From Candidatus Omnitrophota bacterium (GTDB lineage: Bacteria > Omnitrophota > Gorgyraeia > Gygaellales > Profunditerraquicolaceae): a stretch of DNA of 64,000 nt. The notes below the pieces were generated by a model, which was not told the DNA's origin, did not search any database, and worked only from the letters and a program-made list of their open reading frames with translations. The stretch spans positions 18,637 through 82,636 of the forward strand of contig JAQUOD010000005.1 in assembly GCA_028717245.1 (NCBI GenBank), read 5' to 3'. This document shows, piece by piece, positions 1 through 64,000 of the stretch. The position numbers were made by a program, and so were the translations under genes. Positions within the stretch are counted from its first letter, which is position 1; every line of letters starts with the position of its first letter.

Positions 1-719
1 ACTTCTAATACGCCTTTTAAGTCAGAGAACCGGATATTTTTATCCACCATAAAGCCCTCTATCTGATGGAACATAAAAGAGTGGCTGGCATCCACAGCAT
101 CTGGACGATAAACCCGGCCGGGGACAATCACTGCTAATGGAGGTTTACGGGATTTCATCACCCTAATCTGCACCGGCGAGGTGTGGCTGCGTAGTAATAA
201 ACGGTCGCTGGCCGCCGGCCGCCGGCCGCTGGTCTTAACCGGTAACTTAATATAAAACGTATCAAACACATCCCGGGAGGGGTGTTCTAGGGGAATATTC
301 AAGCCGGTAAAGTTATTGTATTCGGTCTCTATCTCAGGGCCCTCTACCACAGCAAAACCCATACGCATAAAGATATCGCAGATCTCATCCGTCACCTGGG
401 TCAGAGGATGCAACCTGCCCAGCTCTTGGGCAATACCCGGCATAGTGATATCGCAGGCACTTGCTTTCTCGCGGGTAGGCTGGGTAGCGATAACTTTTTG
501 TTTCTCGTCGATGAGAGAAAGTATTTTATTTTTTAAGGCATTGGCCTCTTGGCCAAATGCCGCGCGTTCCCCTTGAGGAAGGCCGGGGATTTCACTTGTT
601 AACTGGGCAATAATGCCTTTTCTCCCCAAATACTTCAGGCGGAATTCATCCAGGCCTTGCGCAGAAGCTATATCTTTGATTTCGGAATCTATTTGATTTT
701 TAATAGCCTCAATATCCAT
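1..719 (-). CDS. pheS: phenylalanine--tRNA ligase alpha subunit (N-terminal part; gene continues beyond window start)
   Basis: The minus-strand translation from ATG (revcomp of cat at 717-719) reads MDIEAIKNQ...FRLKYLGRKG...LLRSHTSPVQIR...FHQIEGF, which are typical PheS motifs. It is not in the ORF track because it runs off the window edge. Confidence 0.85.
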   Translation of the reverse strand, partial: MDIEAIKNQIDSEIKDIASAQGLDEFRLKYLGRKGIIAQLTSEIPGLPQGERAAFGQEANALKNKILSLIDEKQKVIATQPTREKASACDITMPGIAQELGRLHPLTQVTDEICDIFMRMGFAVVEGPEIETEYNNFTGLNIPLEHPSRDVFDTFYIKLPVKTSGRRPAASDRLLLRSHTSPVQIRVMKSRKPPLAVIVPGRVYRPDAVDASHSFMFHQIEGFMVDKNIRFSDLKGVLE

Positions 720-1192
720 ACCAGACACAACCCTCCCAATAAAATAAGGGTTAAGTTTCTTTTACCCGGGTTTAGTTTTTCTATAGCGGGCCTACCCGGT
801 TTAATCTTACGTATAGCCTGGGCATGGATGTCTAAATCCCCCCCGTGCTCCAAGCAGGCGCGATGAAAAACACCCGTAATCTCCATCCACTCACCTTTAG
901 ATTTATAACTGCCGGTATAAATGATATCCCGGGTTAAGTTTTTTTCTATCCAGATACCGATAGCGTTGGAACCATCATTGATATTGACCCAGGCAAATTC
1001 CCCGCGCACCATGACATCGCCGATTATCTCGCCTTCGTAGACGACTACTTTGCCGTCGTAAAGCTTGGCGTTATTAATTAATTCGGTGCTAGAGATGGGT
1101 TGGGCAAAGGCAGTAGTAAGCCCTAAGCCACAAGTTACAAGTAAAAATAATATACTAACGACTAACGACCAACGACCAACGGCTTTTTTCAT
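689..1192 (-). CDS. hypothetical secreted protein (signal peptide, C-terminal hydrophobic anchor)
   Basis: This is track ORF 689..1330. The likely true start is MKKAVGRWSLVV at 1192, which shares 1 nt with the trkH stop. It has an N-terminal signal-like hydrophobic stretch ending AFAQP. The N-terminal coding region contains a tandem heptamer repeat (ACTAACG/ACCAACG). Confidence 0.5.
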   Translation of the reverse strand: MKKAVGRWSLVVSILFLLVTCGLGLTTAFAQPISSTELINNAKLYDGKVVVYEGEIIGDVMVRGEFAWVNINDGSNAIGIWIEKNLTRDIIYTGSYKSKGEWMEITGVFHRACLEHGGDLDIHAQAIRKIKPGRPAIEKLNPGKRNLTLILLGGLCLVWILRLLKIK

Positions 1193-2697
1193 TATTTCTT
1201 CCCTTTTATTGCTGCAATAAAGAATCCAATCAAAGTAAACACTGACATAAACTCCAAGCGGCCTGCCCACATCTGCAATATATAGGTAAGTTTTAAAACC
1301 GCCGGCATATGGATATCGGTAATCCCGCAAGATAACCCCACGTTTGCTGCCGCAGAAGTGGATTCAAAGAGAGAGGCTAAAAAAGGATACCCTAATAACA
1401 TACCTATAATCGCGCCTATGCCATATAAAAAGAGATAGGCTAAGGTAATTAATAATGCTGACCTGACCTGTTTGTCTTCCAGAAAAATTTCTTTGATGTG
1501 GTGGAATTTCTGGGCCACCACTGCCTTCTCCGGCAAAATAATCCGCTTTAAATCCTGCTTCAGGGCCTTAATGATAATGCCGATACGCAGCATTTTAATG
1601 CCGCCGGTAGTAGAACAGACCCCTCCGCCTAAGGCCATGGCGCAGATAACCGCTACTAAGGCCAGGTCTCCCCATTCATTGATAAACTGGCGGGCATAGA
1701 TGGTCATATAACCTGTGCCGGTATGCCCGGAAATGAGCTGATAAAAGCCCTTACGAAAGAGCACCATAGCCTTGGGGTATGCGCCGGTATGGCTTAAGCC
1801 CACTGCGGTAAGGAAAAAGGTAAGCATCACAGTCATAAAAAGCGTCCTGGTTTCAATATTCTTAAATATTTCCTTGAGGTTGCCCATCCAGAGATGGTAA
1901 TGCAGTTTAAAATTCAGCGCGCCCAGAATCATAATGACCACCGTGATTACTTCAAAGGTGAGGCTGTGATAATAAAGGATGTTTTGCGACTGCGGGGCAA
2001 ACCCGCCGGTATCAAAGGCAGCCATAAAAATACAGGCGCCGTGGAAGAAGGCATTTACCGGCCTCATGCCGTTTAACAGGCCTACAATGCCTAAGGCCAG
2101 GGTACCTAAAATCAGATAAACAATACTTACCAACCAGATAAATCTGGCAGTATGGATAACATTGGGCAGGAGCCTCTCGTCGCGCGCCTCGCCAACGTAC
2201 ATCTTAAGTGCGCCAGAGAACCCCCGCACTAGGAAAGAGAGCGCGACAATGACAATACCCTGGCCTCCGATAAACATAATCAGGTGCCGCCAGAGATTAT
2301 GGGTAAAAGACAAATGGTCAAGGTCCTGCACTAAAACCAGGCCCGTGGTCGCAAAGCCGGACATAGCATCAAAACAGGCATCCAGGTATGATTTCCAGTG
2401 CCCGCTTAAGTACAGGGGTATAGCGCCTAAGAACATCGCCGCCAGCCACGAGAGGCTCACGACGATCATCCCCTGCATCCAGTTCAGGTCTTTTCCCGTG
2501 AAACACAATTTGGTTAAGATTAAACCGAATATCAGGGCTATCTCTATGCTGATTAAAAAATCTAATGCGGGATTTATCTCGTTAAAAGCTAATGCTATGA
2601 TGACCGGCAAAAACATCGTCAGGCCCAGGCTCAGGATAATCTTGCCTAAATAGTAACCGATGTTTTTAACGTCGTCTATGTGGGGCCTGAGGATCAT
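1192..2697 (-). CDS. trkH: Trk/Ktr-family potassium uptake protein (TrkH-type membrane subunit)
   Basis: It is a 501-aa polytopic membrane protein with repeated G-rich selectivity-like motifs (GFATTG, TGGIKM). It is adjacent to two trkA-like genes. Confidence 0.85.
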   Translation of the reverse strand: MILRPHIDDVKNIGYYLGKIILSLGLTMFLPVIIALAFNEINPALDFLISIEIALIFGLILTKLCFTGKDLNWMQGMIVVSLSWLAAMFLGAIPLYLSGHWKSYLDACFDAMSGFATTGLVLVQDLDHLSFTHNLWRHLIMFIGGQGIVIVALSFLVRGFSGALKMYVGEARDERLLPNVIHTARFIWLVSIVYLILGTLALGIVGLLNGMRPVNAFFHGACIFMAAFDTGGFAPQSQNILYYHSLTFEVITVVIMILGALNFKLHYHLWMGNLKEIFKNIETRTLFMTVMLTFFLTAVGLSHTGAYPKAMVLFRKGFYQLISGHTGTGYMTIYARQFINEWGDLALVAVICAMALGGGVCSTTGGIKMLRIGIIIKALKQDLKRIILPEKAVVAQKFHHIKEIFLEDKQVRSALLITLAYLFLYGIGAIIGMLLGYPFLASLFESTSAAANVGLSCGITDIHMPAVLKLTYILQMWAGRLEFMSVFTLIGFFIAAIKGKK

Positions 2698-2811
2698 ATT
2701 TTAAAATATAAGGCTAGGGAGATTAAAAACGCAGCCAGCATTATGGCCAGGGCATATAAAACTTCTATGGCAATGCCCGAAGTAGCATTTAAAAACGGTT
2801 TTAACCTCATT

Positions 2812-3474
2812 TTATATTTTTCCTGCCAGTAAATTTAACAGCTGCGGCTCGTTGCCTATCAGCGTCAGGGCAATAATATCATCCCCGGGCTTAAGGACTG
2901 TATTACCTTTGGGGACGATTACCTCTTCTCCCCGGACAATAGAAACCAAGACCGAATCCTGCGGTAGTTGGACATCCTGAACCTGTTTGTTGATTACCGG
3001 CGAATCAGGGGGCAAGTCCAGGCGTACGATGGCCAGTTTCCCGCGCTTAAAACTCATCAAGTTGACGAAATCCGAGAAGGAGACTTCTTCTTCGATAATC
3101 TTGGAAATAATTTTAGTAGAATCAATGGGTACGTCCACCCCTAATTCAGAAAAGGTGTGTTCGTTCTCGGGATCGTTCACCCTGCCTACGGTACGGCTGA
3201 TTTTAAAGATCTCCTTGGCTAGTTGGCAGATGATGAGATTGTCTTCGTCGTCGCCCGTGACCGCAGCCAACACTTCCGCGTGGGCAATCCCTGCCTCTTC
3301 CAGGATGCGCGGCTCGCAGCCGTCGCCGTTAATTACCATGGCCTCTAATTCCTTGGTTATCTCTTCGCAAATCTGCTTGTTTTTCTCCACGATACTCACC
3401 GTATGCTTATTCAGGCTTAGCCTCTTGGCTAAAAAATAACCCACCTTACCCGCACCTACTATTATGATATACAT
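2812..3474 (-). CDS. trkA: potassium transporter peripheral NAD-binding subunit TrkA
   Basis: It carries the N-terminal Rossmann motif IIVGAGKVG (TrkA_N) and a C-terminal TrkA_C-like domain, and is 220 aa. Confidence 0.85.
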   Translation of the reverse strand: MYIIIVGAGKVGYFLAKRLSLNKHTVSIVEKNKQICEEITKELEAMVINGDGCEPRILEEAGIAHAEVLAAVTGDDEDNLIICQLAKEIFKISRTVGRVNDPENEHTFSELGVDVPIDSTKIISKIIEEEVSFSDFVNLMSFKRGKLAIVRLDLPPDSPVINKQVQDVQLPQDSVLVSIVRGEEVIVPKGNTVLKPGDDIIALTLIGNEPQLLNLLAGKI

Positions 3475-3486
3475 AATCGCCCTCTT

Positions 3487-3553
3487 CGTTATTGCGTTAC
3501 TTGCGTTTTAGCGTTATTGCGTTCGAATGCTATAACGCAATAACCCTATAACA
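3487..3553. repeat. CGTTATTG x4-5 / ATAACNNN x4 hairpin element (trkA-trkA spacer)
   Basis: The units CGTTATTG, CGTTACTTG, CGTTTTAG, CGTTATTG and CGTTCG are followed by loop AATGCT and then ATAACGCA, ATAACCCT, ATAACACT and ATAACC. Confidence 0.8.
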
Positions 3554-4204
3554 CTATAACCCAAACCTTTCTCTTACTTTAGTTAGGCTGGCCACCTTCA
3601 CTGCCGCTGTTAATATGTCTCTTTCTCTTAATGTAGTTGAGGATTCCGGGATAATGACGCCGTGCAGCCGCCTGATGGCCACAACCAAAAATTCTCCGGG
3701 GATATTGATATCCTGTATGGTCTTGCCTATCAGGTTATCTTTGGCTTCTATCTCGATAACCCCCAGTTCTTTAGTCTCAATGAGGTAACTGGAAAAGCGG
3801 CTCTCGATGATTTTGTCCCTGAGCATCGCGGCAAACAAGATTGTTCCGCTGATAATCTCAAGGCCCAATGCGGCATAGATATGCGCGCGCTGGGGGTCAT
3901 ATACGCGGGCGATAACCTTGGGGACCTTGAAGATTTTTTTGGCTGCCTGCGCGGAGATTAAATTGGTATTGTCGCCGTTAGTTACCGCACAGAAGGCATC
4001 CGCCTTTTCAATGCCCGCTTGTTTTAGCAGGCTTAAAGAAAAACCATTGCCTACCAGAGTTACTCCGTTGAAAGTATCGCCAAGACGGTCAAAAGACGCC
4101 TGGCTCTTATCAATCACGACTACGTCGTGCCCTTCTGCTGATAAGAGTTTGGCTAATTCCGAACCTACTCTGCCGCAACCTACTATTATCACATACATAA
4201 TCAA
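3554..4204 (-). CDS. trkA: potassium transporter peripheral NAD-binding subunit TrkA (second paralog)
   Basis: It has the motif IIVGCGRVG, a TrkA_N plus TrkA_C architecture, and is 216 aa. Confidence 0.85.
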   Translation of the reverse strand: MIMYVIIVGCGRVGSELAKLLSAEGHDVVVIDKSQASFDRLGDTFNGVTLVGNGFSLSLLKQAGIEKADAFCAVTNGDNTNLISAQAAKKIFKVPKVIARVYDPQRAHIYAALGLEIISGTILFAAMLRDKIIESRFSSYLIETKELGVIEIEAKDNLIGKTIQDINIPGEFLVVAIRRLHGVIIPESSTTLRERDILTAAVKVASLTKVRERFGL

Positions 4205-4211
4205 CCTCGCC

Positions 4212-4296
4212 GTTCATTGAGTTCGTTGAGTCTATAGAGTTTATTGAGTTAACCTTACGAACTCAATAACTCAAAAAACTCAACAGGCTCAAATAA
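4212..4296. repeat. NNNTTGAGT x4 / ACTCAANNN x4 hairpin element (trkA-rplT spacer)
   Basis: TCATTGAGT, TCGTTGAGT, CTATAGAGT and TTATTGAGT are followed by a loop and then GAACTCAAT, AACTCAAAA, AACTCAACA and GGCTCAAAT. Confidence 0.85.
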
Positions 4297-4304
4297 CTAT
4301 TATA

Positions 4305-4652
4305 TTATCCTCTGGCTATTTCCACTAATTTCTTAAATGCCTGGGTGTCTTTTACTGCCAGATCCGCCAAAACTTTTCTGTCCAAACCCACCTTGGCTTT
4401 TTTTAGGCCCTGCATAAAACGGCTGTAGGTAATGCCTGCGCTGCGGCAGGCGGCATTGATGCGCGCGATCCATAACCTGCGGAATTCTCTTTTTTTGACC
4501 CGCCTATCGCGATAGGCATACACCAAGGCATGCAGGAGCGCGCGGCGCGCCTGCTGGTATTGTTTACTGCGGTCCCCCCAAAAGCCCTTGGCCTTCTTTA
4601 AGGCCCTCTTCTTCCTTCTCCTTGTTGCTACGCTGTGTTTGATTTTCGCCAT
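4305..4652 (-). CDS. rplT: 50S ribosomal protein L20
   Basis: The sequence [26 protein letters not shown]...VYAYRDRR is canonical L20. Confidence 0.95.
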
Positions 4653-4681
4653 AATATTACTCCTTTATAGTATTCCGTTTT

Positions 4682-4741
4682 GTATCAAAGTATCACGTGT
4701 CAGAGTGTCAAAGGAAAACTTTGATACTTGACACCTTGACA
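4682..4741. repeat. GTATCAAAG/GTGTCAAAG direct + inverted hairpin element (rplT-rpmI spacer)
   Basis: GTATCAAAGTATCACGTGTCAGAGTGTCAAAG is followed by loop GAAAA and then CTTTGATACTTGACACCTTGACAC. Confidence 0.85.
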
Positions 4742-4942
4742 CTAACCGTATGGTAACATCCTTTTGATATACTTGATATCTTTCTTTCCTCCCACAATCC
4801 TTGCGCGCCTTAAGGAACGGATCCTCTTGGTGTCCTTGCTGGTCAAAAGATGGCTCTTGCCGCAAGGCGAATATTTGATTTTACCCTTCTTGGTCAGATG
4901 CAATCTTTTCGCTACGCCTTTTTTGGTTTTCAATTTTGGCAT
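4742..4942 (-). CDS. rpmI: 50S ribosomal protein L35
   Basis: The sequence MPKLKTKKGVAKRLHLTKKGKI is canonical L35, 66 aa. Confidence 0.95.
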   Translation of the reverse strand: MPKLKTKKGVAKRLHLTKKGKIKYSPCGKSHLLTSKDTKRIRSLRRARIVGGKKDIKYIKRMLPYG

Positions 4943-4995
4943 TTTACCTCACCCCAATCGTCGTTATTAATCTATTAATGAACCCTCTGCCTTGT

Positions 4996-5511
4996 TTATT
5001 TCGGGCCGGCAATGAAATATATAACCCTGCCTTCTAACATAGGCTCTTTTTCTACCTGCCCGTCGTTCTGTAATTCCAGAATAAATTTATCGATAACCTT
5101 TCGGCCTATATCCAGATGCTCCATCTGCCTGCCGCGGAAGAACATGCTCACCTTGACCTTGTCTTTTTTCTTCAGGAAACTGATGGCATGTTTTACTTTT
5201 ATCTGGCAATCGTGCTCGTCGATATTAGGCTTAAGGCGGATCTCTTTTATGCGGGACTGGTGCTGGTGCTTCTTGGCCTCGCGTTCTTTCTTCTCCTGGT
5301 CGTATTTAAATTTAGTAAAATCGATTACCCGGCATACCGGAGGGCTGGCCGCAGGCGCAACCTCAACTAAGTCTAACTCGTGTTGATTTGCTATCTCCAG
5401 GGCCTGCTGAATAGGGACTACTCCCAACTGGTTACCGTCTGGCCCCACCAGGCGCACTTCTGGTACGCGTATTCTTTCGTTGGTGCGGATAAACTTTTTT
5501 ATCGTAACCAC
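4996..5511 (-). CDS. infC: translation initiation factor IF-3
   Basis: It shows IF-3 N- and C-domain motifs (RVPEVRLVGPDG...ALEIA...LDLVEV; KEIRLKPNIDEHD). It has a GTG start as read by the ORF track, consistent with non-ATG IF3 starts. Confidence 0.9.
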   Translation of the reverse strand: MVTIKKFIRTNERIRVPEVRLVGPDGNQLGVVPIQQALEIANQHELDLVEVAPAASPPVCRVIDFTKFKYDQEKKEREAKKHQHQSRIKEIRLKPNIDEHDCQIKVKHAISFLKKKDKVKVSMFFRGRQMEHLDIGRKVIDKFILELQNDGQVEKEPMLEGRVIYFIAGPK

Positions 5512-5521
5512 CTCCTTTTGG

Positions 5522-5598
5522 AGTTTGTTGAGTTCTTTGAGTTTGTTGAGTTAGTTGAGTTAACTCTATGAACTCTACAAACTCTATAAACTCAATGA
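5522..5598. repeat. NNNTTGAGT x4 / AACTCTNNN x4 hairpin element (infC-thrS spacer; inverted arm reaches thrS stop)
   Basis: TTGTTGAGT, TCTTTGAGT, TTGTTGAGT and TAGTTGAGT are followed by AACTCTATG, AACTCTACA, AACTCTATA and AACTCAATG. Confidence 0.85.
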
Positions 5599-7316
5599 AC
5601 TTTATTTTCTATTTCCTGCCTTATCTGTTTTACAAATTCTTCTATAGGCTTTGCCCCTAAGTCACCCTTGCCTCTTTGGCGCACGGCAACGGTCCCGTTT
5701 ATCTCCTCGCGCTCGCCCACAATCAGGATATAAGGAACCTTTGCTAATTCTGCCTGGCGTATCTTTTTGTTCAGAGTCTCGTTACGCTCATCCACCTCAA
5801 ATCTTATATGAGATTTTTCTAATTCGGGTTTAATCTTGCCCCTGATATACCCCTCTAATGAATCTTTTACCGGGATAACCATGACTTGCGTGGGGGCTAG
5901 CCACAGAGGAAACGCACCCTTATAGTGTTCTACCAAAGCGCCGATAAAACGCTCAAGGCTGCCCAAGAGCACGCGGTGCAACATTATAGGCTGTTTTTCT
6001 TTTCCTTGAGAGTCCACATAGGTAAGATTAAATCTTTTGGGGAGCGCGAAATCGCATTGAATAGTAGCGCATTGCCATTGGCGCTTCAGGGCGTCCTTTA
6101 ATTTTATATCAATCTTCGGCCCATAAAATGCGCCCTCTCCCGCATTTACCGTATAGGTTAAGCCTTTTTCTTTTAATGCCGCCTCCAACGCCTCGGTGGC
6201 CAGCTGCCAGTCTTCTTCTGAGCCGATATATTTTTCCGGACGCGTGCTTAACTCAATCCCCACGTCACTAAAACCGAAGACCTTCATCGTATCAAAGACA
6301 AATTCTATAATCATCTGTATTTCCTGCACCAGTTGTTCGGGTAAACAAAATATGTGCGCATCGTCCTGGGTAAAGCCACGCACCCGAAGCAGGCCGTGGA
6401 GGACCCCTGTCTTTTCATGGCGATAAACCGTGCCCAGTTCAAATAACCGTATAGGCAGGTCTTTATAACTGCGTATCCTGGATTTATAAATCAGGATATG
6501 GCCAGGGCAGTTCATCGGCTTTAAAACAAACTCCCGGTTTTCGATTTTTAAGATGTACATGTTCTCTTTGTAATATTCATAGTGGCCGGAGGTCTTCCAG
6601 AGCTCTGCCTGCATAATATGCGGGGTAATCACTATCTGATAGCCGCGGCGCAGATGCTCCTGCTTTTCGTAATCCTCGATTATCGTCCGCAGTAGCGCGC
6701 CCTTGGGATGATAAAAGACCAGCCCTGCCCCTGCCTCTTCATGATAGATATCAAATAATTCCATTGCCGGCCCCAGCTTCCTGTGGTCGCGCAACTTTGC
6801 CTCTTCTAAATTTTTTAAATATTCTTCTAATTTTTGCTTGGTTTCAAAACAAGTCCCGTAAATCCTCTGCAGCATCGGATTTGTCTCAATCCCGTGCCAA
6901 TAAGATCCGGCAACAGAGAGCAATTTAAAGGCCTGGATTTTGCCGGTGGATGCCAGATGCGGCCCGCGGCATAAGTCTATAAAATCTTTGCCTGTCTTGT
7001 AGATGGAGGCTGTCTCCCCGGGGAGCGCCTGGATAAGTTCTATTTTATAATCCTCTTTTAATTTTTTGAATAAGGCGAGCGCCTCTTTTTTGGAGAGCTC
7101 TTCTCTGATAAAAGGCTCATCCTTAGCGATTATTGCGCGCATCTTTTTTTCTATCTTTTCTAAATCCTCGTCGGTAAATGGCTCTTTCTTATCAAAGTCA
7201 TAGTAAAAGCCGTCTTCGATAGAAGGGCCGATGCCCAGCTTCGCCTGCGGCCAGAGCTCTTTTACCGCCTGAGCCATAATGTGGGAACACGAATGTCTTA
7301 AGGTATCTAAATTCAT
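5592..7316 (-). CDS. thrS: threonine--tRNA ligase
   Basis: This 574-aa protein has a class II aaRS core with ThrRS editing/second-additional-domain HxxxH (HSCSHIMAQA) and a C-terminal anticodon-binding domain. It lies in the conserved thrS-infC-rpmI-rplT neighbourhood. Confidence 0.93.
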   Translation of the reverse strand: MNLDTLRHSCSHIMAQAVKELWPQAKLGIGPSIEDGFYYDFDKKEPFTDEDLEKIEKKMRAIIAKDEPFIREELSKKEALALFKKLKEDYKIELIQALPGETASIYKTGKDFIDLCRGPHLASTGKIQAFKLLSVAGSYWHGIETNPMLQRIYGTCFETKQKLEEYLKNLEEAKLRDHRKLGPAMELFDIYHEEAGAGLVFYHPKGALLRTIIEDYEKQEHLRRGYQIVITPHIMQAELWKTSGHYEYYKENMYILKIENREFVLKPMNCPGHILIYKSRIRSYKDLPIRLFELGTVYRHEKTGVLHGLLRVRGFTQDDAHIFCLPEQLVQEIQMIIEFVFDTMKVFGFSDVGIELSTRPEKYIGSEEDWQLATEALEAALKEKGLTYTVNAGEGAFYGPKIDIKLKDALKRQWQCATIQCDFALPKRFNLTYVDSQGKEKQPIMLHRVLLGSLERFIGALVEHYKGAFPLWLAPTQVMVIPVKDSLEGYIRGKIKPELEKSHIRFEVDERNETLNKKIRQAELAKVPYILIVGEREEINGTVAVRQRGKGDLGAKPIEEFVKQIRQEIENKVH

Positions 7317-7317
7317 C

Positions 7318-7394
7318 GTCGTTAATCGTTATTCGTTAATCGTTATTAGATGGCTAACTTATCCATTAACGATTAACTATTAACCAATAACTAA
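7318..7394. repeat. CGTTAAT/CGTTATT x4 + ATTAACG-type x4 hairpin element abutting thrS start codon
   Basis: CGTTAAT, CGTTATT, CGTTAAT and CGTTATT are followed by loop AGATGGCTAACTTATCC and then ATTAACG, ATTAACT, ATTAACC and AATAACT. The element begins 1 nt from the thrS ATG on the minus strand. Confidence 0.85.
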
Positions 7395-7396
7395 AA

Positions 7397-7471
7397 TGGG
7401 CGCTACAGGACTTGAACCTGTGGCCTTTTCCATGTCAAGGAAACGCTCTAAACCAACTGAGCTAAGCGCCC
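7397..7471 (-). tRNA. tRNA-Val (anticodon GAC)
   Basis: The revcomp folds as a cloverleaf with a 7-bp acceptor stem GGGCGCT/AGCGCCC. The anticodon stem is TTTCC/GGAAA with loop TTGACAT, the T-arm is ACAGG-TTCAAGT-CCTGT, and the total is 75 nt. Confidence 0.85.
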
Positions 7472-7484
7472 GATAAATTCAAAG

Positions 7485-7567
7485 TGGGCAAGGAGGGAGT
7501 CGGACCCTCATGACCTTGCGGCCAATGGCTTTTAAGGCCATCGTGTAAGCCATTCCACCACTTGCCC
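7485..7567 (-). tRNA. tRNA-Leu (anticodon TAA), long variable arm
   Basis: The revcomp is GGGCAAG...ATGGC-CTTAAAA-GCCAT with a long variable arm, T-arm GAGGG-TCCGACT-CCCTC and acceptor CTTGCCC+A, 83 nt. Confidence 0.85.
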
Positions 7568-7573
7568 AAATTT

Positions 7574-8242
7574 TCATGATGGTTCGCAATAAACAGTTGT
7601 GCTTTTATCCCAACCTGTATACGAACTCAAGCACTGTTGAGCCAAATTTATCTTCCTCTCAAGCCCAAAGCAATGTTTATAATAACACTGTTTAGCAATT
7701 TCTCTTGCCGCCATTTTACCGTATTTTAATACCCAAAAATTATTTCTGCTGTTATGAATCTTACCGAAAACTTCTAATAACCCCGCTATTGTGTCGCTTA
7801 ACCAGTGAACAAATTCTTCGGAGCCAGAATATATCCTCAGGCTCCATTGTTCTCCTTTATTGGTCGGGTGTACCCAGCGACGGATACATCCGTCACCGTC
7901 AATTACTCCTCTTAAAAAATCAACGAAATATTGATTTGGTATTTCTAGAGCACCCAATGTCAGAGATTTATTTTGTGTTAGCCCAATCGATAAAAGGAAA
8001 TTGTATAAATTTTTGTTTCCTACCTGAATATGAAAACATCTCTGATTTTTACTATTATATTTGATACCAATTTTGTTCTTGAGCCCGGTTGCGTCTTTAA
8101 TCGCCTGAAGGAATTGAGAATCTTTAGAGGTTATGTCTATATGTCTCCCATCCGGACATAAACACCCATCAGTTGCAATCAAACCTACCAAATACCAAAG
8201 ATTTGAACCTTCAATTTTCAATTCTTTTCGCTTATTCGGCAT
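7574..8242 (-). CDS. free-standing LAGLIDADG homing endonuclease (two-motif, monomeric type)
   Basis: This 222-aa ORF has two LAGLIDADG motifs (LWYLVGLIATDGCL and FLRGVIDGDGCI). It fills the whole spacer between tRNA-Cys and tRNA-Leu with gaps of 6-7 nt. Confidence 0.8.
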   Translation of the reverse strand: MPNKRKELKIEGSNLWYLVGLIATDGCLCPDGRHIDITSKDSQFLQAIKDATGLKNKIGIKYNSKNQRCFHIQVGNKNLYNFLLSIGLTQNKSLTLGALEIPNQYFVDFLRGVIDGDGCIRRWVHPTNKGEQWSLRIYSGSEEFVHWLSDTIAGLLEVFGKIHNSRNNFWVLKYGKMAAREIAKQCYYKHCFGLERKINLAQQCLSSYTGWDKSTTVYCEPS

Positions 8243-8249
8243 GTAATTT

Positions 8250-8324
8250 TGGAGGCGCGGAGCGGATTCGAACCGCTGAATAACTGTTTTGCAGACAGTT
8301 GCCTTGCCACTTGGCTACCGCGCC
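8250..8324 (-). tRNA. tRNA-Cys (anticodon GCA), CCA encoded
   Basis: The revcomp is GGCGCGG-TA-GCCAAGTGGCAAGGC-A-ACTGT-CTGCAAA-ACAGT-...GGTTCGAATCC...CCGCGCC-T-CCA. Confidence 0.85.
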
Positions 8325-8328
8325 AACA

Positions 8329-8874
8329 TTATCTCAAAATTTTTTTGGCCTCTTTAACTATCGTCTCAACCTCTGCCAAACAACCCGCACCCACTCTACC
8401 GCAGGCAAGCCTGCCCTTTATCGGCTCGACAAATCTAAACCCTAATGATTTTAATTTCTGAATATTAGCCTGGGTAATGCGATTCTTATACATATTCTCG
8501 TTCATCGCCGGGCAAATCAATATCGGCGCGCGGGTTGCGCAACAGACGCAGGTCAATAAATCGTCGCATATCCCCGAGGCGATCTTGGCAATAATATTCG
8601 CCGTTGCCGGCGCAACTAAAACAAGATCCGCCTTCTCAGCCAAAGCCACGTGCTCTATCTCCCAAATCTCTGGCTCCTCAAATAAGCCCCGATAGACTTT
8701 ATTCCCGGAGAGCCCCTGAAAGAGCGCGGGCCGGATAAACTCCTCTGCCTCCTGCGTCATGACGACCGTAACCGAGAACCCGCCGCTTTTGAGCCGCCGG
8801 AGAATATCGCAGGCCTTATAAATAGCAATGCTTGCCGTTACCCCTAAAACAACGCTCTTCTCTTTATCCGCCAT
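8329..8874 (-). CDS. coaC: phosphopantothenoylcysteine decarboxylase (flavoprotein, CoaC half only)
   Basis: This 181-aa flavoprotein fold has the N-terminal GVTASIAIYK and PAMNENMY motifs characteristic of the CoaC domain of CoaBC. Confidence 0.8.
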   Translation of the reverse strand: MADKEKSVVLGVTASIAIYKACDILRRLKSGGFSVTVVMTQEAEEFIRPALFQGLSGNKVYRGLFEEPEIWEIEHVALAEKADLVLVAPATANIIAKIASGICDDLLTCVCCATRAPILICPAMNENMYKNRITQANIQKLKSLGFRFVEPIKGRLACGRVGAGCLAEVETIVKEAKKILR

Positions 8875-8886
8875 TATGCACCTTCT

Positions 8887-9093
8887 TTAAGAAGCCTTGG
8901 CCTTCTTATAACGCACCTTGCCTTCGGCAATCTCAAACAAAGCTACGGTGGAGGGCTTTATGGACGCATCTACCTCCACAAGTTTGGGTTGGCCTTCGGC
9001 AATCTCTAGGGCCCTTTTAGAGGCCAGGATGACTAGTTTATAAATTGAGTTATCGCTCTTATCCAAGAGTTTCTCTAAGGGCACGTAAACCAT
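8887..9093 (-). CDS. rpoZ: DNA-directed RNA polymerase subunit omega
   Basis: This 68-aa protein, SIYKLVILASKRALEIAEG, is RpoZ-like and sits in the conserved position upstream of gmk. Confidence 0.8.
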   Translation of the reverse strand: MVYVPLEKLLDKSDNSIYKLVILASKRALEIAEGQPKLVEVDASIKPSTVALFEIAEGKVRYKKAKAS

Positions 9094-9096
9094 ATT

Positions 9097-9708
9097 TTAA
9101 CCTTTCCTTGTTTTTAGGCCTGCAATTTCTTCTAATATAATATCCTTTAACTGCCTTACTGCCTGGCGCAGGTCCTTATTCACCAGGCAATAATCATACC
9201 TGCTTGCTGCCTTGACCTCTCCCTGCGCCAGTTTCAGGCGCTGCCTGACCTCTGCACCCTTGGTCTTACGGCAGCGTTTTGTCATCCTCTCTAAAAGCGC
9301 ACCTAGTGATGGGGGCATGATAAAAATTGTTACGGCATTATGTGGATAGAGCCGCTTCAGGGTAAGCGCACCCTTTAAATCTAAACAAAGAATAACATTT
9401 TTGGATTTTTTAATCTGCCCGTCAATAAAATCCCCGGGTGTGGCGTAATAATACCCCAGATATTCGGTCCATTCAAGTAAATTACGCGCCTTGCGCGCTT
9501 CGGCAAATTGCTTCTGGCTCACGAAAAAGTAATCTTTCCCCCTCCGCTCGCCGGAGCGCTTCGGCCGCGTGGTCCAGGAAACAGACTTCACCAGTTTATT
9601 GCGCAGGCTTTTGTCAGAGAGCAGCCTTTTAGCAAGCGTGGTTTTACCCGAACCCGACGGCCCGGACACGACAAATATCAATCCTTTACGCTTTTGGCTT
9701 TTGCTCAC
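9097..9708 (-). CDS. gmk: guanylate kinase
   Basis: It has the P-loop GPSGSGKTT, guanylate kinase motifs (TTRPKRSGE...GKDYFFV), and is 203 aa. Confidence 0.9.
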   Translation of the reverse strand: MSKSQKRKGLIFVVSGPSGSGKTTLAKRLLSDKSLRNKLVKSVSWTTRPKRSGERRGKDYFFVSQKQFAEARKARNLLEWTEYLGYYYATPGDFIDGQIKKSKNVILCLDLKGALTLKRLYPHNAVTIFIMPPSLGALLERMTKRCRKTKGAEVRQRLKLAQGEVKAASRYDYCLVNKDLRQAVRQLKDIILEEIAGLKTRKG

Positions 9709-10529
9709 TCTATATTCTGCAGTTGTTCGCGCATCTTCTCGATTTGGCTCTTGACCTGCACCACTTGTGAAGAAACCATTGCATCGCAGGACTTAGCGCC
9801 CATAGTGTTGGCCTCGCGTTGCATCTCCTGGGCAATAAAATCCAGTTCCTTGCCTATAGGGCCGTCCTTCAAAAGTTGCTCGTGAAAATTATGGGCATGA
9901 AAAATCAACCGTTCCATCTCTTCTGAGATATCGGCATCTTTTAAGAAACTGCTGCGCTCTTCCTCTGTTTTAAAGCGCGTGGCCTTATCCCGTATAACCC
10001 TGCCCAATCTCCTCTTTATGTTATTGAGGTACGCTTCTAATGCCTGCGCCCTTATTTTTAAATAACGCCCCAAGGCCTGGCCTTCCTTACGGCGCATGCG
10101 CACCAATTCATCGAGGGCCTTCTGTACTAGCACCTTCAAGCGCGGCCAGATGCGGGTTTTGGAAATTTGATTTTCCGCCAAAGATAAAACTCCGGGTAAG
10201 TGTATTAACGTATCCAGGCGCACTTCATCTTTCAGGCGGGAATCTCTCTGGATTTTACGCAGCGTGGAAATATAATTTTTTAGCAGCCTCTTATTAACAA
10301 AAATATTATTGGCGCTCCCGCCTGTGATATTCATCGCGCATACCACCCGGCCCCTTTTGACGCGCGCCTCTATTTCCTGCTTTAACTTATCCTCCAGCGA
10401 TAAAAACCCCGCCGGAAGATGAAAGACCGTCTCTAAAAATTTATGGTTAGTGCTCCTGATTTCCAGACAAATTTTGCCAAAAGGCAAAATCAGCATCTCT
10501 TTACTGCCAAAGCCAGTCATGCTCTTCAT
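9705..10529 (-). CDS. YicC-family stress-induced protein (DUF1732)
   Basis: The N-terminal MKSMTGFG is the hallmark of YicC_N, the protein is 274 aa, and it is followed by gmk as in many genomes. Confidence 0.75.
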   Translation of the reverse strand: MKSMTGFGSKEMLILPFGKICLEIRSTNHKFLETVFHLPAGFLSLEDKLKQEIEARVKRGRVVCAMNITGGSANNIFVNKRLLKNYISTLRKIQRDSRLKDEVRLDTLIHLPGVLSLAENQISKTRIWPRLKVLVQKALDELVRMRRKEGQALGRYLKIRAQALEAYLNNIKRRLGRVIRDKATRFKTEEERSSFLKDADISEEMERLIFHAHNFHEQLLKDGPIGKELDFIAQEMQREANTMGAKSCDAMVSSQVVQVKSQIEKMREQLQNIE

Positions 10530-10544
10530 CTTAATAACCTCTCC

Positions 10545-11051
10545 TTAGGCCCAGACCTTAACCTTCTTCTCTTTTTCCACTACTTCTTTGGTGGGATATA
10601 AATTTACAATAATCTCATCGGGCGTAAACCAGAGTTTGATTTCCCTTTCGGTATCAGCCTCGTTTGCCGAGACATGTATCACATTCTCATAAACCCCGGA
10701 AGTAGTGATCCTGCCGTAAGAACCCCGGATGCTCGTGGGGTCGGCCTCCTCGGGATTGGTGGCTCCGGCGAGCTGCCGGCATTTAGTAATCGCGTTCTCT
10801 CCCCAATAAACCAATGCCATGACTTTACGGCGGTTATGCAGCTCCCCGCAGATATACTTTACTATCTCCCCGAAAAATGGCTTATCTTTAAGGTGCTGAT
10901 AATGCTCTTCTGCCAAACCCTTAGACACACGCACAATTTTGGCTGCCACAATCTCCAGTTTTGTCTCAGAGAGACGAGTGAGGATGTTCCCGGTTAAAGA
11001 TTTTTTCAGGCCATCGGGCTTGATCAGAATTAAGGTTGCCTGATTCGTCAT
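10545..11051 (-). CDS. ndk: nucleoside diphosphate kinase
   Basis: The NDK motifs LILIKPDG...NVIHVSAN are present, with a C-terminal extension of about 25 aa. Confidence 0.9.
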   Translation of the reverse strand: MTNQATLILIKPDGLKKSLTGNILTRLSETKLEIVAAKIVRVSKGLAEEHYQHLKDKPFFGEIVKYICGELHNRRKVMALVYWGENAITKCRQLAGATNPEEADPTSIRGSYGRITTSGVYENVIHVSANEADTEREIKLWFTPDEIIVNLYPTKEVVEKEKKVKVWA

Positions 11052-11911
11052 AACGAGCCTCCTCTGACAATCTTCAGAATTCTTTCTAAATCTTCCTGTG
11101 AATAAAATTCCACAAGGATGTGCCCGCGTTTCTTGCGCTTGCTGATCCTGACTTTTGTGGCTAAGATGTGCTGCAGCTCTTCCTCTAAAACCGCTACATA
11201 AGGGTCGCGTAATCCCTGGCCTATCTTGCGCTTGGGCATTCTCCTACGCTGTGTTTTGATCAGGTTCTCCAGCTCTCTGACCGACAGGCTCTTAGAAATA
11301 GCCTCCTGGGCCAAGCGGCGCTGTTGGTTTAAATCTTCTACCTCCAGCAGGGCCCGGCCATGGGCAAAAGAAATACGCCCCTTCTTAATCTCCTCTTGAA
11401 TTTCCTGCGGTAGATTTAATAAGCGCAAGGTATTGGTCACCGAAACCCGGGACTTACCCAGGACCTGGCTAATTTTTTCGTGCGTAACCTGAAATTTTTC
11501 AATAAGAAATTGGTAGGCATGTGCCTCTTCAATGGCGTTAAGCGCTTGCCTTTGAATATTTTCTATTAAGGCAATCTCCAGGGAATCGCGGTCCTCCACG
11601 TCTTTGACGATAACTGGTATCTCTTTTAAATTCAATAACTTAGCTGCACGGAATCGCCTTTCTCCGGCAATCAATTCATAATCATCGCCCCGGCGCCTGA
11701 CTAAGACCGGCTGGATTACCCCTTTTTCTTTTACGGACTGGGTCAGCTCTTCCATACCCTGGCCATCAAAATCCTCGCGCGGTTGAAAAGGGCTGGGCTT
11801 GATATGCCCTAATTCAACGTAAAGGACTCCTGCCTGTTTTCCGACGGAATCCGGCAATTCCTTACCGGGGATTAAAGCGCTTATTCCTTTGCCTAAGGCT
11901 TTTCTTTCCAT
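11048..11911 (-). CDS. parB: chromosome partitioning protein ParB/Spo0J
   Basis: It has the ParB box GERRFRAAK, an HTH region, and a 4-nt overlap with ndk. Confidence 0.9.
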   Translation of the reverse strand: MERKALGKGISALIPGKELPDSVGKQAGVLYVELGHIKPSPFQPREDFDGQGMEELTQSVKEKGVIQPVLVRRRGDDYELIAGERRFRAAKLLNLKEIPVIVKDVEDRDSLEIALIENIQRQALNAIEEAHAYQFLIEKFQVTHEKISQVLGKSRVSVTNTLRLLNLPQEIQEEIKKGRISFAHGRALLEVEDLNQQRRLAQEAISKSLSVRELENLIKTQRRRMPKRKIGQGLRDPYVAVLEEELQHILATKVRISKRKKRGHILVEFYSQEDLERILKIVRGGSL

Positions 11912-12705
11912 TCTACTTCTCCTTCTGGCTGAGTATTGCCGGCAAGAGGAATCCCCAAAATCTCTTTGGTTAATTCCTCGTATTTTTGCGCGCCGATAGA
12001 TTCTTTATCATAGAGGGCAATGGGCTTGCCGAAACTCGGCGCTTCAGTTAAACGGATACTACGGGGTATGACTGTATTATAAACTTTCTCTTTAAAATAA
12101 ACCCGCGCTTCCTGGATTACTTCTTTGGTGAGGTTGGTACGGAAATCTGCCATAGTTAATAATACTCCCTCAATGTCGAGGCCAGGATTAAGATTTTCTT
12201 TCACAAGTTTAATAGTATTAGCGAGTTGCGTTAATCCTTCCAGGGCATAGTATTCGCATTGCACGGGGATAAGAATAGAATCAGATGCGCATAATGCATT
12301 AATAGTTAAAAGCCCCAGAGAAGGCGGGGAATCAATAATGATAAAATCAAAATTTTCCCGCTCTTTGGCAAGGGCCCTCTTTAACCTGTATTCCCGGCCG
12401 AGCGTGCCTACTAATTCCACTTCGGCACCGGTAAGATCTAAATTAGACGGCGCTAAAACAAGATTGGGCACAGCAGTAGGCTGCAATATTTCTTTAATGT
12501 CCAGCTCTTCTAAAAGGACGTGATAAGTGCTCTTTTTGATATCATGCTTATTGATACCTATGCCGCTGGTAGCATTGGCCTGAGGATCTAAATCAATAAG
12601 TAAAACTTTTTTTTGGGCTAAGGCAAAATAAGTGGCTAAATTAATGGCTGAGGTAGTCTTACCTGTGCCACCCTTCTGATTACAGATACTGATTACCTTA
12701 CCCAT
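11893..12705 (-). CDS. parA: chromosome partitioning ATPase ParA/Soj
   Basis: It has the deviant Walker A KGGTGKTT and is 270 aa. Confidence 0.9.
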   Translation of the reverse strand: MGKVISICNQKGGTGKTTSAINLATYFALAQKKVLLIDLDPQANATSGIGINKHDIKKSTYHVLLEELDIKEILQPTAVPNLVLAPSNLDLTGAEVELVGTLGREYRLKRALAKERENFDFIIIDSPPSLGLLTINALCASDSILIPVQCEYYALEGLTQLANTIKLVKENLNPGLDIEGVLLTMADFRTNLTKEVIQEARVYFKEKVYNTVIPRSIRLTEAPSFGKPIALYDKESIGAQKYEELTKEILGIPLAGNTQPEGEVEWKEKP

Positions 12706-12795
12706 TGCAATTTATATAGTTACAAATTGTTGTACGGGGAACATATATTTACTAACGTTTATTTTATCTTTATTTTATTACAAGAAAACAGCTTG

Positions 12796-13026
12796 TCAAG
12801 TATTTTCTTTTCCGCCGAAGGCGGATCCGCCTGCGGCGGAATCTCTTATAATACTTACCCTGACTTTTGCGGGCTTGGCGCCAGGCATACCAAAAAGCCC
12901 TTTTTCTTCCTCGGAGAGCACCTCTATTTTTACTTTAGAACGCGGAAGCTTGAGTTGTTTTAAGGCCTTCTTGATTGCATCTTCTACAGTACTACCTTCA
13001 ATTTCCAGGCTAAATTTAGGGGTCAT
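12796..13026 (-). CDS. Jag_N-domain protein (KhpB N-terminal domain only)
   Basis: This 76-aa protein matches the Jag N-terminal domain pattern (IEGSTVEDAIKKALKQL...KVKIEVL...FGMPGAKPAKVRV). It occupies the jag position after yidC but lacks the KH/R3H domains. Confidence 0.55.
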   Translation of the reverse strand: MTPKFSLEIEGSTVEDAIKKALKQLKLPRSKVKIEVLSEEEKGLFGMPGAKPAKVRVSIIRDSAAGGSAFGGKENT

Positions 13027-14540
13027 CTTTTCCTGCTCATCAGCACCTGCTGTAACAACATCAGCGTACTATTAATAAACCAATATAAGACTAACCCTGA
13101 AGGCATCCGATAAAAAATAAAGCCGAACATCAGGGGAAAAATAATCATCATTAATTTCTGCTGGTCGGCAGAACCACCACTGACAGCAGACATGGACATT
13201 TTTTGCTGGAAAAACATCCCGATAGCCATTAATATCGGTAAGATATTAATTTCATTGCCTAATATGGGGATAGATGTCGGCAAAACAAATAAGCGGTCCG
13301 GCGAGGATAAGTCTTTGATCCATAAAAAGTTAGCGCCTTTTAAGGCTACAGAGCGGATAAGCACTTGGTAAAGAGCAAAGAATATGGGTATTTGCAGGAC
13401 CATAGGCAGGCAACCGCTGAGGGGGTTTACTTTATACTCGCGATATAAAGCCATAATCTCAGTATTGAGTTTTTGCGGATTGTTTTTGTGGAGTTTCTTT
13501 AATTCTTCTATGGCAGGCTGTAAGGCCTGCATCTGCTTCATAGAGCGCATTTGTTTTATGGAGAGGGGATAGAGGAGCAAATAGATCAAAAAGCTTAATA
13601 TAATGATAGTAACGCCCCAATTATGCACTAAAGAATAGAGCAGGTCTAATAATTTCAAGAGGAGCCGGGCAATAAAATCAAAGGTGCCATAATACATCAC
13701 TGCTGCCCACTCTGATTTCGCCGCAGTGATTTGTCGCAACTCTTGCGGCCCCAAATAGATACGAAATGTACGCCGCGCTTGTTGACCGGGATTTAAAGCA
13801 AGTTCCCCACTAGCTAAACCTACCAGTGATTCCTGCGCATTCAGTTTTTTCACAAAGCCGGTGTAATTATCAGGATCCGGTTCGACAATCATACAAAAAT
13901 AATTATCCCGCAAACCCATAAATTTCACAGCACTAAAATTAATTTCTTTGCGCAGATTAGAATGCACTATCTTATCACCGGCGGCTATGGTGAGATCCTG
14001 CAACCGGGACTGCGCAGGCCCGGCTGCGAAATTTAAGACACCCAGGGTTAAAGGCAGGCCAACAAAGAGGGGCTGACCGGATAAATTCTGCGCTGTAATT
14101 TCCAGGCGGATTTCGTAATCTCCGACGGCAACGAAGCGTTTGGTAATCTGTTTGGCGTTATCGCGATAGATAAAATTCACGCCTTGCGGGGTAATGCTTT
14201 CCTTACGGAAGACAAGGTTGGCATCGCCTGATAAGAGCCCGTATTTTATGGGAAAGGCATAATCCTGATAAGATTTAAAGACTACCTCCTGAATCGCTGC
14301 CTGAGATTCATTAAAAATAAGGTCGTATTTTGCTTGAGAAAATTTCAATAGGGTAGGAGTAATGGGGTCGGGTTTGGGTAACGCCAACGCTTCTACAACT
14401 ACTGGCTTAACCGCACCCGGCGCTGATATATTTTGTGTAACTCCTTTATTATCAATATTATAAGTCTTAGAAACCAAGGCGGACCAGCTTAATAAAACCA
14501 GCAACGAAAGCGCTATAGCTAAAATTAAACGTCTATCCAT
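13023..14540 (-). CDS. yidC: membrane protein insertase YidC
   Basis: This 505-aa protein has an N-terminal TM segment, a periplasmic domain and the C-terminal 5-TM YidC core. It is in the rpmH-yidD-yidC cluster. Confidence 0.9.
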   Translation of the reverse strand: MDRRLILAIALSLLVLLSWSALVSKTYNIDNKGVTQNISAPGAVKPVVVEALALPKPDPITPTLLKFSQAKYDLIFNESQAAIQEVVFKSYQDYAFPIKYGLLSGDANLVFRKESITPQGVNFIYRDNAKQITKRFVAVGDYEIRLEITAQNLSGQPLFVGLPLTLGVLNFAAGPAQSRLQDLTIAAGDKIVHSNLRKEINFSAVKFMGLRDNYFCMIVEPDPDNYTGFVKKLNAQESLVGLASGELALNPGQQARRTFRIYLGPQELRQITAAKSEWAAVMYYGTFDFIARLLLKLLDLLYSLVHNWGVTIIILSFLIYLLLYPLSIKQMRSMKQMQALQPAIEELKKLHKNNPQKLNTEIMALYREYKVNPLSGCLPMVLQIPIFFALYQVLIRSVALKGANFLWIKDLSSPDRLFVLPTSIPILGNEINILPILMAIGMFFQQKMSMSAVSGGSADQQKLMMIIFPLMFGFIFYRMPSGLVLYWFINSTLMLLQQVLMSRKR

Positions 14541-14603
14541 AATTTTACCCCGCTAGATAAAGGTTATCCCGCCGCAACCACATTCTTTGGCGGGAGTGAT
14601 TAT

Positions 14604-14819
14604 TTATAGTAAGGGATCCCAACCACTTTTACGCGAGAAAGGATGGCACGCTAATAGCCTCTGCGCACCCTTTAAAGTCCCGCGCAAGAAACCGTATTTG
14701 CTGATCGCCTGTTTAGTGTATTCTGAACAGCTGGGCAGAAAGCGGCAAGAGGAAGGCAGCATCCTGCGTATGCAGCTTTGATATATATTAAGGAGACCGA
14801 GCGCTGCTCTTTTTAACAT
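14604..14819 (-). CDS. yidD: membrane protein insertion efficiency factor YidD
   Basis: It has the PSCSEY motif and is 71 aa. Confidence 0.85.
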   Translation of the reverse strand: MLKRAALGLLNIYQSCIRRMLPSSCRFLPSCSEYTKQAISKYGFLRGTLKGAQRLLACHPFSRKSGWDPLL

Positions 14820-14956
14820 TAAAGAGAAATACTGTGTCTGCCTTTTTGGCGCCGACGGGCTAAAACTGCTCTGCCTGCCTTTGTGGCCATGCGGCGCCGG
14901 AACCCGTGCCGTCGTTGACCGACGATATTTGTGGGCGTCTTTAAATTTTTTTTCAT
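14819..14956 (-). CDS. rpmH: 50S ribosomal protein L34
   Basis: The minus-strand ATG at 14954-14956 gives [45 protein letters not shown], 45 aa. It was missed by the ORF track because it is under 60 aa. Its stop shares 1 nt with the yidD start. Confidence 0.9.
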
Positions 14957-15117
14957 GCGGGGGCTCGTCCTTGTATTGTATGGCGTTTAGAATAGTGCAG
15001 TAATTATAACATAAGCCAACGCCAAGTCAATACCGCTTTTTAAAATATTATCCCGCGCCCCCTAACCACTTGAATCAAGATAACCACGGGTGAAAAGGAT
15101 ATTTAAAGTATTGATCC

Positions 15118-15205
15118 ATGGGCGAACGGTTTTAGCGGGTCCTGCCGCGGGGGCGCCTCTCGTCAAATTTTCCTCGAGGCATCCCCCGCGTCACCCGCTA
15201 AAAGC
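15118..15205 (+). repeat. copy 1 of a repeated palindromic element (44-nt identical core CCTCTCGTCAAATTTTCCTCGAGGCATCCCCCGCGTCACCCGC with flanking compensatory stem)
   Basis: An identical 44-mer is also present at about 33685-33728. Outer stem: copy 1 is TTTTAGCGGGT...ACCCGCTAAAA and copy 2 is TTTTGCGGGT...ACCCGCAAAA. Confidence 0.7.
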
Positions 15206-15329
15206 ATTATCTATAAACAGTATGCTAATTTTAAACTTAACTTGATTTTTGTTGACTGACACAAAAATTATTGTATAATAATGCACACACCTTATTTTCT
15301 CTTGCGCTATTATTGGGCTTTGTTATAAT

Positions 15330-15385
15330 ATTTCCACAGGTTTATCCAAGTTGTGCATAAGCTGTGAATAATGTAGATAAGTGGG
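15330..15385. promoter_or_regulatory. cluster of DnaA-box-like 9-mers immediately upstream of dnaA
   Basis: TTATCCAAG, TGTGCATAA, TGTGAATAA and TGTAGATAA (7-8 of 9 matches to TTATCCACA/TGTGGATAA) occur within 60 bp, and there is a TATAAT-like box at about 15323. Confidence 0.55.
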
Positions 15386-15396
15386 GCAATTAAGCC

Positions 15397-16731
15397 ATGC
15401 TGGACGTCCAAGGGCTTTGGGAGAAGGCGAAGAGCCATTTACAAGATAAGCTGGGTAAGACTACTTTTGACACGTGGATACTGCCTCTGAAGCCAAAATA
15501 CACAAGCGAAACTGAGCTGACCCTGGCAGCCCCGGATACTTTTTTCCGGGACTGGGTAAATACGCACTATGGCCAACCCATCCAGGAAGCAATTAATGGT
15601 TTCGCCAAGCAGGTAATCCGTCTGCATTTAGAAGCCGCCTCTGCTGCCAAGGATAGTTTATCCCGACTACCCCCACTGGCCACAACTAAAATCCAGGATA
15701 TAAAGGATATCTCCGGCCTGAACTCCCGTTATACATTTGAAAATTTTGTCATCGGCCCGTCTAACCGCCATGCCCATGCTTATTCTCTGGCAGTGGCAGA
15801 ATCCCCGGCCAAAACTTATAACCCTTTGTTTATATACGGCGGGGTGGGCCTGGGCAAGACGCACCTGATCCAGGCGGTCTGCCATCATGCTAAAAACAAG
15901 GCCGGGGGGAATCTTAAGATCTGCTATATGACTTCAGAGCGGTTCACCAATGAGCTCATCGACGCCATACAGCACCATTCTACACCTGCCTTCAGGCAGA
16001 AATACAGAAACGTGGATATATTGGTCATAGATGATATACATTTTATTGCCGGCAAGGAATCTACCCAGGAAGAATTCTTCCATACCTTTAATACATTATA
16101 CGACGCCCACAAGCAGATTATTATTTCCTCCGATAGGCCGCCCAAAGAGATATCTAACTTGCAAGACAGGCTCGTCTCCAGGTTTGGCTGGGGGTTGACT
16201 ACGGATATACAGCCCCCGGATTTAGAAACGCGGGTGGCGATATTAAAGAAAAAAATCGAGAGAGAGCCGGTGGCAGTGCCGGATGAAGTCATATTTTTTA
16301 TCGCCCAGCTGATTAAAACTAATATCCGGGAATTGGAGGGCGCTCTCATACGCACCATAGCTTATTCTCTGTTGGAAGAGAAACCAATTACCTTAGAATT
16401 AACCAAAGAGGTTTTAAAAGACCTCTTAAAAGAACCACAAAAATTAATTACCGTGGATTTTATACAGCGTTGCGTGGCGGAAGAATACGGGGTGTCGCTT
16501 GCGGACTTAAAGACCAGGCGTAGGAGCAAAAATATTGTCCTGCCCCGGCAAGTAGCTATGTATCTGAGCAGGGAACTTACAGACCTGTCTTTGCCGGAAA
16601 TAGGTAATTTTTTCGGGGGCAAAGATCATACTACCGTATTACATTCCTATAATAAAATCAAAAATGATTTAAATAGTAACGAGATATTAAAAAACAAGGT
16701 AGAAAGGGTTATACAAGTTATTCAACAGTAA
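15397..16731 (+). CDS. dnaA: chromosomal replication initiator DnaA
   Basis: It has the AAA+ Walker A GGVGLGKTHL, sensor motifs, and a C-terminal DnaA-box binding HTH (VAMYLSRELT). It is 444 aa. Confidence 0.97.
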   Translation: MLDVQGLWEKAKSHLQDKLGKTTFDTWILPLKPKYTSETELTLAAPDTFFRDWVNTHYGQPIQEAINGFAKQVIRLHLEAASAAKDSLSRLPPLATTKIQDIKDISGLNSRYTFENFVIGPSNRHAHAYSLAVAESPAKTYNPLFIYGGVGLGKTHLIQAVCHHAKNKAGGNLKICYMTSERFTNELIDAIQHHSTPAFRQKYRNVDILVIDDIHFIAGKESTQEEFFHTFNTLYDAHKQIIISSDRPPKEISNLQDRLVSRFGWGLTTDIQPPDLETRVAILKKKIEREPVAVPDEVIFFIAQLIKTNIRELEGALIRTIAYSLLEEKPITLELTKEVLKDLLKEPQKLITVDFIQRCVAEEYGVSLADLKTRRRSKNIVLPRQVAMYLSRELTDLSLPEIGNFFGGKDHTTVLHSYNKIKNDLNSNEILKNKVERVIQVIQQ

Positions 16732-16873
16732 ATCCAAGGGTTATGATAGTAATGTGTTTTATATAACCAACGTAAAATAATGCACTTAAAAAATTTTACA
16801 CATAAAACAAAACCCTATTACTTTTAATATGATATATATTATATATAATAATTAATAATAAAAGGAGTTTTAA
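16732..16873. promoter_or_regulatory. AT-rich dnaA-dnaN spacer, candidate DNA unwinding element of oriC
   Basis: This is a 140-bp stretch of very high AT content (runs ATATATATTATATATAATAATTAATAATAAAA) in an otherwise GC-balanced window. Confidence 0.5.
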
Positions 16874-17961
16874 ATGAAAATTAAGGTTACAAAAGATGTT
16901 TTATTAAGCGGCATACAAAAAGTACAGAATGTTATTACCTCTAAAGCTACATTACCCATATTATCCAATATATTACTTGAAGCGCAACAGAACAATCTTA
17001 AGTTAACCGCAACCGATTTAGACATAGGGATAAGCTGTGTAATACCTGTGGAAACCCAGGAACCCGGAATCATAACAGTCCCCGCTAAAAGATTTAGCGA
17101 TATTATTAAAGAATTACCCGGAGATAATGTTAGTATTAATACCAAAAAAAATAACCTGGTAATTGTGGAGACCGAAACCTGTCAGTTTAAAATTATGGGT
17201 TTAGCTCCCGAGGATTTTCCCAAACTACCCGAGTTTAAAAATATGGCAGTAATCCACTTAGAGCAGGCTACCTTAAAAGAAATGTTGAATTTAACCGCAT
17301 TTGCGGTATCATTGGACGAAACCAGGTATATTTTAAATGGTATATTATTTAAACTCCATCATAATAGCCTGACCTTAGTAGCCACAGACGGTAAAAGACT
17401 GGCGGTAGCTGAGAAAACACTACAGCAGCCCTTAGAGAAAGACATACAAATTATTGTGCCTTTGAAGGCCATACAGGAATTGAACCGCAATCTTAAAGAA
17501 GAAGGAGAGCTGGCGTTATTGTTAGGGAATAATCAGGTGTTATTTGATTTTAATGGTACCATAGTGATTTCCCGCCTTATTGAGGGGGAATTTCCGGATT
17601 ACCAGCAGGTAGTCCCGCCATTATCAGAGAATAAAATACATATCCCCCGCGAACAGTTTTTATGGGCTGTACGCAGGGCGGCTTTGTTGTCAACGCCGGA
17701 TTACCAGGCGGTAAAATTAGAGACCTTCAAAAATAAATTAGTGGTTTCAAAATCTACTCCTGATATCGGGGAATCCCGGGAAGAATTGGCTGTAGAATAC
17801 CGGGGCAAAGAGATGGCCATTGGTTTTAACCCCGCGTACCTGGCGGATGTCTTGAAGAATTTACAGGATGAGAATGTGGAGCTGGAATTAACCGATAGCG
17901 AAAAACCCGGGGTTATACGGTTGAGTGGATATGTTTATATTGTGCTGCCCATGCGTTTAAG

Positions 17962-17965
<4 letters not shown>
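16874..17965 (+). CDS. dnaN: DNA polymerase III beta sliding clamp
   Basis: This 363-aa protein has the three-domain clamp pattern and sits directly downstream of dnaA. Confidence 0.95.
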
Positions 17966-22013
<4,048 letters not shown>

Positions 22014-22014
22014 A

Positions 22015-22160
22015 AATTTGTGTAATGTGTAAAGTGTAATGTGTAAAGCGGGTGTAATGCAAAAGATAGGTGTAATGGGGAAAACACTTGCATTACACGG
22101 TAAAATATTAAACCTACATTACACGTTACACATTTAACGTTACACAGAAACGCAGCCCCT
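22015..22160. repeat. intergenic direct/inverted array of GTGTAAT(G) / CATTACAC units (gyrB-gyrA spacer)
   Basis: There are about 6 GTGTAA(A/T)G units followed by 4 CATTACAC/GTTACAC units, a long imperfect hairpin. Confidence 0.8.
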
Positions 22161-22175
22161 TAACTTTTATTAAAA

Positions 22176-25100
22176 ATGTATACGCGTAACGAAAAAATTA
22201 TCCCGGTTTATATTGAGGATGAGGTCAAGGACTCTTATTTAAATTATGCCATGAGCGTCATCGTCGGCCGCGCCCTGCCCGATATCCGCGACGGCTTAAA
22301 GCCGGTGCACAGGCGCATTCTTTATGCCATGCAGGAGCTTAATCTTGACCACTCTAAGCCTTATAAGAAATGCGCGCGTATCGTCGGCGAGGTCCTGGGT
22401 AAATACCATCCCCACGGCGATGTCGCGGTTTATGATGCCTTAGTCAGGATGGCCCAGGGTTTTTCCCTGCGCTATCCTTTGGTAGACGGGCAGGGAAATT
22501 TTGGATCGGTCGACGGGGATGCAGCTGCCGCGATGAGATATTGCGTCACCGGAGATACTCTGATTGTTACAGATAAAGGACTGCAAAGAATAGACAAACT
22601 TCCTCATCATTCCAAAACAGATTTTCGGGTACTTTCATTAAATAATAAGATAAATCATGTTTCAAAATGGTTTGATTCCGGAGAGCATTTAACTAAAAAA
22701 ATTACTACCTTTAGAGGTTTTAGCTTATGCGGGAGCCGGAATCATCCTATTTTAACGTGGCAACGTAATGGAACAAAGCCAAAATTAGTTTGGACACTAT
22801 TGAATAATGTAGAAAATGGCGATTTTGTCGTAGTCAGTAGGAGCGGTTCGTTATTCCCTTCAAGGGAACCTTTATTAAAAAAATTTTATCCAGAACTTCG
22901 AAACAGAAGGCAGGAGCATAAGCTTCCTCGCGCTATGAATGTAGATCTGGCTTTTATTTTGGGAGCGCTAATTGCAGAAGGTTCTATAAGCAGGGAACAA
23001 ATTGGATTCTGTAATGGGGATAAAGAGTTTCTACGGGAATTTAAATCGTGTTTCCAGCGAGTATTCCCCGATTGCAGGCTGCATGAATTTGTAAGAAAAC
23101 CGTTGAGTTATGGGAAAAAGAAATGTACTTATTTAGAAATTCATTCAATGCATGTTATAGATTTTTTGAAAAATCTAGGGTTACGTCAGTTGCGAGCTTA
23201 TGATAAAACCATTCCAGATATAATTTTTTCTTCCTCGAAAAAATCGGTTGCCGCGTTTATAAAAGGTTATGCAGAGGGAGATGGTAGTATTTGTGTTGGC
23301 AAAAGAAACCCTGATATCAGCTTGATATCAACCAGCGGAAAATTGATTCAAGGTTTACAGGTTTTCCTCCTAATGTTTGGCATTGATTCTTCGCATAGAT
23401 TTCATAAGCAAAAAAACTATTTTAGGTTGTTTATTAGAGGCCGCAACAATCTCGATTTATTTAAAAATCAAATAAATTTTGCTACTAGGAAAAGTCGTGA
23501 AAGGTTGATAGATATTTGTAATCGCAATAAAACTGATTGGGTTATGTCCAAGACAGATTGTATTCCCTACATCGCCGACTATCTTCGTAAAAAAAGCACA
23601 CGGTGCAAGAGAAAATATTGGGGGAACATAGAATGGCTAAAAAAACACAACATCGATAGGTACCCAAAAATAGAAAAATACTGGCCCAGGCTAAGAAGGG
23701 TTCTTGATAAAGACGATGTTAGTTTGTTTGAGGGTTTGATAAAAAATAGATATATCTTTGATAAAATTGTTTCGGTAGAAGATGCTGGTAAGAAAAGAGT
23801 CTATTCAATTAAAGTGGATAGCCCGTGCCACTCATTTGTATCCAATGGATTCATAAGTCATAATACTGAAGCGCGCCTGGCTGCTATTTCCGATGAGATA
23901 CTCGCGGATATTGATAAGGACACCGTAAATTTCGGGCCCAATTTTGACTCCTCCCTCAAAGAGCCGCTTTTATTGCCCGCGGCCTTGCCTAATCTGTTAG
24001 TGAACGGCTCAAGCGGTATAGCTGTGGGTATGGCTACCAATATCCCCCCGCACAATTTGAATGAAGTGGCCGATGCCATTATCTATCTATTAGATCATCC
24101 GGAAACCGAAATCAAGGACCTGATGCGTTATATCAAGGGTCCGGATTTTCCGACGGGCGGCGTAATCTGCGGCAGGAACGGTATCAAAGATGCCTATACC
24201 ACAGGAAAAGGTAAGCTCACCGTGCGCGCGCGGGCCACTATCGAGCGCCAGAAGAACGGCAAGGACCTGATTATAATTACTGAGATTCCCTACCAGGTGC
24301 AGAAATCCGCGTTAATTGAGGCCGCCGCCGCTTTGGTGGACGATAAAAAAATAGAGGGTATTTCTGACATCCGCGATGAATCCGATAAAGACGGGATGCG
24401 TATCGCGGTAGAACTCAAGCGCGACGTGGAAGCGCAGATTGTCTTGAATCAGCTCTTTAAACATACGCAACTGGAGACTACCTTCGGGATTATTATGCTG
24501 GCGCTGGTAGACAACAGGCCGCGGGTTTTGACGTTACGTCAGATGTTGGAATATTATATCGAGCACCGCAAGATTATCATCCGGCGCAGGACGCAATTTG
24601 AATTAGATAAGGCCTTAAAGAGGGCGCATATCTTAGAGGGCTTAAAGATTGCCCTGAAATACATCGACCGGATTATCAAGGTCATCAAGACCTCCAAGAA
24701 TACGGAGAATGCCAAAGAGCGCCTGATGAAGGAATTCGGCCTTTCTGATGTGCAGGCGCAGGCGATATTAGAAATGCAGTTGCAGCGCCTCACTGCTTTA
24801 GAGCGCGATAAGATTGACGCCGAATATTTAGAGCTCCTGAAAAAAATTGAACTGTGTAAAGCCATACTCGCCTCGGAGAAGAAAATTGAAGGCATCATCA
24901 AAGAGGATCTGGAGGCCTTAAAGAAAAAATACGGCGATGAACGCAGGACCGACCTGGTCGCCGAAGCAGAAGAATTAGAGGTGGAAGACCTTATCGCCGA
25001 AGAAGACGTAGTGGTGACAATAAGCCACGGCGGTTATATCAAGCGCTTGCCGGTGAGCGCCTACCGTAAACAGAAACGCGGGGGCACAGGGGCAACGGGC

Positions 25101-25931
25101 GCAGAAGTCAAAGAAGAGGATTTTATAGAACATCTTTTTGTGGCCTCGACCAAAGATTATTTATTGACCTTCGCTGATAAGGGCCAGGTGCATTGGCTCA
25201 AGGTTTATGAAATCCCGCAGGCCAGCCGCACTTCCAAAGGCAAGGCCATCATTAATCTTTTACAGATGGAAGCAGGCTCTAAAGTCAGCTCGACCATACC
25301 GGTGAAGGAATTCTCCGCTGACCAATACCTGGTAATGGTCACCAAGTGCGGCCAGATTAAAAAGACAAGGCTTGACGCCTACGGTAATCCGCGCAAGGGC
25401 GGGATTATCGGCATTAGCCTGGATAAGGGCGATGAGCTGATCGGCGTAGAGTTAACCGACGGAAAACAGGAGCTGCTTATCGGTACCCGCCAGGGTAAGG
25501 CCATAAGATTTTCTGAGAGCAAGGTGCGGGATATGGGCAGGCAGGCAGGAGGCGTACGCGCCATCTCTTTAGCCAAGAAAGACGAAGTGATTGCCATGGT
25601 TTTAGCCCAGAAGGATACCACAGTATTAACCGTTACGGAATTAGGCTTTGCCAAACGTACACCCATTCAAGAATACCGCCTGACCAGCCGCGGCGGCAAA
25701 GGCATTATTAATATAAAAGTCACCAGTAAGAACGGCGAGGCAGTAAGTTTAAAGACTGTCAGCGACAACGACGAGCTGATGGTTATTACACAGAACGGCA
25801 TGTTCTTACGTTGTGCGGTCAAAGATATCCGCACTACCGGCAGGTCTGCCCAGGGAGTGCGGCTGATTAAGCTACAGGAGAAAGACCGCGTTTCTTGCGT
25901 GGCGCCGGTGATTGCAGAAGAGGAAGAATAA
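22176..25931 (+). CDS. gyrA: DNA gyrase subunit A, intein-containing precursor (about 810-aa extein plus 441-aa intein)
   Basis: The GyrA N-terminus is present. AAMRY (catalytic Tyr at extein residue 122) is interrupted by CVTGDTLIV...NGFISHN and resumes at [11 protein letters not shown]. Confidence 0.95.
22542..23864 (+). mobile_element. GyrA intein with LAGLIDADG homing endonuclease domain
   Basis: It is inserted directly after the catalytic Tyr. Splice-junction blocks resemble the mycobacterial GyrA intein (…ITNGFVSHN). LAGLIDADG motifs are [14 protein letters not shown] and [14 protein letters not shown]. It is 1323 nt and in frame. Confidence 0.85.
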
Positions 25932-26044
25932 CCCCTAAAGTCCCCATCGTCTTCCCGCCATTCTATGCAATAGCAGGCGGGATCCCGCCTGAATATATAG
26001 GTTGTTTGGCGGGAAGCCTGGTCTATGACAAATTGTTGCAGGAC

Positions 26045-26308
26045 ATGTACTATGTTTATGTTCTTGAGAACGCGAAGGGTAAGTACTATATAGGCAGTTG
26101 CGAAAATCTATCGGCACGGCTAAAACAGCATAATCAAAACTGTGTTAGTTCGACAAAAAATAAAGGGCCATTTATAATAGTTTACAAAGAAGATTGTGCC
26201 ACAAAAACAGAAGCACGTAAACGAGAGAGCCAGTTAAAGGGCTACAAAGGCAACAGTAAGTTTGATAGATTAATAACGAGCTTGTCCCCATCGTCTAGCC
26301 TGGTCTAG
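26045..26308 (+). CDS. GIY-YIG nuclease family protein (small YhbQ-like)
   Basis: The sequence MYYVYVLENAKGKYYIGSCENLSARLKQHNQ...KTEARKRESQLKGY carries the GIY-YIG motifs. The likely start is ATG 26045, and the longer track ORF from 25895 overlaps gyrA. The last 8 codons read into tRNA-Glu. Confidence 0.7.
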   Translation: MYYVYVLENAKGKYYIGSCENLSARLKQHNQNCVSSTKNKGPFIIVYKEDCATKTEARKRESQLKGYKGNSKFDRLITSLSPSSSLV

Positions 26309-26358
26309 GACAAGAGCTTTTCAAGCTCTCGACACCGGTTCAAATCCGGTTGGGGACG
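26284..26358 (+). tRNA. tRNA-Glu (anticodon TTC)
   Basis: The sequence is GTCCCCATCGTCTAG...AGAGC-TTTTCAA-GCTCT...ACCGGTTCAAATCCGGT-TGGGGAC-G. It closely resembles canonical bacterial tRNA-Glu. Confidence 0.85.
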
Positions 26359-26508
26359 TTAATATTGACCGGTTCCCCGCCTACGCACCTTGAATTTACT
26401 TCGTAAAGCGCTATGGTGTACTTCGCGGGTCCGCCGTAGCTCACCAAAGCTAAGAAGGAAATCTACCAAAGAACGAAGGCGGAAAATCCGGTTGGGGACG
26501 TTAATATT
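26343..26508 (+). repeat. 25-bp direct repeat AAATCCGGTTGGGGACGTTAATATT (tRNA-Glu 3' end plus 8 nt) flanking a 117-bp insert
   Basis: Copy A is at 26343-26367 and copy B at 26484-26508, immediately 5' of the glmS ATG. Confidence 0.85.
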
Positions 26509-28350
26509 ATGTGCGGAATAATCGGTTATATCGGCCAAAGGTCAGCCCAGGAGATTTTACTCAACGGCCTGAAGCGCCTGGAGTATCGCGGTTATGATTC
26601 CAGTGGCATGGCTATCATCCTGTCTGGCAAAAATGCCCTCTCCGTCAGAAAATCTGCGGGCAAGATCAGCGCGCTGGAAAATCTCCTGCATAAAAAGCCC
26701 CTGGCCGGGAATCTAGGTATTGCCCATACCAGATGGGCGACGCATGGAGCGCCCAACCAAATCAACGCCCACCCCCATAGCGATTGTCACGACGAAATCG
26801 CCGTTGTCCATAACGGCATCATTGAAAATTATGCTAAATTAAAAAATGAGCTTATTAAGGAAGGCCATAAATTCTTAAGCCAGACCGATACCGAGGTAAT
26901 CGTGCATCTTGTAGAAAAGTTTTATTGTAACAGCACTCCCTTAGAAGAGGCGTTTAGGAAGGCGCTTGGTAAATTAGAGGGTTCTTTTGCCATTGCGGTT
27001 GTTTCACAAAAAGAACCCGATAAGCTAATCGGCGCGCGCCTAGGCAGTCCTTTAATTGTCGGCGTGGGCAAGAAGGAGAATTTTCTTGCCTCGGATGCGC
27101 CGGCGATATTAGATGCTACGAACGAAGTGATTTTTTTAAATGATAATGAAGTGGCGGTTCTGGAGAAGGATAGTGTTCGGGTAACGGACTTTAGCGGCAA
27201 AAACATCCCTAAGAATACGGTGCGCCTGAACTGGGATATTGACCAGGCCCAGAAACAAGGGTACAGGCATTTTATGCTCAAGGAGATTAATGAGCAACCC
27301 AAGATACTGGAGAATATCCTGGGTATGACCATCAGGAAAGAAACCGGCAAAATATTCTTTGAAGATTTGGGGATTCCCGAAGAGCAGCTGAAGAAAAAAC
27401 AAAATATTATTATTGTGGCCTGCGGCACTGCTTATCATGCGGGCTTATGCGGTAAGTATATTATAGAAGAACTCTGTAGGGTGCCGGTAAGCGTAGATGT
27501 GTCCAGTGAGTTTCGCTACCGTAACCCCCTGATTAATGCGGATACACTGGTAGTAGCTATCAGCCAGTCAGGCGAGACCGCAGATACCCTGGCAGCAGTG
27601 CGGGAAGCCAGGAAAAAAGGCGCAGCGGTATTAGCTATTTGTAATGTTTTAGGTGCCAGCCTGGTGCGCGAATCTGACGCTACAATCTATACCCATGCCG
27701 GCCCTGAGATAGGCGTGGCCTCCACCAAGGCCTATACGGCGCAGCTAGCTATTCTGTATCTGTTCGCCTTGTATCTGGCAGGCCTGAAGCGGGTTTTAGC
27801 CGAGGATAAAATAGAGCGGATTGTTAGCGTTCTCAAGAAAACTCCTCATCTGCAAAAGCAGGTCCTGGAGAATCAGGAAGTTATCAAAGAGGTTGCCCGC
27901 CGGCATTCCCATTTCGGTTCATTTTTATTTTTGGGCAGGAACATCAATTATCCTTCGGCGCTGGAAGGCGCGCTGAAATTAAAAGAGATTTCTTATATTC
28001 CGGCTGAGGGCTATGCTGCTGGCGAAATGAAGCATGGGCCTATTGCCTTAATTGATGAATACCGCGCCGTGGTCTGTATTGCGCTTGAATCGGGCGTCTA
28101 CGAAAAGATGGCCTCTAATATCCAGGAGATACGCAGCCGCCAGGGCAAGATTATCGCTATTGCCAGCCAAGGGGATGAAAACATACAAGAACTCACCCGC
28201 GAAGTTATCTATGTGCCTAAAATAGAGGAGTTATTTTCTCCGTTAATAGTAGCGCTGCCATTACAGTTATTAGCCTACCATATTGCCGTCAAGCGCGATT
28301 GCGATGTGGACCAGCCGCGTAATTTAGCCAAGTCCGTAACCGTCGAATAG
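26509..28350 (+). CDS. glmS: glutamine--fructose-6-phosphate aminotransferase
   Basis: It has the N-terminal MCGIIGYIG (Ntn amidotransferase), two SIS domains, and is 613 aa. Confidence 0.95.
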   Translation: MCGIIGYIGQRSAQEILLNGLKRLEYRGYDSSGMAIILSGKNALSVRKSAGKISALENLLHKKPLAGNLGIAHTRWATHGAPNQINAHPHSDCHDEIAVVHNGIIENYAKLKNELIKEGHKFLSQTDTEVIVHLVEKFYCNSTPLEEAFRKALGKLEGSFAIAVVSQKEPDKLIGARLGSPLIVGVGKKENFLASDAPAILDATNEVIFLNDNEVAVLEKDSVRVTDFSGKNIPKNTVRLNWDIDQAQKQGYRHFMLKEINEQPKILENILGMTIRKETGKIFFEDLGIPEEQLKKKQNIIIVACGTAYHAGLCGKYIIEELCRVPVSVDVSSEFRYRNPLINADTLVVAISQSGETADTLAAVREARKKGAAVLAICNVLGASLVRESDATIYTHAGPEIGVASTKAYTAQLAILYLFALYLAGLKRVLAEDKIERIVSVLKKTPHLQKQVLENQEVIKEVARRHSHFGSFLFLGRNINYPSALEGALKLKEISYIPAEGYAAGEMKHGPIALIDEYRAVVCIALESGVYEKMASNIQEIRSRQGKIIAIASQGDENIQELTREVIYVPKIEELFSPLIVALPLQLLAYHIAVKRDCDVDQPRNLAKSVTVE

Positions 28351-28352
28351 CA

Positions 28353-28410
28353 CCAGGTGCAAATCCAATCGGGCACCAGGTGCGAAACTGAGATTGTACC
28401 TGTCCCTTAA
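28353..28410. repeat. GCACCAGGTGC palindromic-unit repeat (2 units) downstream of glmS
   Basis: CACCAGGTGCAAATCCAATCGGGCACCAGGTGCGAA is nearly identical to the start of the longer array at 39432. Confidence 0.75.
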
Positions 28411-28415
28411 AGAGA

Positions 28416-29069
28416 ATGCTCTATATCGTTGCTACCCCTATCGGTAACTTAAAAGATATCAGTTTGCGCGCCTTAGAGGTATTAAAGAGCGTAGATTTAA
28501 TCGCCTGCGAGGATACGCGGCACACCAGGATCCTGCTTGAGCATTATGGTATCCATGTTCCTACTACCAGCTATTTCCAACATAATAAACTTACTAAAGG
28601 TGGATACCTTATCAACCTGCTCAAAGAGGGCAAATCCATTGCCCTGATTTCGGATGCCGGCACGCCGGGCATACTCGATCCGGGTTATCACCTGATTAAT
28701 TTAGCCATCAAGAATAATATCGCTATCACTTGTATCCCCGGTCCGGCTGCCTTTATCAATGCCCTGGTTCTCTGCGGCAAACCCACGCATAATTTTATCT
28801 TTGCCGGATTTCTGCCCCGCACGTCGTTAGCCCGGCGTAACCGCCTGAAAGAACTGGCAAAACTAGAATGCACTATTGTATTTTATGAATCCTGCCACAG
28901 AATCATGAAGACCCTGGAGGATATGGGGTGCGTTTTCGGTGACAGAGGAATAGCCTGCTGCCGGGAACTGACCAAAAAGTTCGAAGAGATAAAACGGGGC
29001 AGTAGCCAGGATATCTTAGGGCAACTGGAAAAAGAAAAACCGCGCGGAGAATTCGTGGTGGTGGTATAA
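28416..29069 (+). CDS. rsmI: 16S rRNA (cytidine1402-2'-O)-methyltransferase RsmI
   Basis: It has the tetrapyrrole-methylase-like fold and the RsmI N-terminal motif LYIVATPIGNLKDISLRALEVL...CEDTRHT. Confidence 0.88.
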   Translation: MLYIVATPIGNLKDISLRALEVLKSVDLIACEDTRHTRILLEHYGIHVPTTSYFQHNKLTKGGYLINLLKEGKSIALISDAGTPGILDPGYHLINLAIKNNIAITCIPGPAAFINALVLCGKPTHNFIFAGFLPRTSLARRNRLKELAKLECTIVFYESCHRIMKTLEDMGCVFGDRGIACCRELTKKFEEIKRGSSQDILGQLEKEKPRGEFVVVV

Positions 29070-29080
29070 ATTTTTCCTTG

Positions 29081-29116
29081 ACAGGGAGCGCTTTAGATGG
29101 TATATTTGAATAAATT
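29081..29116 (+). promoter_or_regulatory. candidate sigma70-type promoter in rsmI-pyrR spacer
   Basis: TTGACA at 29081 is followed by a 17-nt spacer and a TATATT -10-like box. Confidence 0.35.
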
Positions 29117-29324
29117 AGACGAGGCCTTTAAGCTAGTTCTTGAGAAACTAGCAAGGACAAGATCATGAATCAGGGTAAACTAAAATCAGAACACCCAACT
29201 GCAAAAGAAAGCGGTTGGGTTTTTTATTGAGCGCATAACTTATGAACACAAAGTGTGAGTAAGTTATATGCGCGAAATAATCCCGCCCGTTAAACAGTAT
29301 ATACCGGTTACATTAAACGCATAG

Positions 29325-29891
<567 letters not shown>

Positions 29892-29987
29892 TAGTTCATT
29901 GAGTCTATTGAGTTCATAGAGTCCATTGAGTTGTATATATCATAACTCAAAAAACTCAAAAAACTCAAAAAACTCAAAAAACTCAAT
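29892..29987. repeat. 9-mer NNNTTGAGT x4 / ACTCAAAAA x4 hairpin element (pyrR-pyrB spacer, ends at pyrB ATG)
   Basis: The units CATTGAGT, CTATTGAGT, TCATAGAGT and CCATTGAGT are followed by loop GTATATATCATA and then ACTCAAAAA x4 plus ACTCAAT. Confidence 0.85.
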
Positions 29988-30935
29988 ATGGTCTGGACGA
30001 GAAAAGATTTACTGGGTTTAGAAGATTTAAGCCGGGAAGAGCTGGAGTTTATCTTAGCTACTGCGGATTCCTTTAAAGAGGTTTCTACCCGCGAGATTAA
30101 AAAAGTCCCGGCCTTACGCGGTAAGACCGTGGTGAATTTGTTCTATGAACCCTCTACAAGGACAAGGGTATCTTTTGAGCTAGCAGCAAAACGCTTATCC
30201 GCAGACGTGATTAATATTGCCTCAGAGACCTCCAGCGTCAAAAAAGGGGAAACCTTAATTGATACCGGCAGGAACATAGAGGCCCTGAAAGTAGATATTA
30301 TCGTAGTGCGGCATAATTATTCCGGGGCAGCGGCAATACTGGCGCGCCATGTCAAGGCCAGCGTGATTAATGCCGGAGACGGCTGGCACGAACATCCTAC
30401 GCAGGCGCTCTTGGATATTTTTACTTTAAAGGAGAAACTAGGCAGGATTGAAGGGTTAAGGGTGAGTATTGTCGGAGATATCGCGCACTCGCGCGTGGCC
30501 CGTTCCAATATCTGGGGGTTGACTAAATTAGGCGCTCAAGTGACGGTCTGCGCGCCCAAAATGTTGGTGCCGCCGGCCATTGAAGAAATGGGCGTTAGAG
30601 TGACTAATGATATAGATGAGGCGCTAAAAGATGCTGATGCAGTGGATGTCTTAAGGATGCAGTTTGAGCGCGATGAGGGTAATGCCTTCCCAGAGCAATT
30701 AGAATATTTTAAAAACTTCGGGATTACCGAAGAAAGGTTAGAGAAGGCTAAGAAGAATATTATTGTCATGCATCCGGGGCCCTTAAACCGCGGGATTGAA
30801 ATTTCCAGCGGCGTAGCCGACGGCGCAAACTCTGTGATACTGGAACAGGTGACCAACGGCATTGCCGTGAGGATGGCCGCGCTCTTTTTAGTAGCGCAGG
30901 CGAATGAGAATATCAGCCATGAAGATACTCATTAA
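29988..30935 (+). CDS. pyrB: aspartate carbamoyltransferase catalytic subunit
   Basis: It has the STRTR and HPTQALLD motifs and is 315 aa. Confidence 0.95.
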   Translation: MVWTRKDLLGLEDLSREELEFILATADSFKEVSTREIKKVPALRGKTVVNLFYEPSTRTRVSFELAAKRLSADVINIASETSSVKKGETLIDTGRNIEALKVDIIVVRHNYSGAAAILARHVKASVINAGDGWHEHPTQALLDIFTLKEKLGRIEGLRVSIVGDIAHSRVARSNIWGLTKLGAQVTVCAPKMLVPPAIEEMGVRVTNDIDEALKDADAVDVLRMQFERDEGNAFPEQLEYFKNFGITEERLEKAKKNIIVMHPGPLNRGIEISSGVADGANSVILEQVTNGIAVRMAALFLVAQANENISHEDTH

Positions 30936-32199
30936 AAACGGGCAGGTAATTGACCCGGCAAATAATATAGACGGTATTTGTGATATTTTAGTGGAGGGCG
31001 CTAAAATATCCAGGGTAGCCAAAAACATTAAAGCGGATGCGGATAATGTCATAGAAGCCAGGGGTAAAATAGTCATGCCGGGCATCGTGGATATGCATGT
31101 GCATCTACGCGAACCGGGTAGGGAAGATAAGGAGACCATTGCTACCGGCACCAAAGCAGCGTTAAAGGGCGGGGTCACCAGCCTCTTAGCCATGCCTAAT
31201 ACCGCGCCGGCTATGGATTGCCCGGAAAATATAAGACTGCTCAAGAATATTATACAGAGGAGCGGACAGGCCAATGTTTTTATTGCCGGCGCCATCACTA
31301 AAGGAAGGCTGGGGAAAGAATTAACCGATATAGCCAGCCTGAAAAAAGAAGGAGTGGTAGCCATTTCCGATGATGGTGCGTCTGTAGAGAATGCAGAACT
31401 GATGCGCCAAGCTCTCTTAAAAGCCAAAGATGAAGGCGTTTTAGTCATCTCGCATTGCGAAGATAAATCGCTGAGCAATTCGGGAGTAGTAAACTTGGGG
31501 ATTATCTCTACGCGGCTGGGTTTACGGGGGATGCCGGCTGAGGCAGAATATAAAAGAGTAGAAAGGGATATTCGCTTAGCCGAAGAAACCAAATCCCGCC
31601 TGCACATTGCGCACGTCAGCACTAAAGAGTCAGTGCAGTTAATCGCCGCCGCCAAAAAGAAAGGCATAAATATCACGGCAGAAGTTACGCCGCATCATTT
31701 TAGTTTGGTTGAAGAGGCAGTGCTGGGTTTTGATGCCAATATGAAAATGAACCCTCCTTTACGAAGCAAGTCAGATACAGAGGCTTTGAAAGAATGCTTA
31801 AAGAGCGGGATAATAGACGCCATTGCTTCTGACCATGCCCCGCACACCGAAAACGAAAAAGAGATTGAATTCCAGCGGGCAGAATTCGGCACTATTGGTT
31901 TAGAAACTGAACTGGCCGCAAGCATTACCGAATTGGTGAAGACCGGCTTGTTGGGTTGGATAGATTTAGTCAAAAAACTCTGCCTTAATCCGGCGCGAAT
32001 TTTAGGCATAGATAAAGGCACATTAGACGCCGGATGCGGCGCAGATATTATTATCGTCTCCCCGGATAAGGAATGGATAGTTACTAAAGAACAATTTGTT
32101 TCCAAATCTAAAAACTCGGCTTTTCTGGGGAAACAATTGTCCGGCATAGTGGAATACACTATCTGTGCGGGCAAGATCGTATATACAAATTCGTTATAG
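30904..32199 (+). CDS. pyrC: dihydroorotase
   Basis: It has the metal-binding DMHVHLREPG motif and the amidohydrolase fold, and is 431 aa. Confidence 0.9.
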   Translation: MRISAMKILIKNGQVIDPANNIDGICDILVEGAKISRVAKNIKADADNVIEARGKIVMPGIVDMHVHLREPGREDKETIATGTKAALKGGVTSLLAMPNTAPAMDCPENIRLLKNIIQRSGQANVFIAGAITKGRLGKELTDIASLKKEGVVAISDDGASVENAELMRQALLKAKDEGVLVISHCEDKSLSNSGVVNLGIISTRLGLRGMPAEAEYKRVERDIRLAEETKSRLHIAHVSTKESVQLIAAAKKKGINITAEVTPHHFSLVEEAVLGFDANMKMNPPLRSKSDTEALKECLKSGIIDAIASDHAPHTENEKEIEFQRAEFGTIGLETELAASITELVKTGLLGWIDLVKKLCLNPARILGIDKGTLDAGCGADIIIVSPDKEWIVTKEQFVSKSKNSAFLGKQLSGIVEYTICAGKIVYTNSL

Positions 32200-32229
32200 T
32201 GTTTAAACGTAAGTAACCCAATAACAAAA

Positions 32230-33468
32230 ATGGAATTCATAGCTGATTTTCACATTCATTCTAAATATAGCCGGGCCACCTCCCGTGATATGGACGTAGC
32301 GCATATTGCCGACTGGGCGAAATTAAAAGGTATCACCTTAATGGGCACAGGCGATTTTACCCACCATTTGTGGCTGGAAGAATTAAGGAATAATTTAGAA
32401 GATTTGGGTAACGGCCTGTTTAAATATAAGGAGGTATATTTTATCCTGACTTCGGAGATCAGCAGCATTTATTCTAAAAAAGGCAAGACCTACCGTATCC
32501 ATAATATGGTGCTCAGCCCTTCTTTGAAAACTACGGATAAAATAAACGAGACCCTCGCCCGCTACGGAAACCTGGCTTCAGATGGCCGGCCGATATTAGG
32601 GATGGATGCCGAAGAGCTGGCGCGGATTATTTTTGATATTGATGAGAATTGCATGGTTATACCCGGGCACATCTGGACCCCCTGGTTTAGTTTGTTTGGC
32701 TCCATGTCCGGTTTTAACAGGATTGAAGATTGTTTTGAGAACCAGACACCCAAAATCTTTGCCTTAGAGACCGGGCTCTCCTCGGATCCTGCCATGAATT
32801 GGCGGCTAAGCGCGCTGGATAAATATACTCTCGTATCTAACAGCGATTCTCATTCGCCTTCTAAGATAGGCCGCGAGGCCAATGTTTTTGATTGCGAGCT
32901 AAATTATAAAACCATCAGGGAAGTGCTCAAAACCAAAGACAAAAAAAGATTCTTATACACCGTGGAATTCTTCCCGGAGGAAGGCAAATATCATTATGAC
33001 GGCCACCGGCTTTGCAGTATGCGGCTCTCTCCGGATGAAACCCGCGCCAATAAAGGCAAGTGCCCCAAGTGCGGAAAAAACGTTACTGTGGGCGTGATGA
33101 ACCGGGTGGAGCAGTTAGCCGATAGGCCGCAGGGATACGTTCCTTCAAACAGCATCCCTTTTAAGAATCTGATTCCTTTGGATGAGATTATCGCCGAGGC
33201 AAAAGGTATTGGTAAGGCCTCGCAGGGCGTAGAGAAAGAATACCGCGCCTGCCTGGCGAGATTAGGGACGGAATTTGAGATTTTAAATAGGACACCCAAA
33301 GAAGTTTTGTTAAAGAATGTAAATCCCAGGATCGCCGAAGGTATATTCAGGGTGAGAGAAAGTAAAGTGAATATCCAGGCAGGTTACGACGGAGAATATG
33401 GAAAAATTTCCATATTCTCGGATGAAGATAAAAAAGATACTACGGAGAAACAATTAAGCTTATTTTAA
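32230..33468 (+). CDS. PHP-domain protein with C-terminal Zn-ribbon, EndoQ-like (TIGR00375-type) candidate nuclease
   Basis: The N-terminal DFHIHSKYSRATS is a PHP metal-binding motif. A CPKCGKNVTVGVMNRV zinc ribbon lies near residue 290. It is 412 aa. Confidence 0.55.
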   Translation: MEFIADFHIHSKYSRATSRDMDVAHIADWAKLKGITLMGTGDFTHHLWLEELRNNLEDLGNGLFKYKEVYFILTSEISSIYSKKGKTYRIHNMVLSPSLKTTDKINETLARYGNLASDGRPILGMDAEELARIIFDIDENCMVIPGHIWTPWFSLFGSMSGFNRIEDCFENQTPKIFALETGLSSDPAMNWRLSALDKYTLVSNSDSHSPSKIGREANVFDCELNYKTIREVLKTKDKKRFLYTVEFFPEEGKYHYDGHRLCSMRLSPDETRANKGKCPKCGKNVTVGVMNRVEQLADRPQGYVPSNSIPFKNLIPLDEIIAEAKGIGKASQGVEKEYRACLARLGTEFEILNRTPKEVLLKNVNPRIAEGIFRVRESKVNIQAGYDGEYGKISIFSDEDKKDTTEKQLSLF

Positions 33469-33472
33469 TCGC

Positions 33473-33544
33473 GCGCCTGTAGCGCAATGGATAGCGCACT
33501 AGCCTCCGGAGCTAGTGGTGACAGTTCGACTCTGTCCAGGCGCA
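33473..33544 (+). tRNA. tRNA-Arg (anticodon CCG)
   Basis: The sequence is GCGCCTG-TA-GCGC-AATGGATA-GCGC-A-CTAGC-CTCCGGA-GCTAG-...GACAG-TTCGACT-CTGTC-CAGGCGC-A. Confidence 0.8.
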
Positions 33545-33564
33545 AGGTAAGCACTGTGCAGGTT

Positions 33565-33586
33565 CCCTGCCTGCCGGCAGGCAGGG
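33565..33586. repeat. perfect palindrome CCCTGCCTGCCGGCAGGCAGGG (related copy inside pyrK at 41462-41483)
   Basis: It has 11-bp arms, there is no U-tract after it, and a near-copy CCCTGCCTGTCCGGCAGGCAGG is embedded in the pyrK coding sequence. Confidence 0.8.
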
Positions 33587-33639
33587 ACTCCCGCCAGGCG
33601 CACTTTGATAACTTAATGATTTTGCTGCGGGATTTGCTC

Positions 33640-33728
33640 GCGTGCTGAAATTGAGTTTTGCGGGTCCTCACCGCGAGGTGAGCCTCTCGTCAAATTTTCC
33701 TCGAGGCATCCCCCGCGTCACCCGCAAA
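33640..33728 (+). repeat. copy 2 of the repeated 44-nt-core palindromic element
   Basis: The core is identical to copy 1 (15118-15205) and the flanking stem TTTTGCGGGT...ACCCGCAAAA is compensatory to that of copy 1. Confidence 0.7.
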
Positions 33729-33790
33729 AATTAGCTTATTAGTAACCGGATGAAAATTCGCCAGATTCATTTTAAAGGGAGGTAGCCAAA

Positions 33791-34207
33791 ATGATGGATA
33801 AGAAAATAAAAATATGTATGTTTATTATAGGTTTATTAGATTTGATAATAGGGGCGCGTTTAGTATTATATTGCGGCAACCTGCTTACTCATTTTATATT
33901 ACATCCAAAAGAAATGGAAAGTTTTGTTATTGGGCCATTAATTGCCTCACCGTTTTTTATTTCTATAGGCTTTTTTATATTCTGGGCTGGTATTCAATCT
34001 TTAAGACTAAAAACAAGTGCAAGAAAATATAATTTAATTATTTATTCTTGGGGATTATATTTATCAGTTCCAATTGGATTACTCTTTGCTATTCTTGCTC
34101 GCGCAGAACCTTTATTTAAGAGGATATTATGTATCGTTCCAGCGTTAGTTTGTTTACTTATTATTCTTTTTCTTACCCGCCCTAGGATAAAAGAACAGTT
34201 TAAATAA
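33791..34207 (+). CDS. small integral membrane protein (4 predicted TM), hypothetical
   Basis: This 138-aa, highly hydrophobic ORF lies in a locally AT-rich segment (33790-34220). Confidence 0.45.
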   Translation: MMDKKIKICMFIIGLLDLIIGARLVLYCGNLLTHFILHPKEMESFVIGPLIASPFFISIGFFIFWAGIQSLRLKTSARKYNLIIYSWGLYLSVPIGLLFAILARAEPLFKRILCIVPALVCLLIILFLTRPRIKEQFK

Positions 34208-34229
34208 CGCTGATTAATTTTTAGAAGAT

Positions 34230-34694
34230 ATGCGTAAAAAGGTGGTAGGGGTGATTGGGGGGCATGAGTGTACGAAGGAAGTGGAGCAGATAGCCCAAGA
34301 ATTGGGTAAAAAGTTGGCAAAAGTGGTGGATATTCTGGTTTGTGGGGGCTTAAGTGGAACGATGAAGGCGGTTTGTCAGGGTTTTAAGGTTGGAGAAGGC
34401 CTAACTATAGGCGTTCTACCAGGTTACGATAAGCACGATGCCAATGTTTTTGTAGATATAGCTATCCCTACAGGTATGGGTTTAGCGAGAAATGTTTTAG
34501 TGGTAAAGAGCGCGGATGTGGTGGTTGCGCTTCCCGGGGAAGCAGGGACGCTTTCTGAGATTGCTTATTGTATACAGTTTGGCATACCAATAATCAGTCT
34601 TCATTCTTGGGATATAAAAGGTGTAATCAAAGTGGCGACAGCTGAGGAGGCAGTAGATAAAGTCAAACAACTCTTAAAGGAGAGCAAGCAATGA
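34230..34694 (+). CDS. LOG-family (TIGR00725-like) Rossmann-fold nucleotide-binding protein
   Basis: It has the GGLSGTM and PGEAGTLSE motifs (LOG family GGGxGxMG / PGGxGTxEE) and is 154 aa. The stop overlaps the carA start by 4 nt. Confidence 0.6.
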   Translation: MRKKVVGVIGGHECTKEVEQIAQELGKKLAKVVDILVCGGLSGTMKAVCQGFKVGEGLTIGVLPGYDKHDANVFVDIAIPTGMGLARNVLVVKSADVVVALPGEAGTLSEIAYCIQFGIPIISLHSWDIKGVIKVATAEEAVDKVKQLLKESKQ

Positions 34695-35770
34695 AGGCAA
34701 TTCTGATGTTGGAAGATGGTAAGATTTTTACGGGTGAGAGTTTGGGCGCAGAAGGAGAAAGGATTGGCGAGGTAATTTTTAATACCGCAGTAGTGGGTTA
34801 TCAGGAGATGATCACTGACCCGGCTAATGCCGGCAAGATTTTGGTCCTTACTTATCCTTTAATCGGTAATTACGGAGTCGCGCCAAAGTTCAATGAGTCC
34901 AAAAATATTTGGCTTTCCGGCCTGGTAGTGAAAAATATTTCGCGCGTCTATTCTAACTGGCAGGCAAAGGGGAGTTTGGAAGATTTTATGATCGCGCATA
35001 AGCTGGTAGGGATTAGCGCAGTGGATACGCGCACTTTAGCCGTGCATTTAAGGCAAAAGGGTTCTCTCTTCGGGATAATTTCTACTCAGAATTTTGAAAG
35101 TAAGGAACTCTTAGCCAAGATAAATACCTTTAAAAAGAAATCCATAGAGAGCCTATTGCCTAAAATTTCCGTTACAAGACCCCTGCACTTGGGCAAGGCC
35201 AAGGCAAAGCAAAAAATAGCTATCTTGGATTTGGGTATCGCTAATAGTATCATCAGGCAACTGGAAGCGCTGGGTTTTTCTCTCACAGTTTTGCCTTATA
35301 ATACTCCGGCAGCGGAAATCCTGCGCCACAAACCTAAGGGGTTGATTATTTCAAACGGCCCCGAAGAAGACCCGGCCTTAAAAGAAGTGGCTAATAATAT
35401 CAAGCCTCTGATTAATAAGCTGCCTATGCTAGGAATATCTACCGGCCATCAGGTCCTGGCAGCGGCGTTGGGTGCTAAGATAACTAGGTTAAGGCTGGGG
35501 CATCGCGGCGTCAATTATCCTATAAATAACCCCGTTTCTTATAAAGGCGAGATCACCGTGCAGAACCATGCCTGCGTAGTAGACGCTGATTCGCTCCATA
35601 AAATAAAAGAGATAAAGATTACGGCGCGTAACCTCAATGACCGCAGCGTCGAAGAAATAGAGAGCCGGAAACTGAAAATTATCGGTATCCAGTATTATCC
35701 GGTGAGCCCCGGTTTTGATGAGATAAACAACGTGTTTAATAGATTTATGAAAATGTTAAAAAAGGAGTAA
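34691..35770 (+). CDS. carA: carbamoyl-phosphate synthase small (glutamine amidotransferase) subunit
   Basis: It has the CPSase small-subunit N-domain plus a class I GATase domain, and is 359 aa. Confidence 0.93.
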   Translation: MKAILMLEDGKIFTGESLGAEGERIGEVIFNTAVVGYQEMITDPANAGKILVLTYPLIGNYGVAPKFNESKNIWLSGLVVKNISRVYSNWQAKGSLEDFMIAHKLVGISAVDTRTLAVHLRQKGSLFGIISTQNFESKELLAKINTFKKKSIESLLPKISVTRPLHLGKAKAKQKIAILDLGIANSIIRQLEALGFSLTVLPYNTPAAEILRHKPKGLIISNGPEEDPALKEVANNIKPLINKLPMLGISTGHQVLAAALGAKITRLRLGHRGVNYPINNPVSYKGEITVQNHACVVDADSLHKIKEIKITARNLNDRSVEEIESRKLKIIGIQYYPVSPGFDEINNVFNRFMKMLKKE

Positions 35771-35773
35771 CAG

Positions 35774-38700
35774 ATGCCCCGGCGTAAAGATCTTAAAAAG
35801 GTTCTTATGATTGGTTCAGGCCCGATTGTCATCGGGCAGGCCTGTGAATTTGATTATTCCGGCTCTCAGGCCTGCAAGGCCCTGAAAGAGGAAGGTTACT
35901 TTACGATTTTAGTCAATTCTAACCCGGCGACGATTATGACTGACCCGGGCTTGGCGGATATTACCTATATAGAGCCGCTGAATGTAGATGTAGTGACTAA
36001 GATTATTGCTAAAGAGCGGCCGGATGCCATCCTGCCGACTTTAGGCGGGCAGACCGGATTAAATTTGGCCTTCTTTCTGATGAAGGAAGGTATTTTGAAA
36101 AAATACGGGGTAGAGTCTATCGGGGCATCAGTGGAAGCGATTGCTTGCGCCGAAGACCGCGAGCTCTTTAAGAAGGCCATGCAGGAGATCGGTATAGACG
36201 TGCCTAAAAGCGGCATTGCTACTACAGTGGAAGAAGGGATGAAGATCGGCCTGAACATCGGTTTTCCTTTAATCCTGCGGCCGGCTTATTGCTTAGGCGG
36301 TAGCGGCGGCGCCACAGCTTATAATAAGGAAGAGTTAGAAAAATTCCTCGACAAAGGTTTAGAGACCAGCCCGGTGCATCAAATTCTGGTGGAGCAGTCT
36401 GTTTTGGGCTGGAAAGAAATTGAATTTGAAGTCATGCGTGACTGCGTAGATAACGTGATTATGATTACCTCCATGGAGAACGTTGACCCCATGGGTGTGC
36501 ATACCGGAGATAGCATTGTAGTTGCGCCCAGCCAGACCCTGACTACTGAAGAATACAATAATTTTGTTAATCTTTCCAAGAAGATAATCCGCAGAGTCGG
36601 TATCACCGGCGGCGGTGCGAATATCCAGTTTGCCCAGAATCCCGAGAACGGCCACATTGTGATTATTGAAGTCAACCCCAGGCTTTCGCGTTCCTCTGCT
36701 TTGGCCTCTAAGGCCACCGGATTTCCTATTGCCAGAGTAGCGACAAAGCTGGCTGTGGGCCTGACGCTGCCGGAAGTAATGAACCAGATTACCGGGAAGA
36801 CTACTTCTTTCTTTGAACCTACCGTAGACTACTGTGTTTTTAAAATCTGCAGGTTTACTTTTGAGAAATTCCCACGGGCAGAGCGCCTGCTGAATACCTC
36901 GATGAAAGCAGTGGGTGAGGCAATGTCCATCGGCCGTAATTTTAAAGAGGCCCTGCAAAAAGGCATCCGTTCGACGGAGATCTCCCGCTTTGGTTTTGGC
37001 GCAGACGGCAAGGATAAGATTACCGATGAGATGCTCAAGAAGCCCCAGAACGGTTTGCTGAAAATTATCAAGGATAAAATCCGCATCCCTAACGATGAGA
37101 GGCTATTTTATATCAGATACGGACTTAAGGCGGGTTTATCGGTCAAAGAAATATACGGCCTCTCTAAGATTGACCCCTGGTTTATTGAAAATATGAAAGA
37201 GTTGGTAGAGATGGAGGAGAAAATCAAAAAGTTTAAGCATAACCAGCCTAAAGATGAGCTGGACATGCCTTTAGAGCTGCTTAAAGAAGCCAAGCAGGAC
37301 GGTTTTTCCGACAAACAACTGGCTTATCTTTTAAACTCCAGCGAAGAAAAGGTGCGCGAATTGCGTAAGAAAGAGGAGGTTACGGCAGTGTATAAATTAG
37401 TGGATACCTGCGCCGGAGAATTCCCGGCCAAGCAGCCTTATTTTTATTCTACTTATGAGACCCAGGATGAGGCGCGGCCCAGCAAAAATAAAAAGGTAGT
37501 GATTTTAGGCGGCGGGCCTAACCGCATCGGCCAGGGTATTGAATTTGATTATTGCTGCTGCCATGCTGCTTATGCTTTGAAAGAGGAGGGCATTGACAGT
37601 ATTATGGTTAACTGTAACCCCGAGACAGTCTCTACTGATTATGATACTTCGGACCGGTTATATTTTGAGCCGCTCACCCGGGAAGACATCCTGAATATCA
37701 TTGAAGTAGAGAAACCCATCGGAGTAATTGTGCAGTTTGGCGGCCAGACCCCGCTTAACCTGGCCATACCTCTACGCAAGGCCGGAGTAAACATTTTAGG
37801 TACCAGCGCGGAGAATATCGATATTGCCGAAGACAGGCAGCGTTTTAAGGAGATGCTCCATAAATTAAATCTCCTGCAGCCGGATAATGGCACGGCCTTC
37901 ACTTTCCAAGAGGCGAAGCAAGTGGCGCAGAAAATAGGCTATCCGGTTTTAGTGCGGCCCTCTTATGTCTTAGGTGGCCGGGCCATGGAGATTGTCTATG
38001 ATGAATCCACCTTAGAGCGCTTCATTAAAGAGGCGGCTGAAGTTTCCGGAGAGCATCCTGTGCTCATTGATAAGTTTTTAGAGGATGCCATTGAGGTGGA
38101 TGTAGATATGATTGGTGACGGCGAAACCTTTGTCATCGGCGGAATAATGGAGCATATTGAAGAAGCCGGCATCCATTCCGGAGATTCGGCTATGGCGCTT
38201 CCTACTTATACCTTACCAGGCGGAATATTAGAGAAGATCAGGGAAGCGACTTACAAAATGGCCAAGGAGCTAGAGGTCGTGGGCCTGATGAATGTACAGT
38301 ATGCAGTAAAAGAGGATAAAGTCTATGTCTTAGAAGTTAACCCCAGAGCCTCCAGGACCATACCTTTTGTTTCTAAGGCCATCGGCGTTCCTTTGGCAAA
38401 ACTAGCTACTAAAGTTATCTTAGGAGCCAAACTAAAAGATTTGGGTTTTACCAAAGAGATTATACCTAAGCACGTTGCGGTTAAGGAATCAGTATTTCCT
38501 TTCAGCCGTTTCCCCGGGGTGGATATTATCCTGGGCCCGGAAATGAAATCTACGGGCGAAGTAATGGGCATAGATGCGGATTTTGGCCGGGCTTATATTA
38601 AGAGCCAGATTGCCGCAGGCCAGAATCTACCGCGTAAAGGAAATGTCTTTATCTCTGTGCGGGATAAAGATAAAAGGGCAGTGGTATTTATTGCCAAGAA

Positions 38701-39067
38701 ACTGCGGGATTTGGGATTCCATATCTATGCTACTTCCGGAACGGCCATCGGTTTAGAGAAGAATGGCATTAAAGTTTTAGTGCTTCCTAAGATAGCTGAA
38801 GGCAGGCCCAATATCCTGGATTTGATGAAGGACGGTAAAATTCAACTGGTGATTAATACGCCGTCGGGCAGGGTCCCGCGGCAAGATGAGGTGAAGATCC
38901 GCTCACAGGTCATTCTTTACAACATACCTTATACTACCACTATCTCCGGAGCGCAGGCTACCGTCAACGGCATTGAGGCCTTAGCCAAAAAGGACTTAGG
39001 GGTAAAATCGCTGCAGGAATACCATAAAAAAGGAAAAAGTGGAAAAGATAAGCGTAAAAACAAATAG
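35774..39067 (+). CDS. carB: carbamoyl-phosphate synthase large subunit
   Basis: This 1097-aa protein has duplicated ATP-grasp halves and a C-terminal MGS-like domain. Confidence 0.96.
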
Positions 39068-39431
39068 CCGTATCGAGTTAGTGGATATTACGGAGAGAAT
39101 CCAGGCAATAGTATCTAAAAGCAAAGTTAAAGATGGCGTGTGTTTTCTCTTCTGTCCGCATACTACTGCCGGGCTGACTATCAATGAAAACGCAGATCCG
39201 TCGGTCAGGCAGGATATTATCCGTGCCCTGAATAAGCTCATCCCGGAAAATGCCGGATACACGCATAGTGAAGGCAATTCCGATAGCCATATCAAGGCAG
39301 CGCTCTTTGGTTCTTCCCTAACTATATTTATTGAGAGTGGCCGCTTGGCATTCGGCACTTGGCAGGGGATATATTTTTGCGAAGGCGACGGACCGCGCTC
39401 CAGAGAGGTCTGGGTTAAAATTTTAAGTTAG
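39039..39431 (+). CDS. YjbQ/UPF0047 family protein (secondary thiamine-phosphate synthase-like)
   Basis: It has the YjbQ pattern [21 protein letters not shown]...HIKAAL and is 130 aa. It overlaps the carB 3' end by 29 nt. Confidence 0.75.
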
Positions 39432-39550
39432 CACCTGGTGTGAATCCAATCGGGCACCAGGTGCGAATTCAAGATTGTACCAGGTACAAGATTAGATTTG
39501 GAAACGGTACAAGATTAGTTTCGCACCTGGTACGAGATTAGCTCGGCACC
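39432..39550. repeat. array of 5-6 palindromic GCACCNGGTGC-type units (upstream of mutM)
   Basis: The units CACCTGGTG, GCACCAGGTGC, GTACCAGGTAC, GCACCTGGTAC and GCACCTAGTGC are separated by spacers of about 10-18 nt that contain AAGATTAG. Confidence 0.8.
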
Positions 39551-39552
39551 TA

Positions 39553-40368
39553 GTGCAAGGAGAAGAAATGCCGGAGTTACCGGAAGTTGAGACCATAAAA
39601 AGGGAATTAGAAAAAGCAGTCCTGGGCAAGAAGATTACCGAGGTCTATGTGCATCGTGCTGTGGTTATTCGTCAACCCTCTGTAAAGAGATTTAAGCTGG
39701 GCTTAACCGGCGCCAGCATTAAGCATATCTTGCGTAAGGCCAAGGTTTTGATTTTGGAGCTTTCTAACGGTAAGGCCCTGGTTATTCATTTGAAGATGAC
39801 CGGCCAACTGGTTTATCCGGGTAATGATAAAGCCAGCCGGGTGAGTTTTAAATTATCCGGCGGTAAAACCCTGGATTTTAACGACCAGAGATTATTTGCG
39901 GAACTGCGGCTGATGGATGATTGGCGCAGCTTAAAATTTATCCAGGGATTAGGCCCGGAGCCGTTTGCTATAACCGCGGAAGAATTCAAAGGCATGCTCA
40001 GCAGTAAAAAGACTAAAATCAAACCACTGCTTTTGGACCAAACATTTATTTCCGGCATAGGCAATCTCTATGCTGCGGAAGCGCTCTTTCGGGCCGGGAT
40101 TCATCCTGAACGGCCCGCGTCTTCTTTAACAGATAGAGAAAAAGCTTTGTTATTTCGGGAAATAAAAGATACTTTATCCGAAGCTATAAGATACAAAGGT
40201 TCCTCGGTAGACCAATACGTGCAGTTATCGGGTGAACCCGGAGACTACGCGCAATATCATAAGGTATATGGCCGCGAAGGTAAGCCTTGTTTGGTCTGCA
40301 AAACACCGATTAAAAGGATGGCCTTAGGCGGCAGGGGGACTTATTTCTGCCCGAGGTGCCAGCGCTAA
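39553..40368 (+). CDS. mutM: formamidopyrimidine-DNA glycosylase
   Basis: It has the N-terminal MPELPEVE and a C-terminal zinc finger CxxC...CxxC, and is 271 aa. Confidence 0.9.
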   Translation: MQGEEMPELPEVETIKRELEKAVLGKKITEVYVHRAVVIRQPSVKRFKLGLTGASIKHILRKAKVLILELSNGKALVIHLKMTGQLVYPGNDKASRVSFKLSGGKTLDFNDQRLFAELRLMDDWRSLKFIQGLGPEPFAITAEEFKGMLSSKKTKIKPLLLDQTFISGIGNLYAAEALFRAGIHPERPASSLTDREKALLFREIKDTLSEAIRYKGSSVDQYVQLSGEPGDYAQYHKVYGREGKPCLVCKTPIKRMALGGRGTYFCPRCQR

Positions 40369-40369
40369 A

Positions 40370-41053
40370 ATGAAAAAACGCCTGAAGATAAACGGACTGA
40401 TTATGTTTCTGGCAGTTGTTTTGATCCTGGCTTTTCCTAAGATATTTTTCCGGCGGCCGCAGGCACTTTTCTGGGACGGATTCGCCAATATCTGCGGTAT
40501 TGCGCTTATTCTTTTAGGCCAGATTTTTCGGGCCTCTGGCCGGGGTTACAAATCCGCAAATTCCCAAAATAGCCGCTCTTTGATTGAGCGGGGGCCTTAT
40601 ACCCTGGTGCGTAACCCCATGTATCTGGGTATACTTTTAACCGGGCTGGGGGTTGTACTTGCGCTCTTTAATTTCTGGGCGCTGGTTATTTTCCTGTGCG
40701 TTTTTATTGTACGCTACATCTTCCTTATCTTTCAGGAAGAAAAGAAACTTGTAGCAGTGTTTGGCCAGGCGTACCAGGATTACCAGCAAAGAGTCCCCCG
40801 CCTTATCCCTGCTTGGGGCGCGCTATTAAAGAAAGATATCGCAGAATACCTTCCATTAAAAACGCTCTGGCTAAAAAAAGAAATAGGCTCAATATTAGCC
40901 GTGCTTTTTGTTGTTTTTTTGATAGAGGGTTGGAACGATGCGCTCAGCATGGGTTTAAGTATGTATCTACGCAAAACAGTATTAACCTTAAGTGTCATTA
41001 TCGTATTCTCAGGCCTGATTATTTATTTGCTCAAAAAGACAGGTGAACGGTAA
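40370..41053 (+). CDS. membrane methyltransferase, isoprenylcysteine carboxyl methyltransferase (ICMT/PEMT) family
   Basis: It is a multi-TM protein with RGPYTLVRNPMYLG, the ICMT/PEMT signature, and is 227 aa. Confidence 0.65.
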   Translation: MKKRLKINGLIMFLAVVLILAFPKIFFRRPQALFWDGFANICGIALILLGQIFRASGRGYKSANSQNSRSLIERGPYTLVRNPMYLGILLTGLGVVLALFNFWALVIFLCVFIVRYIFLIFQEEKKLVAVFGQAYQDYQQRVPRLIPAWGALLKKDIAEYLPLKTLWLKKEIGSILAVLFVVFLIEGWNDALSMGLSMYLRKTVLTLSVIIVFSGLIIYLLKKTGER

Positions 41054-41918
41054 AAAGATGCTTCAAATCAAGGCAAAAATACTTTATAATAAAAGGATTA
41101 AGGGTAATTATTTTCAACTGGTCCTGGGAGCTTCGCAGATAGCCAAAGAAGCCCAGCCAGGACAATTTGTGAATATCAGGGTAAACGGCGGCGCTTTTGA
41201 ACCGCTGCTGCGCCGGCCCTTTAGTATCCATAAGGCCTCAAGAGGTAGCATAGAGATTCTTTATGAGGTGCTGGGTGAGGCGACGCAGATTTTATCAACT
41301 CGCAAGGCAGGGGAATATTCAGATGTGATTGGGCCATTAGGGCATGGTTTTAATTACAGCTTACAGCTTACAGCTTACAGCTTACGGATATTAGTTGCCG
41401 GCGGCATGGGAGTCGCGCCGCTTTTATTCCTCGCGGAAAAAATACAGAGGTGTCAAAGTGTCCCTGCCTGTCCGGCAGGCAGGAAAGTGTCAAAGTATCA
41501 AAGTATGGTATTAATAGGAGCTAAGACAAAATATCAGCTTTTCTGCGAAAAAGAGTTTAAAGATTTAGGTTGCGCAGTAAAAATCGCCACTGACGACGGC
41601 TCAAGAGGTTTTAAGGGCAAGGTTACTGAGTTGTTAAAACATATTCTACCAACGACCAACGACCAACGACCAACGACCATATACGCTTGCGGCCCAAGGC
41701 CGATGTTAAAACAAGTTGCGTTGATTTCTCAAAAACATAAAATTCCCGGTCAGATTTCTTTAGAAGAACATCTGGCCTGCGGCATAGGTGCGTGTTTAGG
41801 TTGCGTAGTGAATACGACAGGAGGTTTTCAGAGAGTCTGTAAAGAAGGCCCGGTCTTTAGCGCTGATAGTATAATCTGGTCAAATGAAGACGAGACTTAT
41901 GGAGCGAAGCGAACGTAA
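41043..41918 (+). CDS. pyrK: dihydroorotate dehydrogenase electron-transfer subunit PyrK (with three in-frame repeat insertions)
   Basis: It has the FAD-binding RRPFSI, an NAD-binding domain, and C-terminal Cys ligands CGIGACLGCVV for the 2Fe-2S cluster. Confidence 0.8.
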   Translation: MNGKKMLQIKAKILYNKRIKGNYFQLVLGASQIAKEAQPGQFVNIRVNGGAFEPLLRRPFSIHKASRGSIEILYEVLGEATQILSTRKAGEYSDVIGPLGHGFNYSLQLTAYSLRILVAGGMGVAPLLFLAEKIQRCQSVPACPAGRKVSKYQSMVLIGAKTKYQLFCEKEFKDLGCAVKIATDDGSRGFKGKVTELLKHILPTTNDQRPTTIYACGPRPMLKQVALISQKHKIPGQISLEEHLACGIGACLGCVVNTTGGFQRVCKEGPVFSADSIIWSNEDETYGAKRT

Positions 41919-41936
41919 GTCTCTGTCTGAATTTGA

Positions 41937-41962
41937 CCCGCCAAAGTTCTGTGGCGGGTTTA
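41937..41962 (+). terminator. candidate rho-independent terminator after pyrK
   Basis: The stem CCCGCCA/TGGCGGG is followed by TTTAATT. Confidence 0.5.
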
Positions 41963-42030
41963 ATTCGCACAATAACTTACTCACACTTTGTGCTCGTAAG
42001 TTATCTGCTCATTAAAAAAGGAGGCAGACA

Positions 42031-43182
42031 ATGGCGTCCTTTAATCCCTTTGTTTCCATCATTATACCCGTAAAGAACTTTGAGCGCACCATTGAGAAGA
42101 CCTTTGAATACCTGCTCGCCGTGGATTACCCGCGGGACTCCTGGGAATGGGTGATTGCCGACGGAGGTTCTACAGATAAGACCGTAGAAATTATAGAAAG
42201 TTGGCGCAAAATCTACCCTTTCATTAAGTTAGTCCAAATCCCTAATTGTCCATCTCCGGGATTTGCCCGTAACAAAGCCTTGGAAGCAGTAAAGGGCGAT
42301 TTTCTTTTTTTTACTGATGCTGATTGCGCGCCGGATAAGAACTGGATAAACGAGATGCTCAAGCACTTTAGCCGTGACCCGCAGATTGCCGCCGTGGGAG
42401 GCGAAGTCTTCACCTTAAAAGTCGACCCCAACAATCTGGTAGAGGCCTGGTGCCAGCACTTCCGTTTCAATATGGTCTCTCCCCGCTACGGTTTTATTCA
42501 GGAGGGGTACTACCCGGAATTCCCCAGAGACCCTGAGCCCTCGGATATCGGCGGGCATAAGGCTTATTTTTTCGGTACTTGTAATGTCGCTTACCGCCGC
42601 AGTGCCATGCGCGAGATTGGGGCTAAATTCTGGGAGAGGCCCACTGGCGAAGACATGGATTTAAGTTATCAGCACCGCCAGGCAGGCTGGAAATTTTATT
42701 TTGCGCCTAAAGCCAAAGTCGACCATATGCACCGCGCAGATTTAAAGGCCCTGCTTCGGGTCTGGGTGACCTATGGCCAGGCGCATTTGCCTTTAATCCA
42801 GAAGTATGTGCGTAAAAATAACTTGGAGATTATCCTGCAATTTTTAAAAGGCAACCCTTCATTTGTGCTGCCCTTTCCTCTAAAAGGGTTTATTTATTTG
42901 GGTAATTTCCATATGTTACATATTTTTGCCCTGCTTTTTATCTTGGGCGTGGTAGGCAATTTTATCTGGCTAGGCGTATTTTGGAAAATCTTTACGCTCG
43001 CCTCTTTATTTTTGACCATATATTTTCTCTATCAGTATGTAAAGTGGAACTTTGGCATGGAGCCGAAGGATAAATTCTTTACCTGGTGCAGGATGAAATA
43101 CCTGACTAATTTGAGTTTTATCCGCGGGGGGCTTAAGGGTCTTAGTAAACATAAGGTATTATGTATTGAGCCGAGTTTTTAG
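42031..43182 (+). CDS. family 2 glycosyltransferase with C-terminal TM segments
   Basis: It has the GT-A motifs SIIIPVKN...DGGSTD...FFTDADC and is 383 aa. An AGGAGG Shine-Dalgarno sequence lies upstream. Confidence 0.8.
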   Translation: MASFNPFVSIIIPVKNFERTIEKTFEYLLAVDYPRDSWEWVIADGGSTDKTVEIIESWRKIYPFIKLVQIPNCPSPGFARNKALEAVKGDFLFFTDADCAPDKNWINEMLKHFSRDPQIAAVGGEVFTLKVDPNNLVEAWCQHFRFNMVSPRYGFIQEGYYPEFPRDPEPSDIGGHKAYFFGTCNVAYRRSAMREIGAKFWERPTGEDMDLSYQHRQAGWKFYFAPKAKVDHMHRADLKALLRVWVTYGQAHLPLIQKYVRKNNLEIILQFLKGNPSFVLPFPLKGFIYLGNFHMLHIFALLFILGVVGNFIWLGVFWKIFTLASLFLTIYFLYQYVKWNFGMEPKDKFFTWCRMKYLTNLSFIRGGLKGLSKHKVLCIEPSF

Positions 43183-43272
43183 AAGCGGCGTCAAAGTATC
43201 AAGGTGTCAATGTGTCAAAGTGTAGATTTTTTGATACTTTGATACACTGACACTTTGACACAACATTAGGAG
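43183..43272. repeat. GTCAAAGT/GTATCAAG x4 + inverted x4 hairpin element (GT2-tauE spacer)
   Basis: CGTCAAAGTATCAAGGTGTCAATGTGTCAAAGTG is followed by loop TAGATTTT and then TTGATACTTTGATACACTGACACTTTGACAC. Confidence 0.85.
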
Positions 43273-43279
43273 AAATATA

Positions 43280-43639
43280 ATGAATCAGATTTTATATATA
43301 ATTTTAGGCATAGTCGCTGGTATCTTCGGAGGGATGTTTGGCATCGGCGGAGGAACTATTCTTATCCCGGCTTTGGTTTATCTCTTCGGGTTGACACAGC
43401 ATCAGGCGCAAGGCACAACCTTGGCTATTATGATTCCTCCTATCGGGCTCTTGGCAGCACTGCGTTATTATTATAGCGGTAACGTAAAGTTGGGTATGGC
43501 CGGGTTCATCTGCCTGGGGTTTTTTATCGGCGGGTTAATCGGCGCAAACTTTGTGCAGAATTTATCCGACCCGCTCCTGAAAAGATTATTTGGCATATTC
43601 CTGCTTTTCGTTTCTATCCAGATGATTTTAAGCAAATAA
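43280..43639 (+). CDS. TauE/SafE (TSUP) family half-size membrane transporter
   Basis: It has a 4-TM TSUP repeat with G-rich motif GIGGGTILIPAL and is 119 aa. Confidence 0.65.
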   Translation: MNQILYIILGIVAGIFGGMFGIGGGTILIPALVYLFGLTQHQAQGTTLAIMIPPIGLLAALRYYYSGNVKLGMAGFICLGFFIGGLIGANFVQNLSDPLLKRLFGIFLLFVSIQMILSK

Positions 43640-43640
43640 A

Positions 43641-44576
43641 ATGCAAAACAAACTTTCCGTGAATATAGGTAACTTGAAACTCAAGAACCCGGTGATGGTT
43701 GCCTCAGGTACATTTGGTTATGCCGATGAATTCCGGGGCTTTATGGATTTAAAAAAACTGGGCGCGATTGTCACCAAGACCATTACCTTAAAGCCCCGCC
43801 AAGGCAACCTGCCCCCGCGCACCTGTGAAACTCCCGCGGGCATGCTTAACTCTATCGGCTTAGAAAATCCCGGGCTTATAGTTTTTCTGGCAGAGAAATT
43901 ACCCCAGTTGAAAAAGATAGGCGTGCCGATAATTATCAGCATTGCCTCTGAGGATAACCCGGATGAATTTATCAGCCTTGCAAAGCGTCTGGATAAAGTC
44001 AGGGGAGTCGCGGCGATAGAGCTAAATATTTCCTGCCCTAATGTTAAAAATCCCAAATCCCAAATCCCAAATCCCAAACTAATCTCTCAGAATCCAAAAG
44101 CAACTTATAATTTAGTCAGGCAGGTGCGCAAGGTTACCAGCAAGACTATTATTACCAAGCTTTCCCCTAATGTTACCGATATCGCCGAAATCGCTTTGGC
44201 AGCTGAAAGAGCCGGCAGCGACGCGGTTTCTTTAATAAATACGCTTACCGGCATGAGCATAGATATAAAAACGAAGAAACCTAAGATCGCAAGCGTTACG
44301 GGAGGTTTAAGCGGTCCGGCAATTAGGCCGGTTGCGGTGAGGATGGTCCGGGAGGTTTATCAAAAGATTAAAATCCCTATCGTCGGAATGGGTGGTATAA
44401 TGGATACCAAAAGCGCACTGGAATTCTTTATTGCCGGGGCAACGGCAATCAGCATAGGCACGGCGAATTTTATTAATCCCAAGGTAACCATGGAAATAAT
44501 CCAGGGTATAAAGGAATATTTGATTACCAATAAAATAAAAGATATTAAAATACTGAGCGGGAGCCTTAAAACATGA
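43641..44576 (+). CDS. pyrD: dihydroorotate dehydrogenase catalytic subunit (class 1B)
   Basis: It has the TIM-barrel DHOD motifs ASGTFGY...NSIGLENPG...ELNISCPN...GGI. It contains an in-frame AAATCCC x4 repeat. Confidence 0.9.
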   Translation: MQNKLSVNIGNLKLKNPVMVASGTFGYADEFRGFMDLKKLGAIVTKTITLKPRQGNLPPRTCETPAGMLNSIGLENPGLIVFLAEKLPQLKKIGVPIIISIASEDNPDEFISLAKRLDKVRGVAAIELNISCPNVKNPKSQIPNPKLISQNPKATYNLVRQVRKVTSKTIITKLSPNVTDIAEIALAAERAGSDAVSLINTLTGMSIDIKTKKPKIASVTGGLSGPAIRPVAVRMVREVYQKIKIPIVGMGGIMDTKSALEFFIAGATAISIGTANFINPKVTMEIIQGIKEYLITNKIKDIKILSGSLKT

Positions 44577-45277
44577 AACCAGCGAACAGCGAACAGCGAA
44601 CAGCGACCCAACTGATTCTCGCCCTGGACGTAGATAACCCTAGAGAGGCGCTACGTTGGGTAAAGTTGCTTTATCCGAAAGTAAAAATTTTTAAGGTGGG
44701 TTTAGAGCTTTATACAGCAGGCGGCCCCAAGATTATTCGGGCTATCCGTAAAACAGGGGCGAGCGTTTTTTTGGATTTAAAATTTAATGATATCCCTAAC
44801 ACCATGGCAAAAGCAGCTAAAGAGGCATTAAAGCATAAAGCAGCCATGTTTACAGTGCATACCTTATCCGGGCCAACCGCGCTTAAGGAGGTTAGCAATA
44901 TCTGCCGCGGAAGCCATACTAAGGTCTTAGGGGTAACCCTGCTCACCAGTATCTGCGGCCGTTTCCTGAAAGATTTAGGAATTAATAAGCCAGTGTCGAG
45001 TGAAGTCCTGTATTTAGCCAGAATGGCAAGAAGATGCGGCTTAGACGGCGTGGTCTGCTCTGTGCAGGAGGCAAGGATAATCAGGAAACGCTTAGGCAGG
45101 AATTTTATTATTCTTACTCCCGGGATAAGGCCAGATGGTTTTATAAAAGAAGACCAGAAAAGGATTGCCACGCCCAAAGACGCAAGGGAAGCCGGTGCAG
45201 ATTTTATTGTCGTCGGCAGGCCAATACTTAAAGCAAAGAATCCAAGACAGGTAGTAGAAGAGATATTGACGGGATAG
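44573..45277 (+). CDS. pyrF: orotidine 5'-phosphate decarboxylase
   Basis: It has LILALDV...DLKFNDIPNT. The N-terminus carries a CAGCGAA x4 repeat. Confidence 0.9.
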   Translation: MKPANSEQRTATQLILALDVDNPREALRWVKLLYPKVKIFKVGLELYTAGGPKIIRAIRKTGASVFLDLKFNDIPNTMAKAAKEALKHKAAMFTVHTLSGPTALKEVSNICRGSHTKVLGVTLLTSICGRFLKDLGINKPVSSEVLYLARMARRCGLDGVVCSVQEARIIRKRLGRNFIILTPGIRPDGFIKEDQKRIATPKDAREAGADFIVVGRPILKAKNPRQVVEEILTG

Positions 45278-45290
45278 ACAGGAGAACGCC

Positions 45291-45890
45291 ATGGCAGAAG
45301 ACATTAAGTCGTTAATAGACAAAATAAATCAGGAAGGCATAGCTGCAGCTGAGAAGAAGGCTAAAGAAATAGAAGAGAAAACCAGGCAGGAGGCAGAGCG
45401 GGTTTTAGCTAAAGCAAAACGCGAGGCTAGCAGCCTCTTGAATAACGCGAAAGAGCAGATTCTTAAGATGCGCGAAGAAGAAAGGGCCTCGCTTACGCAG
45501 GCTGGCAGAGACCTTCTGCTTACGCTTAAGCAGGAGGTCAATATCATGTTGCAAAAAATCATCGTCAGGGAATTGCGCGATATGCTGACGCCAGAAAATC
45601 TCTTTAAAATTTTAAGCAGCGCCATCAAGGGTTCCTGCGTAAAGGAAAAAACAGATATCATAATTTCCCTTAATAAGGAAGACCTGAAGGCCCTAGAGAG
45701 CGGCTTTTTAGCCAAGCTTAAGGCAGAGACCAAGAAAGAAATACTTTTAAGGCCTTCGGAGAGTATCGGCGCGGGATTTGTCATCAGCTTTGATGCCGGT
45801 AAATCGCAGTTTGATTTTAGCGAAAAGGCCCTGGCCGAATATATCGGGGCATACCTTAAGCCAAAACTGAAAGAAATCCTAAAGAGTTAG
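45291..45890 (+). CDS. atpE: V/A-type ATP synthase subunit E
   Basis: It is a 199-aa coiled-coil-rich protein at the head of the V-ATPase operon. Identification is by position and composition. Confidence 0.7.
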   Translation: MAEDIKSLIDKINQEGIAAAEKKAKEIEEKTRQEAERVLAKAKREASSLLNNAKEQILKMREEERASLTQAGRDLLLTLKQEVNIMLQKIIVRELRDMLTPENLFKILSSAIKGSCVKEKTDIIISLNKEDLKALESGFLAKLKAETKKEILLRPSESIGAGFVISFDAGKSQFDFSEKALAEYIGAYLKPKLKEILKS

Positions 45891-45895
45891 AAAGC

Positions 45896-46420
45896 ATGCC
45901 GGATTTATATCCTTATCTTATCGCAAGTTTACCCATGCTGCATTTTGGCGCGCCAGCGCATATTTCTTTTGAGCAGTTTCTTTTAAAATGCCAAGAACTC
46001 ATCCCGCAGGATGATTTTACGCTATTAGAGAGTCTTCCCTTACAATGCGAATATAAAGGGGCCCAGGCAACCATAAGAAGATGGGTGGATTTTGAGATTA
46101 TGCTGCGCAATGAATTAGTAAAGTTAAGGGCCAGCCGTAAAAGAATAGACCCGGCTAAATACCTGCGGCCCGACGGATCTGCAGGAGCTATACTTTATCA
46201 TGTGGCTCTGGCTGCGCAAAGGAATCCTTCGCCCCTTGAAGGCGAGAGGATATTGGCCCTGGCAAAGTGGGATTTTTTAGAGGAGTTGTCATTCGGGCAC
46301 TATTTTGATCTGGATTTTCTGATTATTTATGCCTGCAAGCTCTTGATCCTGGAGCATTGGGAGAGGATTAAGTCAGCAGATAAGAATAAAATACTTACTG
46401 AGGCCTTAGCCGGAAATTAA
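45896..46420 (+). CDS. DUF2764-like protein conserved in Chlamydia-type V-ATPase operons (between E and A)
   Basis: It is 174 aa and sits between atpE and atpA, as does the hypothetical gene in Chlamydia/PVC V-ATPase operons. Confidence 0.5.
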   Translation: MPDLYPYLIASLPMLHFGAPAHISFEQFLLKCQELIPQDDFTLLESLPLQCEYKGAQATIRRWVDFEIMLRNELVKLRASRKRIDPAKYLRPDGSAGAILYHVALAAQRNPSPLEGERILALAKWDFLEELSFGHYFDLDFLIIYACKLLILEHWERIKSADKNKILTEALAGN

Positions 46421-46433
46421 CAAGAGGTTTTAG

Positions 46434-48188
46434 ATGCCGCAAAAAAGAACAGGTTATATTAAAAGGATTAATGCCAACATGGTTACCGTCGGGTTTGATA
46501 CCTTTGTCATCCAGAATGAGGTCGCTTATATCATCCACGGCGAGGAACGCCTTAAGTCAGAGGTAATCCGCGTGCGGCAGAAGAACGCGGAATTGCAGGT
46601 TTACGAAAGCACCTCGGGCCTTAAGGTCGGGGATAAAGTTGAATTTACCGAAGAGTTGCTTTCTGTCCAGCTTGGGCCAGGGCTCCTGGGCCAGATTTTT
46701 GACGGCCTGCAGAATCCCCTGCCGCTTTTAGCCGAAAAGTGCGGTTTCTTTTTACAGCGCGGGGTCTATATAAAGGCTTTGCCTGAAGAGAACAAGTGGC
46801 AATTTACTCCCCTGGTTAAACCCGGGGATAAAATCCTGGCCGGAGCGAAAATCGGCTTTGTGCCGGAGAAGATTTTTAAACATTATATTATGGCGCCGTT
46901 TAGCCTGCGGGGGATTTTAGAAGTAACGCAGGTTGCAGGGGCAGGCGATTATAATTTAGAAGAGCCGGTGGCGAAGCTAAAGGATGAGGACGGTAAAGAG
47001 ATAGATATTTTTCTTTCGCAGAATTGGCCGGTAAAGATTCCCATTCCCGCATATGCTGAAAAATTAAAGCCTCAAGAGCCTTTAGTAACCAGGATGCGCT
47101 TAATAGATTCCTTATTTCCGGTTGCGCGGGGAGGCACCTATTGCATACCCGGGCCATTTGGCTCCGGAAAGACGGTCTTACAACAGTTAACCAGCCGCCA
47201 CGCCGAGGTAGATATTGTGATTATCGCCGCCTGTGGTGAGCGCGCCGGAGAAGTAGTGGAGACGCTTAAAACCTTTCCCGAATTAATTGATCCTCAGACC
47301 GGAAAACCCTTGAGTGAGCGCACAGTGATTATCTGTAACACCAGCTCCATGCCGGTTGCCGCGAGAGAATCCAGCGTTTATACGGCGGTTACCATTGCGG
47401 AATATTACCGCCAGATGGGTTTAAATGTTTTACTCTTGGCGGATTCTACGTCGAGGTGGGCGCAGGCCATGCGCGAGATGTCCGGCCGGCTGGAAGAGAT
47501 ACCCGGGGAAGAGGCCTTCCCCGCTTATTTAGAGTCGCGCATCGCCTCTTTCTACGAGCGCGCAGGCGTGGTCAGACTCCTTGACGGCAGTATCGGTTCG
47601 GTAACTATCGGCGGGACAGTCAGCCCAGCCGGAGGAAATTTCGAGGAGCCGGTAACCCAGGCCACATTAAAAGTCGTCGGCGCGTTTCACGGATTATCGC
47701 GCGAGCGCTCAGACGCCAGGAGATACCCGGCAATTGACCCCTTAATCAGCTGGAGTAAATACAAGGGCTTTATTGAGGAAAAACAGGAAGAAAGAGGCCA
47801 TGAGATTCTGCGCAAGTGCCATGATGTCGCCCAGATGATGAAGGTTATCGGCGAAGAGGGGGCATCGCTTCCTGACTACGTAGATTATTTAAAGGGTGAA
47901 TTCTTTGATTTTGTCTACCTGCAGCAGAATGCCTTTGACAAGGTTGATGAGGCAACCGCAAAAGATAGGCAAACCTACGTATTTAATTTTATTTATAATA
48001 TTTTAGAAACAGATTTTTCTTTTTCTGATAAAGCAGATGCCCTGCATTTCTTCCAGAAGCTGCGCCAGGTTTTTAAAGGATGGAACTCAAGCGCTTGGGC
48101 TAGCGAGGAATTCAAGGGTACAGAACAAGAAATATCTGCATTATTATCAGAAAAGATTTCCGGCAAAGAGGAAGAGGCGGATGCATAA
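46434..48188 (+). CDS. atpA: V-type ATP synthase catalytic subunit A
   Basis: It has the Walker A GPFGSGKT, is 584 aa, and has a non-homologous insert typical of the A subunit. Confidence 0.92.
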
Positions 48189-49488
48189 AGTATATACCAA
48201 TATTATTCAAATTGCAGGGGATGTGATCACCGTAGAAGCCGAAGGCATCGGATATTTAGAGATCGCCGAAGTTTCTACCAAACAAGGCAAATCCCTGGCG
48301 CAGGTTATCCGCATTGACGAGCAGAAAGTTTCTTTGCAGGTCTTTGCCGGGAGCAAAGGGGTTTCTACCGGCGATGAGGTCAGGTTCCTGGGGCATACTA
48401 TGCGTGTGGCAAGCGGCGATAATCTTTTGGGCCGCGTATTTAACGGAAGCGGCCTGCCTTTAGATAAGGGGCCGCAATTATCCGATAATCTGATTGAAAT
48501 CGGAAAGCCCTCGGTAAACCCGGCAAAGAGGATTATCCCCAATAAAATGATCCGCACCGGCCTTCCGATGATAGACGTTTTTAATTCTCTGGTTGAGTCA
48601 CAGAAATTGCCGGTCTTCTCCATCGCCGGGGAGCCTTACAATGAGCTCTTAGCGAGGATCGCCATTCAGGCAGAGGTGGATATCATTATTTTAGGGGGGA
48701 TGGGCTTAAAATACGACGATTACCTCTTCTTCAGGGATATACTTGAAGAAAAGGGCGCGCTTACGCGTTCCATCCTCTTTATCCATACTGCCTCTGACCC
48801 CGTAGTTGAATGCCTGCTTGTGCCTGACATCAGCCTGGCGGTTGCCGAGCAATTTGCGCTGGAAGGAAAACGTGTTTTAGTTTTATTGACGGATATGACT
48901 AATTTTTCCGATGCCTTAAAAGAAATATCCATTACCATGGAACAGGTCCCTTCAAACCGCGGGTATCCCGGAGACCTTTATTCGCAGCTGGCCAGCCGCT
49001 ATGAAAAGGCAGTGGATTTTGAGGGCGCAGGCTCAATTACTATTCTCGCCGCCACTACCATGCCCGGAGACGACGTCACTCATCCTGTCCCGGATAATAC
49101 CGGCTACATTACCGAAGGACAGTTTTATTTAAAAGGAGGCGTGATTGAACCTTTTGGTTCCTTAAGCCGGCTTAAGCAGCAGGTAAACGGCAAGACCCGC
49201 GACGACCACCGCACAATTATGGATACGATGATCCAGCTCTTTGCGAATTACCGCGAAACCGTTGAGAAACAGGCCATGGGTTTTCAGATGAGTTCATGGG
49301 ATAAAAAACTCCTGCATTATGGAAAACTTTTTGAAGAGAAGATGATGTCCTTGAAAGTAAATATACCCCTGGAAAAGGCCCTGGACCTGGGATGGGAGAT
49401 ACTGGCTGAGTGTTTTAACCCCGAAGAGACAGGAATCAGAAAAGCGATAATTGAAAAATACTGGCCAAAACAGGGACTGTCCCCGTAG
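48181..49488 (+). CDS. atpB: V-type ATP synthase subunit B
   Basis: The start is taken as [15 protein letters not shown] at 48181, with an 8-nt overlap with atpA. The longer track ORF from 48037 is rejected. It is 435 aa. Confidence 0.88.
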
Positions 49489-49532
49489 ATAGCTAATCCA
49501 AAGGATACCTAGGGGACTGTCCCTGAAAGAAT

Positions 49533-50150
49533 ATGTCCAAGATAAAACTCACCAAAGGCGGGTTAAAACGTCAGCGGGATGCCTTAAGGCAATATGAAAG
49601 ATACCTGCCGACGTTGCAGCTTAAAAAACAGCAGCTGCAGCTTGAGATTTTACAGCAGATAAATTTGCTTTCGGAAAAAAGAGAAGCCGAGAAAAGGAAA
49701 AAAGAAGCGGCAAAGGCCTGGGCAGGATTATTAACAGATCCACTAGTAAATATCAAGGAGTGGTTTATCCCCGCTAATATAATTACCGGTGCAAAAAATG
49801 TGGCTGGGGTAGATTTACCCCTATTTGAGCGCGCAGAGTTTAAGGAAGCAGAATACGACTTATTCATTACTCCGCTTTGGGTCGATTTTGCTATTGAGGC
49901 ATTGAGAGGAATCGTGTCTTTAGAAAAAGAGATTCAGGTTATGGAGAAAGGCATCGCAATCTTAAAACAGGAACTGCGCATTACCACGCAAAGGGTCAAT
50001 CTTTTTGAGAAGGTGAAGATTCCTGAGGCTATTGAGGCCATCCGCCTGATTAAGATTTACATCGGCGACCAGATGGCTAACGCGGTCGGCCGCAGTAAGA
50101 TTGCTAAAAGAAAGATAGAAGAGTTCACAGAAGCGCCCCTCGCAGCCTGA
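49533..50150 (+). CDS. atpD: V-type ATP synthase subunit D
   Basis: It has MSKIKLTKGGL...RQRDAL... and is 205 aa, the V-type D pattern. Confidence 0.85.
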   Translation: MSKIKLTKGGLKRQRDALRQYERYLPTLQLKKQQLQLEILQQINLLSEKREAEKRKKEAAKAWAGLLTDPLVNIKEWFIPANIITGAKNVAGVDLPLFERAEFKEAEYDLFITPLWVDFAIEALRGIVSLEKEIQVMEKGIAILKQELRITTQRVNLFEKVKIPEAIEAIRLIKIYIGDQMANAVGRSKIAKRKIEEFTEAPLAA

Positions 50151-50206
50151 AGAAAAATAATAACTGCTCGGGGTCAATTTTCTGATAGTTAAGAGAGAAA
50201 AAATCG

Positions 50207-51970
50207 ATGATTGTCCCGATGAAAAAAGCCGCCATAATTATGCAGCAAAAGGATGCCGAAGAAGGCATTATGGCCTTGCGTTCTTTAGGCGTAATGCACG
50301 TAGAGCATCAGCAGGTGCCTAAAGGTAAAGATATCAGCCTCCTGGAAGAGGATTTGGCATTGGCGAATGAGGCGCTGGGAATTATTTCAGAAGCAGGATC
50401 CCTTGAAAAAAAACGACCCCGGGAAAAAGAAAAAGTTTTTGTTGATTGGAGGCAGACAGCCAGCCACATCATTGATTTATGGAAGAGGCTGGACCATCTG
50501 CAGGAATACTCAAAGGTCCTTACGCAACAGATAGGCGAATGGCAGGCCTGGGGCGATTTTGATCCGTCGGCAATAGCAGGCTTAGCAGAAAAGAATGTTT
50601 ATGTAAAACTCTATAGGATACCGAGAAAAGAATTACAGGGATTGCCTGTGGATGCAATTGTAGAGGAGATAACCTCTAAATCCGGAATGGTTTATTGCGC
50701 CGTAATCTCGCAAAAAAACATAGATATAGGGTTTAAAGAATTACAACTTCCCAGGCTTAGCCTTGGCTCAATGCAAAAACGGCTGACGGAAGACGCAAAT
50801 ATAATAAATGAAATTAAATTAAAACTGGATGAATACGGGTTTTACCGGGAAGAATTGTTAATAATAAAGCGATCCTTGGAAAGAGAGTTGGAATTCCATG
50901 AGGCCGTAAGCGGCATGGCGGAGACGATAGATTTAACGTATTTAGTGGGTTATGCCCCGGATGAAAATGAAGAGCAACTTATGGATTTAGCGAAAAAAGA
51001 AGGGTGGGGGATTCTTATTGGCGAACCTTCAGCCGAAGACAACGTCCCGGTTTTATTGCGTAACCCGAAATGGATTTCTCTCATCAATCCGGTTTTCAAA
51101 TTAATGGAAGTGGTCCCGGGTTACCGCGAGCTGGATGTCAGCCCCTTATTTTTATTATTTTTATCCCTCTTTTTCGGAATGATTATTGGAGATGCCGGCT
51201 ACGGGGCGGTATATTGCGCGCTTACTTTTTTAGCCCAACGTAAATACGCCAATAAAGTAAAAGATAAAAGGGTCTTCTTTTTATTTTATCTGTTCAGCTC
51301 CTGCGCTATTGCGTGGGGCCTATTAACCGGAACGGTTTTTGGCCAGCAATGGTATCTCGCCCAGGGCTTTCCAGCTCTGGCGCCGGCTTTAAATAATACT
51401 AAGTTTCTTATGTCTTTTTGCTTTTTGCTGGGGGCTGTGCAATTAAGCCTGGCGCACGTATGGCGGGCTTGTAAAAAATTTCCGTCGTTAACAGCGCTGG
51501 CAGATATCGGCTTTATTTGTTTATTGTGGGTAGGTTTTCTTCTGGCAAAGATGTTTATCCTGGGAGACCCCTTTCCGGTTGCCGGTAAATGGTTAGCTTT
51601 GGCAGGAGTTACATTAATCATATTTTTTGTCAGCCCGCAGAAAAATATCTTCAAGGCAATAGGCGAAGGGTTGGGGACGTTAGCGCTTGGCGCGGTGGGT
51701 AATTTCTCAGATGTAGTTTCTTACATCCGCCTTTTCGCGGTAGGGTTAGCCGGCGTGGCAGTGGCTGATTCCGTCAATATGCTTGCTGCCGGCGCAGGCG
51801 TAAACATTGCGGCACGGATAATTATTCTCTTTATCGGCCATACGATAAATATTATACTGGGGCCGATATCGGTGCTGGTACACGGTGTGAGGCTGAATGT
51901 CCTGGAATTTTCCTTATTGCACGGCAATGTTACCTGGAGCGGCCTGGCATATAAACCATTAAAGGAATAA
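50207..51970 (+). CDS. atpI: V-type ATP synthase subunit I (a-type membrane subunit)
   Basis: This 587-aa protein has a hydrophilic N-half and a polytopic C-half with a conserved Arg-containing helix. Confidence 0.8.
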   Translation: MIVPMKKAAIIMQQKDAEEGIMALRSLGVMHVEHQQVPKGKDISLLEEDLALANEALGIISEAGSLEKKRPREKEKVFVDWRQTASHIIDLWKRLDHLQEYSKVLTQQIGEWQAWGDFDPSAIAGLAEKNVYVKLYRIPRKELQGLPVDAIVEEITSKSGMVYCAVISQKNIDIGFKELQLPRLSLGSMQKRLTEDANIINEIKLKLDEYGFYREELLIIKRSLERELEFHEAVSGMAETIDLTYLVGYAPDENEEQLMDLAKKEGWGILIGEPSAEDNVPVLLRNPKWISLINPVFKLMEVVPGYRELDVSPLFLLFLSLFFGMIIGDAGYGAVYCALTFLAQRKYANKVKDKRVFFLFYLFSSCAIAWGLLTGTVFGQQWYLAQGFPALAPALNNTKFLMSFCFLLGAVQLSLAHVWRACKKFPSLTALADIGFICLLWVGFLLAKMFILGDPFPVAGKWLALAGVTLIIFFVSPQKNIFKAIGEGLGTLALGAVGNFSDVVSYIRLFAVGLAGVAVADSVNMLAAGAGVNIAARIIILFIGHTINIILGPISVLVHGVRLNVLEFSLLHGNVTWSGLAYKPLKE

Positions 51971-51979
51971 GGAGGCAAT

Positions 51980-52429
51980 ATGGAGAACAACCTGTTAATG
52001 CAATTTAAGGATTTAGGCGCAATTGCGGTTTTAGCGCTGGCTGCCTTAGGTTCGGGCGCAGGCGTAGGTATCGCGGGTATGGCGGCAGTAGGGGCATGGA
52101 AGAAGAATTTTTCCCAGAATAAGAGCGCCAATTTCCTTTTGGTGGCTTTAGTGGCTGCCCCCTTGACCCAGACTATTTACGGGTTTATTGTAATGAGTAG
52201 AATGATGGAGTTAGTGGCAAGAGGCCAATTCCTCTGGGCTATAGGAATTTTTGCGGGTGCGGCCATAGGCCTTTCGGCTTATTGGCAGGGTAAGTGCGCG
52301 GCAGCTGCCTGCGACGCCTTGGGTGAAACAGGCAAGGGTTTTGCTAACTATATGACGGTCCTGGGTATGACAGAGACAGTGGCCTTGTTTGTGATGGTCT
52401 TTACCCTTGTCGTTTTGGGCAAGTTTTAG
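51980..52429 (+). CDS. atpK: V-type ATP synthase proteolipid subunit K
   Basis: It is 149 aa with Gly/Ala-rich TM hairpins, a c-ring subunit. Confidence 0.8.
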   Translation: MENNLLMQFKDLGAIAVLALAALGSGAGVGIAGMAAVGAWKKNFSQNKSANFLLVALVAAPLTQTIYGFIVMSRMMELVARGQFLWAIGIFAGAAIGLSAYWQGKCAAAACDALGETGKGFANYMTVLGMTETVALFVMVFTLVVLGKF

Positions 52430-52462
52430 TATAATGCCCCGATAAATAAGATTATATTCATC

Positions 52463-52539
52463 GGGCGGTTAGTTCAGCTGGTTAGAACGTCTCTCTTACA
52501 CAGAGAAGGTCAGGGGTTCAAGTCCTCTACCGCCCACCA
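52463..52539 (+). tRNA. tRNA-Val (anticodon TAC), CCA encoded
   Basis: The sequence is GGGCGGT-TA-GTTC-AGCTGGTTA-GAAC-G-TCTCT-CTTACAC-AGAGA-AGGTC-AGGGG-TTCAAGT-CCTCT-ACCGCCC-A-CCA. Confidence 0.85.
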
Positions 52540-52550
52540 AAATAAAAAAT

Positions 52551-53522
52551 ATGCACCTTCTCGAACGTACAAACAGGTTTAAAAGAATAGAGAGAAGATT
52601 TGATTCTCCCATTGAAGATTTGCTTTATCAGATGCATTGGCTGGAAGATATGAAGCATAGGGATATTGCCCTAAATTTGCATGCGCCGAGAGCAACAATA
52701 ACAAGATGGTTTCGCCGTTTGCAGGTGCCAACTCAGAGTTGCCGCAGATTTACTGATATGAATCTAACAAGTTGGCTATATAAAATTGGAAAATTAAAAA
52801 AGAAACCCCGCTATAGCGGTCCAGACAAAAGGCTCCAGCGGACAAGACAGGGATTAAATGTAGATTTCTTCAAGAAATGGTCAGTAGAGATGGCTTATGT
52901 ATTGGGATATTTCGCTGCCGATGGGTGCATGTTTATTAATCCGCGGGGGTCAAAATATATTTCATTTACTTCTTGTGACCGCGAAATCTTGCAGAAAGTC
53001 AAGCGGATGTTGGGCTCTGAGCATAAGTTTAGTGTAAAAAATAGGCAGAATAGAAACTGGAAAGATGCTTTTACCTTACAAATTGGTTCCAAAGAGATGT
53101 ATCAGGATTTAATAAAAAAAGGTTTTATGCCTAAAAAAGCATCTAGATTTAAATTGCCGGCCGTGCCTAAAAAATATATGAGGCACTTTATTAGAGGGTA
53201 TTTTGATGGTGATGGCAGCGTTACTTATGGGTATTTTAAAAGAAAAGATAGAAATAATAAGATGACTTCATACCTTTTAACTTGTTTATCTTCGGCAAAT
53301 TTACGTTTTTTAAGGGGAATCTCCAAGGTTTTGAAAGAAAATATAGGTATTAACGGAGGATATATAGATAAAAAAGGTGGCCACCTTGCTTATTCTAAGC
53401 TTGACAGCATTAAGTTATTCCAGTATATTTATACAAACGTTAATAAGGGGCAATACTTAGAAAGAAAATATAAGAAGTTTAGGAAGGCATTCGAAATTAA
53501 TAGGGGCTGTGGCCTAGTCTAG
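52551..53522 (+). CDS. free-standing LAGLIDADG homing endonuclease (second copy, two-motif type)
   Basis: It is 323 aa with the motifs AYVLGYFAADGCMF and FIRGYFDGDGSV. It starts 11 nt after tRNA-Val, and its last codons overlap the 5' end of tRNA-Asp. Confidence 0.8.
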   Translation: MHLLERTNRFKRIERRFDSPIEDLLYQMHWLEDMKHRDIALNLHAPRATITRWFRRLQVPTQSCRRFTDMNLTSWLYKIGKLKKKPRYSGPDKRLQRTRQGLNVDFFKKWSVEMAYVLGYFAADGCMFINPRGSKYISFTSCDREILQKVKRMLGSEHKFSVKNRQNRNWKDAFTLQIGSKEMYQDLIKKGFMPKKASRFKLPAVPKKYMRHFIRGYFDGDGSVTYGYFKRKDRNNKMTSYLLTCLSSANLRFLRGISKVLKENIGINGGYIDKKGGHLAYSKLDSIKLFQYIYTNVNKGQYLERKYKKFRKAFEINRGCGLV

Positions 53523-53578
53523 TTCATGGCGTCTCCCTGTCACGGAGAAGATCGCGGGTGCGAATCCCGTCAGCCCCG
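53502..53578 (+). tRNA. tRNA-Asp (anticodon GTC), enlarged D-loop
   Basis: The sequence is GGGGCTG...TCTCC-CTGTCAC-GGAGA-AGATC-GCGGG-TGCGAAT-CCCGT-CAGCCCC-G. The D-arm carries about 3 extra nt (TAGTCTAGTTCA). Confidence 0.75.
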
Positions 53579-53594
53579 CTTTTCGTTTCAGTAT

Positions 53595-53626
53595 CAAAAG
53601 CCACAATGCATCGTTGTGGCTTTTTG
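53595..53626 (+). terminator. rho-independent terminator after tRNA-Asp
   Basis: AAAAGCCACAA-TGCATCG-TTGTGGCTTTTT. Confidence 0.75.
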
Positions 53627-53817
53627 ATTGCGCACTCGCCGCCCCTTAAGCCCAATAAGAAACCTCCCCAAAGGGCGGGAGGAGGCAGGGCCGCGTCGAA
53701 TTGGCTTGATAACGAATTAGCTGCGAGAATTTATTCGGGCAGAAATGATACATAACATATGTAAATAATGCTCTACATTTATAATCTCGCTGATATAATA
53801 TACCAGCTATAAACTCG

Positions 53818-53960
53818 TTGCATTTGCTATCGCGTATGGTATAATTGTTTTAAAAGCAATAGTAGATAAGTAAGTGGTCTGGGAATATACAAAAGTATTC
53901 CCGGAGGATTTTCGATGGTCGGGCCGCCATCTTGCATGATAATGCGGGATGGCGTTTTTT
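53818..53960 (+). promoter_or_regulatory. promoter (TTGCAT-16-TGgTATAAT) plus leader with mutually exclusive antiterminator/terminator hairpins
   Basis: The leader contains GGGAATA...TATTCCC, then GATGG-TCGGGCC-GCCATC overlapping CGCCATC-...-GATGGCG-TTTTTT. This lies 34 nt upstream of ATG 53994. Confidence 0.55.
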
Positions 53961-53993
53961 ATTATCTAGGAAGGGAATTTTAAGTATCTACAT

Positions 53994-54644
53994 ATGTTTA
54001 AGGCATTACTATTTGTTGGTATAGCGTTTATTTTCACGGTTATGTTTGTTACTCCTATACGAAACTATATGAATAATCTTTTCTTGAGAGATAAATCTCA
54101 GCTAAAAGAAGAACAGATTATCGGAACGGTTTCAGGATACAGCCCGCGCGTAGAAGAGATACAAAGGATTTTAAAAAACGCTCATTTTGATCCCGGCCCT
54201 GCGGATGGAGTAATGGGTAGCCGCACCCGAAAGGCAATCAGGGAATTCCAGGAAGAAAAAGGTTTCTGGCCGAACGGCAGAGTGGATTCGAAAACCTGGC
54301 TTGAGTTAAATCGGGAAAAAGAAACGTTTAAGGAAGAAGCAAATGCGCAACCTTTGGCCTTGCTTTCCGAAGAGTATCCCCGTGACGTAAAATCTAAGGA
54401 AGAAATTGCAAAAATTAGAGAGCCCCAGGAGAAAATAGCCAAAGTAGCGTTTCCCCAAGACAGAAAAACACAAATTCAAATGGCCTTACAAAAAGCTAAT
54501 TTTTATAAAGGGAAGATTGACGGGAAAATAGGCCCGCAAACAAAAAAAGCGATCAAGGCATTTCAAAAGGCCAAAGGATTAAGGGCGGACGGTGCCGTAG
54601 GCGCTCAAACCTGGGCTGAGCTGAATAAGTATTTGAAAGAGTAA
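53994..54644 (+). CDS. secreted/membrane-anchored protein with two peptidoglycan-binding (PG_binding_1-like) domains
   Basis: It has an N-terminal TM/signal segment and two repeats of the DG..G..T..AI..FQ...GL..DG.VG..TW..L pattern. It is 216 aa. Confidence 0.7.
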   Translation: MFKALLFVGIAFIFTVMFVTPIRNYMNNLFLRDKSQLKEEQIIGTVSGYSPRVEEIQRILKNAHFDPGPADGVMGSRTRKAIREFQEEKGFWPNGRVDSKTWLELNREKETFKEEANAQPLALLSEEYPRDVKSKEEIAKIREPQEKIAKVAFPQDRKTQIQMALQKANFYKGKIDGKIGPQTKKAIKAFQKAKGLRADGAVGAQTWAELNKYLKE

Positions 54645-55466
54645 GTGATGCAAAAGGCAATGCTATTTTTGGCGCCATTTTTGCTTTTTTTGACAGATGC
54701 AGCCGCGCAAAAGATATCGTTATCCCAGCAGGAGATTCAGCAGATTGGTGCGAGAGTCTTTGAGAACGAATGCGCCTTGAAAGACGAAAACCTGATTACA
54801 TGGAATGAGGGCGAGGATTTTTTGTCTTTAGGGATCGGGCATTTTATTTGGCATCCAGCGAATGTAAAAGATTCTTTTGAAGGAAGCTTTATAAAATTCC
54901 TTGAATATGCAAAAAACTTTGGAGAGCAAATTCCTAGTTGGCTTGATATAACGCCGTTACCGGGGTGTCCATGGGGTTCACGCGACTATTTTTTAAGCGC
55001 GCAAAGCGACAGCCGGTTAACAGAATTACGAGAATTTGTGATAAGGACAAAGTCTTTGCAGGCCGCTTTTATTGTGAAGCGCTTAGAGGAGTCTTTGCCT
55101 CTTATGCTTAATATAATTCCGGAAAATAGGCGCGAGAAGATAGCTTCGCGGTTTCATCGTATCGCTTCTACGCCTTCAGGAATTTATGCCTTGGCAGACT
55201 ACGTAAATTTCAAAGGGTTGGGAATAGCGCCAACCGAAAAGTATCAAGGCAAAGGTTGGGGGTTACTTCAAGTTTTAGAGGGGATGAAGGGTAAAAATGA
55301 GGCTCCGGATGTTGTCAGAGAATTTGCCCGTTCGGCAAATGCCGTGCTTGAAGATCGTGTAAGAAATTCTCCCTCAGGCCGCAATGAACAGAAATGGCTG
55401 CCGGGTTGGAAAAAAAGGGTTAATTCGTATATTAAGCAGGAGGAGGCAATATGTTTACAAGAATGA
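54645..55466 (+). CDS. hypothetical secreted protein (signal peptide), cell-wall context
   Basis: It is 273 aa with an N-terminal signal peptide. No family was recognised by eye. It is flanked by PG-binding proteins. Confidence 0.45.
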   Translation: MMQKAMLFLAPFLLFLTDAAAQKISLSQQEIQQIGARVFENECALKDENLITWNEGEDFLSLGIGHFIWHPANVKDSFEGSFIKFLEYAKNFGEQIPSWLDITPLPGCPWGSRDYFLSAQSDSRLTELREFVIRTKSLQAAFIVKRLEESLPLMLNIIPENRREKIASRFHRIASTPSGIYALADYVNFKGLGIAPTEKYQGKGWGLLQVLEGMKGKNEAPDVVREFARSANAVLEDRVRNSPSGRNEQKWLPGWKKRVNSYIKQEEAICLQE

Positions 55467-55834
55467 TTTTGCCTGTTTTGTTTGTATTTACCTTAGTTGG
55501 ATGTGCTACAAACCCGAAGAAGCAGATCACGCAGTCACAGCCGGTAGCGCAAGAATCATATTCCCAGGATTACGACTATGATGATGCCTGGTCATCTGAC
55601 AGCTATGAAAAGCCGGCAAAGAAAACTTATCCTGAAGCCGCAATACAATTAAGCCCAAAGCAGATTCAGCGGGCATTAAAGAGCGCGGGTTTCTACCAAG
55701 GGCCTATTGACGGCAAGATCGGGTCAAAGACTAAAGAGGCCATTATTAAATTTCAGAAAGCAAAAGGCCTTAAGGCTGACGGAATCGTCGGTAAAAGGAC
55801 GTCTGCGCAATTGAGTAAATATTTATCCCGATAA
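55451..55834 (+). CDS. lipoprotein with C-terminal peptidoglycan-binding domain
   Basis: It has the lipobox LVGC and a C-terminal IQRALKSAGFYQGPIDGKIGSKTKEAIIKFQKAKGLKADGIVG repeat. Confidence 0.7.
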   Translation: MFTRMILPVLFVFTLVGCATNPKKQITQSQPVAQESYSQDYDYDDAWSSDSYEKPAKKTYPEAAIQLSPKQIQRALKSAGFYQGPIDGKIGSKTKEAIIKFQKAKGLKADGIVGKRTSAQLSKYLSR

Positions 55835-55837
55835 AAA

Positions 55838-56764
55838 ATGAAAGCAAAGAAAATATTTCTTTTTATAGCAGTGATTTTCTTTTTAAGCTTTGGGGCATAT
55901 TTTGGCCAGCAGTATTATGCAAAATTCCAAAAAGGCAAACAAGAGTATTTTCTCTATGAAACACAAAAATCTGCATGGCAGGAATTACAGCAACGCGTCA
56001 AGGCTGAAATAAGCCAGTTTAAGGGTGATGCCGGGGTAGTTATCAAAGACTTAGAAACCGGTTGGGAATTTTCGTATCAGAAGGCTAAGATGTTTCCCTC
56101 CGCGAGCCTGGCTAAGGTTCCCCTTATGGCAACGTGTTTTCTTGCGGTTGACCAAGGGAGATTTAAACTTAAGCGTAATATCGCGCTTAAATCAGCCGAT
56201 AAACTTACGGGATCCGGGGTCTTGAAAGATATGCCTGCAGGTGCCATCTTTACTGTAGAGAGGCTCATCGGCCTTATGATTTATGACAGCGATAATACCG
56301 CTGCTAATATCCTTACAAACCTAATTGGCATTGATTACCTGAATAACGCGTTTAAGGATTTTGGGCTAAAGAATACGGATTTATCCAGAAAGATCGCCGA
56401 TTACCAATCGCGGGATGAAGGTATTGAGAATTACACAACAGCTGAAGATATGGCTTTATTATTAGAAAAAATGTACCGCAGGGTCATCGGGAATAAAAAC
56501 GTTTCGGATCAGTGCATAAATGTATTGAAATTGACACGTATGAATGACCGTATTCCTAAGTATTTACCACCCGAGATAACCGTTGCGCATAAGACCGGCC
56601 TTGAGCGAGGCGTCTGCCATGATGCGGGCATAGTATTTACCCGTAAAGGCGATTTTATTATTGCGGTGTTGACAAAGCATCTAAATTCAAACAGCGCGCC
56701 TTCCAAAGAGTTTATCGCAAAGGTTTCATTATACGCTTATAAATATTTTGAGCAGTTACCGTAA
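55838..56764 (+). CDS. class A beta-lactamase-fold serine hydrolase
   Basis: It has the SxxK (SLAK), SDN (YDSDNTAAN) and KTG (HKTGLE) motifs in the canonical order, with an N-terminal TM/signal segment. It is 308 aa. Confidence 0.75.
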   Translation: MKAKKIFLFIAVIFFLSFGAYFGQQYYAKFQKGKQEYFLYETQKSAWQELQQRVKAEISQFKGDAGVVIKDLETGWEFSYQKAKMFPSASLAKVPLMATCFLAVDQGRFKLKRNIALKSADKLTGSGVLKDMPAGAIFTVERLIGLMIYDSDNTAANILTNLIGIDYLNNAFKDFGLKNTDLSRKIADYQSRDEGIENYTTAEDMALLLEKMYRRVIGNKNVSDQCINVLKLTRMNDRIPKYLPPEITVAHKTGLERGVCHDAGIVFTRKGDFIIAVLTKHLNSNSAPSKEFIAKVSLYAYKYFEQLP

Positions 56765-56773
56765 ATGGAGGTA

Positions 56774-57450
56774 ATGATGAAAACAAAATTTGCGCTGGTA
56801 GTATTTGCCATAGCGGCATTTTCATCATCGGGCTGCGCCTTCATTGAGAAAGCCCGCAGGGCGATGAGCTGGAAGCGGAAAATGCTAATTTAAGGTACAG
56901 GGTAACTCAACTACAGAAAGAAAAAACAAAAGAAGTGCAAAAGGTGTCCGGAGAAAAGGATAAAGAGCTTTCAGAGCTCGAACGGGCAAAAAGGGAGCTT
57001 GAGGAATCCTTAAAGAAAGAAATCGGGGATTACAAAGCAAAGCTCTAGATGACCGGGCGGGGGCCGGTGATAACTTTCTTATCGGAAGTATTTTTTGACT
57101 CCGGCAAGGACATAATAAAAGCTGATGGTAAACTTTCGCTTGATAAGGTCGCGGAGGTCTTAAACCGCGATATGCCTAATTCCCAGGTAGCGGTAGAAGG
57201 GCATACCGATAATGACCCGATAAAATATTCCGGTTGGAAGTCAAACTGGGAGCTTTCTTCTGGCCGCGCCTTGGCAGTCGTGCATTATCTTATCGGCGAA
57301 TGTAAGGTTGTGCCGCAGAGATTATCCGCAAACGGCTATGGCGAATATCACCCGGTAGCGCCTAATGATACGCCGCAGGATAAACAGAAAAACAGGCGGG
57401 TAGAAATCGTTATTCTGCCTTCTCAAGTAAGCAAGGTGAAGGCGCGCTAA
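56774..57450 (+). pseudogene. OmpA/MotB-family lipoprotein gene, apparently disrupted (frameshift plus in-frame TAG)
   Basis: The lipoprotein signal MKTKFALVVFAIAAFSSSGC is in one frame. A coiled-coil segment and the OmpA_C domain (track ORF 57049..57450; ...NRRVEIVI) are in another frame and separated by TAG at about 57046. Confidence 0.5.
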
Positions 57451-57467
57451 AAAAGGAGAGGGGTAAT

Positions 57468-58532
57468 ATGTATGCGCAAGCCCAAATAGTTTTGAATTAC
57501 ATAGTTTTCGGCAATACTATTTTCAGGTATTTGGTTGCTGCTTTTATATTTGCAGCCGGTATGCTAACTATCAAATTAATCATCCGCAAAGCCATACAGC
57601 GCTTAAAAAAGCTTGCCGAAAGAACAACCTCTACATTCGATAATTTTTTGGTTAATTTGCTGGAAACTATTATATTGCCTTTATTGCATTTGGTGGCTGT
57701 ATATCTTACGCTAAAGACCTTGGTCTTCCCCGAACTTTGGGAAAAAGCGTTTAATTATATTATTTTAGGGGTGGTTGTTTTTTTTGCGGTAAGAACAGCG
57801 ATTGCGTTCATCGGTTATGGATTTAAAGCGTACCTGAAGAAACAAGGCCAAGATGCCGCATTAGAAAAAAGTCTTTCGGGAATAATGGCCGTGGTGAAGC
57901 TGGTTGTCTGGGCCGGCGCGGCTATCTTCTTTTTGGATAATCTCGGATTTAAGGTTTCTGCGGTGATTACCGGGTTAGGCATAGGCGGCGTTGCTGTTGC
58001 GCTTGCTGCGCAAACTGTCCTTAAGGACCTCTTCAGTTATTTTTGCATCCTTTTTGACCATCCCTTCAAAGTCGGGGACTTTGTTATTATAGGCGATTTT
58101 ATGGGCACTATCGAGCACATCGGGATAAAGACCACGCGCATACGTAGCTTAGGAGGGGAGATGCTGATTTTTTCCAATTCCGATCTTACCGATTCGCGCC
58201 TGCGCAATTACAAATTAATGGAAAAGCGCCGTGTGGTATTTAAAATAGGAGTGGTGTACCAAACGCCGCTTAGGCAGTTAAAGGAAATACCGGAAATGAT
58301 CAAAGGCATTATTGCCAGCATTGACGATACGTTTTTTGACCGGGCGCATTTTCTTTCTTTCGGCGATTACAGCCTTATATTTGAAATCGTGTATTACGTT
58401 ATCGGCGGCGATTATAACAAATATATGGATACCCAGCAGCAGATTAATTTTGCCCTAACAGAGGAATTTGAAAAACGGGGCATAGAATTTGCTTATCCTA
58501 CGCAAACGCTGTATACGTATAAAGCATCCTGA
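57468..58532 (+). CDS. mscS: mechanosensitive ion channel, MscS family
   Basis: It has N-terminal TM helices and the MscS beta-domain VGDFVIIGDFMGTIEHIGIKTTRIRSLGGEMLIFSNSDL. It is 354 aa. Confidence 0.85.
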   Translation: MYAQAQIVLNYIVFGNTIFRYLVAAFIFAAGMLTIKLIIRKAIQRLKKLAERTTSTFDNFLVNLLETIILPLLHLVAVYLTLKTLVFPELWEKAFNYIILGVVVFFAVRTAIAFIGYGFKAYLKKQGQDAALEKSLSGIMAVVKLVVWAGAAIFFLDNLGFKVSAVITGLGIGGVAVALAAQTVLKDLFSYFCILFDHPFKVGDFVIIGDFMGTIEHIGIKTTRIRSLGGEMLIFSNSDLTDSRLRNYKLMEKRRVVFKIGVVYQTPLRQLKEIPEMIKGIIASIDDTFFDRAHFLSFGDYSLIFEIVYYVIGGDYNKYMDTQQQINFALTEEFEKRGIEFAYPTQTLYTYKAS

Positions 58533-58574
58533 TGGCCTAATGTATACGGGGCTGCCGATTTGAGATAAAAAAAG

Positions 58575-60269
58575 ATGAATAAACAAGACTTAGATAAAAG
58601 AAAGATTGCATATTTTACTATGGAGATAGGCCTTGATTCTAAAATGCCCACCTATAGCGGCGGATTAGGGGTTCTGGCAGGAGATACTATAAAATCCTGC
58701 GCGGATTTAGGCGTGCCGCTTATCGCCGTAACCCTGCTTAACGAAAAAGGTTATTTTGCGCAAAAACTGGACGCAGAAGGCGCCCAAGCAGAGGTTCCTG
58801 TGGACTGGCCGAAAGAGGAGTTTTTAACTCTTTTACCGGCACAAGTAAGCGTAAATATTGAAACAAGAGAAGTGAAAATCCGGATTTGGGAATATATAGT
58901 GAAGGGGATTACCGGCACCACCGTGCCTGTTTATTTTCTGGATACTAACTTACTGGAAAATGCCGGATACGACCGCACCCTCACCAGTTTTCTTTACGGA
59001 GGCGACCAGCGGTATCGCCTTTGCCAGGAAATAATCCTTGGCATAGGGGGCGTGAGGGCAATCGAAGCCATTGGCTATCAAAATATCGGAAAATACCATA
59101 TGAACGAAGGCCATGCCAGCCTCTTGGCTCTGGAATTATTAGAGAGGACAAAAAAAGACGGCGAAGAAGACATTTATAAGAAATATGACCTTGAGTCTGT
59201 AAGAAATAAATGCATCTTCACCACGCATACTCCTGTAGCTGCCGGGCATGACCGTTTTCCTCTTGATTTTGTAAAAAGAGCCTTGCGCAGCAACTTGCCT
59301 TTTGAAATGCCTGGTATATTTATCCGGGATAATGAAATGAATATGACCCTGATTGCTTTGAATTTGAGTAAATATGTTAATGGAGTAGCCAAGAAACATG
59401 GCGAGGTTACCCGAGAGATGTTTCCCGGTTATACCATAGATTCTATTACCAACGGCATTCATTTGTTAACCTGGGTGGCTACTGCGTTCAAAAGGCTTTA
59501 CGATAAATATATTCCCGGCTGGCAATCAGATTATTTTTCCTTGCGTTACGCCCTGAGTATCCCCAAAGAGGAAATATTACAGGCGCACAGGGAGGCAAAG
59601 AGAGAACTCATTGATTATGTAAATAGCCAAACAGGCATTGGGATGGACTATGATACCTTTACTATAGGTTTTGCCCGGCGCGCTACGCCTTACAAGAGGG
59701 CCGGTCTTTTATTAAGCGATATAAAGCGGTTGGTTGAGATTAATGATAAAGTAGGCAGGATACAAATCATTTATGCGGGCAAGGCGCATCCTAAGGATGG
59801 CGGAGGAAAAGAGTTGATAAAAAATATATTTTCAAGGATTAAAGAATTAAGCCCGGAAATTAAAATTGCATACTTAGAGAATTACGATATGGCGCAAGGA
59901 AGATTAATCACCAGCGGCGTTGACCTCTGGCTGAATAATCCCCTTCCGCCGCAGGAGGCCTCCGGAACCAGCGGGATGAAGGCCTGCCTTAACGGCGTGC
60001 CGAATTTAAGTATTTTAGACGGATGGTGGATAGAAGGGTGTATTGAAAACGTCACCGGCTGGGCAATCGGCTCGGCACAAAAGCAGAATACGGATAGCGC
60101 TCAAGATGCTGATGATTTATATCAGAAATTAGAAAAAGTGATTATTCCGATGTTCTACAAAGAGAAAGATAAATGGCTTGGAGTTATGCGCCACGCCATA
60201 GCGCTGAATGCTTCATTTTTTAATACTCAAAGAATGGTTCAGGAGTATGTCTTAAATGCTTATTTATAA
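58575..60269 (+). CDS. glgP: alpha-glucan phosphorylase (GT35, short GlgP/maltodextrin phosphorylase type)
   Basis: It has the N-terminal YFTMEIGL...SGGLGVLAGD signature of alpha-glucan family phosphorylases and is 564 aa. Confidence 0.8.
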   Translation: MNKQDLDKRKIAYFTMEIGLDSKMPTYSGGLGVLAGDTIKSCADLGVPLIAVTLLNEKGYFAQKLDAEGAQAEVPVDWPKEEFLTLLPAQVSVNIETREVKIRIWEYIVKGITGTTVPVYFLDTNLLENAGYDRTLTSFLYGGDQRYRLCQEIILGIGGVRAIEAIGYQNIGKYHMNEGHASLLALELLERTKKDGEEDIYKKYDLESVRNKCIFTTHTPVAAGHDRFPLDFVKRALRSNLPFEMPGIFIRDNEMNMTLIALNLSKYVNGVAKKHGEVTREMFPGYTIDSITNGIHLLTWVATAFKRLYDKYIPGWQSDYFSLRYALSIPKEEILQAHREAKRELIDYVNSQTGIGMDYDTFTIGFARRATPYKRAGLLLSDIKRLVEINDKVGRIQIIYAGKAHPKDGGGKELIKNIFSRIKELSPEIKIAYLENYDMAQGRLITSGVDLWLNNPLPPQEASGTSGMKACLNGVPNLSILDGWWIEGCIENVTGWAIGSAQKQNTDSAQDADDLYQKLEKVIIPMFYKEKDKWLGVMRHAIALNASFFNTQRMVQEYVLNAYL

Positions 60270-60296
60270 GTAAGCCAGGCGATATGAAGGGATTCT

Positions 60297-61310
60297 ATGG
60301 TTAAGACCAAAATAATCTGTACGCTCGGCCCGGCATCATCAAATGAGGCTATGATTAGGAAAATGATGCTTGCTGGTATGGATGTTGCCCGCTTGAACTT
60401 CTCGCACGGTAAACCGCATGATCTGCTTCATAGAATAGGCCTCGTCCGGCTTTTAAACGCGAAATACCGCAGGCGCATAAAGCTTCTCGGTGATCTTCAA
60501 GGGCATCGCATAAGAGTAGGCGGACGTATTGCTCCTGTTTTGCTTAAAAAAAGCCGGATAGTATGGCTTACCCAGCAAAATATAAAAGGATCGCATGAAA
60601 TAATACCTTTTGATTATCATGGCCCGCTACGCAGCATTAAGAATGGCCACCAGATATTTATAGACGACGGAAATATCGCCTTAGAAGTAATTGGCAGGTT
60701 TAAAAACAGACTTAAAGCCAAGGTAATAGCCGGCGGCCTGCTGAAAGAGCATAAGGGTGTAAATATCCCGGAGGCAAGGCTTGAATTTGGCGGGATAAGC
60801 CGGAAGGATATACAGGATATATTATTCTGTGAAGAGCGCGGCGTGGAATATATCGCGCAGTCATTTGTGCGTACTAAGAATGACATTTCGGATGTAAGAA
60901 AATTGCTTAAGCCGGGTTCAAAATGTCAGATTATCGCTAAAATAGAGAACAGAGAAGGCATAAAAAATATCGATGAAATAATCAAGGCTTCGGATGGCAT
61001 TATGATAGCGCGCGGGGATATGGGGGTATCACTGCCTATCTACGAAATACCTATCGTTCAAAAGATGATCATAAAAAAATGCAACCGCGCGGGGAAATTT
61101 GTCATTACCGCTACGCAGATGCTTGAGAGCATGACTGAGAACCTCAGGCCTACCCGCGCTGAGGTAACGGATGTCGCCAATGCCATAATAGACGGCACTG
61201 ATTTTGTTATGCTTTCGGCGGAATCGGCCGTGGGCAAATACCCGCTTGAAACAATAGTTATGATGAACAATATTATAAAGTTCACGGAAAGAAATTTAAA
61301 TAATTTATAA
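60297..61310 (+). CDS. pyk: pyruvate kinase (short form lacking C-terminal regulatory domain)
   Basis: It has [10 protein letters not shown]...[11 protein letters not shown], the TIM-barrel catalytic domain, and is 337 aa. Confidence 0.85.
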
Positions 61311-61323
61311 TAAGAAATAGCAT

Positions 61324-64000
61324 ATGGTTAATGAGGCTCTGGACATTACTAAAGAAATCTGGCATTCGTTGGCTGCTGATGAAGTTATCAAGCGGCTTGA
61401 AGTAGATATTTCTACCGGCCTATCCTCGGATGAGGTCAAGAAACGCAGGGATCGCTTTGGTTTAAATCAAATTACTCCCAAAAAAGGCACGCCCCTGTGG
61501 CTGCGTTTCTTGTTGCAATTTCATCAGCCCCTCATATATATTCTTCTGGTGGCGACGGCGACCACGCTATTCTTAAAAGAATGGGTTGACGCTTCGGTAA
61601 TTTTCGGCGTCGTTCTTATTAATGCCATCGTTGGCTTTCTACAGGAGGCCAAGGCCTTAAAGGCCCTTGAGGCTCTTTCTCGCTCAATGACCTCTTCCGT
61701 TTCCGTATTAAGAGACGGTAAGGAACAGCAAATTTCATCTATTGAATTGGTTCCCGGGGACGTGGTTATGATTGCCTCTGGCGACAAGATTACAGCTGAT
61801 ATGCGCCTTATTTATAGCCGAGACCTGCAAACTAACGAATCGCCTCTTACGGGAGAGTCTGTCCCGGTTGAGAAGCAAATTAAGCCCCTAGATGAGAAAA
61901 CCGTGTTAGCAGATAGATTAAATATGCTTTACGCCTCTATTTTTGTTACCTATGGCAGGGGGAAGGCTGTCGTTGCTGCCACAGGAGACGCAACTGAGGT
62001 CGGACGAATCTCAGAGTTAATCACTACGGCTGAGGATTTAGAAACGCCCCTTACAATTAAAATAGCCCACTTTAGCCGTTACCTTTTATTCGTTATCATG
62101 GGTCTGGCTGCACTTACTTTTGTTGTTGGAGTGCTTCGAGGCCAAGCATTTGTAGAAATGTTTATGGCCGCAATCGCACTTGCGGTAGGGGCGATTCCTG
62201 AAGGATTGCCTGCGGCTGTAACGATAACCTTAGCTATAGGCGTGGCAAGAATGGCTAAGCGCCGCGCTATAATTCGCAAGCTACCGGCAGTGGAAACGCT
62301 TGGCAGTACCGGAGTTATTTGTTCTGATAAAACCGGAACGCTTACTGAAAATCAGATGACCGTGCAAGAGATTTTTAGCGCAGGCCAGATATATCAAGTT
62401 TCAGGGGTAGGATATAGTTTTGAGGGCGCTATCCAAGAGTTTTCGCGTAAGTCCGGAGCGATATCTTCCATAGCTCTTAAGGAATGTTTGACAGCAGGCC
62501 TATTGTGTAATGATAGCAGGATTGTGGAGCGGCAAGGGCTGTTTCAGGTGGAAGGTGATCCGACAGAGGCGGCCCTTATTGTATCTGCGAATAAAGGAAA
62601 GAGCTTATTTCCCGCAGGCATGCCTGTGTTGCCGCGCAAAGACTCTATTCCGTTTGAATCGGAATATCAATACATGGCGACCTTTCATATTTTACCCAAC
62701 GGGGACGGCATTGTTTATTTAAAAGGTTCGACAGAAAAGATCTTAGCCAAATGCGTTAATCATCTCGATGAAAATGGCGAAATCCGTCCTTTAAAACGCG
62801 CCCTTATTGAGCATCAGATTGAAATTATGGCGGCAAAAGGGCTAAGAGTACTTGCTTTTGCTCGTGACAGTATTTCTTCGCAGAAAGATAGTATTGATCA
62901 TAGCGATATTACTGAATCTTTTACGCTTTTAGGGTTACAGGGGATGATAGATCCTCCGCGCAAGGAAGCGATTGAGGCTGTGCGGCGTTGCCATTCCGCG
63001 GGAATCCTTGTTAAGATGATAACTGGGGACCATGTACTGACGGCTAAAGCCATTGCCGGGCAATTAAACCTTAAAAGCCGTCTTGACGCGGAAGAGTCCG
63101 TTAAAAGTTTGGTAGCGTTAAGCGGAAGCGAACTTGAAAATATGAATGACGAGGAATTACAGGGATCTGTTGATCGTGTTAGCGTTTTCGCCCGCGTCAC
63201 TCCGGAGCAAAAGTTGCGGCTTGTCAAAGCGCTTCAGGCAAGAGGGTATATTGTGGCTATGACCGGAGATGGCGTAAACGATGCCCCGGCGCTTAAACAA
63301 GCTAATATAGGCGTTGCCATGGGTCGCACAGGCACAGAAGTCGCCAAGGAAGCAGCTGATATGGTCTTGACGGATGATAATTTTGCTTCCATTGAGGCCG
63401 CGGTGGAAGAGGGGCGATGCGTCTTTGATAACTTAAGAAAATTTATTGTCTGGACATTGCCGACAAACGCAGGTGAAGCCCTTGCTACTATGGTTGCCAT
63501 CTTTGGAGGTATTGTGCTTCCCGTTGCGCCGGTTCAATTACTTTGGATAAATATGACTACCGCTCTATGTTTAGGTATGATGTTGGCTTTTGAGTCTAAA
63601 GAACCCGATTTGATGCAACAGCCTCCCCGCGACCCTAAAATGCCGATTATGACCGGAGATCTCATTGCGCGGACAATTGTGGTGGGCGTGTTTTTAGCTC
63701 TTGGGGTTTTTGGGCTCTTTTTCTATGAAAGAAATAACGGACTAAGCATCGAAGAAGCGCGAACCGCAGCTGTCGGTGTTTTGGTTATAGGAGAGCTCTT
63801 TTATCTTTTTAATTGCCGTTCTTTATCGAGGCCTATGTTCGTCCTGGGGGTATTTTCAAACCGTTGGTTAATTTCAGGGGTTTTAATCATGATAGGTTTG
63901 CAGATGCTCTTTACCTATTCTCCCGTTATGAATCGGTTTTTTCATAGCGCGCCGATTTCATTGAATGCTTGGGTGCGGATTTTCTTGATTGGTTTATTGA
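61324..64000 (+). CDS. P-type cation-transporting ATPase (type IIA, Ca2+-ATPase-like; 3' end beyond window)
   Basis: ATG at 61324 is followed by an open frame to the window end. It has the DKTGTLT phosphorylation motif, TGES, and the GDGVNDAPAL hinge motif. It is absent from the ORF track because there is no stop in the window. Confidence 0.9.
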   Translation, partial: MVNEALDITKEIWHSLAADEVIKRLEVDISTGLSSDEVKKRRDRFGLNQITPKKGTPLWLRFLLQFHQPLIYILLVATATTLFLKEWVDASVIFGVVLINAIVGFLQEAKALKALEALSRSMTSSVSVLRDGKEQQISSIELVPGDVVMIASGDKITADMRLIYSRDLQTNESPLTGESVPVEKQIKPLDEKTVLADRLNMLYASIFVTYGRGKAVVAATGDATEVGRISELITTAEDLETPLTIKIAHFSRYLLFVIMGLAALTFVVGVLRGQAFVEMFMAAIALAVGAIPEGLPAAVTITLAIGVARMAKRRAIIRKLPAVETLGSTGVICSDKTGTLTENQMTVQEIFSAGQIYQVSGVGYSFEGAIQEFSRKSGAISSIALKECLTAGLLCNDSRIVERQGLFQVEGDPTEAALIVSANKGKSLFPAGMPVLPRKDSIPFESEYQYMATFHILPNGDGIVYLKGSTEKILAKCVNHLDENGEIRPLKRALIEHQIEIMAAKGLRVLAFARDSISSQKDSIDHSDITESFTLLGLQGMIDPPRKEAIEAVRRCHSAGILVKMITGDHVLTAKAIAGQLNLKSRLDAEESVKSLVALSGSELENMNDEELQGSVDRVSVFARVTPEQKLRLVKALQARGYIVAMTGDGVNDAPALKQANIGVAMGRTGTEVAKEAADMVLTDDNFASIEAAVEEGRCVFDNLRKFIVWTLPTNAGEALATMVAIFGGIVLPVAPVQLLWINMTTALCLGMMLAFESKEPDLMQQPPRDPKMPIMTGDLIARTIVVGVFLALGVFGLFFYERNNGLSIEEARTAAVGVLVIGELFYLFNCRSLSRPMFVLGVFSNRWLISGVLIMIGLQMLFTYSPVMNRFFHSAPISLNAWVRIFLIGLL

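Follow-up and report, generated by a model that had tools for sequence, protein, structure and literature searches.

A heptamer-repeat hairpin between tRNA-Val and thrS is one of a class of short tandem arrays found across Candidatus Omnitrophota

In a Candidatus Omnitrophota genome, a hairpin of two inverted arrays of four heptamers fills the spacer that separates tRNA-Val(GAC) from thrS. This element is a member of a class of tandem arrays, with units of 7–9 nt in 4–5 copies, that is found across Candidatus Omnitrophota; members are either solitary, including in frame within housekeeping genes, or form inverted pairs that fill spacers between co-oriented genes. Nothing marks the thrS-leader hairpin as a thrS-specific regulatory switch, and such a role is not supported. 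The reading preferred here, although our confidence in it is evenly poised, is that of a generic hairpin between cistrons, with a stem under selection and repeats that arise from slippage. We infer a role for the hairpin at the RNA level.

The window, meaning the whole 64-kb stretch of DNA that was analysed, is from Candidatus Omnitrophota and has 45% G+C. Its ThrS is 72–82% identical to those of Omnitrophota MAGs, and the nearest ThrS in both large collections is only 81–82% identical; its own sequence is registered at NCBI as the protein of a MAG. The minus strand carries, in order, tRNA-Leu, tRNA-Val, thrS, infC, rpmI, rplT, trkA, trkA and trkH. The features of the thrS leader, in the direction of transcription, are as follows.

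7484–7567, minus strand: tRNA-Leu(UAA), upstream of tRNA-Val
7397–7471, minus strand: tRNA-Val(GAC), preceding thrS
7393–7396, minus strand: UUUU trailer (AAAA on the plus strand), directly behind the tRNA-Val discriminator base
7365–7392, minus strand: tRNA-proximal arm, with one variable position per unit
7348–7364, minus strand: 17-nt centre, AGATGGCTAACTTATCC, predicted to fold in the RNA into an apical helix of 5 bp capped by a 9-nt loop
7320–7347, minus strand: AUG-proximal arm of four units, found by TRF and in the sequence
7314–7316, read on the plus strand: CAT, which is complementary to the start codon of thrS; CGT occupies 7317–7319
5592–7316, minus strand: thrS, 574 aa, with a start confirmed by relatives that align from residue 1 and with no Shine-Dalgarno (SD) sequence

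Several other features lie elsewhere in the window. A free-standing LAGLIDADG_3 open reading frame, absent from relatives, is located between tRNA-Cys and tRNA-Leu (7574–8242, minus strand). The genes yidC (minus strand) and dnaA (plus strand), at 13023–16731, flank a switch in gene orientation at about 14.8–15.4 kb; this point, at a distance of 8 kb from the thrS element, is the probable origin of replication. Both gyrB (18243–22013) and gyrA (22176–25931) contain one intein, that of gyrA with a LAGLIDADG endonuclease domain. Direct repeats of 23 nt (GGTACAAGATTAG...), in 2.3–2.6 copies, occupy 39483–39559 just upstream of an fpg-like gene (39553–40368), and 53875–53932 on the plus strand matches the Rfam model of the nhaA-I riboswitch (47.3 bits against a gathering score of 37).

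Read on the plus strand, positions 7320–7392 have the form (CGTTAWT)x4, the 17-nt centre and (AWTAACN)x4. The AUG-proximal units are CGTTAAT (7320–7326), CGTTATT (7327–7333), CGTTAAT (7334–7340) and CGTTATT (7341–7347), which in the thrS-sense RNA give (AAUAACG AUUAACG)x2; the tRNA-proximal units are ATTAACG (7365–7371), ATTAACT (7372–7378), ATTAACC (7379–7385) and AATAACT (7386–7392). TRF reports the AUG-proximal array at 7319–7347 with period 7 (90%) or period 14 (100%), and the tRNA-proximal array at 7359–7391 with period 7 (80%). Sequence and TRF thus confirm the arrangement described in an earlier sequence-only reading of this DNA, namely four CGTTAAT/CGTTATT units, a centre and four inverted units. 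That reading placed the element 1 nt from the ATG, but the first unit begins 4 nt away, with CGT between them. It also described the leader as essentially the hairpin alone, which is borne out by an element that fills the 80-nt gap from tRNA-Val(GAC) to the thrS ATG, the spacer containing nothing else.

When the thrS 5’ leader is folded, the thrS-sense RNA forms a stable hairpin at about −23 to −26 kcal/mol (−25.8, z = −5.3; 0 of 200 shuffles equally stable), and the antisense strand reaches −19.2 (z = −3.7). The predicted core consists of 11 bp plus the 5-bp apical helix, at about −16 kcal/mol (−15.9), and is flanked by two weak 4-bp A/U helices with 3x3 internal loops between them, so that predicted structure extends to within 3 nt of the AUG. 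Predicted unpaired probability over positions −20 to −1 is ~0.33, about two thirds of these positions being paired. Such predicted pairing next to the AUG would sit uneasily with an essential gene if nothing opened or cleaved the hairpin.

The 80-nt leader contains no SD-like GGAG or GAGG, in agreement with the earlier remark that thrS has no recognisable SD, while SD-like sites of the GGAGG or GAGG type precede infC, rplT and both trkA genes. The start codon of infC itself is apparently ATA (about 5509–5511, minus strand), 7–9 nt behind GGAGG, and is ATT in the L117 locus (about 5290); this class of unusual infC start codon is known from IF3 autoregulation in E. coli. A promoter and terminator scan of the tRNA-Val/thrS spacer finds no promoter-like or terminator-like site. 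The hairpin does not have the form of an intrinsic terminator, its stem being A/U-rich, with ACGAUG behind it in place of a U tract. Rfam searches of 3300–7700, at gathering and E <= 1 thresholds, return tRNAs only and no T-box; at the thrS/infC hairpin there is a sub-threshold chance match to mycoplasma_FSE, which reaches 36 bits where the gathering score is 88.

Comparison of thrS leaders among relatives shows the hairpin to be an exception. Of 159 loci, 113 have the tRNA-Val(GAC) gene immediately upstream of thrS and co-oriented with it. The distinct tRNA-Val-to-thrS spacers number 110. Of these, 54 do not exceed 35 nt (start codon 6–35 nt behind the tRNA) and are A/T-rich and unstructured, and only five of the 54 contain an SD-like tetramer. 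The other 56 are longer; 18 of them hold an unrelated conserved structured element, and about 10 hold tandem-repeat hairpins with other units. Because half of the spacers are short, unstructured and, with few exceptions, without an SD, the hairpin in the thrS leader is an optional insert, and the basal state in the clade is an SD-less thrS start a few bases behind the tRNA. The same element at the same site is present in only one other lineage, comprising L117, the identical L161–L164 (from several samples) and L166; the ThrS proteins of L166 and L117 are 96% identical. Here ATTAACG is the last unit and abuts the ATG directly (0 nt in L117 and L166, compared with 3 nt in the window). In a comparison of five proteins, the L117 lineage ranks only 41st of 137 among relatives of the window, and the two nearest relatives, L081 and L083, lack this element. 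This patchy distribution, with absence from close relatives and presence in a distant one, indicates that the element is dispensable.

Two further kinds of feature were observed between tRNA-Val and thrS in other loci. The structured element mentioned above, found in about 18 loci (for example L031 at 5903–6000, L029, L047, L109 and L150), begins with a small hairpin adjoining the tRNA, followed by ggcactcaagcgagcg...cgagcggagtgcc; spacers with it fold at about −12 to −60 kcal/mol, mostly −30 to −50. In L165, L170, L025, L026, L009 and L064 the position is taken by an open reading frame of 180–200 aa with no Pfam match.

The sequence-only reading considered the position of the hairpin suggestive of regulation as in E. 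coli, where two mimics of the tRNA-Thr anticodon arm flank the SD of thrS and are bound by ThrRS. The Omnitrophota arrangement resembles that operator in that the leader immediately before the thrS start codon is structured, and an operator whose binding by ThrRS blocks initiation would suit a hairpin that in the window, as in L117 and L166, is 0–3 nt away from the AUG, a leader with no SD and a conserved stem. However, the Omnitrophota leader differs from the E. coli operator in having one long repeat hairpin, no mimic, no SD and no conservation in the clade. No mimic of the tRNA-Thr anticodon arm (7-nt loop, NGU) is found: the window has a 9-nt apical loop, AAGUUAGCC, L117 and L166 have ACACGC or ACACAC, and no part of the element has diverged more than this loop. 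Moreover, the element is missing from more than 100 relatives with the tRNA-Val/thrS arrangement, it has no Rfam match, and the same build recurs at seven unrelated gene junctions. Specific feedback by ThrRS on this leader is not plausible, and an operator of the E. coli kind is barely credible here.

Eight inverted-pair hairpins, with z between −4.8 and −8.5, are present in the window, and five of them sit in the thrS-infC-rpmI-rplT-trkA operon. The seven besides the thrS-leader hairpin occupy spacers beside unrelated genes.

5521–5605, minus strand: thrS/infC hairpin, an inverted pair of (TTGAGTTNN)x4–5 that overlaps the thrS stop; orthologue in L096
4682–4741, minus strand: rpmI/rplT hairpin, an inverted pair of GTGTCAAG and TTGACAC
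4212–4298, minus strand: rplT/trkA hairpin, an inverted pair of TTGAGTTNN; orthologue in L083, absent from L117
3487–3562, minus strand: trkA/trkA hairpin of CGTTATTG-type 8-mers; orthologues in L096 and L125, absent from L117
22019–22145, plus strand: gyrB/gyrA hairpin of TGTGTAA and TTACACG
29893–29986, plus strand: PRTase/pyrB hairpin, one arm a perfect (AACTCAAAA)x4.8, with a perfect array at 29944–29986; ends at the pyrB ATG, no SD
43190–43262, plus strand: GT2/TauE hairpin of GTCAAAGT and TTTGACAC

The claim that the thrS-leader hairpin is built like the TTGAGT elements is supported by this set. The trkA/trkA hairpin, which had been presented as a second copy of the thrS element, is real and does lie between the two trkA genes, but it is not a copy: it has period 8, its own fold (−30.4, z = −4.6, when folded alone) and its own orthologues, and it shares with the thrS hairpin only the common architecture and a CGTTA core. 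It overlaps the stop codon of the upstream trkA (3554–3556). The single heptamer CGTTAWT shows no enrichment beyond the two arrays; it has 32 matches against 21 ± 4 expected, and the arrays themselves account for the excess. At pyrB (29986–29990) the ATG stands directly behind the last AACTCAA unit with no SD, making this a second gene arranged like thrS. TRF detects many further arrays of 7–9 nt and about four copies in the window, where at least 10 unrelated units are found within 64 kb. A bias of arms towards G+T versus A+C holds for 13 of 14 arms in the window and is not upheld across genomes (35 vs 38).

Some unit families do recur in the window (TTGAGTT three times, GTGTCAA three times and the CGTTA type twice), as would be expected of mobile miniature elements of the MITE or REP kind, for whose copying to new sites a transposase would act in trans. 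The L167 locus also contains two near-identical GTGTGTAA hairpins in adjacent spacers, infC/rpmI and rpmI/rplT (6420–6518 and 6720–6811), whose similarity includes the downstream SD region and which indicate that elements can be copied within a genome. Nevertheless, paralogues share only a 5–7 nt core, and neither loops nor variable positions, whereas same-site orthologues in other genomes are more alike than paralogues are. Comparison of filled and empty spacers between the window and L117 reveals no target duplication, at flanks too diverged for base-level precision. There is also no fixed terminal motif, the single heptamer is not dispersed, and no transposase is present among the 10 window ORFs scanned against Pfam. 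A mobile origin is therefore quite improbable.

The hairpins nevertheless show conservation at particular sites together with turnover between genomes. Between the window and L117 the thrS-leader element is 82.5% identical, compared with 46% at four-fold sites of thrS. The TTGAGTT hairpins at thrS/infC (window vs L096) and at rplT/trkA (window vs L083) are 74% and 76% identical, respectively, against 43–51% at four-fold sites. In an alignment of three sequences (window, L117 and L166), with a structure derived from the same sequences, 4 of 48 paired columns vary, while 14 of 30 unpaired ones do (p = 0.0002; p = 0.015 if the apical loop is left out). These three sequences contain no compensatory pair changes; the stems are simply invariant, and both arms of the thrS-leader hairpin are equally conserved. 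At other sites the occupants differ. L117 does not have the window’s rpmI/rplT hairpin or the two hairpins that follow it, and its thrS/infC spacer contains a non-homologous hairpin of CTTATCG and CGATAAG. The rplT/trkA spacer holds a tandem-repeat hairpin in six of the seven genomes compared (window, L083, L165, L167, L169 and L170), built from at least four unrelated units.

An alternative is that the hairpins are functionless by-products, a phylum-specific bias towards slippage and template switching creating and homogenising arrays wherever they are tolerated. The spacer between tRNA-Val and thrS would be tolerant if thrS initiation is SD-independent; arrays of arbitrary unit are found throughout, even in frame within pyrK, pyrD and pyrF; distribution is patchy among close relatives; and neither covariation nor an excess of G.U oppositions is seen. 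A neutral origin does not, however, account for elements that change more slowly than four-fold sites (74–82% vs 43–51% identity), for substitutions that avoid paired columns or for unrelated hairpins that repeatedly occupy the same spacers. It is a possible explanation, though we consider it doubtful.

The wider class was defined by a census of arrays of at least three copies in 151 non-redundant Omnitrophota loci (1.44 Mb). Period 7 predominates, with 129 arrays as against 4 in shuffled sequence; periods 6, 8 and 9 contribute 9, 28 and 16 arrays, respectively. The first 977 kb hold 127 arrays, of which 70 are intergenic, though intergenic sequence makes up 12% of the DNA, and 38 of these 70 are accompanied by an inverted partner. 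Nearly all arrays with a perfection of 95% or more have 3.7–4.8 copies, in coding and intergenic DNA alike, and perfect runs of four (n = 13) and three copies (n = 10) are similarly common. Unit sequences are highly diverse, about 100 unrelated ones being found over the loci.

Across 25 hairpins from this class, the sense strand is the more stable in 18 (18:7 with flanks removed), which is weak evidence for a function in RNA. G.U and A.C oppositions are equally frequent (59 vs 58 in these 25 hairpins, 24 vs 25 in the window), leaving no RNA-strand signature and some room for a constraint at the level of DNA. A cruciform or array could, for example, be a place where a nucleoid, gyrase or replication protein binds or pauses, a role that has been proposed for REP/BIME and that would fit the equal conservation of both arms and a region 8 kb from dnaA and the probable oriC. 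Such a role is very unlikely, as units wholly different between sites and genomes argue against a sequence-specific binder, and every intergenic hairpin of the window is in a spacer that is transcribed and has co-oriented genes on its two sides; the strand preference in stability also points away from DNA.

Solitary arrays are also found within coding sequence, where a hairpin role is unlikely. Those in the window are the following.

41354–41385, plus strand: (TTACAGC)x4.6, solitary, in frame in pyrK; other units there in relatives
41648–41679, plus strand: (ACCAACG)x4.6, solitary, in frame in pyrK; other units there in relatives
44048–44078, plus strand: (AAATCCC)x4.4, solitary, in frame in pyrD
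44580–44606, plus strand: (CAGCGAA)x3.9, solitary, in frame at the N-terminus of pyrF

A further perfect heptamer array of the same kind occupies 1157–1181. The window, L171 and L172 have about five heptamers at each of two fixed sites in pyrK, of equal total length and with different units: TTACAGC, TTGCCGG/TTACCGG and TTACCAA at site 1, and ACCAACG, TACGAGT and ACTATNA at site 2. Most Omnitrophota PyrK proteins carry peptides with a 7-residue period at both sites (for example NYSLQLTAYSL vs DYQLPITNYQLP), and there is almost no length change between PyrK proteins with repeats and homologues without them, insertions being judged against Omnitrophota homologues because PDB alignment is too distant. 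This near-constant length rules out a simple 21-nt insertion, and the pyrK arrays undergo concerted evolution, or repeated renewal, at an unchanged position.

Other small elements appear to have been translated in these genes. At 41446–41506, pyrK contains a 22-nt G+C palindrome, CCCTGCCTGTCCGGCAGGCAGG, inside a direct array of GTGTCAAA, the whole translated in frame, and some PyrK homologues have a similar peptide at the position of the palindrome (for example APCLSGRQAS). The ThrS proteins of L002, L018, L031, L039, L042, L050, L105 and L012 have in-frame insertions of 8–30 residues, placed at three hot spots that follow YYDFD, KIED and VLVIP; these insertions look like translated small palindromic or repeat elements.

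The arrangement at thrS suggests how a generic inter-cistron hairpin may work. The absence of an SD, and of room for a promoter when the start lies 6–35 nt behind tRNA-Val, makes it most likely that thrS is transcribed together with the upstream tRNAs. Processing of the tRNA 3’ end would then release the thrS mRNA and leave the hairpin as its leader, since the tRNA-Val gene encodes no CCA. The hairpin may mark the boundary between tRNA and mRNA in the precursor, where it would either be processed or hold back decay, and at most would damp SD-independent initiation. With the hairpin 0–3 nt from the AUG and paired positions conserved, a generic effect on mRNA processing or initiation is plausible. 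The hairpins at thrS/infC, rpmI/rplT, rplT/trkA, trkA/trkA and gyrB/gyrA and upstream of pyrB may have the same role. Their repeats would be made by slippage or template-switch homogenisation, a process that appears very active on 7-nt periods in this phylum, and purifying selection would then keep the stem.

A bolder version of the generic hairpin is also conceivable, though rather unlikely: hairpins of heptamers of arbitrary sequence between cistrons would be a phylum-wide selected signal, renewed by a dedicated 7-nt slippage process that also imprints loops of 7-residue period at fixed sites in essential proteins at constant length. At SD-less genes such as thrS and pyrB, this signal would take the form of a single-stranded A-rich landing array paired with its antisense arm.

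Several known systems resemble these arrays in part. Correia/MITE hairpins and the intercistronic RNase III sites of phage T7 are co-transcribed with their neighbours, and cleavage by RNase III alters mRNA stability or translation. Like them, the Omnitrophota elements are long imperfect hairpins with internal loops between cistrons; Correia elements have fixed TIRs and target duplications. The STRR heptamers of Calothrix and Nostoc cyanobacteria, reportedly described by Mazel et al. in 1990, share with the Omnitrophota arrays the presence of several tandem, intergenic and unexplained heptamer units per genome in one lineage. STRRs of cyanobacteria, however, are fixed units that served as fingerprinting probes, whereas the Omnitrophota units are not fixed, and to our knowledge STRRs have been described without dominant inverted-pair hairpins or in-frame coding arrays. 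We know of no explanation for the origin and role of the heptamer tandem repeats seen since 1990 in cyanobacteria, Xanthomonas and Beggiatoaceae.

REP/BIME and REPIN sequences are intra-operon hairpin repeats for which mRNA stabilisation and transcript punctuation have been proposed (PMC3116915, PMC3733652). Unlike the Omnitrophota elements, REPs have family sequences, a GTAG or CGTC head and RAYT transposases, and they have no internal tandem periodicity. The Omnitrophota hairpins have no common head and are not many near-identical copies of a palindrome; their paralogues share only the short core described above. In Beggiatoaceae, TAACTGA direct repeats occur in 2–6 copies, the largest class ending 1 nt before a start codon, and also in ribosomal-protein operons; a canonical RBS is rare in their spacers (MacGregor 2015, PMC4679880). 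They differ in being a single unit with only one reported inverted set and in being predicted to act as binding sites in single-stranded form rather than as hairpins. Among published systems, the inverted four-unit heptamer arrays of Xanthomonas come closest. The GGGAATC arrays of Xanthomonas and the GGGGAYT arrays of Nostoc mostly have four units, are 89–93% intergenic and mostly between co-oriented ORFs, include 70–75 convergent pairs with the potential to form stem-loops, and are unexplained in function (Rehm et al. 2015, PMC4692102). The Omnitrophota arrays are likewise rich in period 7, intergenic and of about four units, with some convergent pairs. However, there one G-rich unit capable of forming a G-quadruplex is used, whereas here many unrelated and mostly A/T-rich units are found, together with 8- and 9-nt variants, fixed sites in essential genes and hairpins conserved between species.

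The literature search found no description linking Omnitrophota to such repeats, and this phylum offers a third and very gene-dense setting with hundreds of genomes. Its combination of arbitrary units, conserved orthologous hairpins and fixed coding sites separates the origin of the repeats from the persistence of the hairpins and opens both questions to comparative and metatranscriptomic tests. For annotation, thrS in this clade should be treated as an SD-less gene fused behind tRNA-Val, and its structured leaders should not be called operators by analogy with E. coli. Compared with the systems above, the Omnitrophota element is a new form of a known and unexplained kind of repeat.

Follow-up and report, generated by a model that had tools for sequence, protein, structure and literature searches.

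A free-standing LAGLIDADG homing endonuclease gene in an Omnitrophota tRNA array is co-inherited with the adjacent tRNA-Leu

A homing endonuclease gene fills the spacer between tRNA-Cys and tRNA-Leu

The window analysed here is a stretch of 64 000 nucleotides from contig JAQUOD010000005.1 of a Candidatus Omnitrophota bacterium. It includes a gene array that is conserved in Omnitrophota, in the order gmk, rpoZ, coaC, tRNA-Cys, tRNA-Leu(UAA), tRNA-Val, thrS and infC, and the synteny of its gmk-rpoZ-coaC-tRNA-thrS part is kept in loci L001, L004, L006, L007, L088 and L089. On the minus strand of the window, a flavoprotein (coaC-like) gene (8329–8874) ends 4 nt before tRNA-Cys(GCA) (8250–8324), which has an encoded CCA and marks the upstream edge of an insertion. 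The inserted gene is a free-standing LAGLIDADG homing endonuclease gene (HEG) of 222 amino acids with an ATG start (7574–8242). Beyond it lie tRNA-Leu(UAA) (7484/7485–7567), present as the allele linked to this HEG, then tRNA-Val(GAC) (7397–7471), which falls outside the mobile block, and thrS (5592–7316), the conserved downstream gene that anchors our species sample. All neighbours of the HEG are on the same strand and separated by tiny gaps. A sequence-only reading of the window had placed the three tRNAs and thrS on one strand, with the open reading frame filling the tRNA-Cys/tRNA-Leu spacer except for 7 and 6 nt; ARAGORN and Rfam confirmed the tRNAs and their ends, and the open reading frame call and junction sequences agreed with the rest.

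The two junctions can be read directly from the sequence. At the 5′ junction (8243–8249, minus strand), the tRNA-Cys 3′ end (...CCGCGCC-T-CCA) is followed by the 7 nt AAATTAC and then by the ATG of the HEG. At the 3′ junction (7568–7573, minus strand), the TGA stop codon is followed by the 6 nt AAATTT and then by GGGCAAG, the start of tRNA-Leu at position +1. Since the N-terminus is conserved from the first ATG across 120 homologues, the 7 nt junction is real. The HEG also differs in composition from its surroundings, with a GC content of 0.36–0.39 compared to 0.45–0.53 in the flanks (about 0.47).

Both an intron and an intein were considered as the setting of the HEG. No group I or group II intron model of Rfam matched at the HEG, either at the gathering score or at E ≤ 1. 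With just 7 + 6 nt outside the open reading frame, both tRNAs complete and no Rfam intron, an intron-encoded HEG was rejected, and the earlier description of a free-standing gene rather than an intron ORF is upheld by the junction lengths and Rfam. An intein origin was likewise discarded, as Pfam shows LAGLIDADG domains alone, with no Hint or splicing domain. Unlike the 222-aa HEG, gyrA and gyrB elsewhere in the window do match the Pfam family Intein_splicing.

The predicted enzyme is a monomeric two-motif LAGLIDADG protein

The sequence-only reading had recognized two LAGLIDADG motifs, and a Pfam profile search returned a significant match to LAGLIDADG_3 (PF14528; E = 2.7e-9, 37.6 bits against a cutoff of 22.5). 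The motifs are LVGLIATDG, containing D25, and LRGVIDGDG, containing D117. Both show ≥95% conservation among 120 close homologues, while across 70 diverse homologues D25, G26 and G118 are invariant and D117 is present in ≥90%. In total, 819 database homologues were found, so the open reading frame is not a chance occurrence. Over 100 of these homologues share a length of 219–222 aa and an identity of 60–89%, and they occupy the same locus each time.

The AlphaFold model of the protein was predicted with high confidence (pLDDT 93.1, pTM 0.90) and comprises two alpha-beta-beta-alpha-beta-beta-alpha repeats with the elements in the expected order. The best PDB match was I-Tsp061I (PDB 2dch; hmmsearch E = 2.9e-15, Foldseek E = 1.4e-12). 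I-AniI, E-DreI and I-DmoI joined it as the top Foldseek matches, each with a probability of 1.00, and further matches included WhiA (PDB 3hyi and 8dy9) and the bI3 maturase. The HEG resembles I-Tsp061I and I-DmoI in fold, size, monomeric two-motif design and the presence of an acidic residue in each motif. However, sequence identity to these enzymes is only about 20%, and they are encoded in archaeal rRNA introns, whereas the 222-aa HEG has no surrounding intron. Pfam detected no HTH domain besides LAGLIDADG. Judged by these sequence and model features, the open reading frame is an intact gene for a monomeric two-motif LAGLIDADG homing endonuclease that is probably active.

The HEG is sporadic across Omnitrophota

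The occurrence of more than 100 homologues in the same synteny first suggested a core gene of the phylum. We examined an unbiased sample of 80 Omnitrophota species, selected by ThrS rather than by the HEG, of which 68 had informative loci; the comparison relied throughout on MAGs, SAGs or metagenome contigs, so that chimeric assembly at a polymorphic site is possible for single loci. The tRNA-Cys/Leu/Val-thrS cluster is conserved in this sample. The tRNA-Cys/tRNA-Leu spacer, on the other hand, is occupied by the HEG in 15 of the 68 species, holds decayed remnants in three and is empty in 50, and the core-gene explanation was therefore abandoned. Many of the empty spacers are just 8–15 nt long. 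The remnants comprise an internal deletion (L010), a frameshift (L024) and a 45-aa tail (L042).

Occupied species are scattered across the host tree, and even sister species differ in occupancy, as seen for L052 versus L061, L018 versus L046 and L049, L039 versus L060 and L057, and L076 versus L059. These empty sites are the alleles that the sequence-only reading had proposed to look for in related genomes. HEG distances are only weakly correlated with ThrS distances (Mantel r = 0.22). The HEG is thus a free-standing gene that moves horizontally, not a core gene.

Viral contigs were considered as a source of the vector for transfer between species, and none was found there. They hold distant relatives only, which are ≤34% identical along most of their length. 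Chance adjacency to tRNAs was gauged with these distant viral LAGLIDADG loci as a negative control, and 0 of 80 lay beside a tRNA. Both results led us to reject a phage vector.

The HEG travels with the downstream tRNA-Leu

Comparison of the window with its nearest relative, L088, revealed a sharp local rise in similarity. The HEGs are 88% identical and the tRNA-Leu genes are identical at 83 of 83 positions, compared with 63% for gmk, 66% for rpoZ, 74% for coaC, 77% for thrS and 76% for tRNA-Val in the flanks. At conserved residues, third-position identity is 0.77 in the HEG versus 0.50–0.61 in the flanks. A block that is more alike than its flanks implies recent movement. A second pair shows the boundaries of the block clearly: L052 and L061 are 96–98% identical through tRNA-Cys and again from tRNA-Val on, yet the middle differs wholly, one carrying a spacer and a type-A tRNA-Leu and the other the HEG and a type-B tRNA-Leu.

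This pattern holds across the sample, where occupied sites carry variant tRNA-Leu alleles (type A versus non-A by occupancy, [[2,13],[44,6]]; Fisher p = 1.4e-7). To control for divergence of the hosts, we compared tRNA identity in pairs of occupied and nearest-empty loci with that in pairs of empty loci, matched for ThrS distance. Identity of tRNA-Leu was 0.78 in the former and 0.93 in the latter (p = 5e-4). A smaller effect was observed for tRNA-Cys (medians of 0.82 and 0.86, p = 0.005), while occupancy left tRNA-Val unaffected (p = 0.91); indeed, tRNA-Val is 99–100% identical between occupied and empty sister species. We conclude that the HEG and the downstream tRNA-Leu are inherited as one block, often together with the upstream tRNA-Cys, and that the block ends before tRNA-Val.

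The linkage is real, and it is often reshuffled. HEG and tRNA-Leu distances are weakly correlated (Mantel r = 0.15), which excludes tight co-evolution of the two and indicates that recombination has often broken the association. HEG-type tRNA-Leu alleles are found at six empty sites, one of which, L036, has a marginal 15-aa HEG tail; this fits loss of the HEG after invasion. Alternatively, cause and effect could be reversed, if the enzyme targets genomes in which a variant tRNA-Leu is already present.

The tRNA-Leu of the window itself is of the common type with T at position 20, and this A20T change is the sole difference in the first 25 nt. The same T in place of A is present in all three of the occupied loci that have the common tRNA-Leu type, and in the remaining occupied loci the differences are spread over the whole tRNA. 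The allele differences are thus only suggestive as a guide to the putative target site. For the window copy, the case for a resistant allele rests on very few positions because its tRNA-Leu is almost the common empty-site type.

That near-identity could mean that the window HEG is a relic, recently fixed and no longer cutting or moving, in which disabling mutations have yet to accumulate. HEGs do pass through such a stage, as the remnants in L010, L024 and L042 illustrate, and none of the sampled species is a close sister of the window genome with an empty site. However, the open reading frame is intact with every conserved residue in place, its dN/dS is 0.10 against L088 and 0.08 against L064, and the identity of the block shared with L088, far above that of the flanks, points to recent movement. 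We therefore consider an inactive relic very unlikely.

Intact copies of the HEG in general are under purifying selection (dN/dS 0.08–0.17, about 0.1). Their dS is below that of the adjacent thrS, a contrast that is semi-quantitative only, as NG86 estimates of thrS dS are saturated in most pairs. Strong purifying selection could also be a sign of domestication, whereby a LAGLIDADG protein inherited vertically has taken on a host function as a WhiA-like regulator, an RNA maturase or a tRNA-operon processing factor. The uniform length, identity and location of the more than 100 homologues would suit such a role, as would the presence of WhiA and the bI3 maturase among the Foldseek matches. Purifying selection is, however, expected of recurrently transferred HEGs: the homing-cycle model of Goddard and Burt is said to predict it for HEGs that persist in this way, for as long as they are intact. 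WhiA is similar in being a bacterial chromosomal gene with a LAGLIDADG fold. It has lost its catalytic residues, bears an HTH domain at its C-terminus and is universal within its clades, whereas the 222-aa HEG retains both catalytic Asp residues, has no additional HTH domain and is sporadic, being absent from about 74% of relatives, sister species included. This combination led us to reject a WhiA-like origin. Considering also the decayed copies and the greater similarity of the HEG than of its flanks between genomes, domestication of any kind is extremely improbable.

Expression of a message squeezed between tRNAs

The position of the HEG raises the question of how its message is made. The sequence-only reading had entertained a mitochondrial-style tRNA punctuation, in which tRNA processing carves the HEG message from a polycistronic precursor. 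In the strong form considered here, expression requires that processing. Processing of the tRNA-Cys 3′ end would generate a near-leaderless 5′ end and RNase P cleavage at tRNA-Leu would generate the 3′ end. The window locus is certainly compatible with this scheme, as the coding sequence is directly flanked by same-strand tRNAs at 7 and 6 nt with no promoter- or terminator-like site in between. Consensus scans for promoters and terminators stayed at background (11 hits versus 8.5 expected, and 7 versus 7.1) and gave none at the HEG junctions, a result that is uninformative beyond the lack of room at the 7 and 6 nt junctions. Twelve related loci likewise have a tight 5′ junction (5–15 nt), and the 3′ junction is tight in most loci. 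Furthermore, RNase P cleavage separates mRNA from tRNA in the E. coli secG-leuU co-transcript (PMC2241853), so mRNA–tRNA co-transcripts cut by this enzyme are already known in bacteria.

Several observations nevertheless argue against a functional requirement for processing. The 5′ junction is not conserved, as the gap from tRNA-Cys to the ATG is 58–994 nt in nine loci. By contrast, tight abutment on tRNA-Leu is the feature that is conserved in the HEG family: the gap between the stop codon and tRNA-Leu is 0–19 nt in 19 of 25 related loci, and in the other six the frame runs into the tRNA. Four relatives that are otherwise intact and full-length lack an in-frame stop before tRNA-Leu, and the stop codon is also inside or beyond the tRNA in the second HEG of the window and in the L022 lineage, both described below. 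RNase P cleavage in these cases would yield a non-stop mRNA. In secG-leuU, moreover, the cut destabilizes the message, leading to its rapid decay, and does not activate it (PMC2241853).

The 7 nt 5′ junction has no Shine-Dalgarno sequence. This is not unusual, since just 20 of the 43 window genes have such a motif, thrS lacks one, and about half of the genes of the genome are likewise without; its lack was accordingly dismissed as a sign of leaderless translation. A free-standing HEG that inserts where an essential tRNA survives is a simpler account of the arrangement. We consider it unlikely that expression depends on tRNA processing. Punctuation is otherwise compatible with a selfish HEG, and it is just the functional need for processing that is in doubt. 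As the window shows neither a promoter nor a terminator specific to the HEG, expression would most likely occur by read-through of the gmk-rpoZ-coaC-tRNA-thrS array. The message would then end where RNase P cuts at tRNA-Leu, as a consequence of position and not through a dedicated expression mechanism.

Related HEGs end at other tRNAs

A second free-standing LAGLIDADG HEG, of 323 aa with an N-terminal HTH-like extension, is located on the plus strand of the window (52551–53522; LAGLIDADG_3, E = 5.8e-19). ARAGORN identified tRNA-Val(TAC) upstream (52463–52539, plus strand), and the HEG starts 11 nt past its end at 52539. Downstream is tRNA-Asp(GTC) (53503–53579, plus strand; GGGGCTGTGGCCTAGTCTAG...), again as a HEG-linked allele. 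The earlier reading was right that this is a tRNA-flanked LAGLIDADG gene. It had called the gene unrelated to the first, but the two are distant homologues (31% identity over 135 aa, E = 4e-18). Nor is the placement the same: instead of stopping before the tRNA, the second HEG overlaps the first 20 nt of tRNA-Asp (53503–53522), with its stop codon inside the tRNA gene.

Among relatives, the second HEG is present or absent at the ntpK-tRNA-Val(tac)-tRNA-Asp locus. The window-type tRNA-Asp allele was found in six of eight occupied loci compared to one of 50 empty loci, while the alleles of tRNA-Val(TAC) do not vary with occupancy. A third LAGLIDADG lineage, the L022 lineage, lies 5′ of tRNA-Cys(GCA) in relatives, with its stop codon inside or beyond the downstream tRNA. 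All three lineages obey one rule: the HEG terminates at the 5′ edge of a single tRNA gene (Leu, Asp or Cys).

Discussion

As an alternative to punctuation, the sequence-only reading had offered homing of a selfish element into the spacer between the tRNAs. This is strongly supported by the empty sites in 50 of 68 species, by the decayed remnants and by the joint transfer of the HEG and tRNA-Leu, and we think it likely that the HEG is a selfish free-standing element of a conserved tRNA array that homes into HEG-less alleles. From the allele association, we infer that the enzyme would cut an allele lacking the HEG, at a site within the 5′ part of the resident tRNA-Leu or close beside it. The break would be repaired from a HEG-bearing copy, with tRNA-Cys/coaC and tRNA-Val/thrS sequences as homology arms; tRNA-Val is probably the downstream arm. 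Repair would copy in both the HEG and the linked tRNA-Leu allele, which would escape further cutting.

The closest analogue is SegB, a free-standing GIY-YIG homing endonuclease encoded in the tRNA gene cluster of phage T4; it recognizes a T-psi-C motif of tRNAs, and its gene and tRNA genes spread together (PMC2330249). In both systems a free-standing HEG is found among tRNA genes, and homing brings neighbouring tRNA genes into relatives that lack the HEG. The differences are considerable, however. SegB is a phage enzyme that spreads at co-infection, whereas the window HEG is a LAGLIDADG gene on a bacterial chromosome, sited between essential single tRNAs in many species of one phylum and lying directly against one particular tRNA at its 5′ edge. 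SegB has a proven target and proven cleavage; for the window HEG we infer both.

Bacterial tRNA genes also host group I introns with HEGs, such as LAGLIDADG genes in cyanobacterial tRNA-Arg(CCU) and HNH genes in Bacteroidota tRNA-Leu(UAA) (PMC13011429). There, too, a tRNA gene is used as a conserved landing site, but the HEG is within a self-splicing intron in the anticodon loop. The window HEG lies beside an uninterrupted tRNA, which is kept intact by position instead of splicing. A literature search for homing endonucleases at tRNA genes in Omnitrophota returned no paper.

The organelle genomes of fungi and algae also contain free-standing LAGLIDADG open reading frames, which are often intergenic and close to tRNAs (PMC5626475, PMC6506933). 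They share with the HEG described here a free-standing state, presence/absence variation and a compact genomic setting in which tRNAs flank coding genes, although in organelles tRNA punctuation is the normal mode of processing. We know of no description of a systematic link between one organellar HEG lineage and one tRNA allele. With regard to transcript organization, the E. coli tRNA-tufB operon is another mRNA–tRNA co-transcript. Like secG-leuU, it resembles the window locus in having message and tRNA on one transcript and separation by RNase P at the tRNA 5′ end; these are, however, host genes with promoters and terminators of their own, and no selfish element is involved.

Most known homing endonucleases of bacteria belong to introns, inteins or phage genomes. 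The LAGLIDADG gene described here is maintained on bacterial chromosomes with neither intron nor intein, flush against an essential tRNA with which it spreads between species. It also provides a concrete bacterial case for studying the fate of a coding message squeezed between tRNAs. If the proposed mechanism holds, a selfish nuclease exploits the conservation of tRNAs for both its target and its homology arms, and the puzzling sequence jumps of tRNA-Leu and tRNA-Asp between sister species would be explained. It would also point to hundreds of natural compact meganucleases (about 220 aa) with targets that can be guessed from empty-site alleles.

More tentatively, and with the balance tipped slightly against it at present, several LAGLIDADG lineages of Omnitrophota could be natural gene drives on essential tRNAs, each specialized on one of them (Leu-UAA, Asp-GUC or Cys-GCA) and located at its 5′ edge. 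They would cut the resident allele of HEG-less genomes and put a linked, uncut allele in its place, using neighbouring conserved tRNAs as homology arms across species. If so, they would constitute a chromosomal, intron-free counterpart of T4 SegB, and HEGs would drive the turnover of tRNA alleles, including compensated changes in the acceptor stem, throughout the phylum.

The gene and its junctions

ARAGORN and Rfam agree on three tRNA genes on the reverse strand of the window: tRNA-Cys(gca) at 8250–8324, tRNA-Leu(taa) at 7484/7485–7567 and tRNA-Val(gac) at 7397–7471. The end of a coaC-like flavoprotein gene lies 4 nt before tRNA-Cys, and thrS (5592–7316) follows tRNA-Val. The sole long ORF in the Cys-Leu gap, the first homing endonuclease gene (HEG) of the window (7574–8242, reverse strand), encodes a 222-aa protein that matches Pfam LAGLIDADG_3 over the curated cutoff (E = 2.7e-9) and carries the motifs LVGLIATD25G and LRGVIDGD117G. 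Its GC content is 0.36–0.39 versus 0.45–0.53 in the flanks. Read from the sequence, the 5' junction comprises the tRNA-Cys discriminator U and encoded CCA, 7 nt (AAATTAC) and the ATG; at the 3' junction, 6 nt (AAATTT) separate the TGA stop from tRNA-Leu position +1. The three tRNAs, the two-motif ORF and the 7- and 6-nt gaps described in the sequence-only reading are thus confirmed. That reading had also held that this is not an intron ORF, and indeed no intron family matches the region, even at E ≤ 1; Pfam detects no intein domain in the protein.

The homology search returned 819 proteins, of which the best 120 are 60–100% identical, 202–259 aa long (mostly 219–222) and, where named, from Candidatus Omnitrophica/Omnitrophota. 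As NCBI already labels these homologues ‘LAGLIDADG family homing endonuclease’, the family as such was known before. Among the 120 close homologues, both motifs and the N-terminus from the first ATG show at least 95% conservation, the latter validating the 7-nt 5' junction. In a profile of 70 diverse homologues, D25, G26, R111, G112, D115 and G118 are invariant, with D117 present in at least 90%. The AlphaFold model (pLDDT 93.1, pTM 0.90) has two alpha-beta-beta-alpha-beta-beta-alpha halves, and its best solved relative is the archaeal intron enzyme I-Tsp061I (PDB 2dch; hmmsearch E = 2.9e-15, Foldseek E = 1.4e-12, TM 0.68–0.73), followed by I-AniI, E-DreI and I-DmoI. The protein is a free-standing, monomeric, two-motif LAGLIDADG enzyme with an intact active site, from which catalysis is inferred.

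Between tRNA-Val and thrS, an AT-rich stretch (7317–7396) contains repeated TTAATCGTTA-like units forming a long hairpin, possibly the leader of thrS or a hairpin with a regulatory role; Rfam gave only chance-level matches to miRNA models there.

Occupied, decayed and empty sites

Seven homologues inspected on long contigs all share the neighbourhood gmk, rpoZ, coaC, tRNA-Cys, HEG, tRNA-Leu, tRNA-Val, thrS and infC. Homologues chosen by the HEG itself suggested a conserved, vertically inherited gene, but for that very reason could not reveal empty sites. We therefore collected the closest relatives of the window ThrS, one genome per species, giving 80 loci (72–82% ThrS identity, mostly labelled Omnitrophota; handles of the form L001 denote loci in related genomes or contigs), and located the tRNAs and HEG homologues at every locus. 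Nearly all loci have the tRNA-Cys/tRNA-Leu/tRNA-Val/thrS cluster, and the Cys-Leu interval is visible in 68. In the empty-site comparison proposed by the sequence-only reading, 15 of these 68 spacers (22%) hold a full-length HEG (one truncated by the end of its contig), three (4%) a degraded copy and 50 (74%) none, which rules out vertical conservation. The degraded copies have an internal deletion of about residues 17–101 (L010), a frameshift (L024) or only the last 45 residues (L042). Empty spacers span 8–817 nt, 14 of them no longer than 15 nt. Occupied sites are scattered over the ThrS tree, and occupancy varies between sister species: the HEG is missing from L052, L018, L039 and L076/L072 but present in their respective sisters L061, L046/L049, L060/L057 and L059. 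This site polymorphism, with an intact gene alongside decay products, is the classic signature of a mobile HEG in gain, decay and loss.

Further observations concern the same cluster. The contig of L008, a near relative of the window, begins 28 nt upstream of tRNA-Leu (L008 1–28), exactly at the polymorphic site, as if the population were mixed for occupancy. In one species, the Cys-Leu spacer holds an unrelated 235-aa ORF (L050 4319–5026), a DUF6036/DUF2204 nucleotidyltransferase ending 3 nt before a tRNA-Leu of the HEG-associated type C, which may represent different cargo at the same hotspot. In L089/L090, where the cluster has a LAGLIDADG HEG as well, a 91-aa GIY-YIG domain ORF (3912–4187) lies directly after tRNA-Val.

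Transfer as a block with tRNA-Leu

The closest occupied/empty pair, L061 and L052, both single-cell genomes, are 96–98% identical up to the end of tRNA-Cys and from tRNA-Val onward into thrS, while the whole intervening stretch differs. In L052, a tRNA-Leu starting GGGCAAGTGGTGG is bordered by spacers of 79 nt upstream and 66 nt downstream; in L061, CCA is followed by the HEG and by a tRNA-Leu starting GCCGGGGTGGCGA with a compensated acceptor stem. More broadly, the common type A tRNA-Leu is found at 44 of the 50 empty sites (identical over the first 25 nt in 40 of the 44), whereas 13 of the 15 occupied sites carry type B or C (Fisher p = 1.4e-7). The occupied type A loci (window, L028, L038) all have T rather than A at tRNA-Leu position 20, a variant rare among empty sites. 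Six empty sites have B/C alleles, one of them (L036) with a marginal 15-residue HEG tail, and can be read as HEG loss after invasion.

To control for phylogeny, each occupied or empty locus was compared with its nearest empty neighbour (median ThrS distance 0.20 in both groups). Median identity for occupied versus empty loci was 0.78 versus 0.93 for tRNA-Leu (p = 5e-4), 0.82 versus 0.86 for tRNA-Cys (p = 0.005) and 0.945 versus 0.93 for tRNA-Val (p = 0.91). The moving block is therefore the HEG with tRNA-Leu, sometimes with tRNA-Cys, and stops before tRNA-Val. The nearest relative of the window HEG, in L088, agrees: nucleotide identity is 100% (83/83) for tRNA-Leu, 90% for tRNA-Cys and 88% for the HEG, and 63% for gmk, 66% for rpoZ, 74% for coaC, 76% for tRNA-Val and 77% for thrS. 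At conserved residues, third-codon-position identity is 0.77 for the HEG and 0.50–0.61 for flanking genes. The HEG and tRNA-Leu are thus transferred together, with a similarity exceeding that of the flanks. The opposite causality, in which the enzyme targets genomes already bearing variant tRNA-Leu alleles, would also link allele and occupancy but is less parsimonious for the L052/L061 and window/L088 pairs.

The recurrent horizontal homing of the homing-cycle model predicts purifying selection together with a sporadic distribution. Pairwise dN/dS of intact HEG copies is 0.08–0.17, similar to thrS (0.10, one estimable pair), and HEG dS (0.29–1.05) lies below the values for neighbouring thrS (0.55 to saturated). 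HEG and ThrS distances correlate weakly (Mantel r = 0.22); L057 and L060 have 91% identical ThrS and HEGs just 68% identical. L039 combines the thrS of L060 with the tRNA-Leu of L057, indicating mosaic recombination at the locus. The selfish element in the inter-tRNA spacer that the sequence-only reading offered as its alternative is strongly supported by the empty sites, decayed copies and block transfer, and we consider it highly probable that the first HEG is a mobile, free-standing gene moving with tRNA-Leu.

Proposed target and expression

Among 25 loci, the HEG frame ends ahead of tRNA-Leu in 19, and in these 19 the distance from stop to tRNA-Leu is 0–19 nt, most often 6; that from tRNA-Cys to ATG varies from 5 to 994 nt. 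In the rearranged cluster of L007 (Cys-Val-...-HEG-Leu), the HEG is still attached to tRNA-Leu. Constant spacing and this gene order suggest that the downstream tRNA-Leu is the anchor and probably the target. The enzyme would cut a HEG-less chromosome within, or next to, the 5' half of the common tRNA-Leu allele, and repair from a HEG-bearing homologue would copy in the HEG with its linked, uncut tRNA-Leu, with conserved tRNA-Cys/coaC and tRNA-Val/thrS sequences as putative homology arms. We give even chances to a cut within the tRNA-Leu gene itself. A free-standing HEG cannot interrupt an essential tRNA, and the flush position is its nearest reach to a target conserved across species.

The junctions leave no space for a promoter or terminator in the window copy (consensus scans found neither there), and the neighbouring genes are all co-oriented and closely packed. 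It is therefore very likely that the HEG is transcribed by read-through and that RNase P cuts the transcript 6 nt past its stop codon. The main proposal of the sequence-only reading, mitochondrial-style release of the mRNA by tRNA processing, is plausible as an event but unsupported as a function, and several findings suggest that any such processing is incidental to HEG expression. The tRNA-Cys-side junction is not conserved; four full-length copies (L015, L046, L049, L059) lack an in-frame stop before tRNA-Leu; the second HEG of the window ends inside tRNA-Asp and the HEG of L022 reads through tRNA-Cys; and a missing Shine-Dalgarno sequence is common in this genome (23/43 genes). In the E. 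coli secG-leuU precedent, separation by RNase P leads to rapid mRNA decay (PMC2241853). For a nuclease that may be toxic, being weakly expressed would carry no cost.

In the four stop-less copies, the HEG frame stays open for 86–129 nt after tRNA-Leu begins, reaching into the tRNA or beyond it, with TAATAA one base out of frame in L046/L049; they could reflect early decay, or translation tolerated only on unprocessed transcripts. L001 (3762–4000) and L004 (3659–4000) have 239–342 nt of non-coding sequence with obvious inverted repeats between tRNA-Cys and the HEG start, which could be a promoter, a terminator or the remnant of another insertion.

A second HEG and a third lineage

The second LAGLIDADG ORF, which the sequence-only reading had called unrelated and similarly tRNA-flanked, exists at 52551–53522 (forward strand; 323 aa; Pfam LAGLIDADG_3 E = 5.8e-19) but is distantly homologous to the first (31% identity across 135 aa, E = 4e-18) and, with no stop before it, overlaps the first 20 nt of tRNA-Asp (53503–53579). 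Its TAG stop (53520–53522) lies inside the tRNA-Asp D-arm and derives from a TCTAGTT variant common to the HEG-linked tRNA-Asp of the window, L135 and L148/L149; in most other alleles the corresponding sequence is TCTGGTT or CCTGGTT. Among 80 metagenome contigs collected via the upstream V-ATPase subunit K gene, the order ntpK/tRNA-Val(tac)/tRNA-Asp(gtc) is conserved, and the HEG is found in 7 of 57 informative contigs and, truncated at the contig end, in one more, counts from a sample that is not de-replicated. The tRNA-Asp allele starting GGGGCT(G/A)TGGCCTAGTCT occurs in 6 of 8 occupied loci (window counted) versus 1 of 50 empty ones; tRNA-Val(tac) alleles show no difference with occupancy. 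In L091–L093, the HEG keeps its place against tRNA-Asp although the other flank changes.

A third LAGLIDADG lineage, about 30–35% (28–37%) identical to both window HEGs, lies between coaC and tRNA-Cys in some relatives (L022 4868–5638, L011 389–1015, L036 4466–5095; remnants at L039 5463–5618 and L056 5028–5432). In the first three it ends at or inside tRNA-Cys; the L022 ORF starts 5 nt past the coaC stop and its frame spans the whole tRNA-Cys gene. Distant LAGLIDADG loci in viral contigs served as a negative control: of 80, none has a tRNA within 250 nt.

The window also encodes gyrB (18243–22013, forward strand, 1256 aa) with an intein at about residues 464–886 (Pfam Intein_splicing, E = 4e-21), and gyrA (22176–25931, forward strand, 1251 aa) with one at about residues 134–563. 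The latter matches Pfam Intein_splicing and has a LAGLIDADG_3 endonuclease domain, flagged at 22938–23300 by tblastn with the second HEG. With the two HEGs, this makes four homing-endonuclease-type elements in 64 kb. An nhaA-I riboswitch-like motif (53875–53932, forward strand; Rfam RF03057, 47.3 bits against a gathering threshold of 37) precedes a 216-aa ORF (53994–54644) unlike a Na+/H+ antiporter.

Relation to known systems

An incomplete literature search, which is not proof of absence, found no description of such tRNA-linked, polymorphic, block-wise HEG behaviour in Omnitrophota. The closest structural relatives of the first HEG are intron-encoded archaeal enzymes, and its closest functional analogue is SegB, a free-standing GIY-YIG endonuclease in the phage T4 tRNA cluster, whose 27-bp site includes the tRNA T-psi-C motif and which spreads with neighbouring tRNA genes (PMC2330249). 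HEGs are known inside group I introns of bacterial tRNA genes (PMC13011429), whereas the tRNAs beside the first HEG are uninterrupted. Fungal mitochondria commonly carry free-standing LAGLIDADG ORFs close to tRNAs. The second HEG and the third lineage follow the same rule as the first, and we class this as intron-less homing by LAGLIDADG enzymes in bacterial chromosomes, with tRNA genes as both anchor and cargo.

Follow-up and report, generated by a model that had tools for sequence, protein, structure and literature searches.

What is a short, GC-rich imperfect palindrome doing at two places in the non-coding DNA of one bacterial genome, and by what means did it come to be at both? The window analysed here (the whole stretch of DNA under study, 64 kb in length) contains a 74-nt unit of this kind twice, at 15130-15203 and at 33656-33729, both times on the + strand. 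The initial annotation had drawn attention to a 44-mer said to be identical at two loci, one between rpmH and dnaA and the other between tRNA-Arg and a low-GC islet; identity and contexts alike are borne out. The string that it quoted has 43 letters and two exact matches, 15156-15198 and 33683-33725 (both +), and none of 100 shuffles gives any. The identical run is 44 nt long, not 43, because the preceding G is common to both copies. By the shuffle test, the chance expectation of a 44-nt identity is zero. Written out by its parts, copy 1 is TTTTA GCGGGT CCTGC CGCGGGGG C GCCTC TCGTCAAATTTTCCTC GAGGC AT CCCCCGCG TC ACCCGC TAAAA. The features of the two copies are these:

15130-15203, + strand: copy 1, whole hairpin of 74 nt, delimited by sequence, fold and covariance-model match; helices P0 (TTTTA/TAAAA), P1 (GCGGGT/ACCCGC), P2 (CGCGGGGG/CCCCCGCG) and P3 (GCCTC/GAGGC), with an internal loop (CCTGC/TC) between P1 and P2 and an apical loop of 16 nt.
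15135-15145, + strand: 5' strand of P1 (GCGGGT) and 5' side of the internal loop (CCTGC).
15146-15153, + strand: 5' strand of P2, CGCGGGGG, pairing with CCCCCGCG at 15183-15190.
15155-15198, + strand, identical to 33682-33725: the 44-nt core, made up of the 5' strand of P3, the loop, the 3' strands of P3, P2 and P1, and the junctions.
15160-15175, + strand: apical loop TCGTCAAATTTTCCTC, replaced by TCGCCAAATTTGGCTC with an extra GCCA/TGGC helix in both copies on the metagenomic contig L029.
15191-15198, + strand: 3' side of the internal loop (TC) and 3' strand of P1 (ACCCGC).
33656-33729, + strand: copy 2, whole hairpin of 74 nt, delimited in the same three ways; P0 (TTTT/AAAA), P1 (GCGGGT/ACCCGC), a 3' half equal to that of copy 1 and a diverged 5' segment, CCTCAC-CGCGAGGT-GA.
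33666-33681, + strand: the variable 5' segment of copy 2, CCTCACCGCGAGGTGA.

The copies differ in a 16-nt stretch on the 5' side and in one A:T pair of P0, and in nothing else. The pair is found in copy 1 and is missing from copy 2, so that both sides of the stem change together: TTTTA-GCGGGT...ACCCGC-TAAAA in the one, TTTT-GCGGGT...ACCCGC-AAAA in the other. The flanks do, as claimed at the outset, differ and still pair, by the gain or loss of this single A:T pair. Since an outer stem is common to both window copies, it belongs to the element and not to the target DNA. Whether the copies fall inside a larger duplicated block was examined by aligning 220 nt around each: similarity ends at the base of the hairpin, and the copies are thus not part of a larger duplication. 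The 64-kb window holds no further copy that is detectable by short-word BLAST, by a bipartite pattern of the ends or by the covariance model with its filters off. The model also distinguishes the strands, scoring copy 1 at 90.1 bits on + and 45.3 bits on -, and copy 2 at 92.6 and 38.3 bits, respectively.

Each copy folds as one long hairpin of about 24 pairs, with arms of ~29 nt around the 16-nt spacer, at -44.1 kcal/mol for copy 1 (z = -6.0 relative to shuffled sequences) and -32.1 kcal/mol for copy 2 (z = -4.4). The initial annotation had assigned to the 5' inner segment of each copy a local hairpin of its own. For copy 1 this does not hold: CGCGGGGG/CCCCCGCG is the long-range middle helix that joins the 5' and 3' arms. 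For copy 2 the local CTCACC/GGTGAG hairpin can form (-26.7), but the extended fold is the more stable of the two (-30.6).

Relatives of the element are few. A 20-mer from the 3' arm has 13 matches in the JGI metagenomes, three of which are genuine homologues. They lie on contigs L028, L029 and L031, which are Omnitrophota-like, have a GC content (44-49%) similar to that of the window, and place the element in unrelated contexts. A regular-expression scan locates a second copy on L029, at 3499-3576, in addition to the one at 5107-5179. The known copy number is accordingly low: two in the 64 kb of the window, and two in the 13 kb of L029. The same 20-mer finds no genuine homologue in 185,579 species-representative genomes; its 17 matches there are attributable to chance, their hosts being of 56-76% GC and their flanks dissimilar. 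It has no match in viral contigs. Gapped patterns of the element's ends match five viral contigs at sites that fold poorly and look like chance, and another such pattern has no viral match. A 21-mer spanning loop and P3 (CTCGTCAAATTTTCCTCGAGG) matches nothing in the genome, metagenome and viral collections, and BLAST against plasmids and phages also yields no match.

The absence of protein-coding potential, as originally noted, is correct, in that none is conserved. The concatenated peptides of all of the element's open frames retrieve nothing in a protein search. A 51-aa ORF at 15090-15242 has one match among 1.84 billion representative proteins (P0241). This is a chance match to a satellite repeat beside telomere-type GGTTTAG arrays, probably eukaryotic and with no similarity to the element in DNA.

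What the relatives do disclose is how the hairpin changes. Six copies (w1 and w2 of the window, L028, L029a, L029b and L031) were registered by hand, with N as a gap filler and a 48-nt insertion removed from L031, because MAFFT misaligned the 5' arms; the pair counts consequently lean slightly towards structure. With only six related sequences, the figures are descriptive: standard pairs occupy 86% of the cells as against 39-50% when the partners are slid by one to three columns, nine pairs have double-sided changes, and the covariation score is reached by none of 500 shuffles. RNAalifold, proposed at the outset as a check on the copies, independently recovers the same three helices. The covariation claimed in the initial annotation is therefore real across the six copies; between the window copies alone, it amounts to the one A:T pair. 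Individual exchanges include U-A to C-G in P3 of L028 and L031, G-C to A-U in P2 of L029b, and replacement of the loop sequence GTCAAATTTTCC by GCCAAATTTGGC in both L029 copies, by which four pairs are gained. The outer stem, P0, differs in every subfamily and is complementary each time:

w1: TTTTA / TAAAA
w2: TTTT / AAAA
L029b: TAGCCAT(G)TA / TAATGGCTA
L028: TA(G)GGCCA / TGGCCTA
L029a: CA / TG
L031: TA / TA

Conservation extends to nucleotides that do not pair, where CCTGC faces TC and C faces AT. The best-conserved module is P1 with its asymmetric internal loop, and it is retained even in the 105-nt variant L036, CAGCGGGT-CCTGCC ... GTC-ACCCGCT, in which the upper stem is wholly different. 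Change is tolerated at the 5' junction of P1 with P2: this is the segment that has diverged in copy 2, and it is where L031 carries its 48-nt insertion with two local hairpins. The unit is thus 74 nt long, and up to ~115 nt with inserts. Terminal inverted repeats, (Y)AGCGGGT ... ACCCGCT(R), are present in all copies, the L036 variant included. Immediately outside, the flanks are TA/TA in w1, L029b and L031, CA/TG in L029a and L028, and TT/AA in w2. No consistent target-site duplication emerges across the six copies, and a duplication would be indistinguishable from stem where the outermost bases pair.

These properties are also what one might look for in a structured RNA family, of cis-regulatory elements or of small RNAs, for which P1 and its loop would be the indispensable part and mobility would be incidental. 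The hairpin could, for example, serve as a binding site for a protein or an RNase in 5' leaders or operon spacers, its copies having arisen by duplication. All of the helices covary, unpaired nucleotides are conserved, the L036 variant exchanges its whole upper stem while keeping P1 and the loop, and a 5' site of variable length is evident in L031 and in copy 2; the conserved loops, the covarying outer stem and the asymmetry between strands (about 90 bits against 38-45) fit an RNA as well as or better than they fit a transposon. The element is co-directional with every gene around it, and is carried by the G-rich strand, in the window, in L029 and in L031 alike, a bias that involves only three independent contigs, with the directions of genes and of replication confounded. 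The copy in the leader of an insertion sequence (IS; described below) would fall within the 5' UTR of a transposase gene. The complementary strand folds better by 5-8 kcal/mol in seven of seven copies, and the three broken pairs of the core are all A.C, which on that strand become G.U. These facts hint, without proving it, that the complementary strand may be the one that folds, and an antisense RNA is conceivable.

Against an RNA family stand the following. No promoter or terminator is common to the copies, and homology ends at the hairpin's base. The T-run/hairpin/A-run arrangement provides no intrinsic terminator on either strand. Copy 1 is located upstream of both of the divergent rpmH and dnaA promoters, and close relatives lack the element at orthologous sites. 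No gene family is associated with the copies; the ORFs that follow copy 2 and L031 were considered as a linked family of membrane proteins, and are unrelated to each other. The suggested Rfam check is negative as well: no family of Rfam 15 matches the element at gathering or permissive thresholds. The only matches over threshold in the window are to tRNAs and nhaA-I, and those around the copies are sub-threshold matches to hairpins of miRNA precursors. We regard the structured-RNA option of the initial annotation, which is the main rival to the reading favoured below, as fairly unlikely.

The L029 copy at 5107-5179 bears on mobility. Its host is an IS256-family insertion sequence, in which it separates the left inverted repeat from the start of the transposase; the latter matches PF00872 at 1e-90. 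The inverted repeats of this IS are located at ~5064-5107 and 6461-6503, and it has a 9-bp direct duplication, TTTTTCCCT, at both sides. Its inverted repeats (GGTAGTATACTCAATTGTGTGTAAATTC) are unrelated to the ends of the element; the hairpin is internal to the IS. In relatives of this IS (L047-L052 and L056-L060, with transposases that are 78-86% identical), 17 nt separate ...TGTGTAAATTC from the conserved leader AAAAAGGCGTATCCTTCTCTTG, and no hairpin stands between the left inverted repeat and the conserved leader sequence AAAAAGGCGTATCC. The hairpin has thus been added to the L029 copy of the IS and is not a part of the IS family; the proposition that it is a conserved component of IS256 leaders is rejected on the same ground. 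The L036 variant occupies the same leader position in another IS lineage, that of protein P0137, which is known from ten distinct genomic contexts. Next to the left inverted repeat, on its inner side, the leader is hypervariable, and an unrelated second hairpin module is also present there, so that what is here called insertion could in part be recombinational exchange. Within the IS256 family, to which the search extended, no parent IS that possesses the element's own ends was found; the IS256-family element in L029 is the only IS met with it.

A more novel proposal is that this is a structure-addressed mobile module, of which P1 with its loop is the sole recognised part and the upper stem is exchangeable cargo, and that it colonises IS256-family leaders. 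A putative Omnitrophota enzyme would transfer it in the form of single-stranded DNA or RNA, and it would repeatedly settle just inside the left end of these IS, with an outer stem whose pairing is restored, or selected for, wherever it lands. So placed, it could control transposase expression, possibly by way of an antisense hairpin RNA, which is conceivable because the complementary strand folds better. We consider this proposal unlikely.

The setting of the window copies bears on several other explanations. Copy 1 sits in the 440-nt spacer between rpmH (14819-14956, -) and dnaA (15397-16731, +). Genes are on the - strand to the left of ~15 kb and on the + strand to its right, and the cumulative GC skew is lowest at 14-16 kb, which together place copy 1 in the region of the replication origin. 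Strong sigma-70-like promoters, both TTGACT-16-TATAAT, serve rpmH (15030 to 15003, -) and dnaA (15252-15279, +), and both point away from copy 1. A cluster of DnaA boxes follows at 15352-15380, about 150 nt from the element, which has no DnaA box inside. The window belongs to a Candidatus Omnitrophota MAG: its DnaA is 100% identical to a protein recorded under that name, and has its next relatives at 80-83% identity. In the two nearest (DnaA 81-82% identical), the promoters and the DnaA-box cluster of the rpmH-dnaA spacer are conserved and align well with those of the window, but the spacer does not contain the element.

It is this setting, at the skew minimum, the strand switch and the DnaA boxes, that might commend the element as a functional part of the origin. 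The lack of a DnaA box within it, the location of the other copies away from origins and its absence from relatives with a conserved DnaA-box cluster speak otherwise. Two more prosaic explanations may be taken together with this one: chance duplication, for which the expectation is zero, and an assembly artefact, against which independent assemblies from other samples contain the element. All three are very improbable.

Copy 2 begins 112 nt past tRNA-Arg(CCG) (33473-33544) and ends 62 nt ahead of an ORF of 30% GC (33791-34207) that encodes a small membrane protein without a Pfam match. A direct repeat by a tRNA gene and a low-GC ORF recalls the attL/attR scar of an integrated island. Its counterpart, copy 1, is separated from it by 18.5 kb of core genes (dnaA, dnaN, gyrB, gyrA, glmS, pyrB and pyrC), which largely refutes this idea; the element does not overlap the tRNA, and outside the window no copy has a tRNA nearby. 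A site-specific recombination site could also be of the integron attC kind. The likeness is one of general attC architecture, with a basal stem, an unpaired spacer, a second stem and a variable tip in a site that is folded as a single strand, and whose structure is more conserved than its sequence. The element departs from attC in having no R''/R' core boxes (no RYYYAAC/GTTRRRY at its ends), no integrase among the ORFs scanned, no cassette array and no attachment to promoterless ORFs. A recombination site of either description is hard to credit.

A transcription terminator or insulator, portable and copied from place to place, is suggested by the habits of this genome, which punctuates many of its intergenic regions with long hairpins; in the window, many of them have stable ones that directly follow stop codons and lack T-runs. 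Copy 2 follows a tRNA, the L031 copy follows a helicase gene, L029b lies between co-directional genes, and in an IS leader, a hairpin placed next to the left inverted repeat on its inner side would keep read-through from reaching the transposase gene. With intrinsic (Rho-independent) terminators the element has in common a stable, GC-rich stem-loop and an intergenic location. Here, however, the T-run comes before the hairpin and the A-run after it, whichever strand is read, so that the order of tracts is the reverse of that of an intrinsic terminator, the stem is followed on both strands by an A-run or by mixed sequence and never by a U-tract, and the classical mechanism is rejected; the stem of ~24 pairs and the 16-nt loop are also far larger than is usual. 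The L031 copy comes after a classical terminator that is already there, copy 1 has nothing to terminate in its place between divergent promoters, and the other intergenic hairpins of the window share no sequence with the element according to the covariance model. A portable terminator or insulator is, on balance, distinctly unlikely.

The reading that we hold to be probable, with moderate confidence, is that of a non-autonomous, hairpin-forming dispersed repeat of an Omnitrophota clade, of the REP/REPIN or MITE kind. The element is discrete and sharply bounded, its copies stand in intergenic settings that are unrelated to one another and belong to several genomes, comparable sites may have it or lack it, one copy is nested in the leader of an IS256-family IS, a variant travels with another IS lineage, and its pairing is kept by two-sided changes. 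The unrelated contexts, the insertion in the IS leader and the element-free orthologous spacers sustain the initial annotation's suggestion of a hairpin-forming mobile element. The points that weigh against a mobile repeat are that no transposase or HUH/Y1 gene is found near any copy among the ORFs scanned (RAYT included; 20 ORFs in the window and ten in L029), that the flanks give no consistent target-site duplication, and that the known copy number is low.

To be copied to new sites, such a repeat would depend on an enzyme whose gene lies elsewhere and which would recognise the single strand in its folded form, by P1 and the internal loop; a putative structure-specific single-strand transposase or nuclease, of RAYT or IS200 type, is the likeliest candidate. 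The upper stem, P2 with P3, would be free to change or to be swapped provided that its pairing holds. Carriage inside an IS would offer a route between genomes. An inserted copy would presumably be transcribed together with its neighbours, giving an RNA hairpin that is very stable and lacks a U-tract, and its role, if it has one, would be that of a transcript stabiliser or insulator and not of a classical terminator; it may be a passive passenger or a mildly useful one.

REPs, REPINs and MITEs are well studied in Proteobacteria. Omnitrophota are uncultivated and often ultra-small, and a literature search finds no small palindromic repeat described in them; the element is in that sense a first handle on such repeats in this phylum. 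Its anatomy is clean, with a conserved base and internal loop beneath an exchangeable upper stem, and a hairpin nested in an IS leader could explain how non-autonomous repeats move between genomes. In practical terms, exact repeats of 44-74 nt near the origin are potential points of breakage or mis-joining in MAG assemblies, as well as markers for strain typing. The importance of the element is modest unless the enzyme that recognises it, or an RNA function, proves to be new, and no long-standing question is opened by it.

Among known systems, the subterminal hairpins of IS200/IS605 elements, and those of their miniature derivatives (PATEs), resemble the element as imperfect hairpins that are recognised as single-stranded DNA, as is proposed for the element, that need neither inverted ends nor a target duplication, and that have an orientation biased to the replication strand (a likeness that, for the element, involves only three contigs). 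They differ from it in that no TnpA or TnpB gene is seen with the element, and its foot has no conserved cleavage tetranucleotide. The resemblance to MITEs (Correia of Neisseria, ERIC/IRU, RUP) is closer: the element is small and intergenic, has inverted ends, is polymorphic for presence and absence (in IS leaders and in rpmH-dnaA spacers) and is, like them, open to co-transcription as a hairpin RNA, and three of its six copies have TA/TA flanks that are reminiscent of the TA duplication seen with Correia and with IS630-type MITEs. In contrast to MITEs, the element is wholly one palindrome and not a pair of inverted repeats around an unrelated core, no duplication of constant length is apparent among its copies, its outermost stem varies by subfamily whereas transposon ends are normally conserved, and a parent IS that shares its ends did not emerge within the IS256 family, its host IS having unrelated inverted repeats.

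REPs and REPINs, the repetitive extragenic palindromes and their inverted doublets, are mobilised by RAYT tyrosine transposases; they reach tens to hundreds of copies per genome, with a single-copy RAYT (Y1) gene that is flanked by repeats. The element differs from them in that no RAYT gene is among the ORFs scanned in the window and L029, and its two arms are not recognisable as copies of a single REP unit that folds on itself. Tagged REPs are defined by a palindrome of 20-40 nt that carries on one side a terminal, unpaired tetranucleotide, GTAG or CGTC (PMC3733652). GTAG is absent from every copy of the element, and CGTC is internal only, at the P2/loop boundary (CCCCCG-CGTC-ACCCGC); without a terminal tag, the element does not belong to the tagged REPs. 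It is therefore filed as an element that would work in the manner of a REPIN or MITE, as a new family under the general heading of small dispersed palindromic repeats, and as a member of no named one. It resembles REPs and REPINs in being a short, GC-rich, intergenic, imperfect and non-autonomous palindrome, and in that inverted arms form a long hairpin of ~70-110 nt whose structure is kept by compensatory change. REP dimers, too, fold into long hairpins and can lie within flanking palindromes (PMC3733652), an arrangement that the paired outer stem of the element resembles.

The IS256-family insertion sequence that occupies positions 5064-6503 of L029 (a JGI metagenome contig with two copies of the hairpin element), and that is also found in L047-L060, is common in Omnitrophota metagenomes, with more than 6,000 homologues at E <= 1e-40. 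In its conserved leader, GGCGTATCCTTCTCT appears to pair with AGAGAAAGGAGTACGCC; this pairing, if formed, would sequester the ribosome-binding site. The position that the hairpin element takes in the IS leader can also be held by a second hairpin module of ~110 nt, CTTCAAAGAGGCAATGGTTTT ... AAAACCAnTTTTTCTTTGAAG, which is unrelated to it:

L036 ~1725-1815, second hairpin module
L067 1-110, second hairpin module
L068 50-165, second hairpin module

The 5' outer strand of the second module is an inverted copy of the native leader sequence TCTTTGAA, which is found also in IS copies that do not carry the module. Downstream of the hairpin elements in two contigs, L029 (~6761-6865) and L028 (574-673, likewise from a JGI metagenome), lies a common non-coding stretch with 74% identity over 108 nt. 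The ~250-nt region around this stretch looks structured; an Rfam search of the common non-coding region returned no match.

Within the window, the GC-skew minimum and the switch in gene strand both fall at 14-16 kb and form part of an origin signature. The genes and open reading frames that concern us on either side of it are the following:

7574-8242 (-), free-standing LAGLIDADG_3 protein ORF, homing-endonuclease-like, between tRNA-Leu and tRNA-Cys
14957-15396, origin signature
18243-22013, gyrB, 1256 aa, with an intein (PF14890)
22176-25931, gyrA, 1251 aa, with an intein (PF14890) that has LAGLIDADG domains
25895-26308 (+), free-standing GIY-YIG protein ORF, homing-endonuclease-like, overlapping the end of gyrA and just 5' of tRNA-Glu

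Three near-consensus DnaA boxes are located at 15352-15380, and the 60-nt block around them is kept in relatives (DnaA 81-82% identical), as are both promoters. Each gyrase subunit is ~430 aa longer in the window than in the relative L001 (1256 vs 825 aa for GyrB, 1251 vs 810 aa for GyrA); L001 also has a LAGLIDADG ORF, close to parA.

The 3' end of tRNA-Glu, together with 7 further nt, constitutes a 25-nt sequence, AAATCCGGTTGGGGACGTTAATATT, that is repeated exactly and directly at 26342-26366 and 26484-26508. Between the two repeats, immediately 5' of glmS, lies an insert of 117 nt. The arrangement resembles the attL/attR scar that a tRNA-targeting integrative element, or a miniature one, would leave.

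Long hairpins (-19 to -46 kcal/mol), with arms made of short tandem units of ~7-9 nt, occur in many intergenic regions of the window. These units vary between sites (examples are GAGTTnnTT/AACTCnnAA, GTTAATCGTTA, TGTGTAAAG, GTCAAAGT and GCACCTGGTG), and the hairpins stand directly 3' of stop codons, without a T-run. They look like a style of punctuation between genes that runs through the whole genome. These and the other short repeats and RNAs of the window are:

3475-3553, 4205-4304, 5512-5601, 7314-7398, 22024-22146, 28348-28400, 29906-29992, 39431-39556 and 43190-43259, long tandem-unit hairpins
1143-1181, 41637-41675 and 44567-44605, short tandem arrays of the heptamer CAACGAC / CAGCGAA at three intergenic sites (repeat family D4)
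33561-33590, perfect GC-rich hairpin CCCTGCCTGCCGGCAGGCAGGG, 17 nt 3' of tRNA-Arg
53875-53932, nhaA-I RNA

The hairpin near tRNA-Arg also has no T-run and is distinct from copy 2 of the 74-nt element. The nhaA-I RNA, downstream of tRNA-Asp, scores 47.3 bits with Rfam family RF03057, whose gathering score is 37.

Follow-up and report, generated by a model that had tools for sequence, protein, structure and literature searches.

A class-1 intein in gyrA of an uncultivated Omnitrophota bacterium carries a complete and probably active LAGLIDADG homing endonuclease

The stretch of DNA analysed here (64,000 nucleotides of contig JAQUOD010000005.1, hereafter the window) contains a gyrA open reading frame of 1251 aa (22176-25931), of which residues 123-563 make up an intein. 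The original prediction, made from the sequence alone, had placed a LAGLIDADG intein of 1323 nt and 441 aa at 22542-23864, and this is borne out by the forward-strand translation, in which the 441 codons are in frame and include no stop codon, as well as by the Pfam, NCBIfam and PDB matches described below. At the N junction Cys1 directly follows ...GDAAAAMRY(122), and at the C junction ...NGFISHN is followed by TEARL. The insertion lies straight after the catalytic Tyr122, as had been claimed, at the site that presumably corresponds to "gyrA-a" in the InBase nomenclature. The insert is a class-1 intein, with Cys1, S65-R-N-H68, H430, H440-N441 and the +1 Thr all present. Its base composition (GC 0.36, GC3 0.32) is lower in GC than that of the exteins (GC 0.50, GC3 0.60), and its opposite strand has no credible ORF, the longest being of 73 aa. 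The features of the locus are:

22176..22541, + strand: gyrA N-extein, codons 1-122, the last being the catalytic Tyr122 (22539-22541), from the ORF and the GyrA structure alignment
22542..23864, + strand: complete class 1 intein, 441 aa, with a nested LAGLIDADG homing endonuclease
22542..22856, + strand: N-terminal splicing (Hint) half, intein aa 1-105, matching Mxe GyrA residues 3-110 and TIGR01445
22542-22544, + strand: block A Cys1, in the N-terminal Hint half
22743-22745, + strand: His68 codon of block B (G-S-R-N-H68), in the N-terminal Hint half
22857..23696, + strand: LAGLIDADG endonuclease domain and helical linker, intein aa about 106-385, from Pfam, PDB and Foldseek
22947-22988, + strand: LAGLIDADG motif 1 (E146), intein residues 136-149
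23250-23291, + strand: LAGLIDADG motif 2 (D247), intein residues 237-250
within the endonuclease domain, + strand: block D K222 and block H aa 272-284, in intein numbering
23697..23864, + strand: C-terminal splicing half, intein aa 386-441, aligning to Mxe GyrA 147-199
23862-23864, + strand: Asn codon of block G (NGFISH440-N441), in the C-terminal splicing half together with block F H430
23865..25931, + strand: gyrA C-extein, from the +1 nucleophile Thr (23865-23867) to the stop codon

Computational excision of the intein leaves a GyrA of 810 aa, the same length as in 114 relatives devoid of intein, and the reconstituted site reads GACGGGGATGCAGCTGCCGCGATGAGATAT^ACTGAAGCGCGCCTGGCTGCTATTTCCGAT, with the insertion point at ^. 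The spliced sequence aligns without gaps, across the junction, to gyrases of solved structure (4ddq and others), to B. subtilis GyrA (...AAMRYTEARM...) and to an intein-less relative of 810 aa (P0031), so that the AAMRY-TEARL motif is restored as anticipated. The intein accounts for the length of 1251 aa, rather than 810 aa, of the gyrA product, and it has to be excised before this protein serves as a phylogenetic marker.

The similarity to Hint domains is found in both profile and structural comparisons, and the matches to the splicing and endonuclease domains far exceed what chance would produce. Pfam Intein_splicing (PF14890) matches the intein alone with E=8.8e-9, at a score that merely equals the gathering cut-off of 35.8, and the whole protein at 34.2, slightly under that cut-off; TIGR01445 (intein_Nterm) passes its own cut-off, and Pfam LAGLIDADG_3 (PF14528) is matched in two stretches with E=1.9e-19. 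In a sequence search of the PDB the top match in both Hint halves is the Mxe GyrA intein (E=3.8e-19), and the V-ATPase inteins 7qsu/7qss are retrieved with the endonuclease core (E about 1e-12). The AF2 model of the intein is confident (pLDDT 88, pTM 0.90) and in Foldseek it superposes on Mxe GyrA 1am2 with a TMt of 0.83; the predicted structure is thus that of a Hint fold. Other Foldseek matches are the TliVMA intein (E=1.6e-24), PI-PkoII, PI-PfuI, PI-SceI and I-DmoI, and the archaeal and yeast inteins that bear endonucleases span E values from 1.6e-24 to 1e-10 with a TM of about 0.5-0.68 over the full length. In TliVMA/PhoVMA (7qss, 7qsu, 7qst), PI-PkoII, PI-PfuI and PI-SceI, as in the window, the Hint domain is split by a two-motif LAGLIDADG endonuclease; however, these inteins reside in other host proteins and at other insertion sites, and are only 9-20% identical in sequence to that of the window.

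Both LAGLIDADG motifs quoted in the original prediction are found, and the two-motif endonuclease is complete, with both catalytic acids (E146 and D247) and K222. A mini-intein, which would lack the endonuclease and have about 130-200 aa, is ruled out by the 441 aa and the full endonuclease domain. In the 82 family members compared, C1, N67, H68, S422, H430, H440 and N441 are invariant, position 65 is S/T and a Thr stands at +1 in every one of the 82; position 146 is E/D and the block D position is K/R in all 82, and position 247 is D/E in 80/82.

The closest known systems are the mycobacterial GyrA inteins. Those of M. xenopi (Mxe; 1am2, 4oz6) and M. leprae (Mle) share with the window the host protein, the insertion point (...AAMRY^C...HN^TE..., with ^ at the junctions) and the nucleophiles Cys1 and +1 Thr; the site is shared more widely among actinobacterial GyrA inteins, since short fragments from Mycobacterium and Nocardioidaceae, used for junction comparison only, read ...PAAMRY^C[LV]TGDA.... 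The Mxe intein also has the unusual VYS (Ser, not Asp) in block F and the NGF[IV]SHN end, and its C-terminus as it had been quoted, ...HAFITNGFVSHN, agrees with the PDB sequence 1am2. The claim that the terminal blocks closely resemble this mini-intein holds to the extent that it is the best PDB match in both halves, but identity is just 31% for the N-terminal half and 43% for the C-terminal one. Mxe GyrA lacks the endonuclease and has Asp at the position of Cys429, unlike the window intein, which has both endonuclease and Cys429; moreover, the mycobacterial hosts are Actinobacteria and the present one belongs to the Omnitrophota. The contrast that the prediction had drawn with the M. xenopi intein is correct as regards the complete endonuclease domain, but full-size LAGLIDADG GyrA inteins are the norm and not the exception: the M. 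leprae GyrA intein, of 420 aa, also includes an endonuclease domain, and it is the M. xenopi intein, with its 198 aa, that departs from the rule (PMC8861304).

A curated NCBI model for GyrA containing an intein is available (NCBIfam NF038098, GyrA_w_intein), and the window intein is an ordinary member of this well-known kind, which leaves the general knowledge of inteins unchanged. The intein alone matches profile positions 117-537 with E=4.6e-60, and residues 8-1246 of the 1251-aa protein follow profile positions 2-1227 of 1232 collinearly and without interruption. The score of the whole protein, 1214.7 bits, lies below the curated cut-off of 1850 bits, and the protein is too diverged for this "exception" model. 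The generic gyrA models NF004043 and TIGR01063 are passed and, by NCBI's rule, give the protein its name; in fact, it is already present in NCBI, labelled simply as DNA gyrase subunit A. Judged from the matches to Mxe GyrA and NF038098, the window intein appears to be the same allele as the known GyrA inteins, beyond occupying the same site.

Relatives of the intein are distributed in at least 542 GTDB species of Omnitrophota, Patescibacteria, DPANN archaea and other groups, and exactly the same insertion site (RY^C...HN^TE) is used in 79/80 of the related loci examined. Counts from the protein search with the intein as query understate the family, since that search missed the closest relatives: P0030 (the window's own GyrA), P0093 and P0141 surfaced only when the spliced extein was the query. 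Presence is patchy at short range. When the 120 GyrA proteins nearest to that of the window are considered (extein identity 86-100%), 117 are without intein at the gyrA site, and in the nearest genome without intein (L002, GCA_043802425.1) the gyrA and gyrB sites are both empty, the gyrA allele reading ...GCTGCCGCAGCTATGCGTTAT^ACCGAAGCGCGCTTAGCGGCT... with the site at ^. In 79/80 hosts the intein has a higher AT content than the flanking sequence, and its GC follows that of the host (0.24-0.58). We therefore rejected low GC as a sign of recent arrival: being family-wide, it is not in itself evidence for recent acquisition.

Evidence on mobility comes from the comparison of four Omnitrophota lineages (the window, L004, L005 and L085), in which the inteins are 92-96% identical at the nucleotide level, whereas the gyrA exteins are 75-84% identical and the neighbouring genes, compared between the window and the other three, 73-79% (gyrB) and 67-71% (glmS). 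Among the same four lineages dS is 0.15-0.23 for the intein versus at least 1.2 for the exteins, hence at least fivefold lower, and this age ratio is a lower bound only, extein dS being saturated; identity declines only a few bases away from the junctions. The original prediction had proposed to check for horizontal acquisition, and the outcome is positive: the discordance of identities and the low dS of the intein are clear evidence for a recent movement between related Omnitrophota lineages. Incongruence between intein and host is also seen in P0141/L003 and L027, whose exteins are 86-90% identical to those of the window but whose inteins are only 48-49% identical, less than the 54-61% reached by inteins from more distant hosts.

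Two further explanations of the persistence and spread of the intein were weighed against these data. The intein could be fixed and vertically inherited, with an inert endonuclease, and persist only because any inexact removal would ruin the active site of gyrase. The tracking of host GC over 80 hosts suggests long residence in many lineages, and the pair formed by the window and L001 (intein 81% identical in amino acids, exteins 89-96%) is compatible with vertical descent. Nevertheless, we consider this explanation very unlikely in view of the near-identical inteins in diverged backgrounds, the gap in dS and the absence of the intein from nearly all of the closest GyrA proteins; furthermore, dN/dS is 0.10-0.14 over the whole intein and, in the endonuclease core, where the catalytic acids are kept, 0.07-0.12; the endonuclease domain is under purifying selection. 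Alternatively, a segment of gyrA might have been exchanged by ordinary homologous recombination, which does take place in conserved genes, or the similarity might stem from assembly chimerism, given that every sequence compared is a MAG or metagenome contig and that near-identical shared inteins could in principle produce chimeric contigs. Yet the block of high identity coincides with the intein, since past the C junction identity drops from 0.95 to 0.67-0.77 within the first 30 nt and at the N junction the block reaches at most about 45 nt into the extein; the four copies, taken from different assemblies, show mutual differences of 4-8%, which speaks against reuse of a single sequence, and every copy preserves the reading frame and the junction residues exactly. 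Recombination or chimerism without homing is, on this account, extremely unlikely. L005 alone shows a co-conversion tract, with 45 nt upstream identical (chance of about 2e-4 by simple arithmetic with a background identity of 83%), and in the exteins of the window compared with L001, L002 and L003 none is visible at that level of divergence.

Patchy presence among close relatives, a mismatch between intein and host relationships, and copies that are nearly identical although their backgrounds have diverged are the signatures expected of a homing intein (PMC7765530). All three are in common between the window and the case reported in 1996 (Fsihi), the difference being that the hosts are here uncultivated Omnitrophota. 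A phage vector has no support, phage relatives being at most 28% identical and located in terminase or helicase genes; related inteins are carried by the proteins P0025-P0027 as well. A recent transfer between Bacteria and Archaea is not supported either, because intein identity across the two domains peaks at 54-56% and is no higher than that of the exteins.

Taken with the anatomy of the insert, these data make us highly confident that the insert between Tyr122 and Thr123 of this Omnitrophota gyrA is a class-1 intein, in which a probably active LAGLIDADG homing endonuclease is nested. The chemistry of class-1 inteins, e.g. Mxe GyrA, is established and serves as the template for the splicing steps that we propose. 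The precursor of 1251 aa would be translated and Cys1 would undergo an N-S acyl shift assisted by block B His68; the resulting thioester would be attacked by the +1 Thr, giving a branched intermediate; cyclisation of Asn441, with His440 and His430, would free the intein; and an O-N shift would link Tyr122 to Thr123, generating the normal GyrA of 810 aa. The freed intein (441 aa, about 51 kDa as estimated from its length) would then act as a site-specific endonuclease on intein-less gyrA alleles, cutting at the ...ATG MGN TAY^ACN GAR GC... junction, and the cut allele, once repaired with an intein-bearing copy as template, would acquire the intein (homing). We infer splicing, DNA cleavage and a route for DNA between cells alike. 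Indirect support for the putative autocatalytic splicing comes from the essentiality of gyrase and from an insert that splits its active-site motif, and that for the putative cleavage of empty sites from the low dN/dS of the core, the recent spread among diverged lineages and the breakpoints at the intein ends. The locus would be a clear natural case of an intein that has recently homed from one species to another within an uncultivated phylum, indicating that DNA exchange and homologous repair are at work among these lineages, and a candidate new PI-type endonuclease, probably tolerant of synonymous variation in a highly conserved gyrase target of 20-40 bp.

The conservation of Cys429 beside the block F His, together with the presence in gyrB of this genome of another intein, unrelated to the one in gyrA, raises the question of a role beyond that of a passenger, in which conditional (e.g. 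redox-gated) splicing could switch gyrase, and supercoiling, in these ultra-small bacteria; we regard this as unlikely. Co-option as a conditional post-translational switch of gyrase, for example by a redox-sensitive Cys1-Cys429 disulfide and with the gyrB intein gating the partner subunit, is in our opinion quite unlikely. It is favoured by the retention of the residue adjoining His430 as Cys in 77/82 relatives (Asp in Mxe GyrA), by the presence of inteins in both gyrase subunits of the window and of L001, and by the conditional splicing that is documented for other inteins (PMC7360933, PMC4513877). However, the two inteins occur independently, as L005 and L085 have the gyrA intein and an empty gyrB site, and most close relatives have neither, which argues against a needed regulatory role. 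A milder version of the reading is that the endonuclease is currently active and may be sweeping over species boundaries in the Omnitrophota; if true, it would be a natural marker for DNA exchange among uncultivated lineages. As for other inteins in the window, a home-made HMM scan was too specific, missing the gyrB intein itself, and a Pfam search of eight other large ORFs revealed no additional one.

The gyrA gene is carried by a single ORF of 1251 aa (window 22176-25931) that otherwise encodes DNA gyrase subunit A and contains, directly after ...GDAAAAMRY(122), a stop-free insert of 441 residues (window 22542-23864, + strand; ORF residues 123-563); the in-frame insertion originally predicted is borne out in every detail by translation and ORF. 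Gyrase cleaves DNA with the Tyr of AAMRY (Tyr122 in E. coli numbering). Excision of the 441 residues yields an 810-aa GyrA, of which residues 1-491 align gap-free through ...AAMRYTEARL... to B. subtilis GyrA (PDB 4ddq, E=1e-191), and many other gyrase structures likewise align without gaps across the junction. Fragments of GyrA from Mycobacterium sp. and Nocardioidaceae have the sequence ...PAAMRY/C[LV]TGDA... (slashes mark junctions), so actinobacterial GyrA inteins occupy the same insertion point, in agreement with the proposed site after the catalytic tyrosine.

The insert is recognized by Pfam Intein_splicing (PF14890, E=8.8e-9, score exactly equal to the gathering score), by NCBIfam intein_Nterm (TIGR01445, above cut-off) and, in two stretches, by Pfam LAGLIDADG_3 (PF14528, E=1.9e-19); both LAGLIDADG motifs quoted in the original prediction were located, spanning residues 136-149 and 237-250 of the intein. 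Gyrases of this kind have their own NCBI model, NF038098 'intein-containing DNA gyrase subunit A', which the intein alone matches over profile positions 117-537 (E=4.6e-60) and the whole 1251-aa protein matches in one continuous alignment of 1214.7 bits, below the cut-off of 1850 bits; the cut-offs of the generic NCBIfam gyrA equivalog models are passed. The top match among all PDB sequences is the Mycobacterium xenopi GyrA mini-intein (Mxe; 1am2, E=3.8e-19), aligned, as had been proposed, over both splicing halves (N 31% and C 43% identity) in two separate pieces; the part between them resembles the endonuclease domains of V-ATPase inteins from archaea (7qsu/7qss, E about 1e-12). An AlphaFold2 model built from 14 family members is confident (pLDDT 88, pTM 0.90), and its full-length Foldseek matches are TliVMA (7qss, E=1.6e-24, TMq 0.67) followed by PI-PkoII, PI-PfuI and PI-SceI, all endonuclease-bearing inteins; for the Hint part the match is Mxe GyrA (TMt 0.83), for the core it is free LAGLIDADG enzymes, e.g., I-DmoI.

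The gene lies in the origin region (dnaA, dnaN, gyrB, gyrA, tRNA-Glu, glmS) and an NCBI protein from a Candidatus Omnitrophica MAG has exactly the same sequence as its product. Of the 120 GyrA proteins closest to it (extein identity 86-100%), 114 have the intein-free length of 809-812 aa; this site is empty in 117 and occupied only in the window's own protein and in the database proteins P0093 and P0141; in the nearest intein-less genome (L002, GCA_043802425.1) both the gyrA and gyrB sites are empty. Across GTDB, scanned with one genome for each species, relatives are encoded at no fewer than 542 loci, the best 80 of which belong to Omnitrophota, Patescibacteria/CPR, DPANN archaea, Margulisiibacteriota and others, indicating a large and widespread family. 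Stop-free inteins of 419-459 aa with junctions RY/C...HN/TE are found at 79 of these 80 loci, the eightieth ending at a contig edge. When the intein was used as query, a word-indexed protein search missed the window's own protein and an 81%-identical relative, both present in the database; family sizes based on this search alone would mislead.

A further intein was found in the neighboring gyrase gene:
19599-20900, + strand: gyrB intein of 434 aa, within the gyrB ORF 18243-22013.
Its junctions are GDSAGG/...ASGVFVHN/SAKQGRD, its middle is HNH-like (weak Pfam HNH_3) in place of LAGLIDADG, and its GC is 0.38 vs. 0.47 in the exteins. Among the compared loci it is present in L001 and L004 and missing from L002, L005 and L085, a distribution independent of that of the gyrA intein. 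In the same narrow Omnitrophota GyrA clade (extein identity 86-91%) two further insertion sites are occupied, by an HNH-type intein at GQGNFG/C...VHN/SVDGD in P0059 and P0123 and by a different LAGLIDADG intein at ARIVGE/C...SHN/ in P0118, and a more distant GyrA, P0019, carries two inteins simultaneously. GyrA is an intein hot spot in this clade. The window gyrB intein and the HNH-type intein of P0059 are homologous (32% identity overall, E=3e-78), with much higher identity in the Hint halves and around one 14-residue motif, which suggests that one intein lineage formerly moved between the two gyrase subunit genes.

The residues required for splicing and cleavage, as read from the sequence, are all present in the gyrA intein:
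Splicing residues: Cys1; block B G-S-R-N-H68; block F VYS422...C429-H430; block G H440-N441; +1 Thr.
Endonuclease residues: E146 and D247, one at the end of each LAGLIDADG helix; K222, in block D.
In a set of 82 inteins (the window's, three from loci located by way of matching proteins, and 78 from the set of 80 GTDB loci), C1, N67, H68, S422, H430, H440, N441 and the +1 Thr are invariant, position 146 is E/D and position 222 is K/R in all, and position 247 is D/E in 80. Residue 429 (window 23826-23828), directly preceding the block F His, is Cys in 77 and Asp in the other five, and Mxe GyrA has Asp at the equivalent position; this Cys could serve to tune catalysis or to form a redox trap with Cys1.

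Comparison of intein and host sequences, the original proposal for testing horizontal acquisition, gave a positive answer by incongruence, identity islands and breakpoints. In P0141/L003 and L027 the exteins are 86-90% and the intein only 48-49% identical to those of the window; hosts with 56-75% identical exteins carry inteins 54-61% identical. Among the window, L004, L005 and L085, intein nucleotide identity is 92-96% vs. 75-84% in the gyrA exteins; between the window and each of the other three it is 73-79% in the flanking gyrB and 67-71% in the flanking glmS, and the synonymous divergence of the intein is 0.15 (L004) and 0.23 (L005) vs. saturated values of at least 1.2 in the exteins. At the C junction, identity drops from about 0.95 to 0.67-0.77 within the first 30 nt downstream; on the N side, the final 45 nt before the junction are identical in L005 and the window (chance about 2e-4 at 83% background, by our own arithmetic), possibly a short co-conversion tract, and differ at 4 positions in L004. 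The endonuclease core shows a dN/dS of 0.07-0.12 in three comparisons. Recent endonuclease-driven homing between related Omnitrophota lineages is the simplest reading. The contrast in synonymous divergence and the patchy distribution both contradict a fixed intein whose endonuclease is inert. Generic recombination or assembly chimeras, as the source of the shared identity, are contradicted by breakpoints located at the ends of the intein and by the finding that the four copies, from independent assemblies, all differ from one another.

Two other explanations were considered. A regulatory role through conditional splicing could draw on the conservation of Cys429 but is an unlikely reading; it fits poorly with the absence of the intein from most close relatives and with the independent distribution of the gyrA and gyrB inteins. 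An inserted domain that does not splice is implausible, given invariant splicing residues and a position within the active-site motif.

Phage relatives of the intein are distant (at most 28% identity) and lie in terminase or helicase genes. The intein has a GC of 0.36 vs. 0.50 in the host gene (GC3 0.32 vs. 0.60); since its AT content exceeds that of the flanks in 79 of 80 hosts and its GC follows that of the host, low GC was rejected as a sign of recent arrival. Intein identity far above extein identity was also observed for L010/L016 and L007/L016 (GTDB loci labelled Clostridia MAGs) and for L037 against several DPANN loci (e.g., 95% vs. 74%; 69% vs. 46%), and recent transfer is thus a general property of the family rather than a peculiarity of the window.

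GyrA inteins have long been known in mycobacteria, and this one is ordinary in kind. The contrast originally drawn with Mxe, which lacks the endonuclease domain present here, holds, although GyrA inteins are usually full-size; the one of M. leprae has 420 aa with an endonuclease and Mxe 198 aa without (PMC8861304). Fifty GyrA inteins were counted in 2015 in Actinobacteria, Aquificae, Chloroflexi and Proteobacteria (PMC4760082), and twenty-three archaeal ones were noted, then discarded, in a gyrase phylogeny (PMC9348778). Our literature search found no mention of inteins together with Omnitrophota. The evidence that homing has recently taken place between lineages of an uncultivated phylum is clear, and is the modest addition made here.

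Downstream of gyrA, the following features were found:
25932-26282: insertion of roughly 350 bp between the gyrA stop and tRNA-Glu.
26047-26308, + strand: small GIY-YIG nuclease ORF (Pfam E=6e-15), within and overrunning the insertion.
26342-26366 and 26484-26508: perfect 25-nt direct repeat AAATCCGGTTGGGGACGTTAATATT, 142 nt apart.
The insertion is missing from L001-L005, where tRNA-Glu follows gyrA after 3-20 nt; at its start stand incomplete duplicates of the 5' end of tRNA-Glu (GTCCCCATCGTCT at 25941 and AGCCTGGTCTATGACAA at 26015-26031), and the end of the ORF overlaps the intact tRNA-Glu. The insertion resembles another mobile nuclease element beside gyrA, independent of the intein. The repeat duplicates the tRNA-Glu 3' end just ahead of the glmS start, in a tRNA-glmS spacer that is much shorter in relatives, and may have been left behind by an element that inserted at the 3' end of the tRNA. 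Elsewhere in the window, Rfam identifies an nhaA-I RNA, a riboswitch class, at 53875-53932 (+ strand; 47.3 bits vs. a gathering score of 37).
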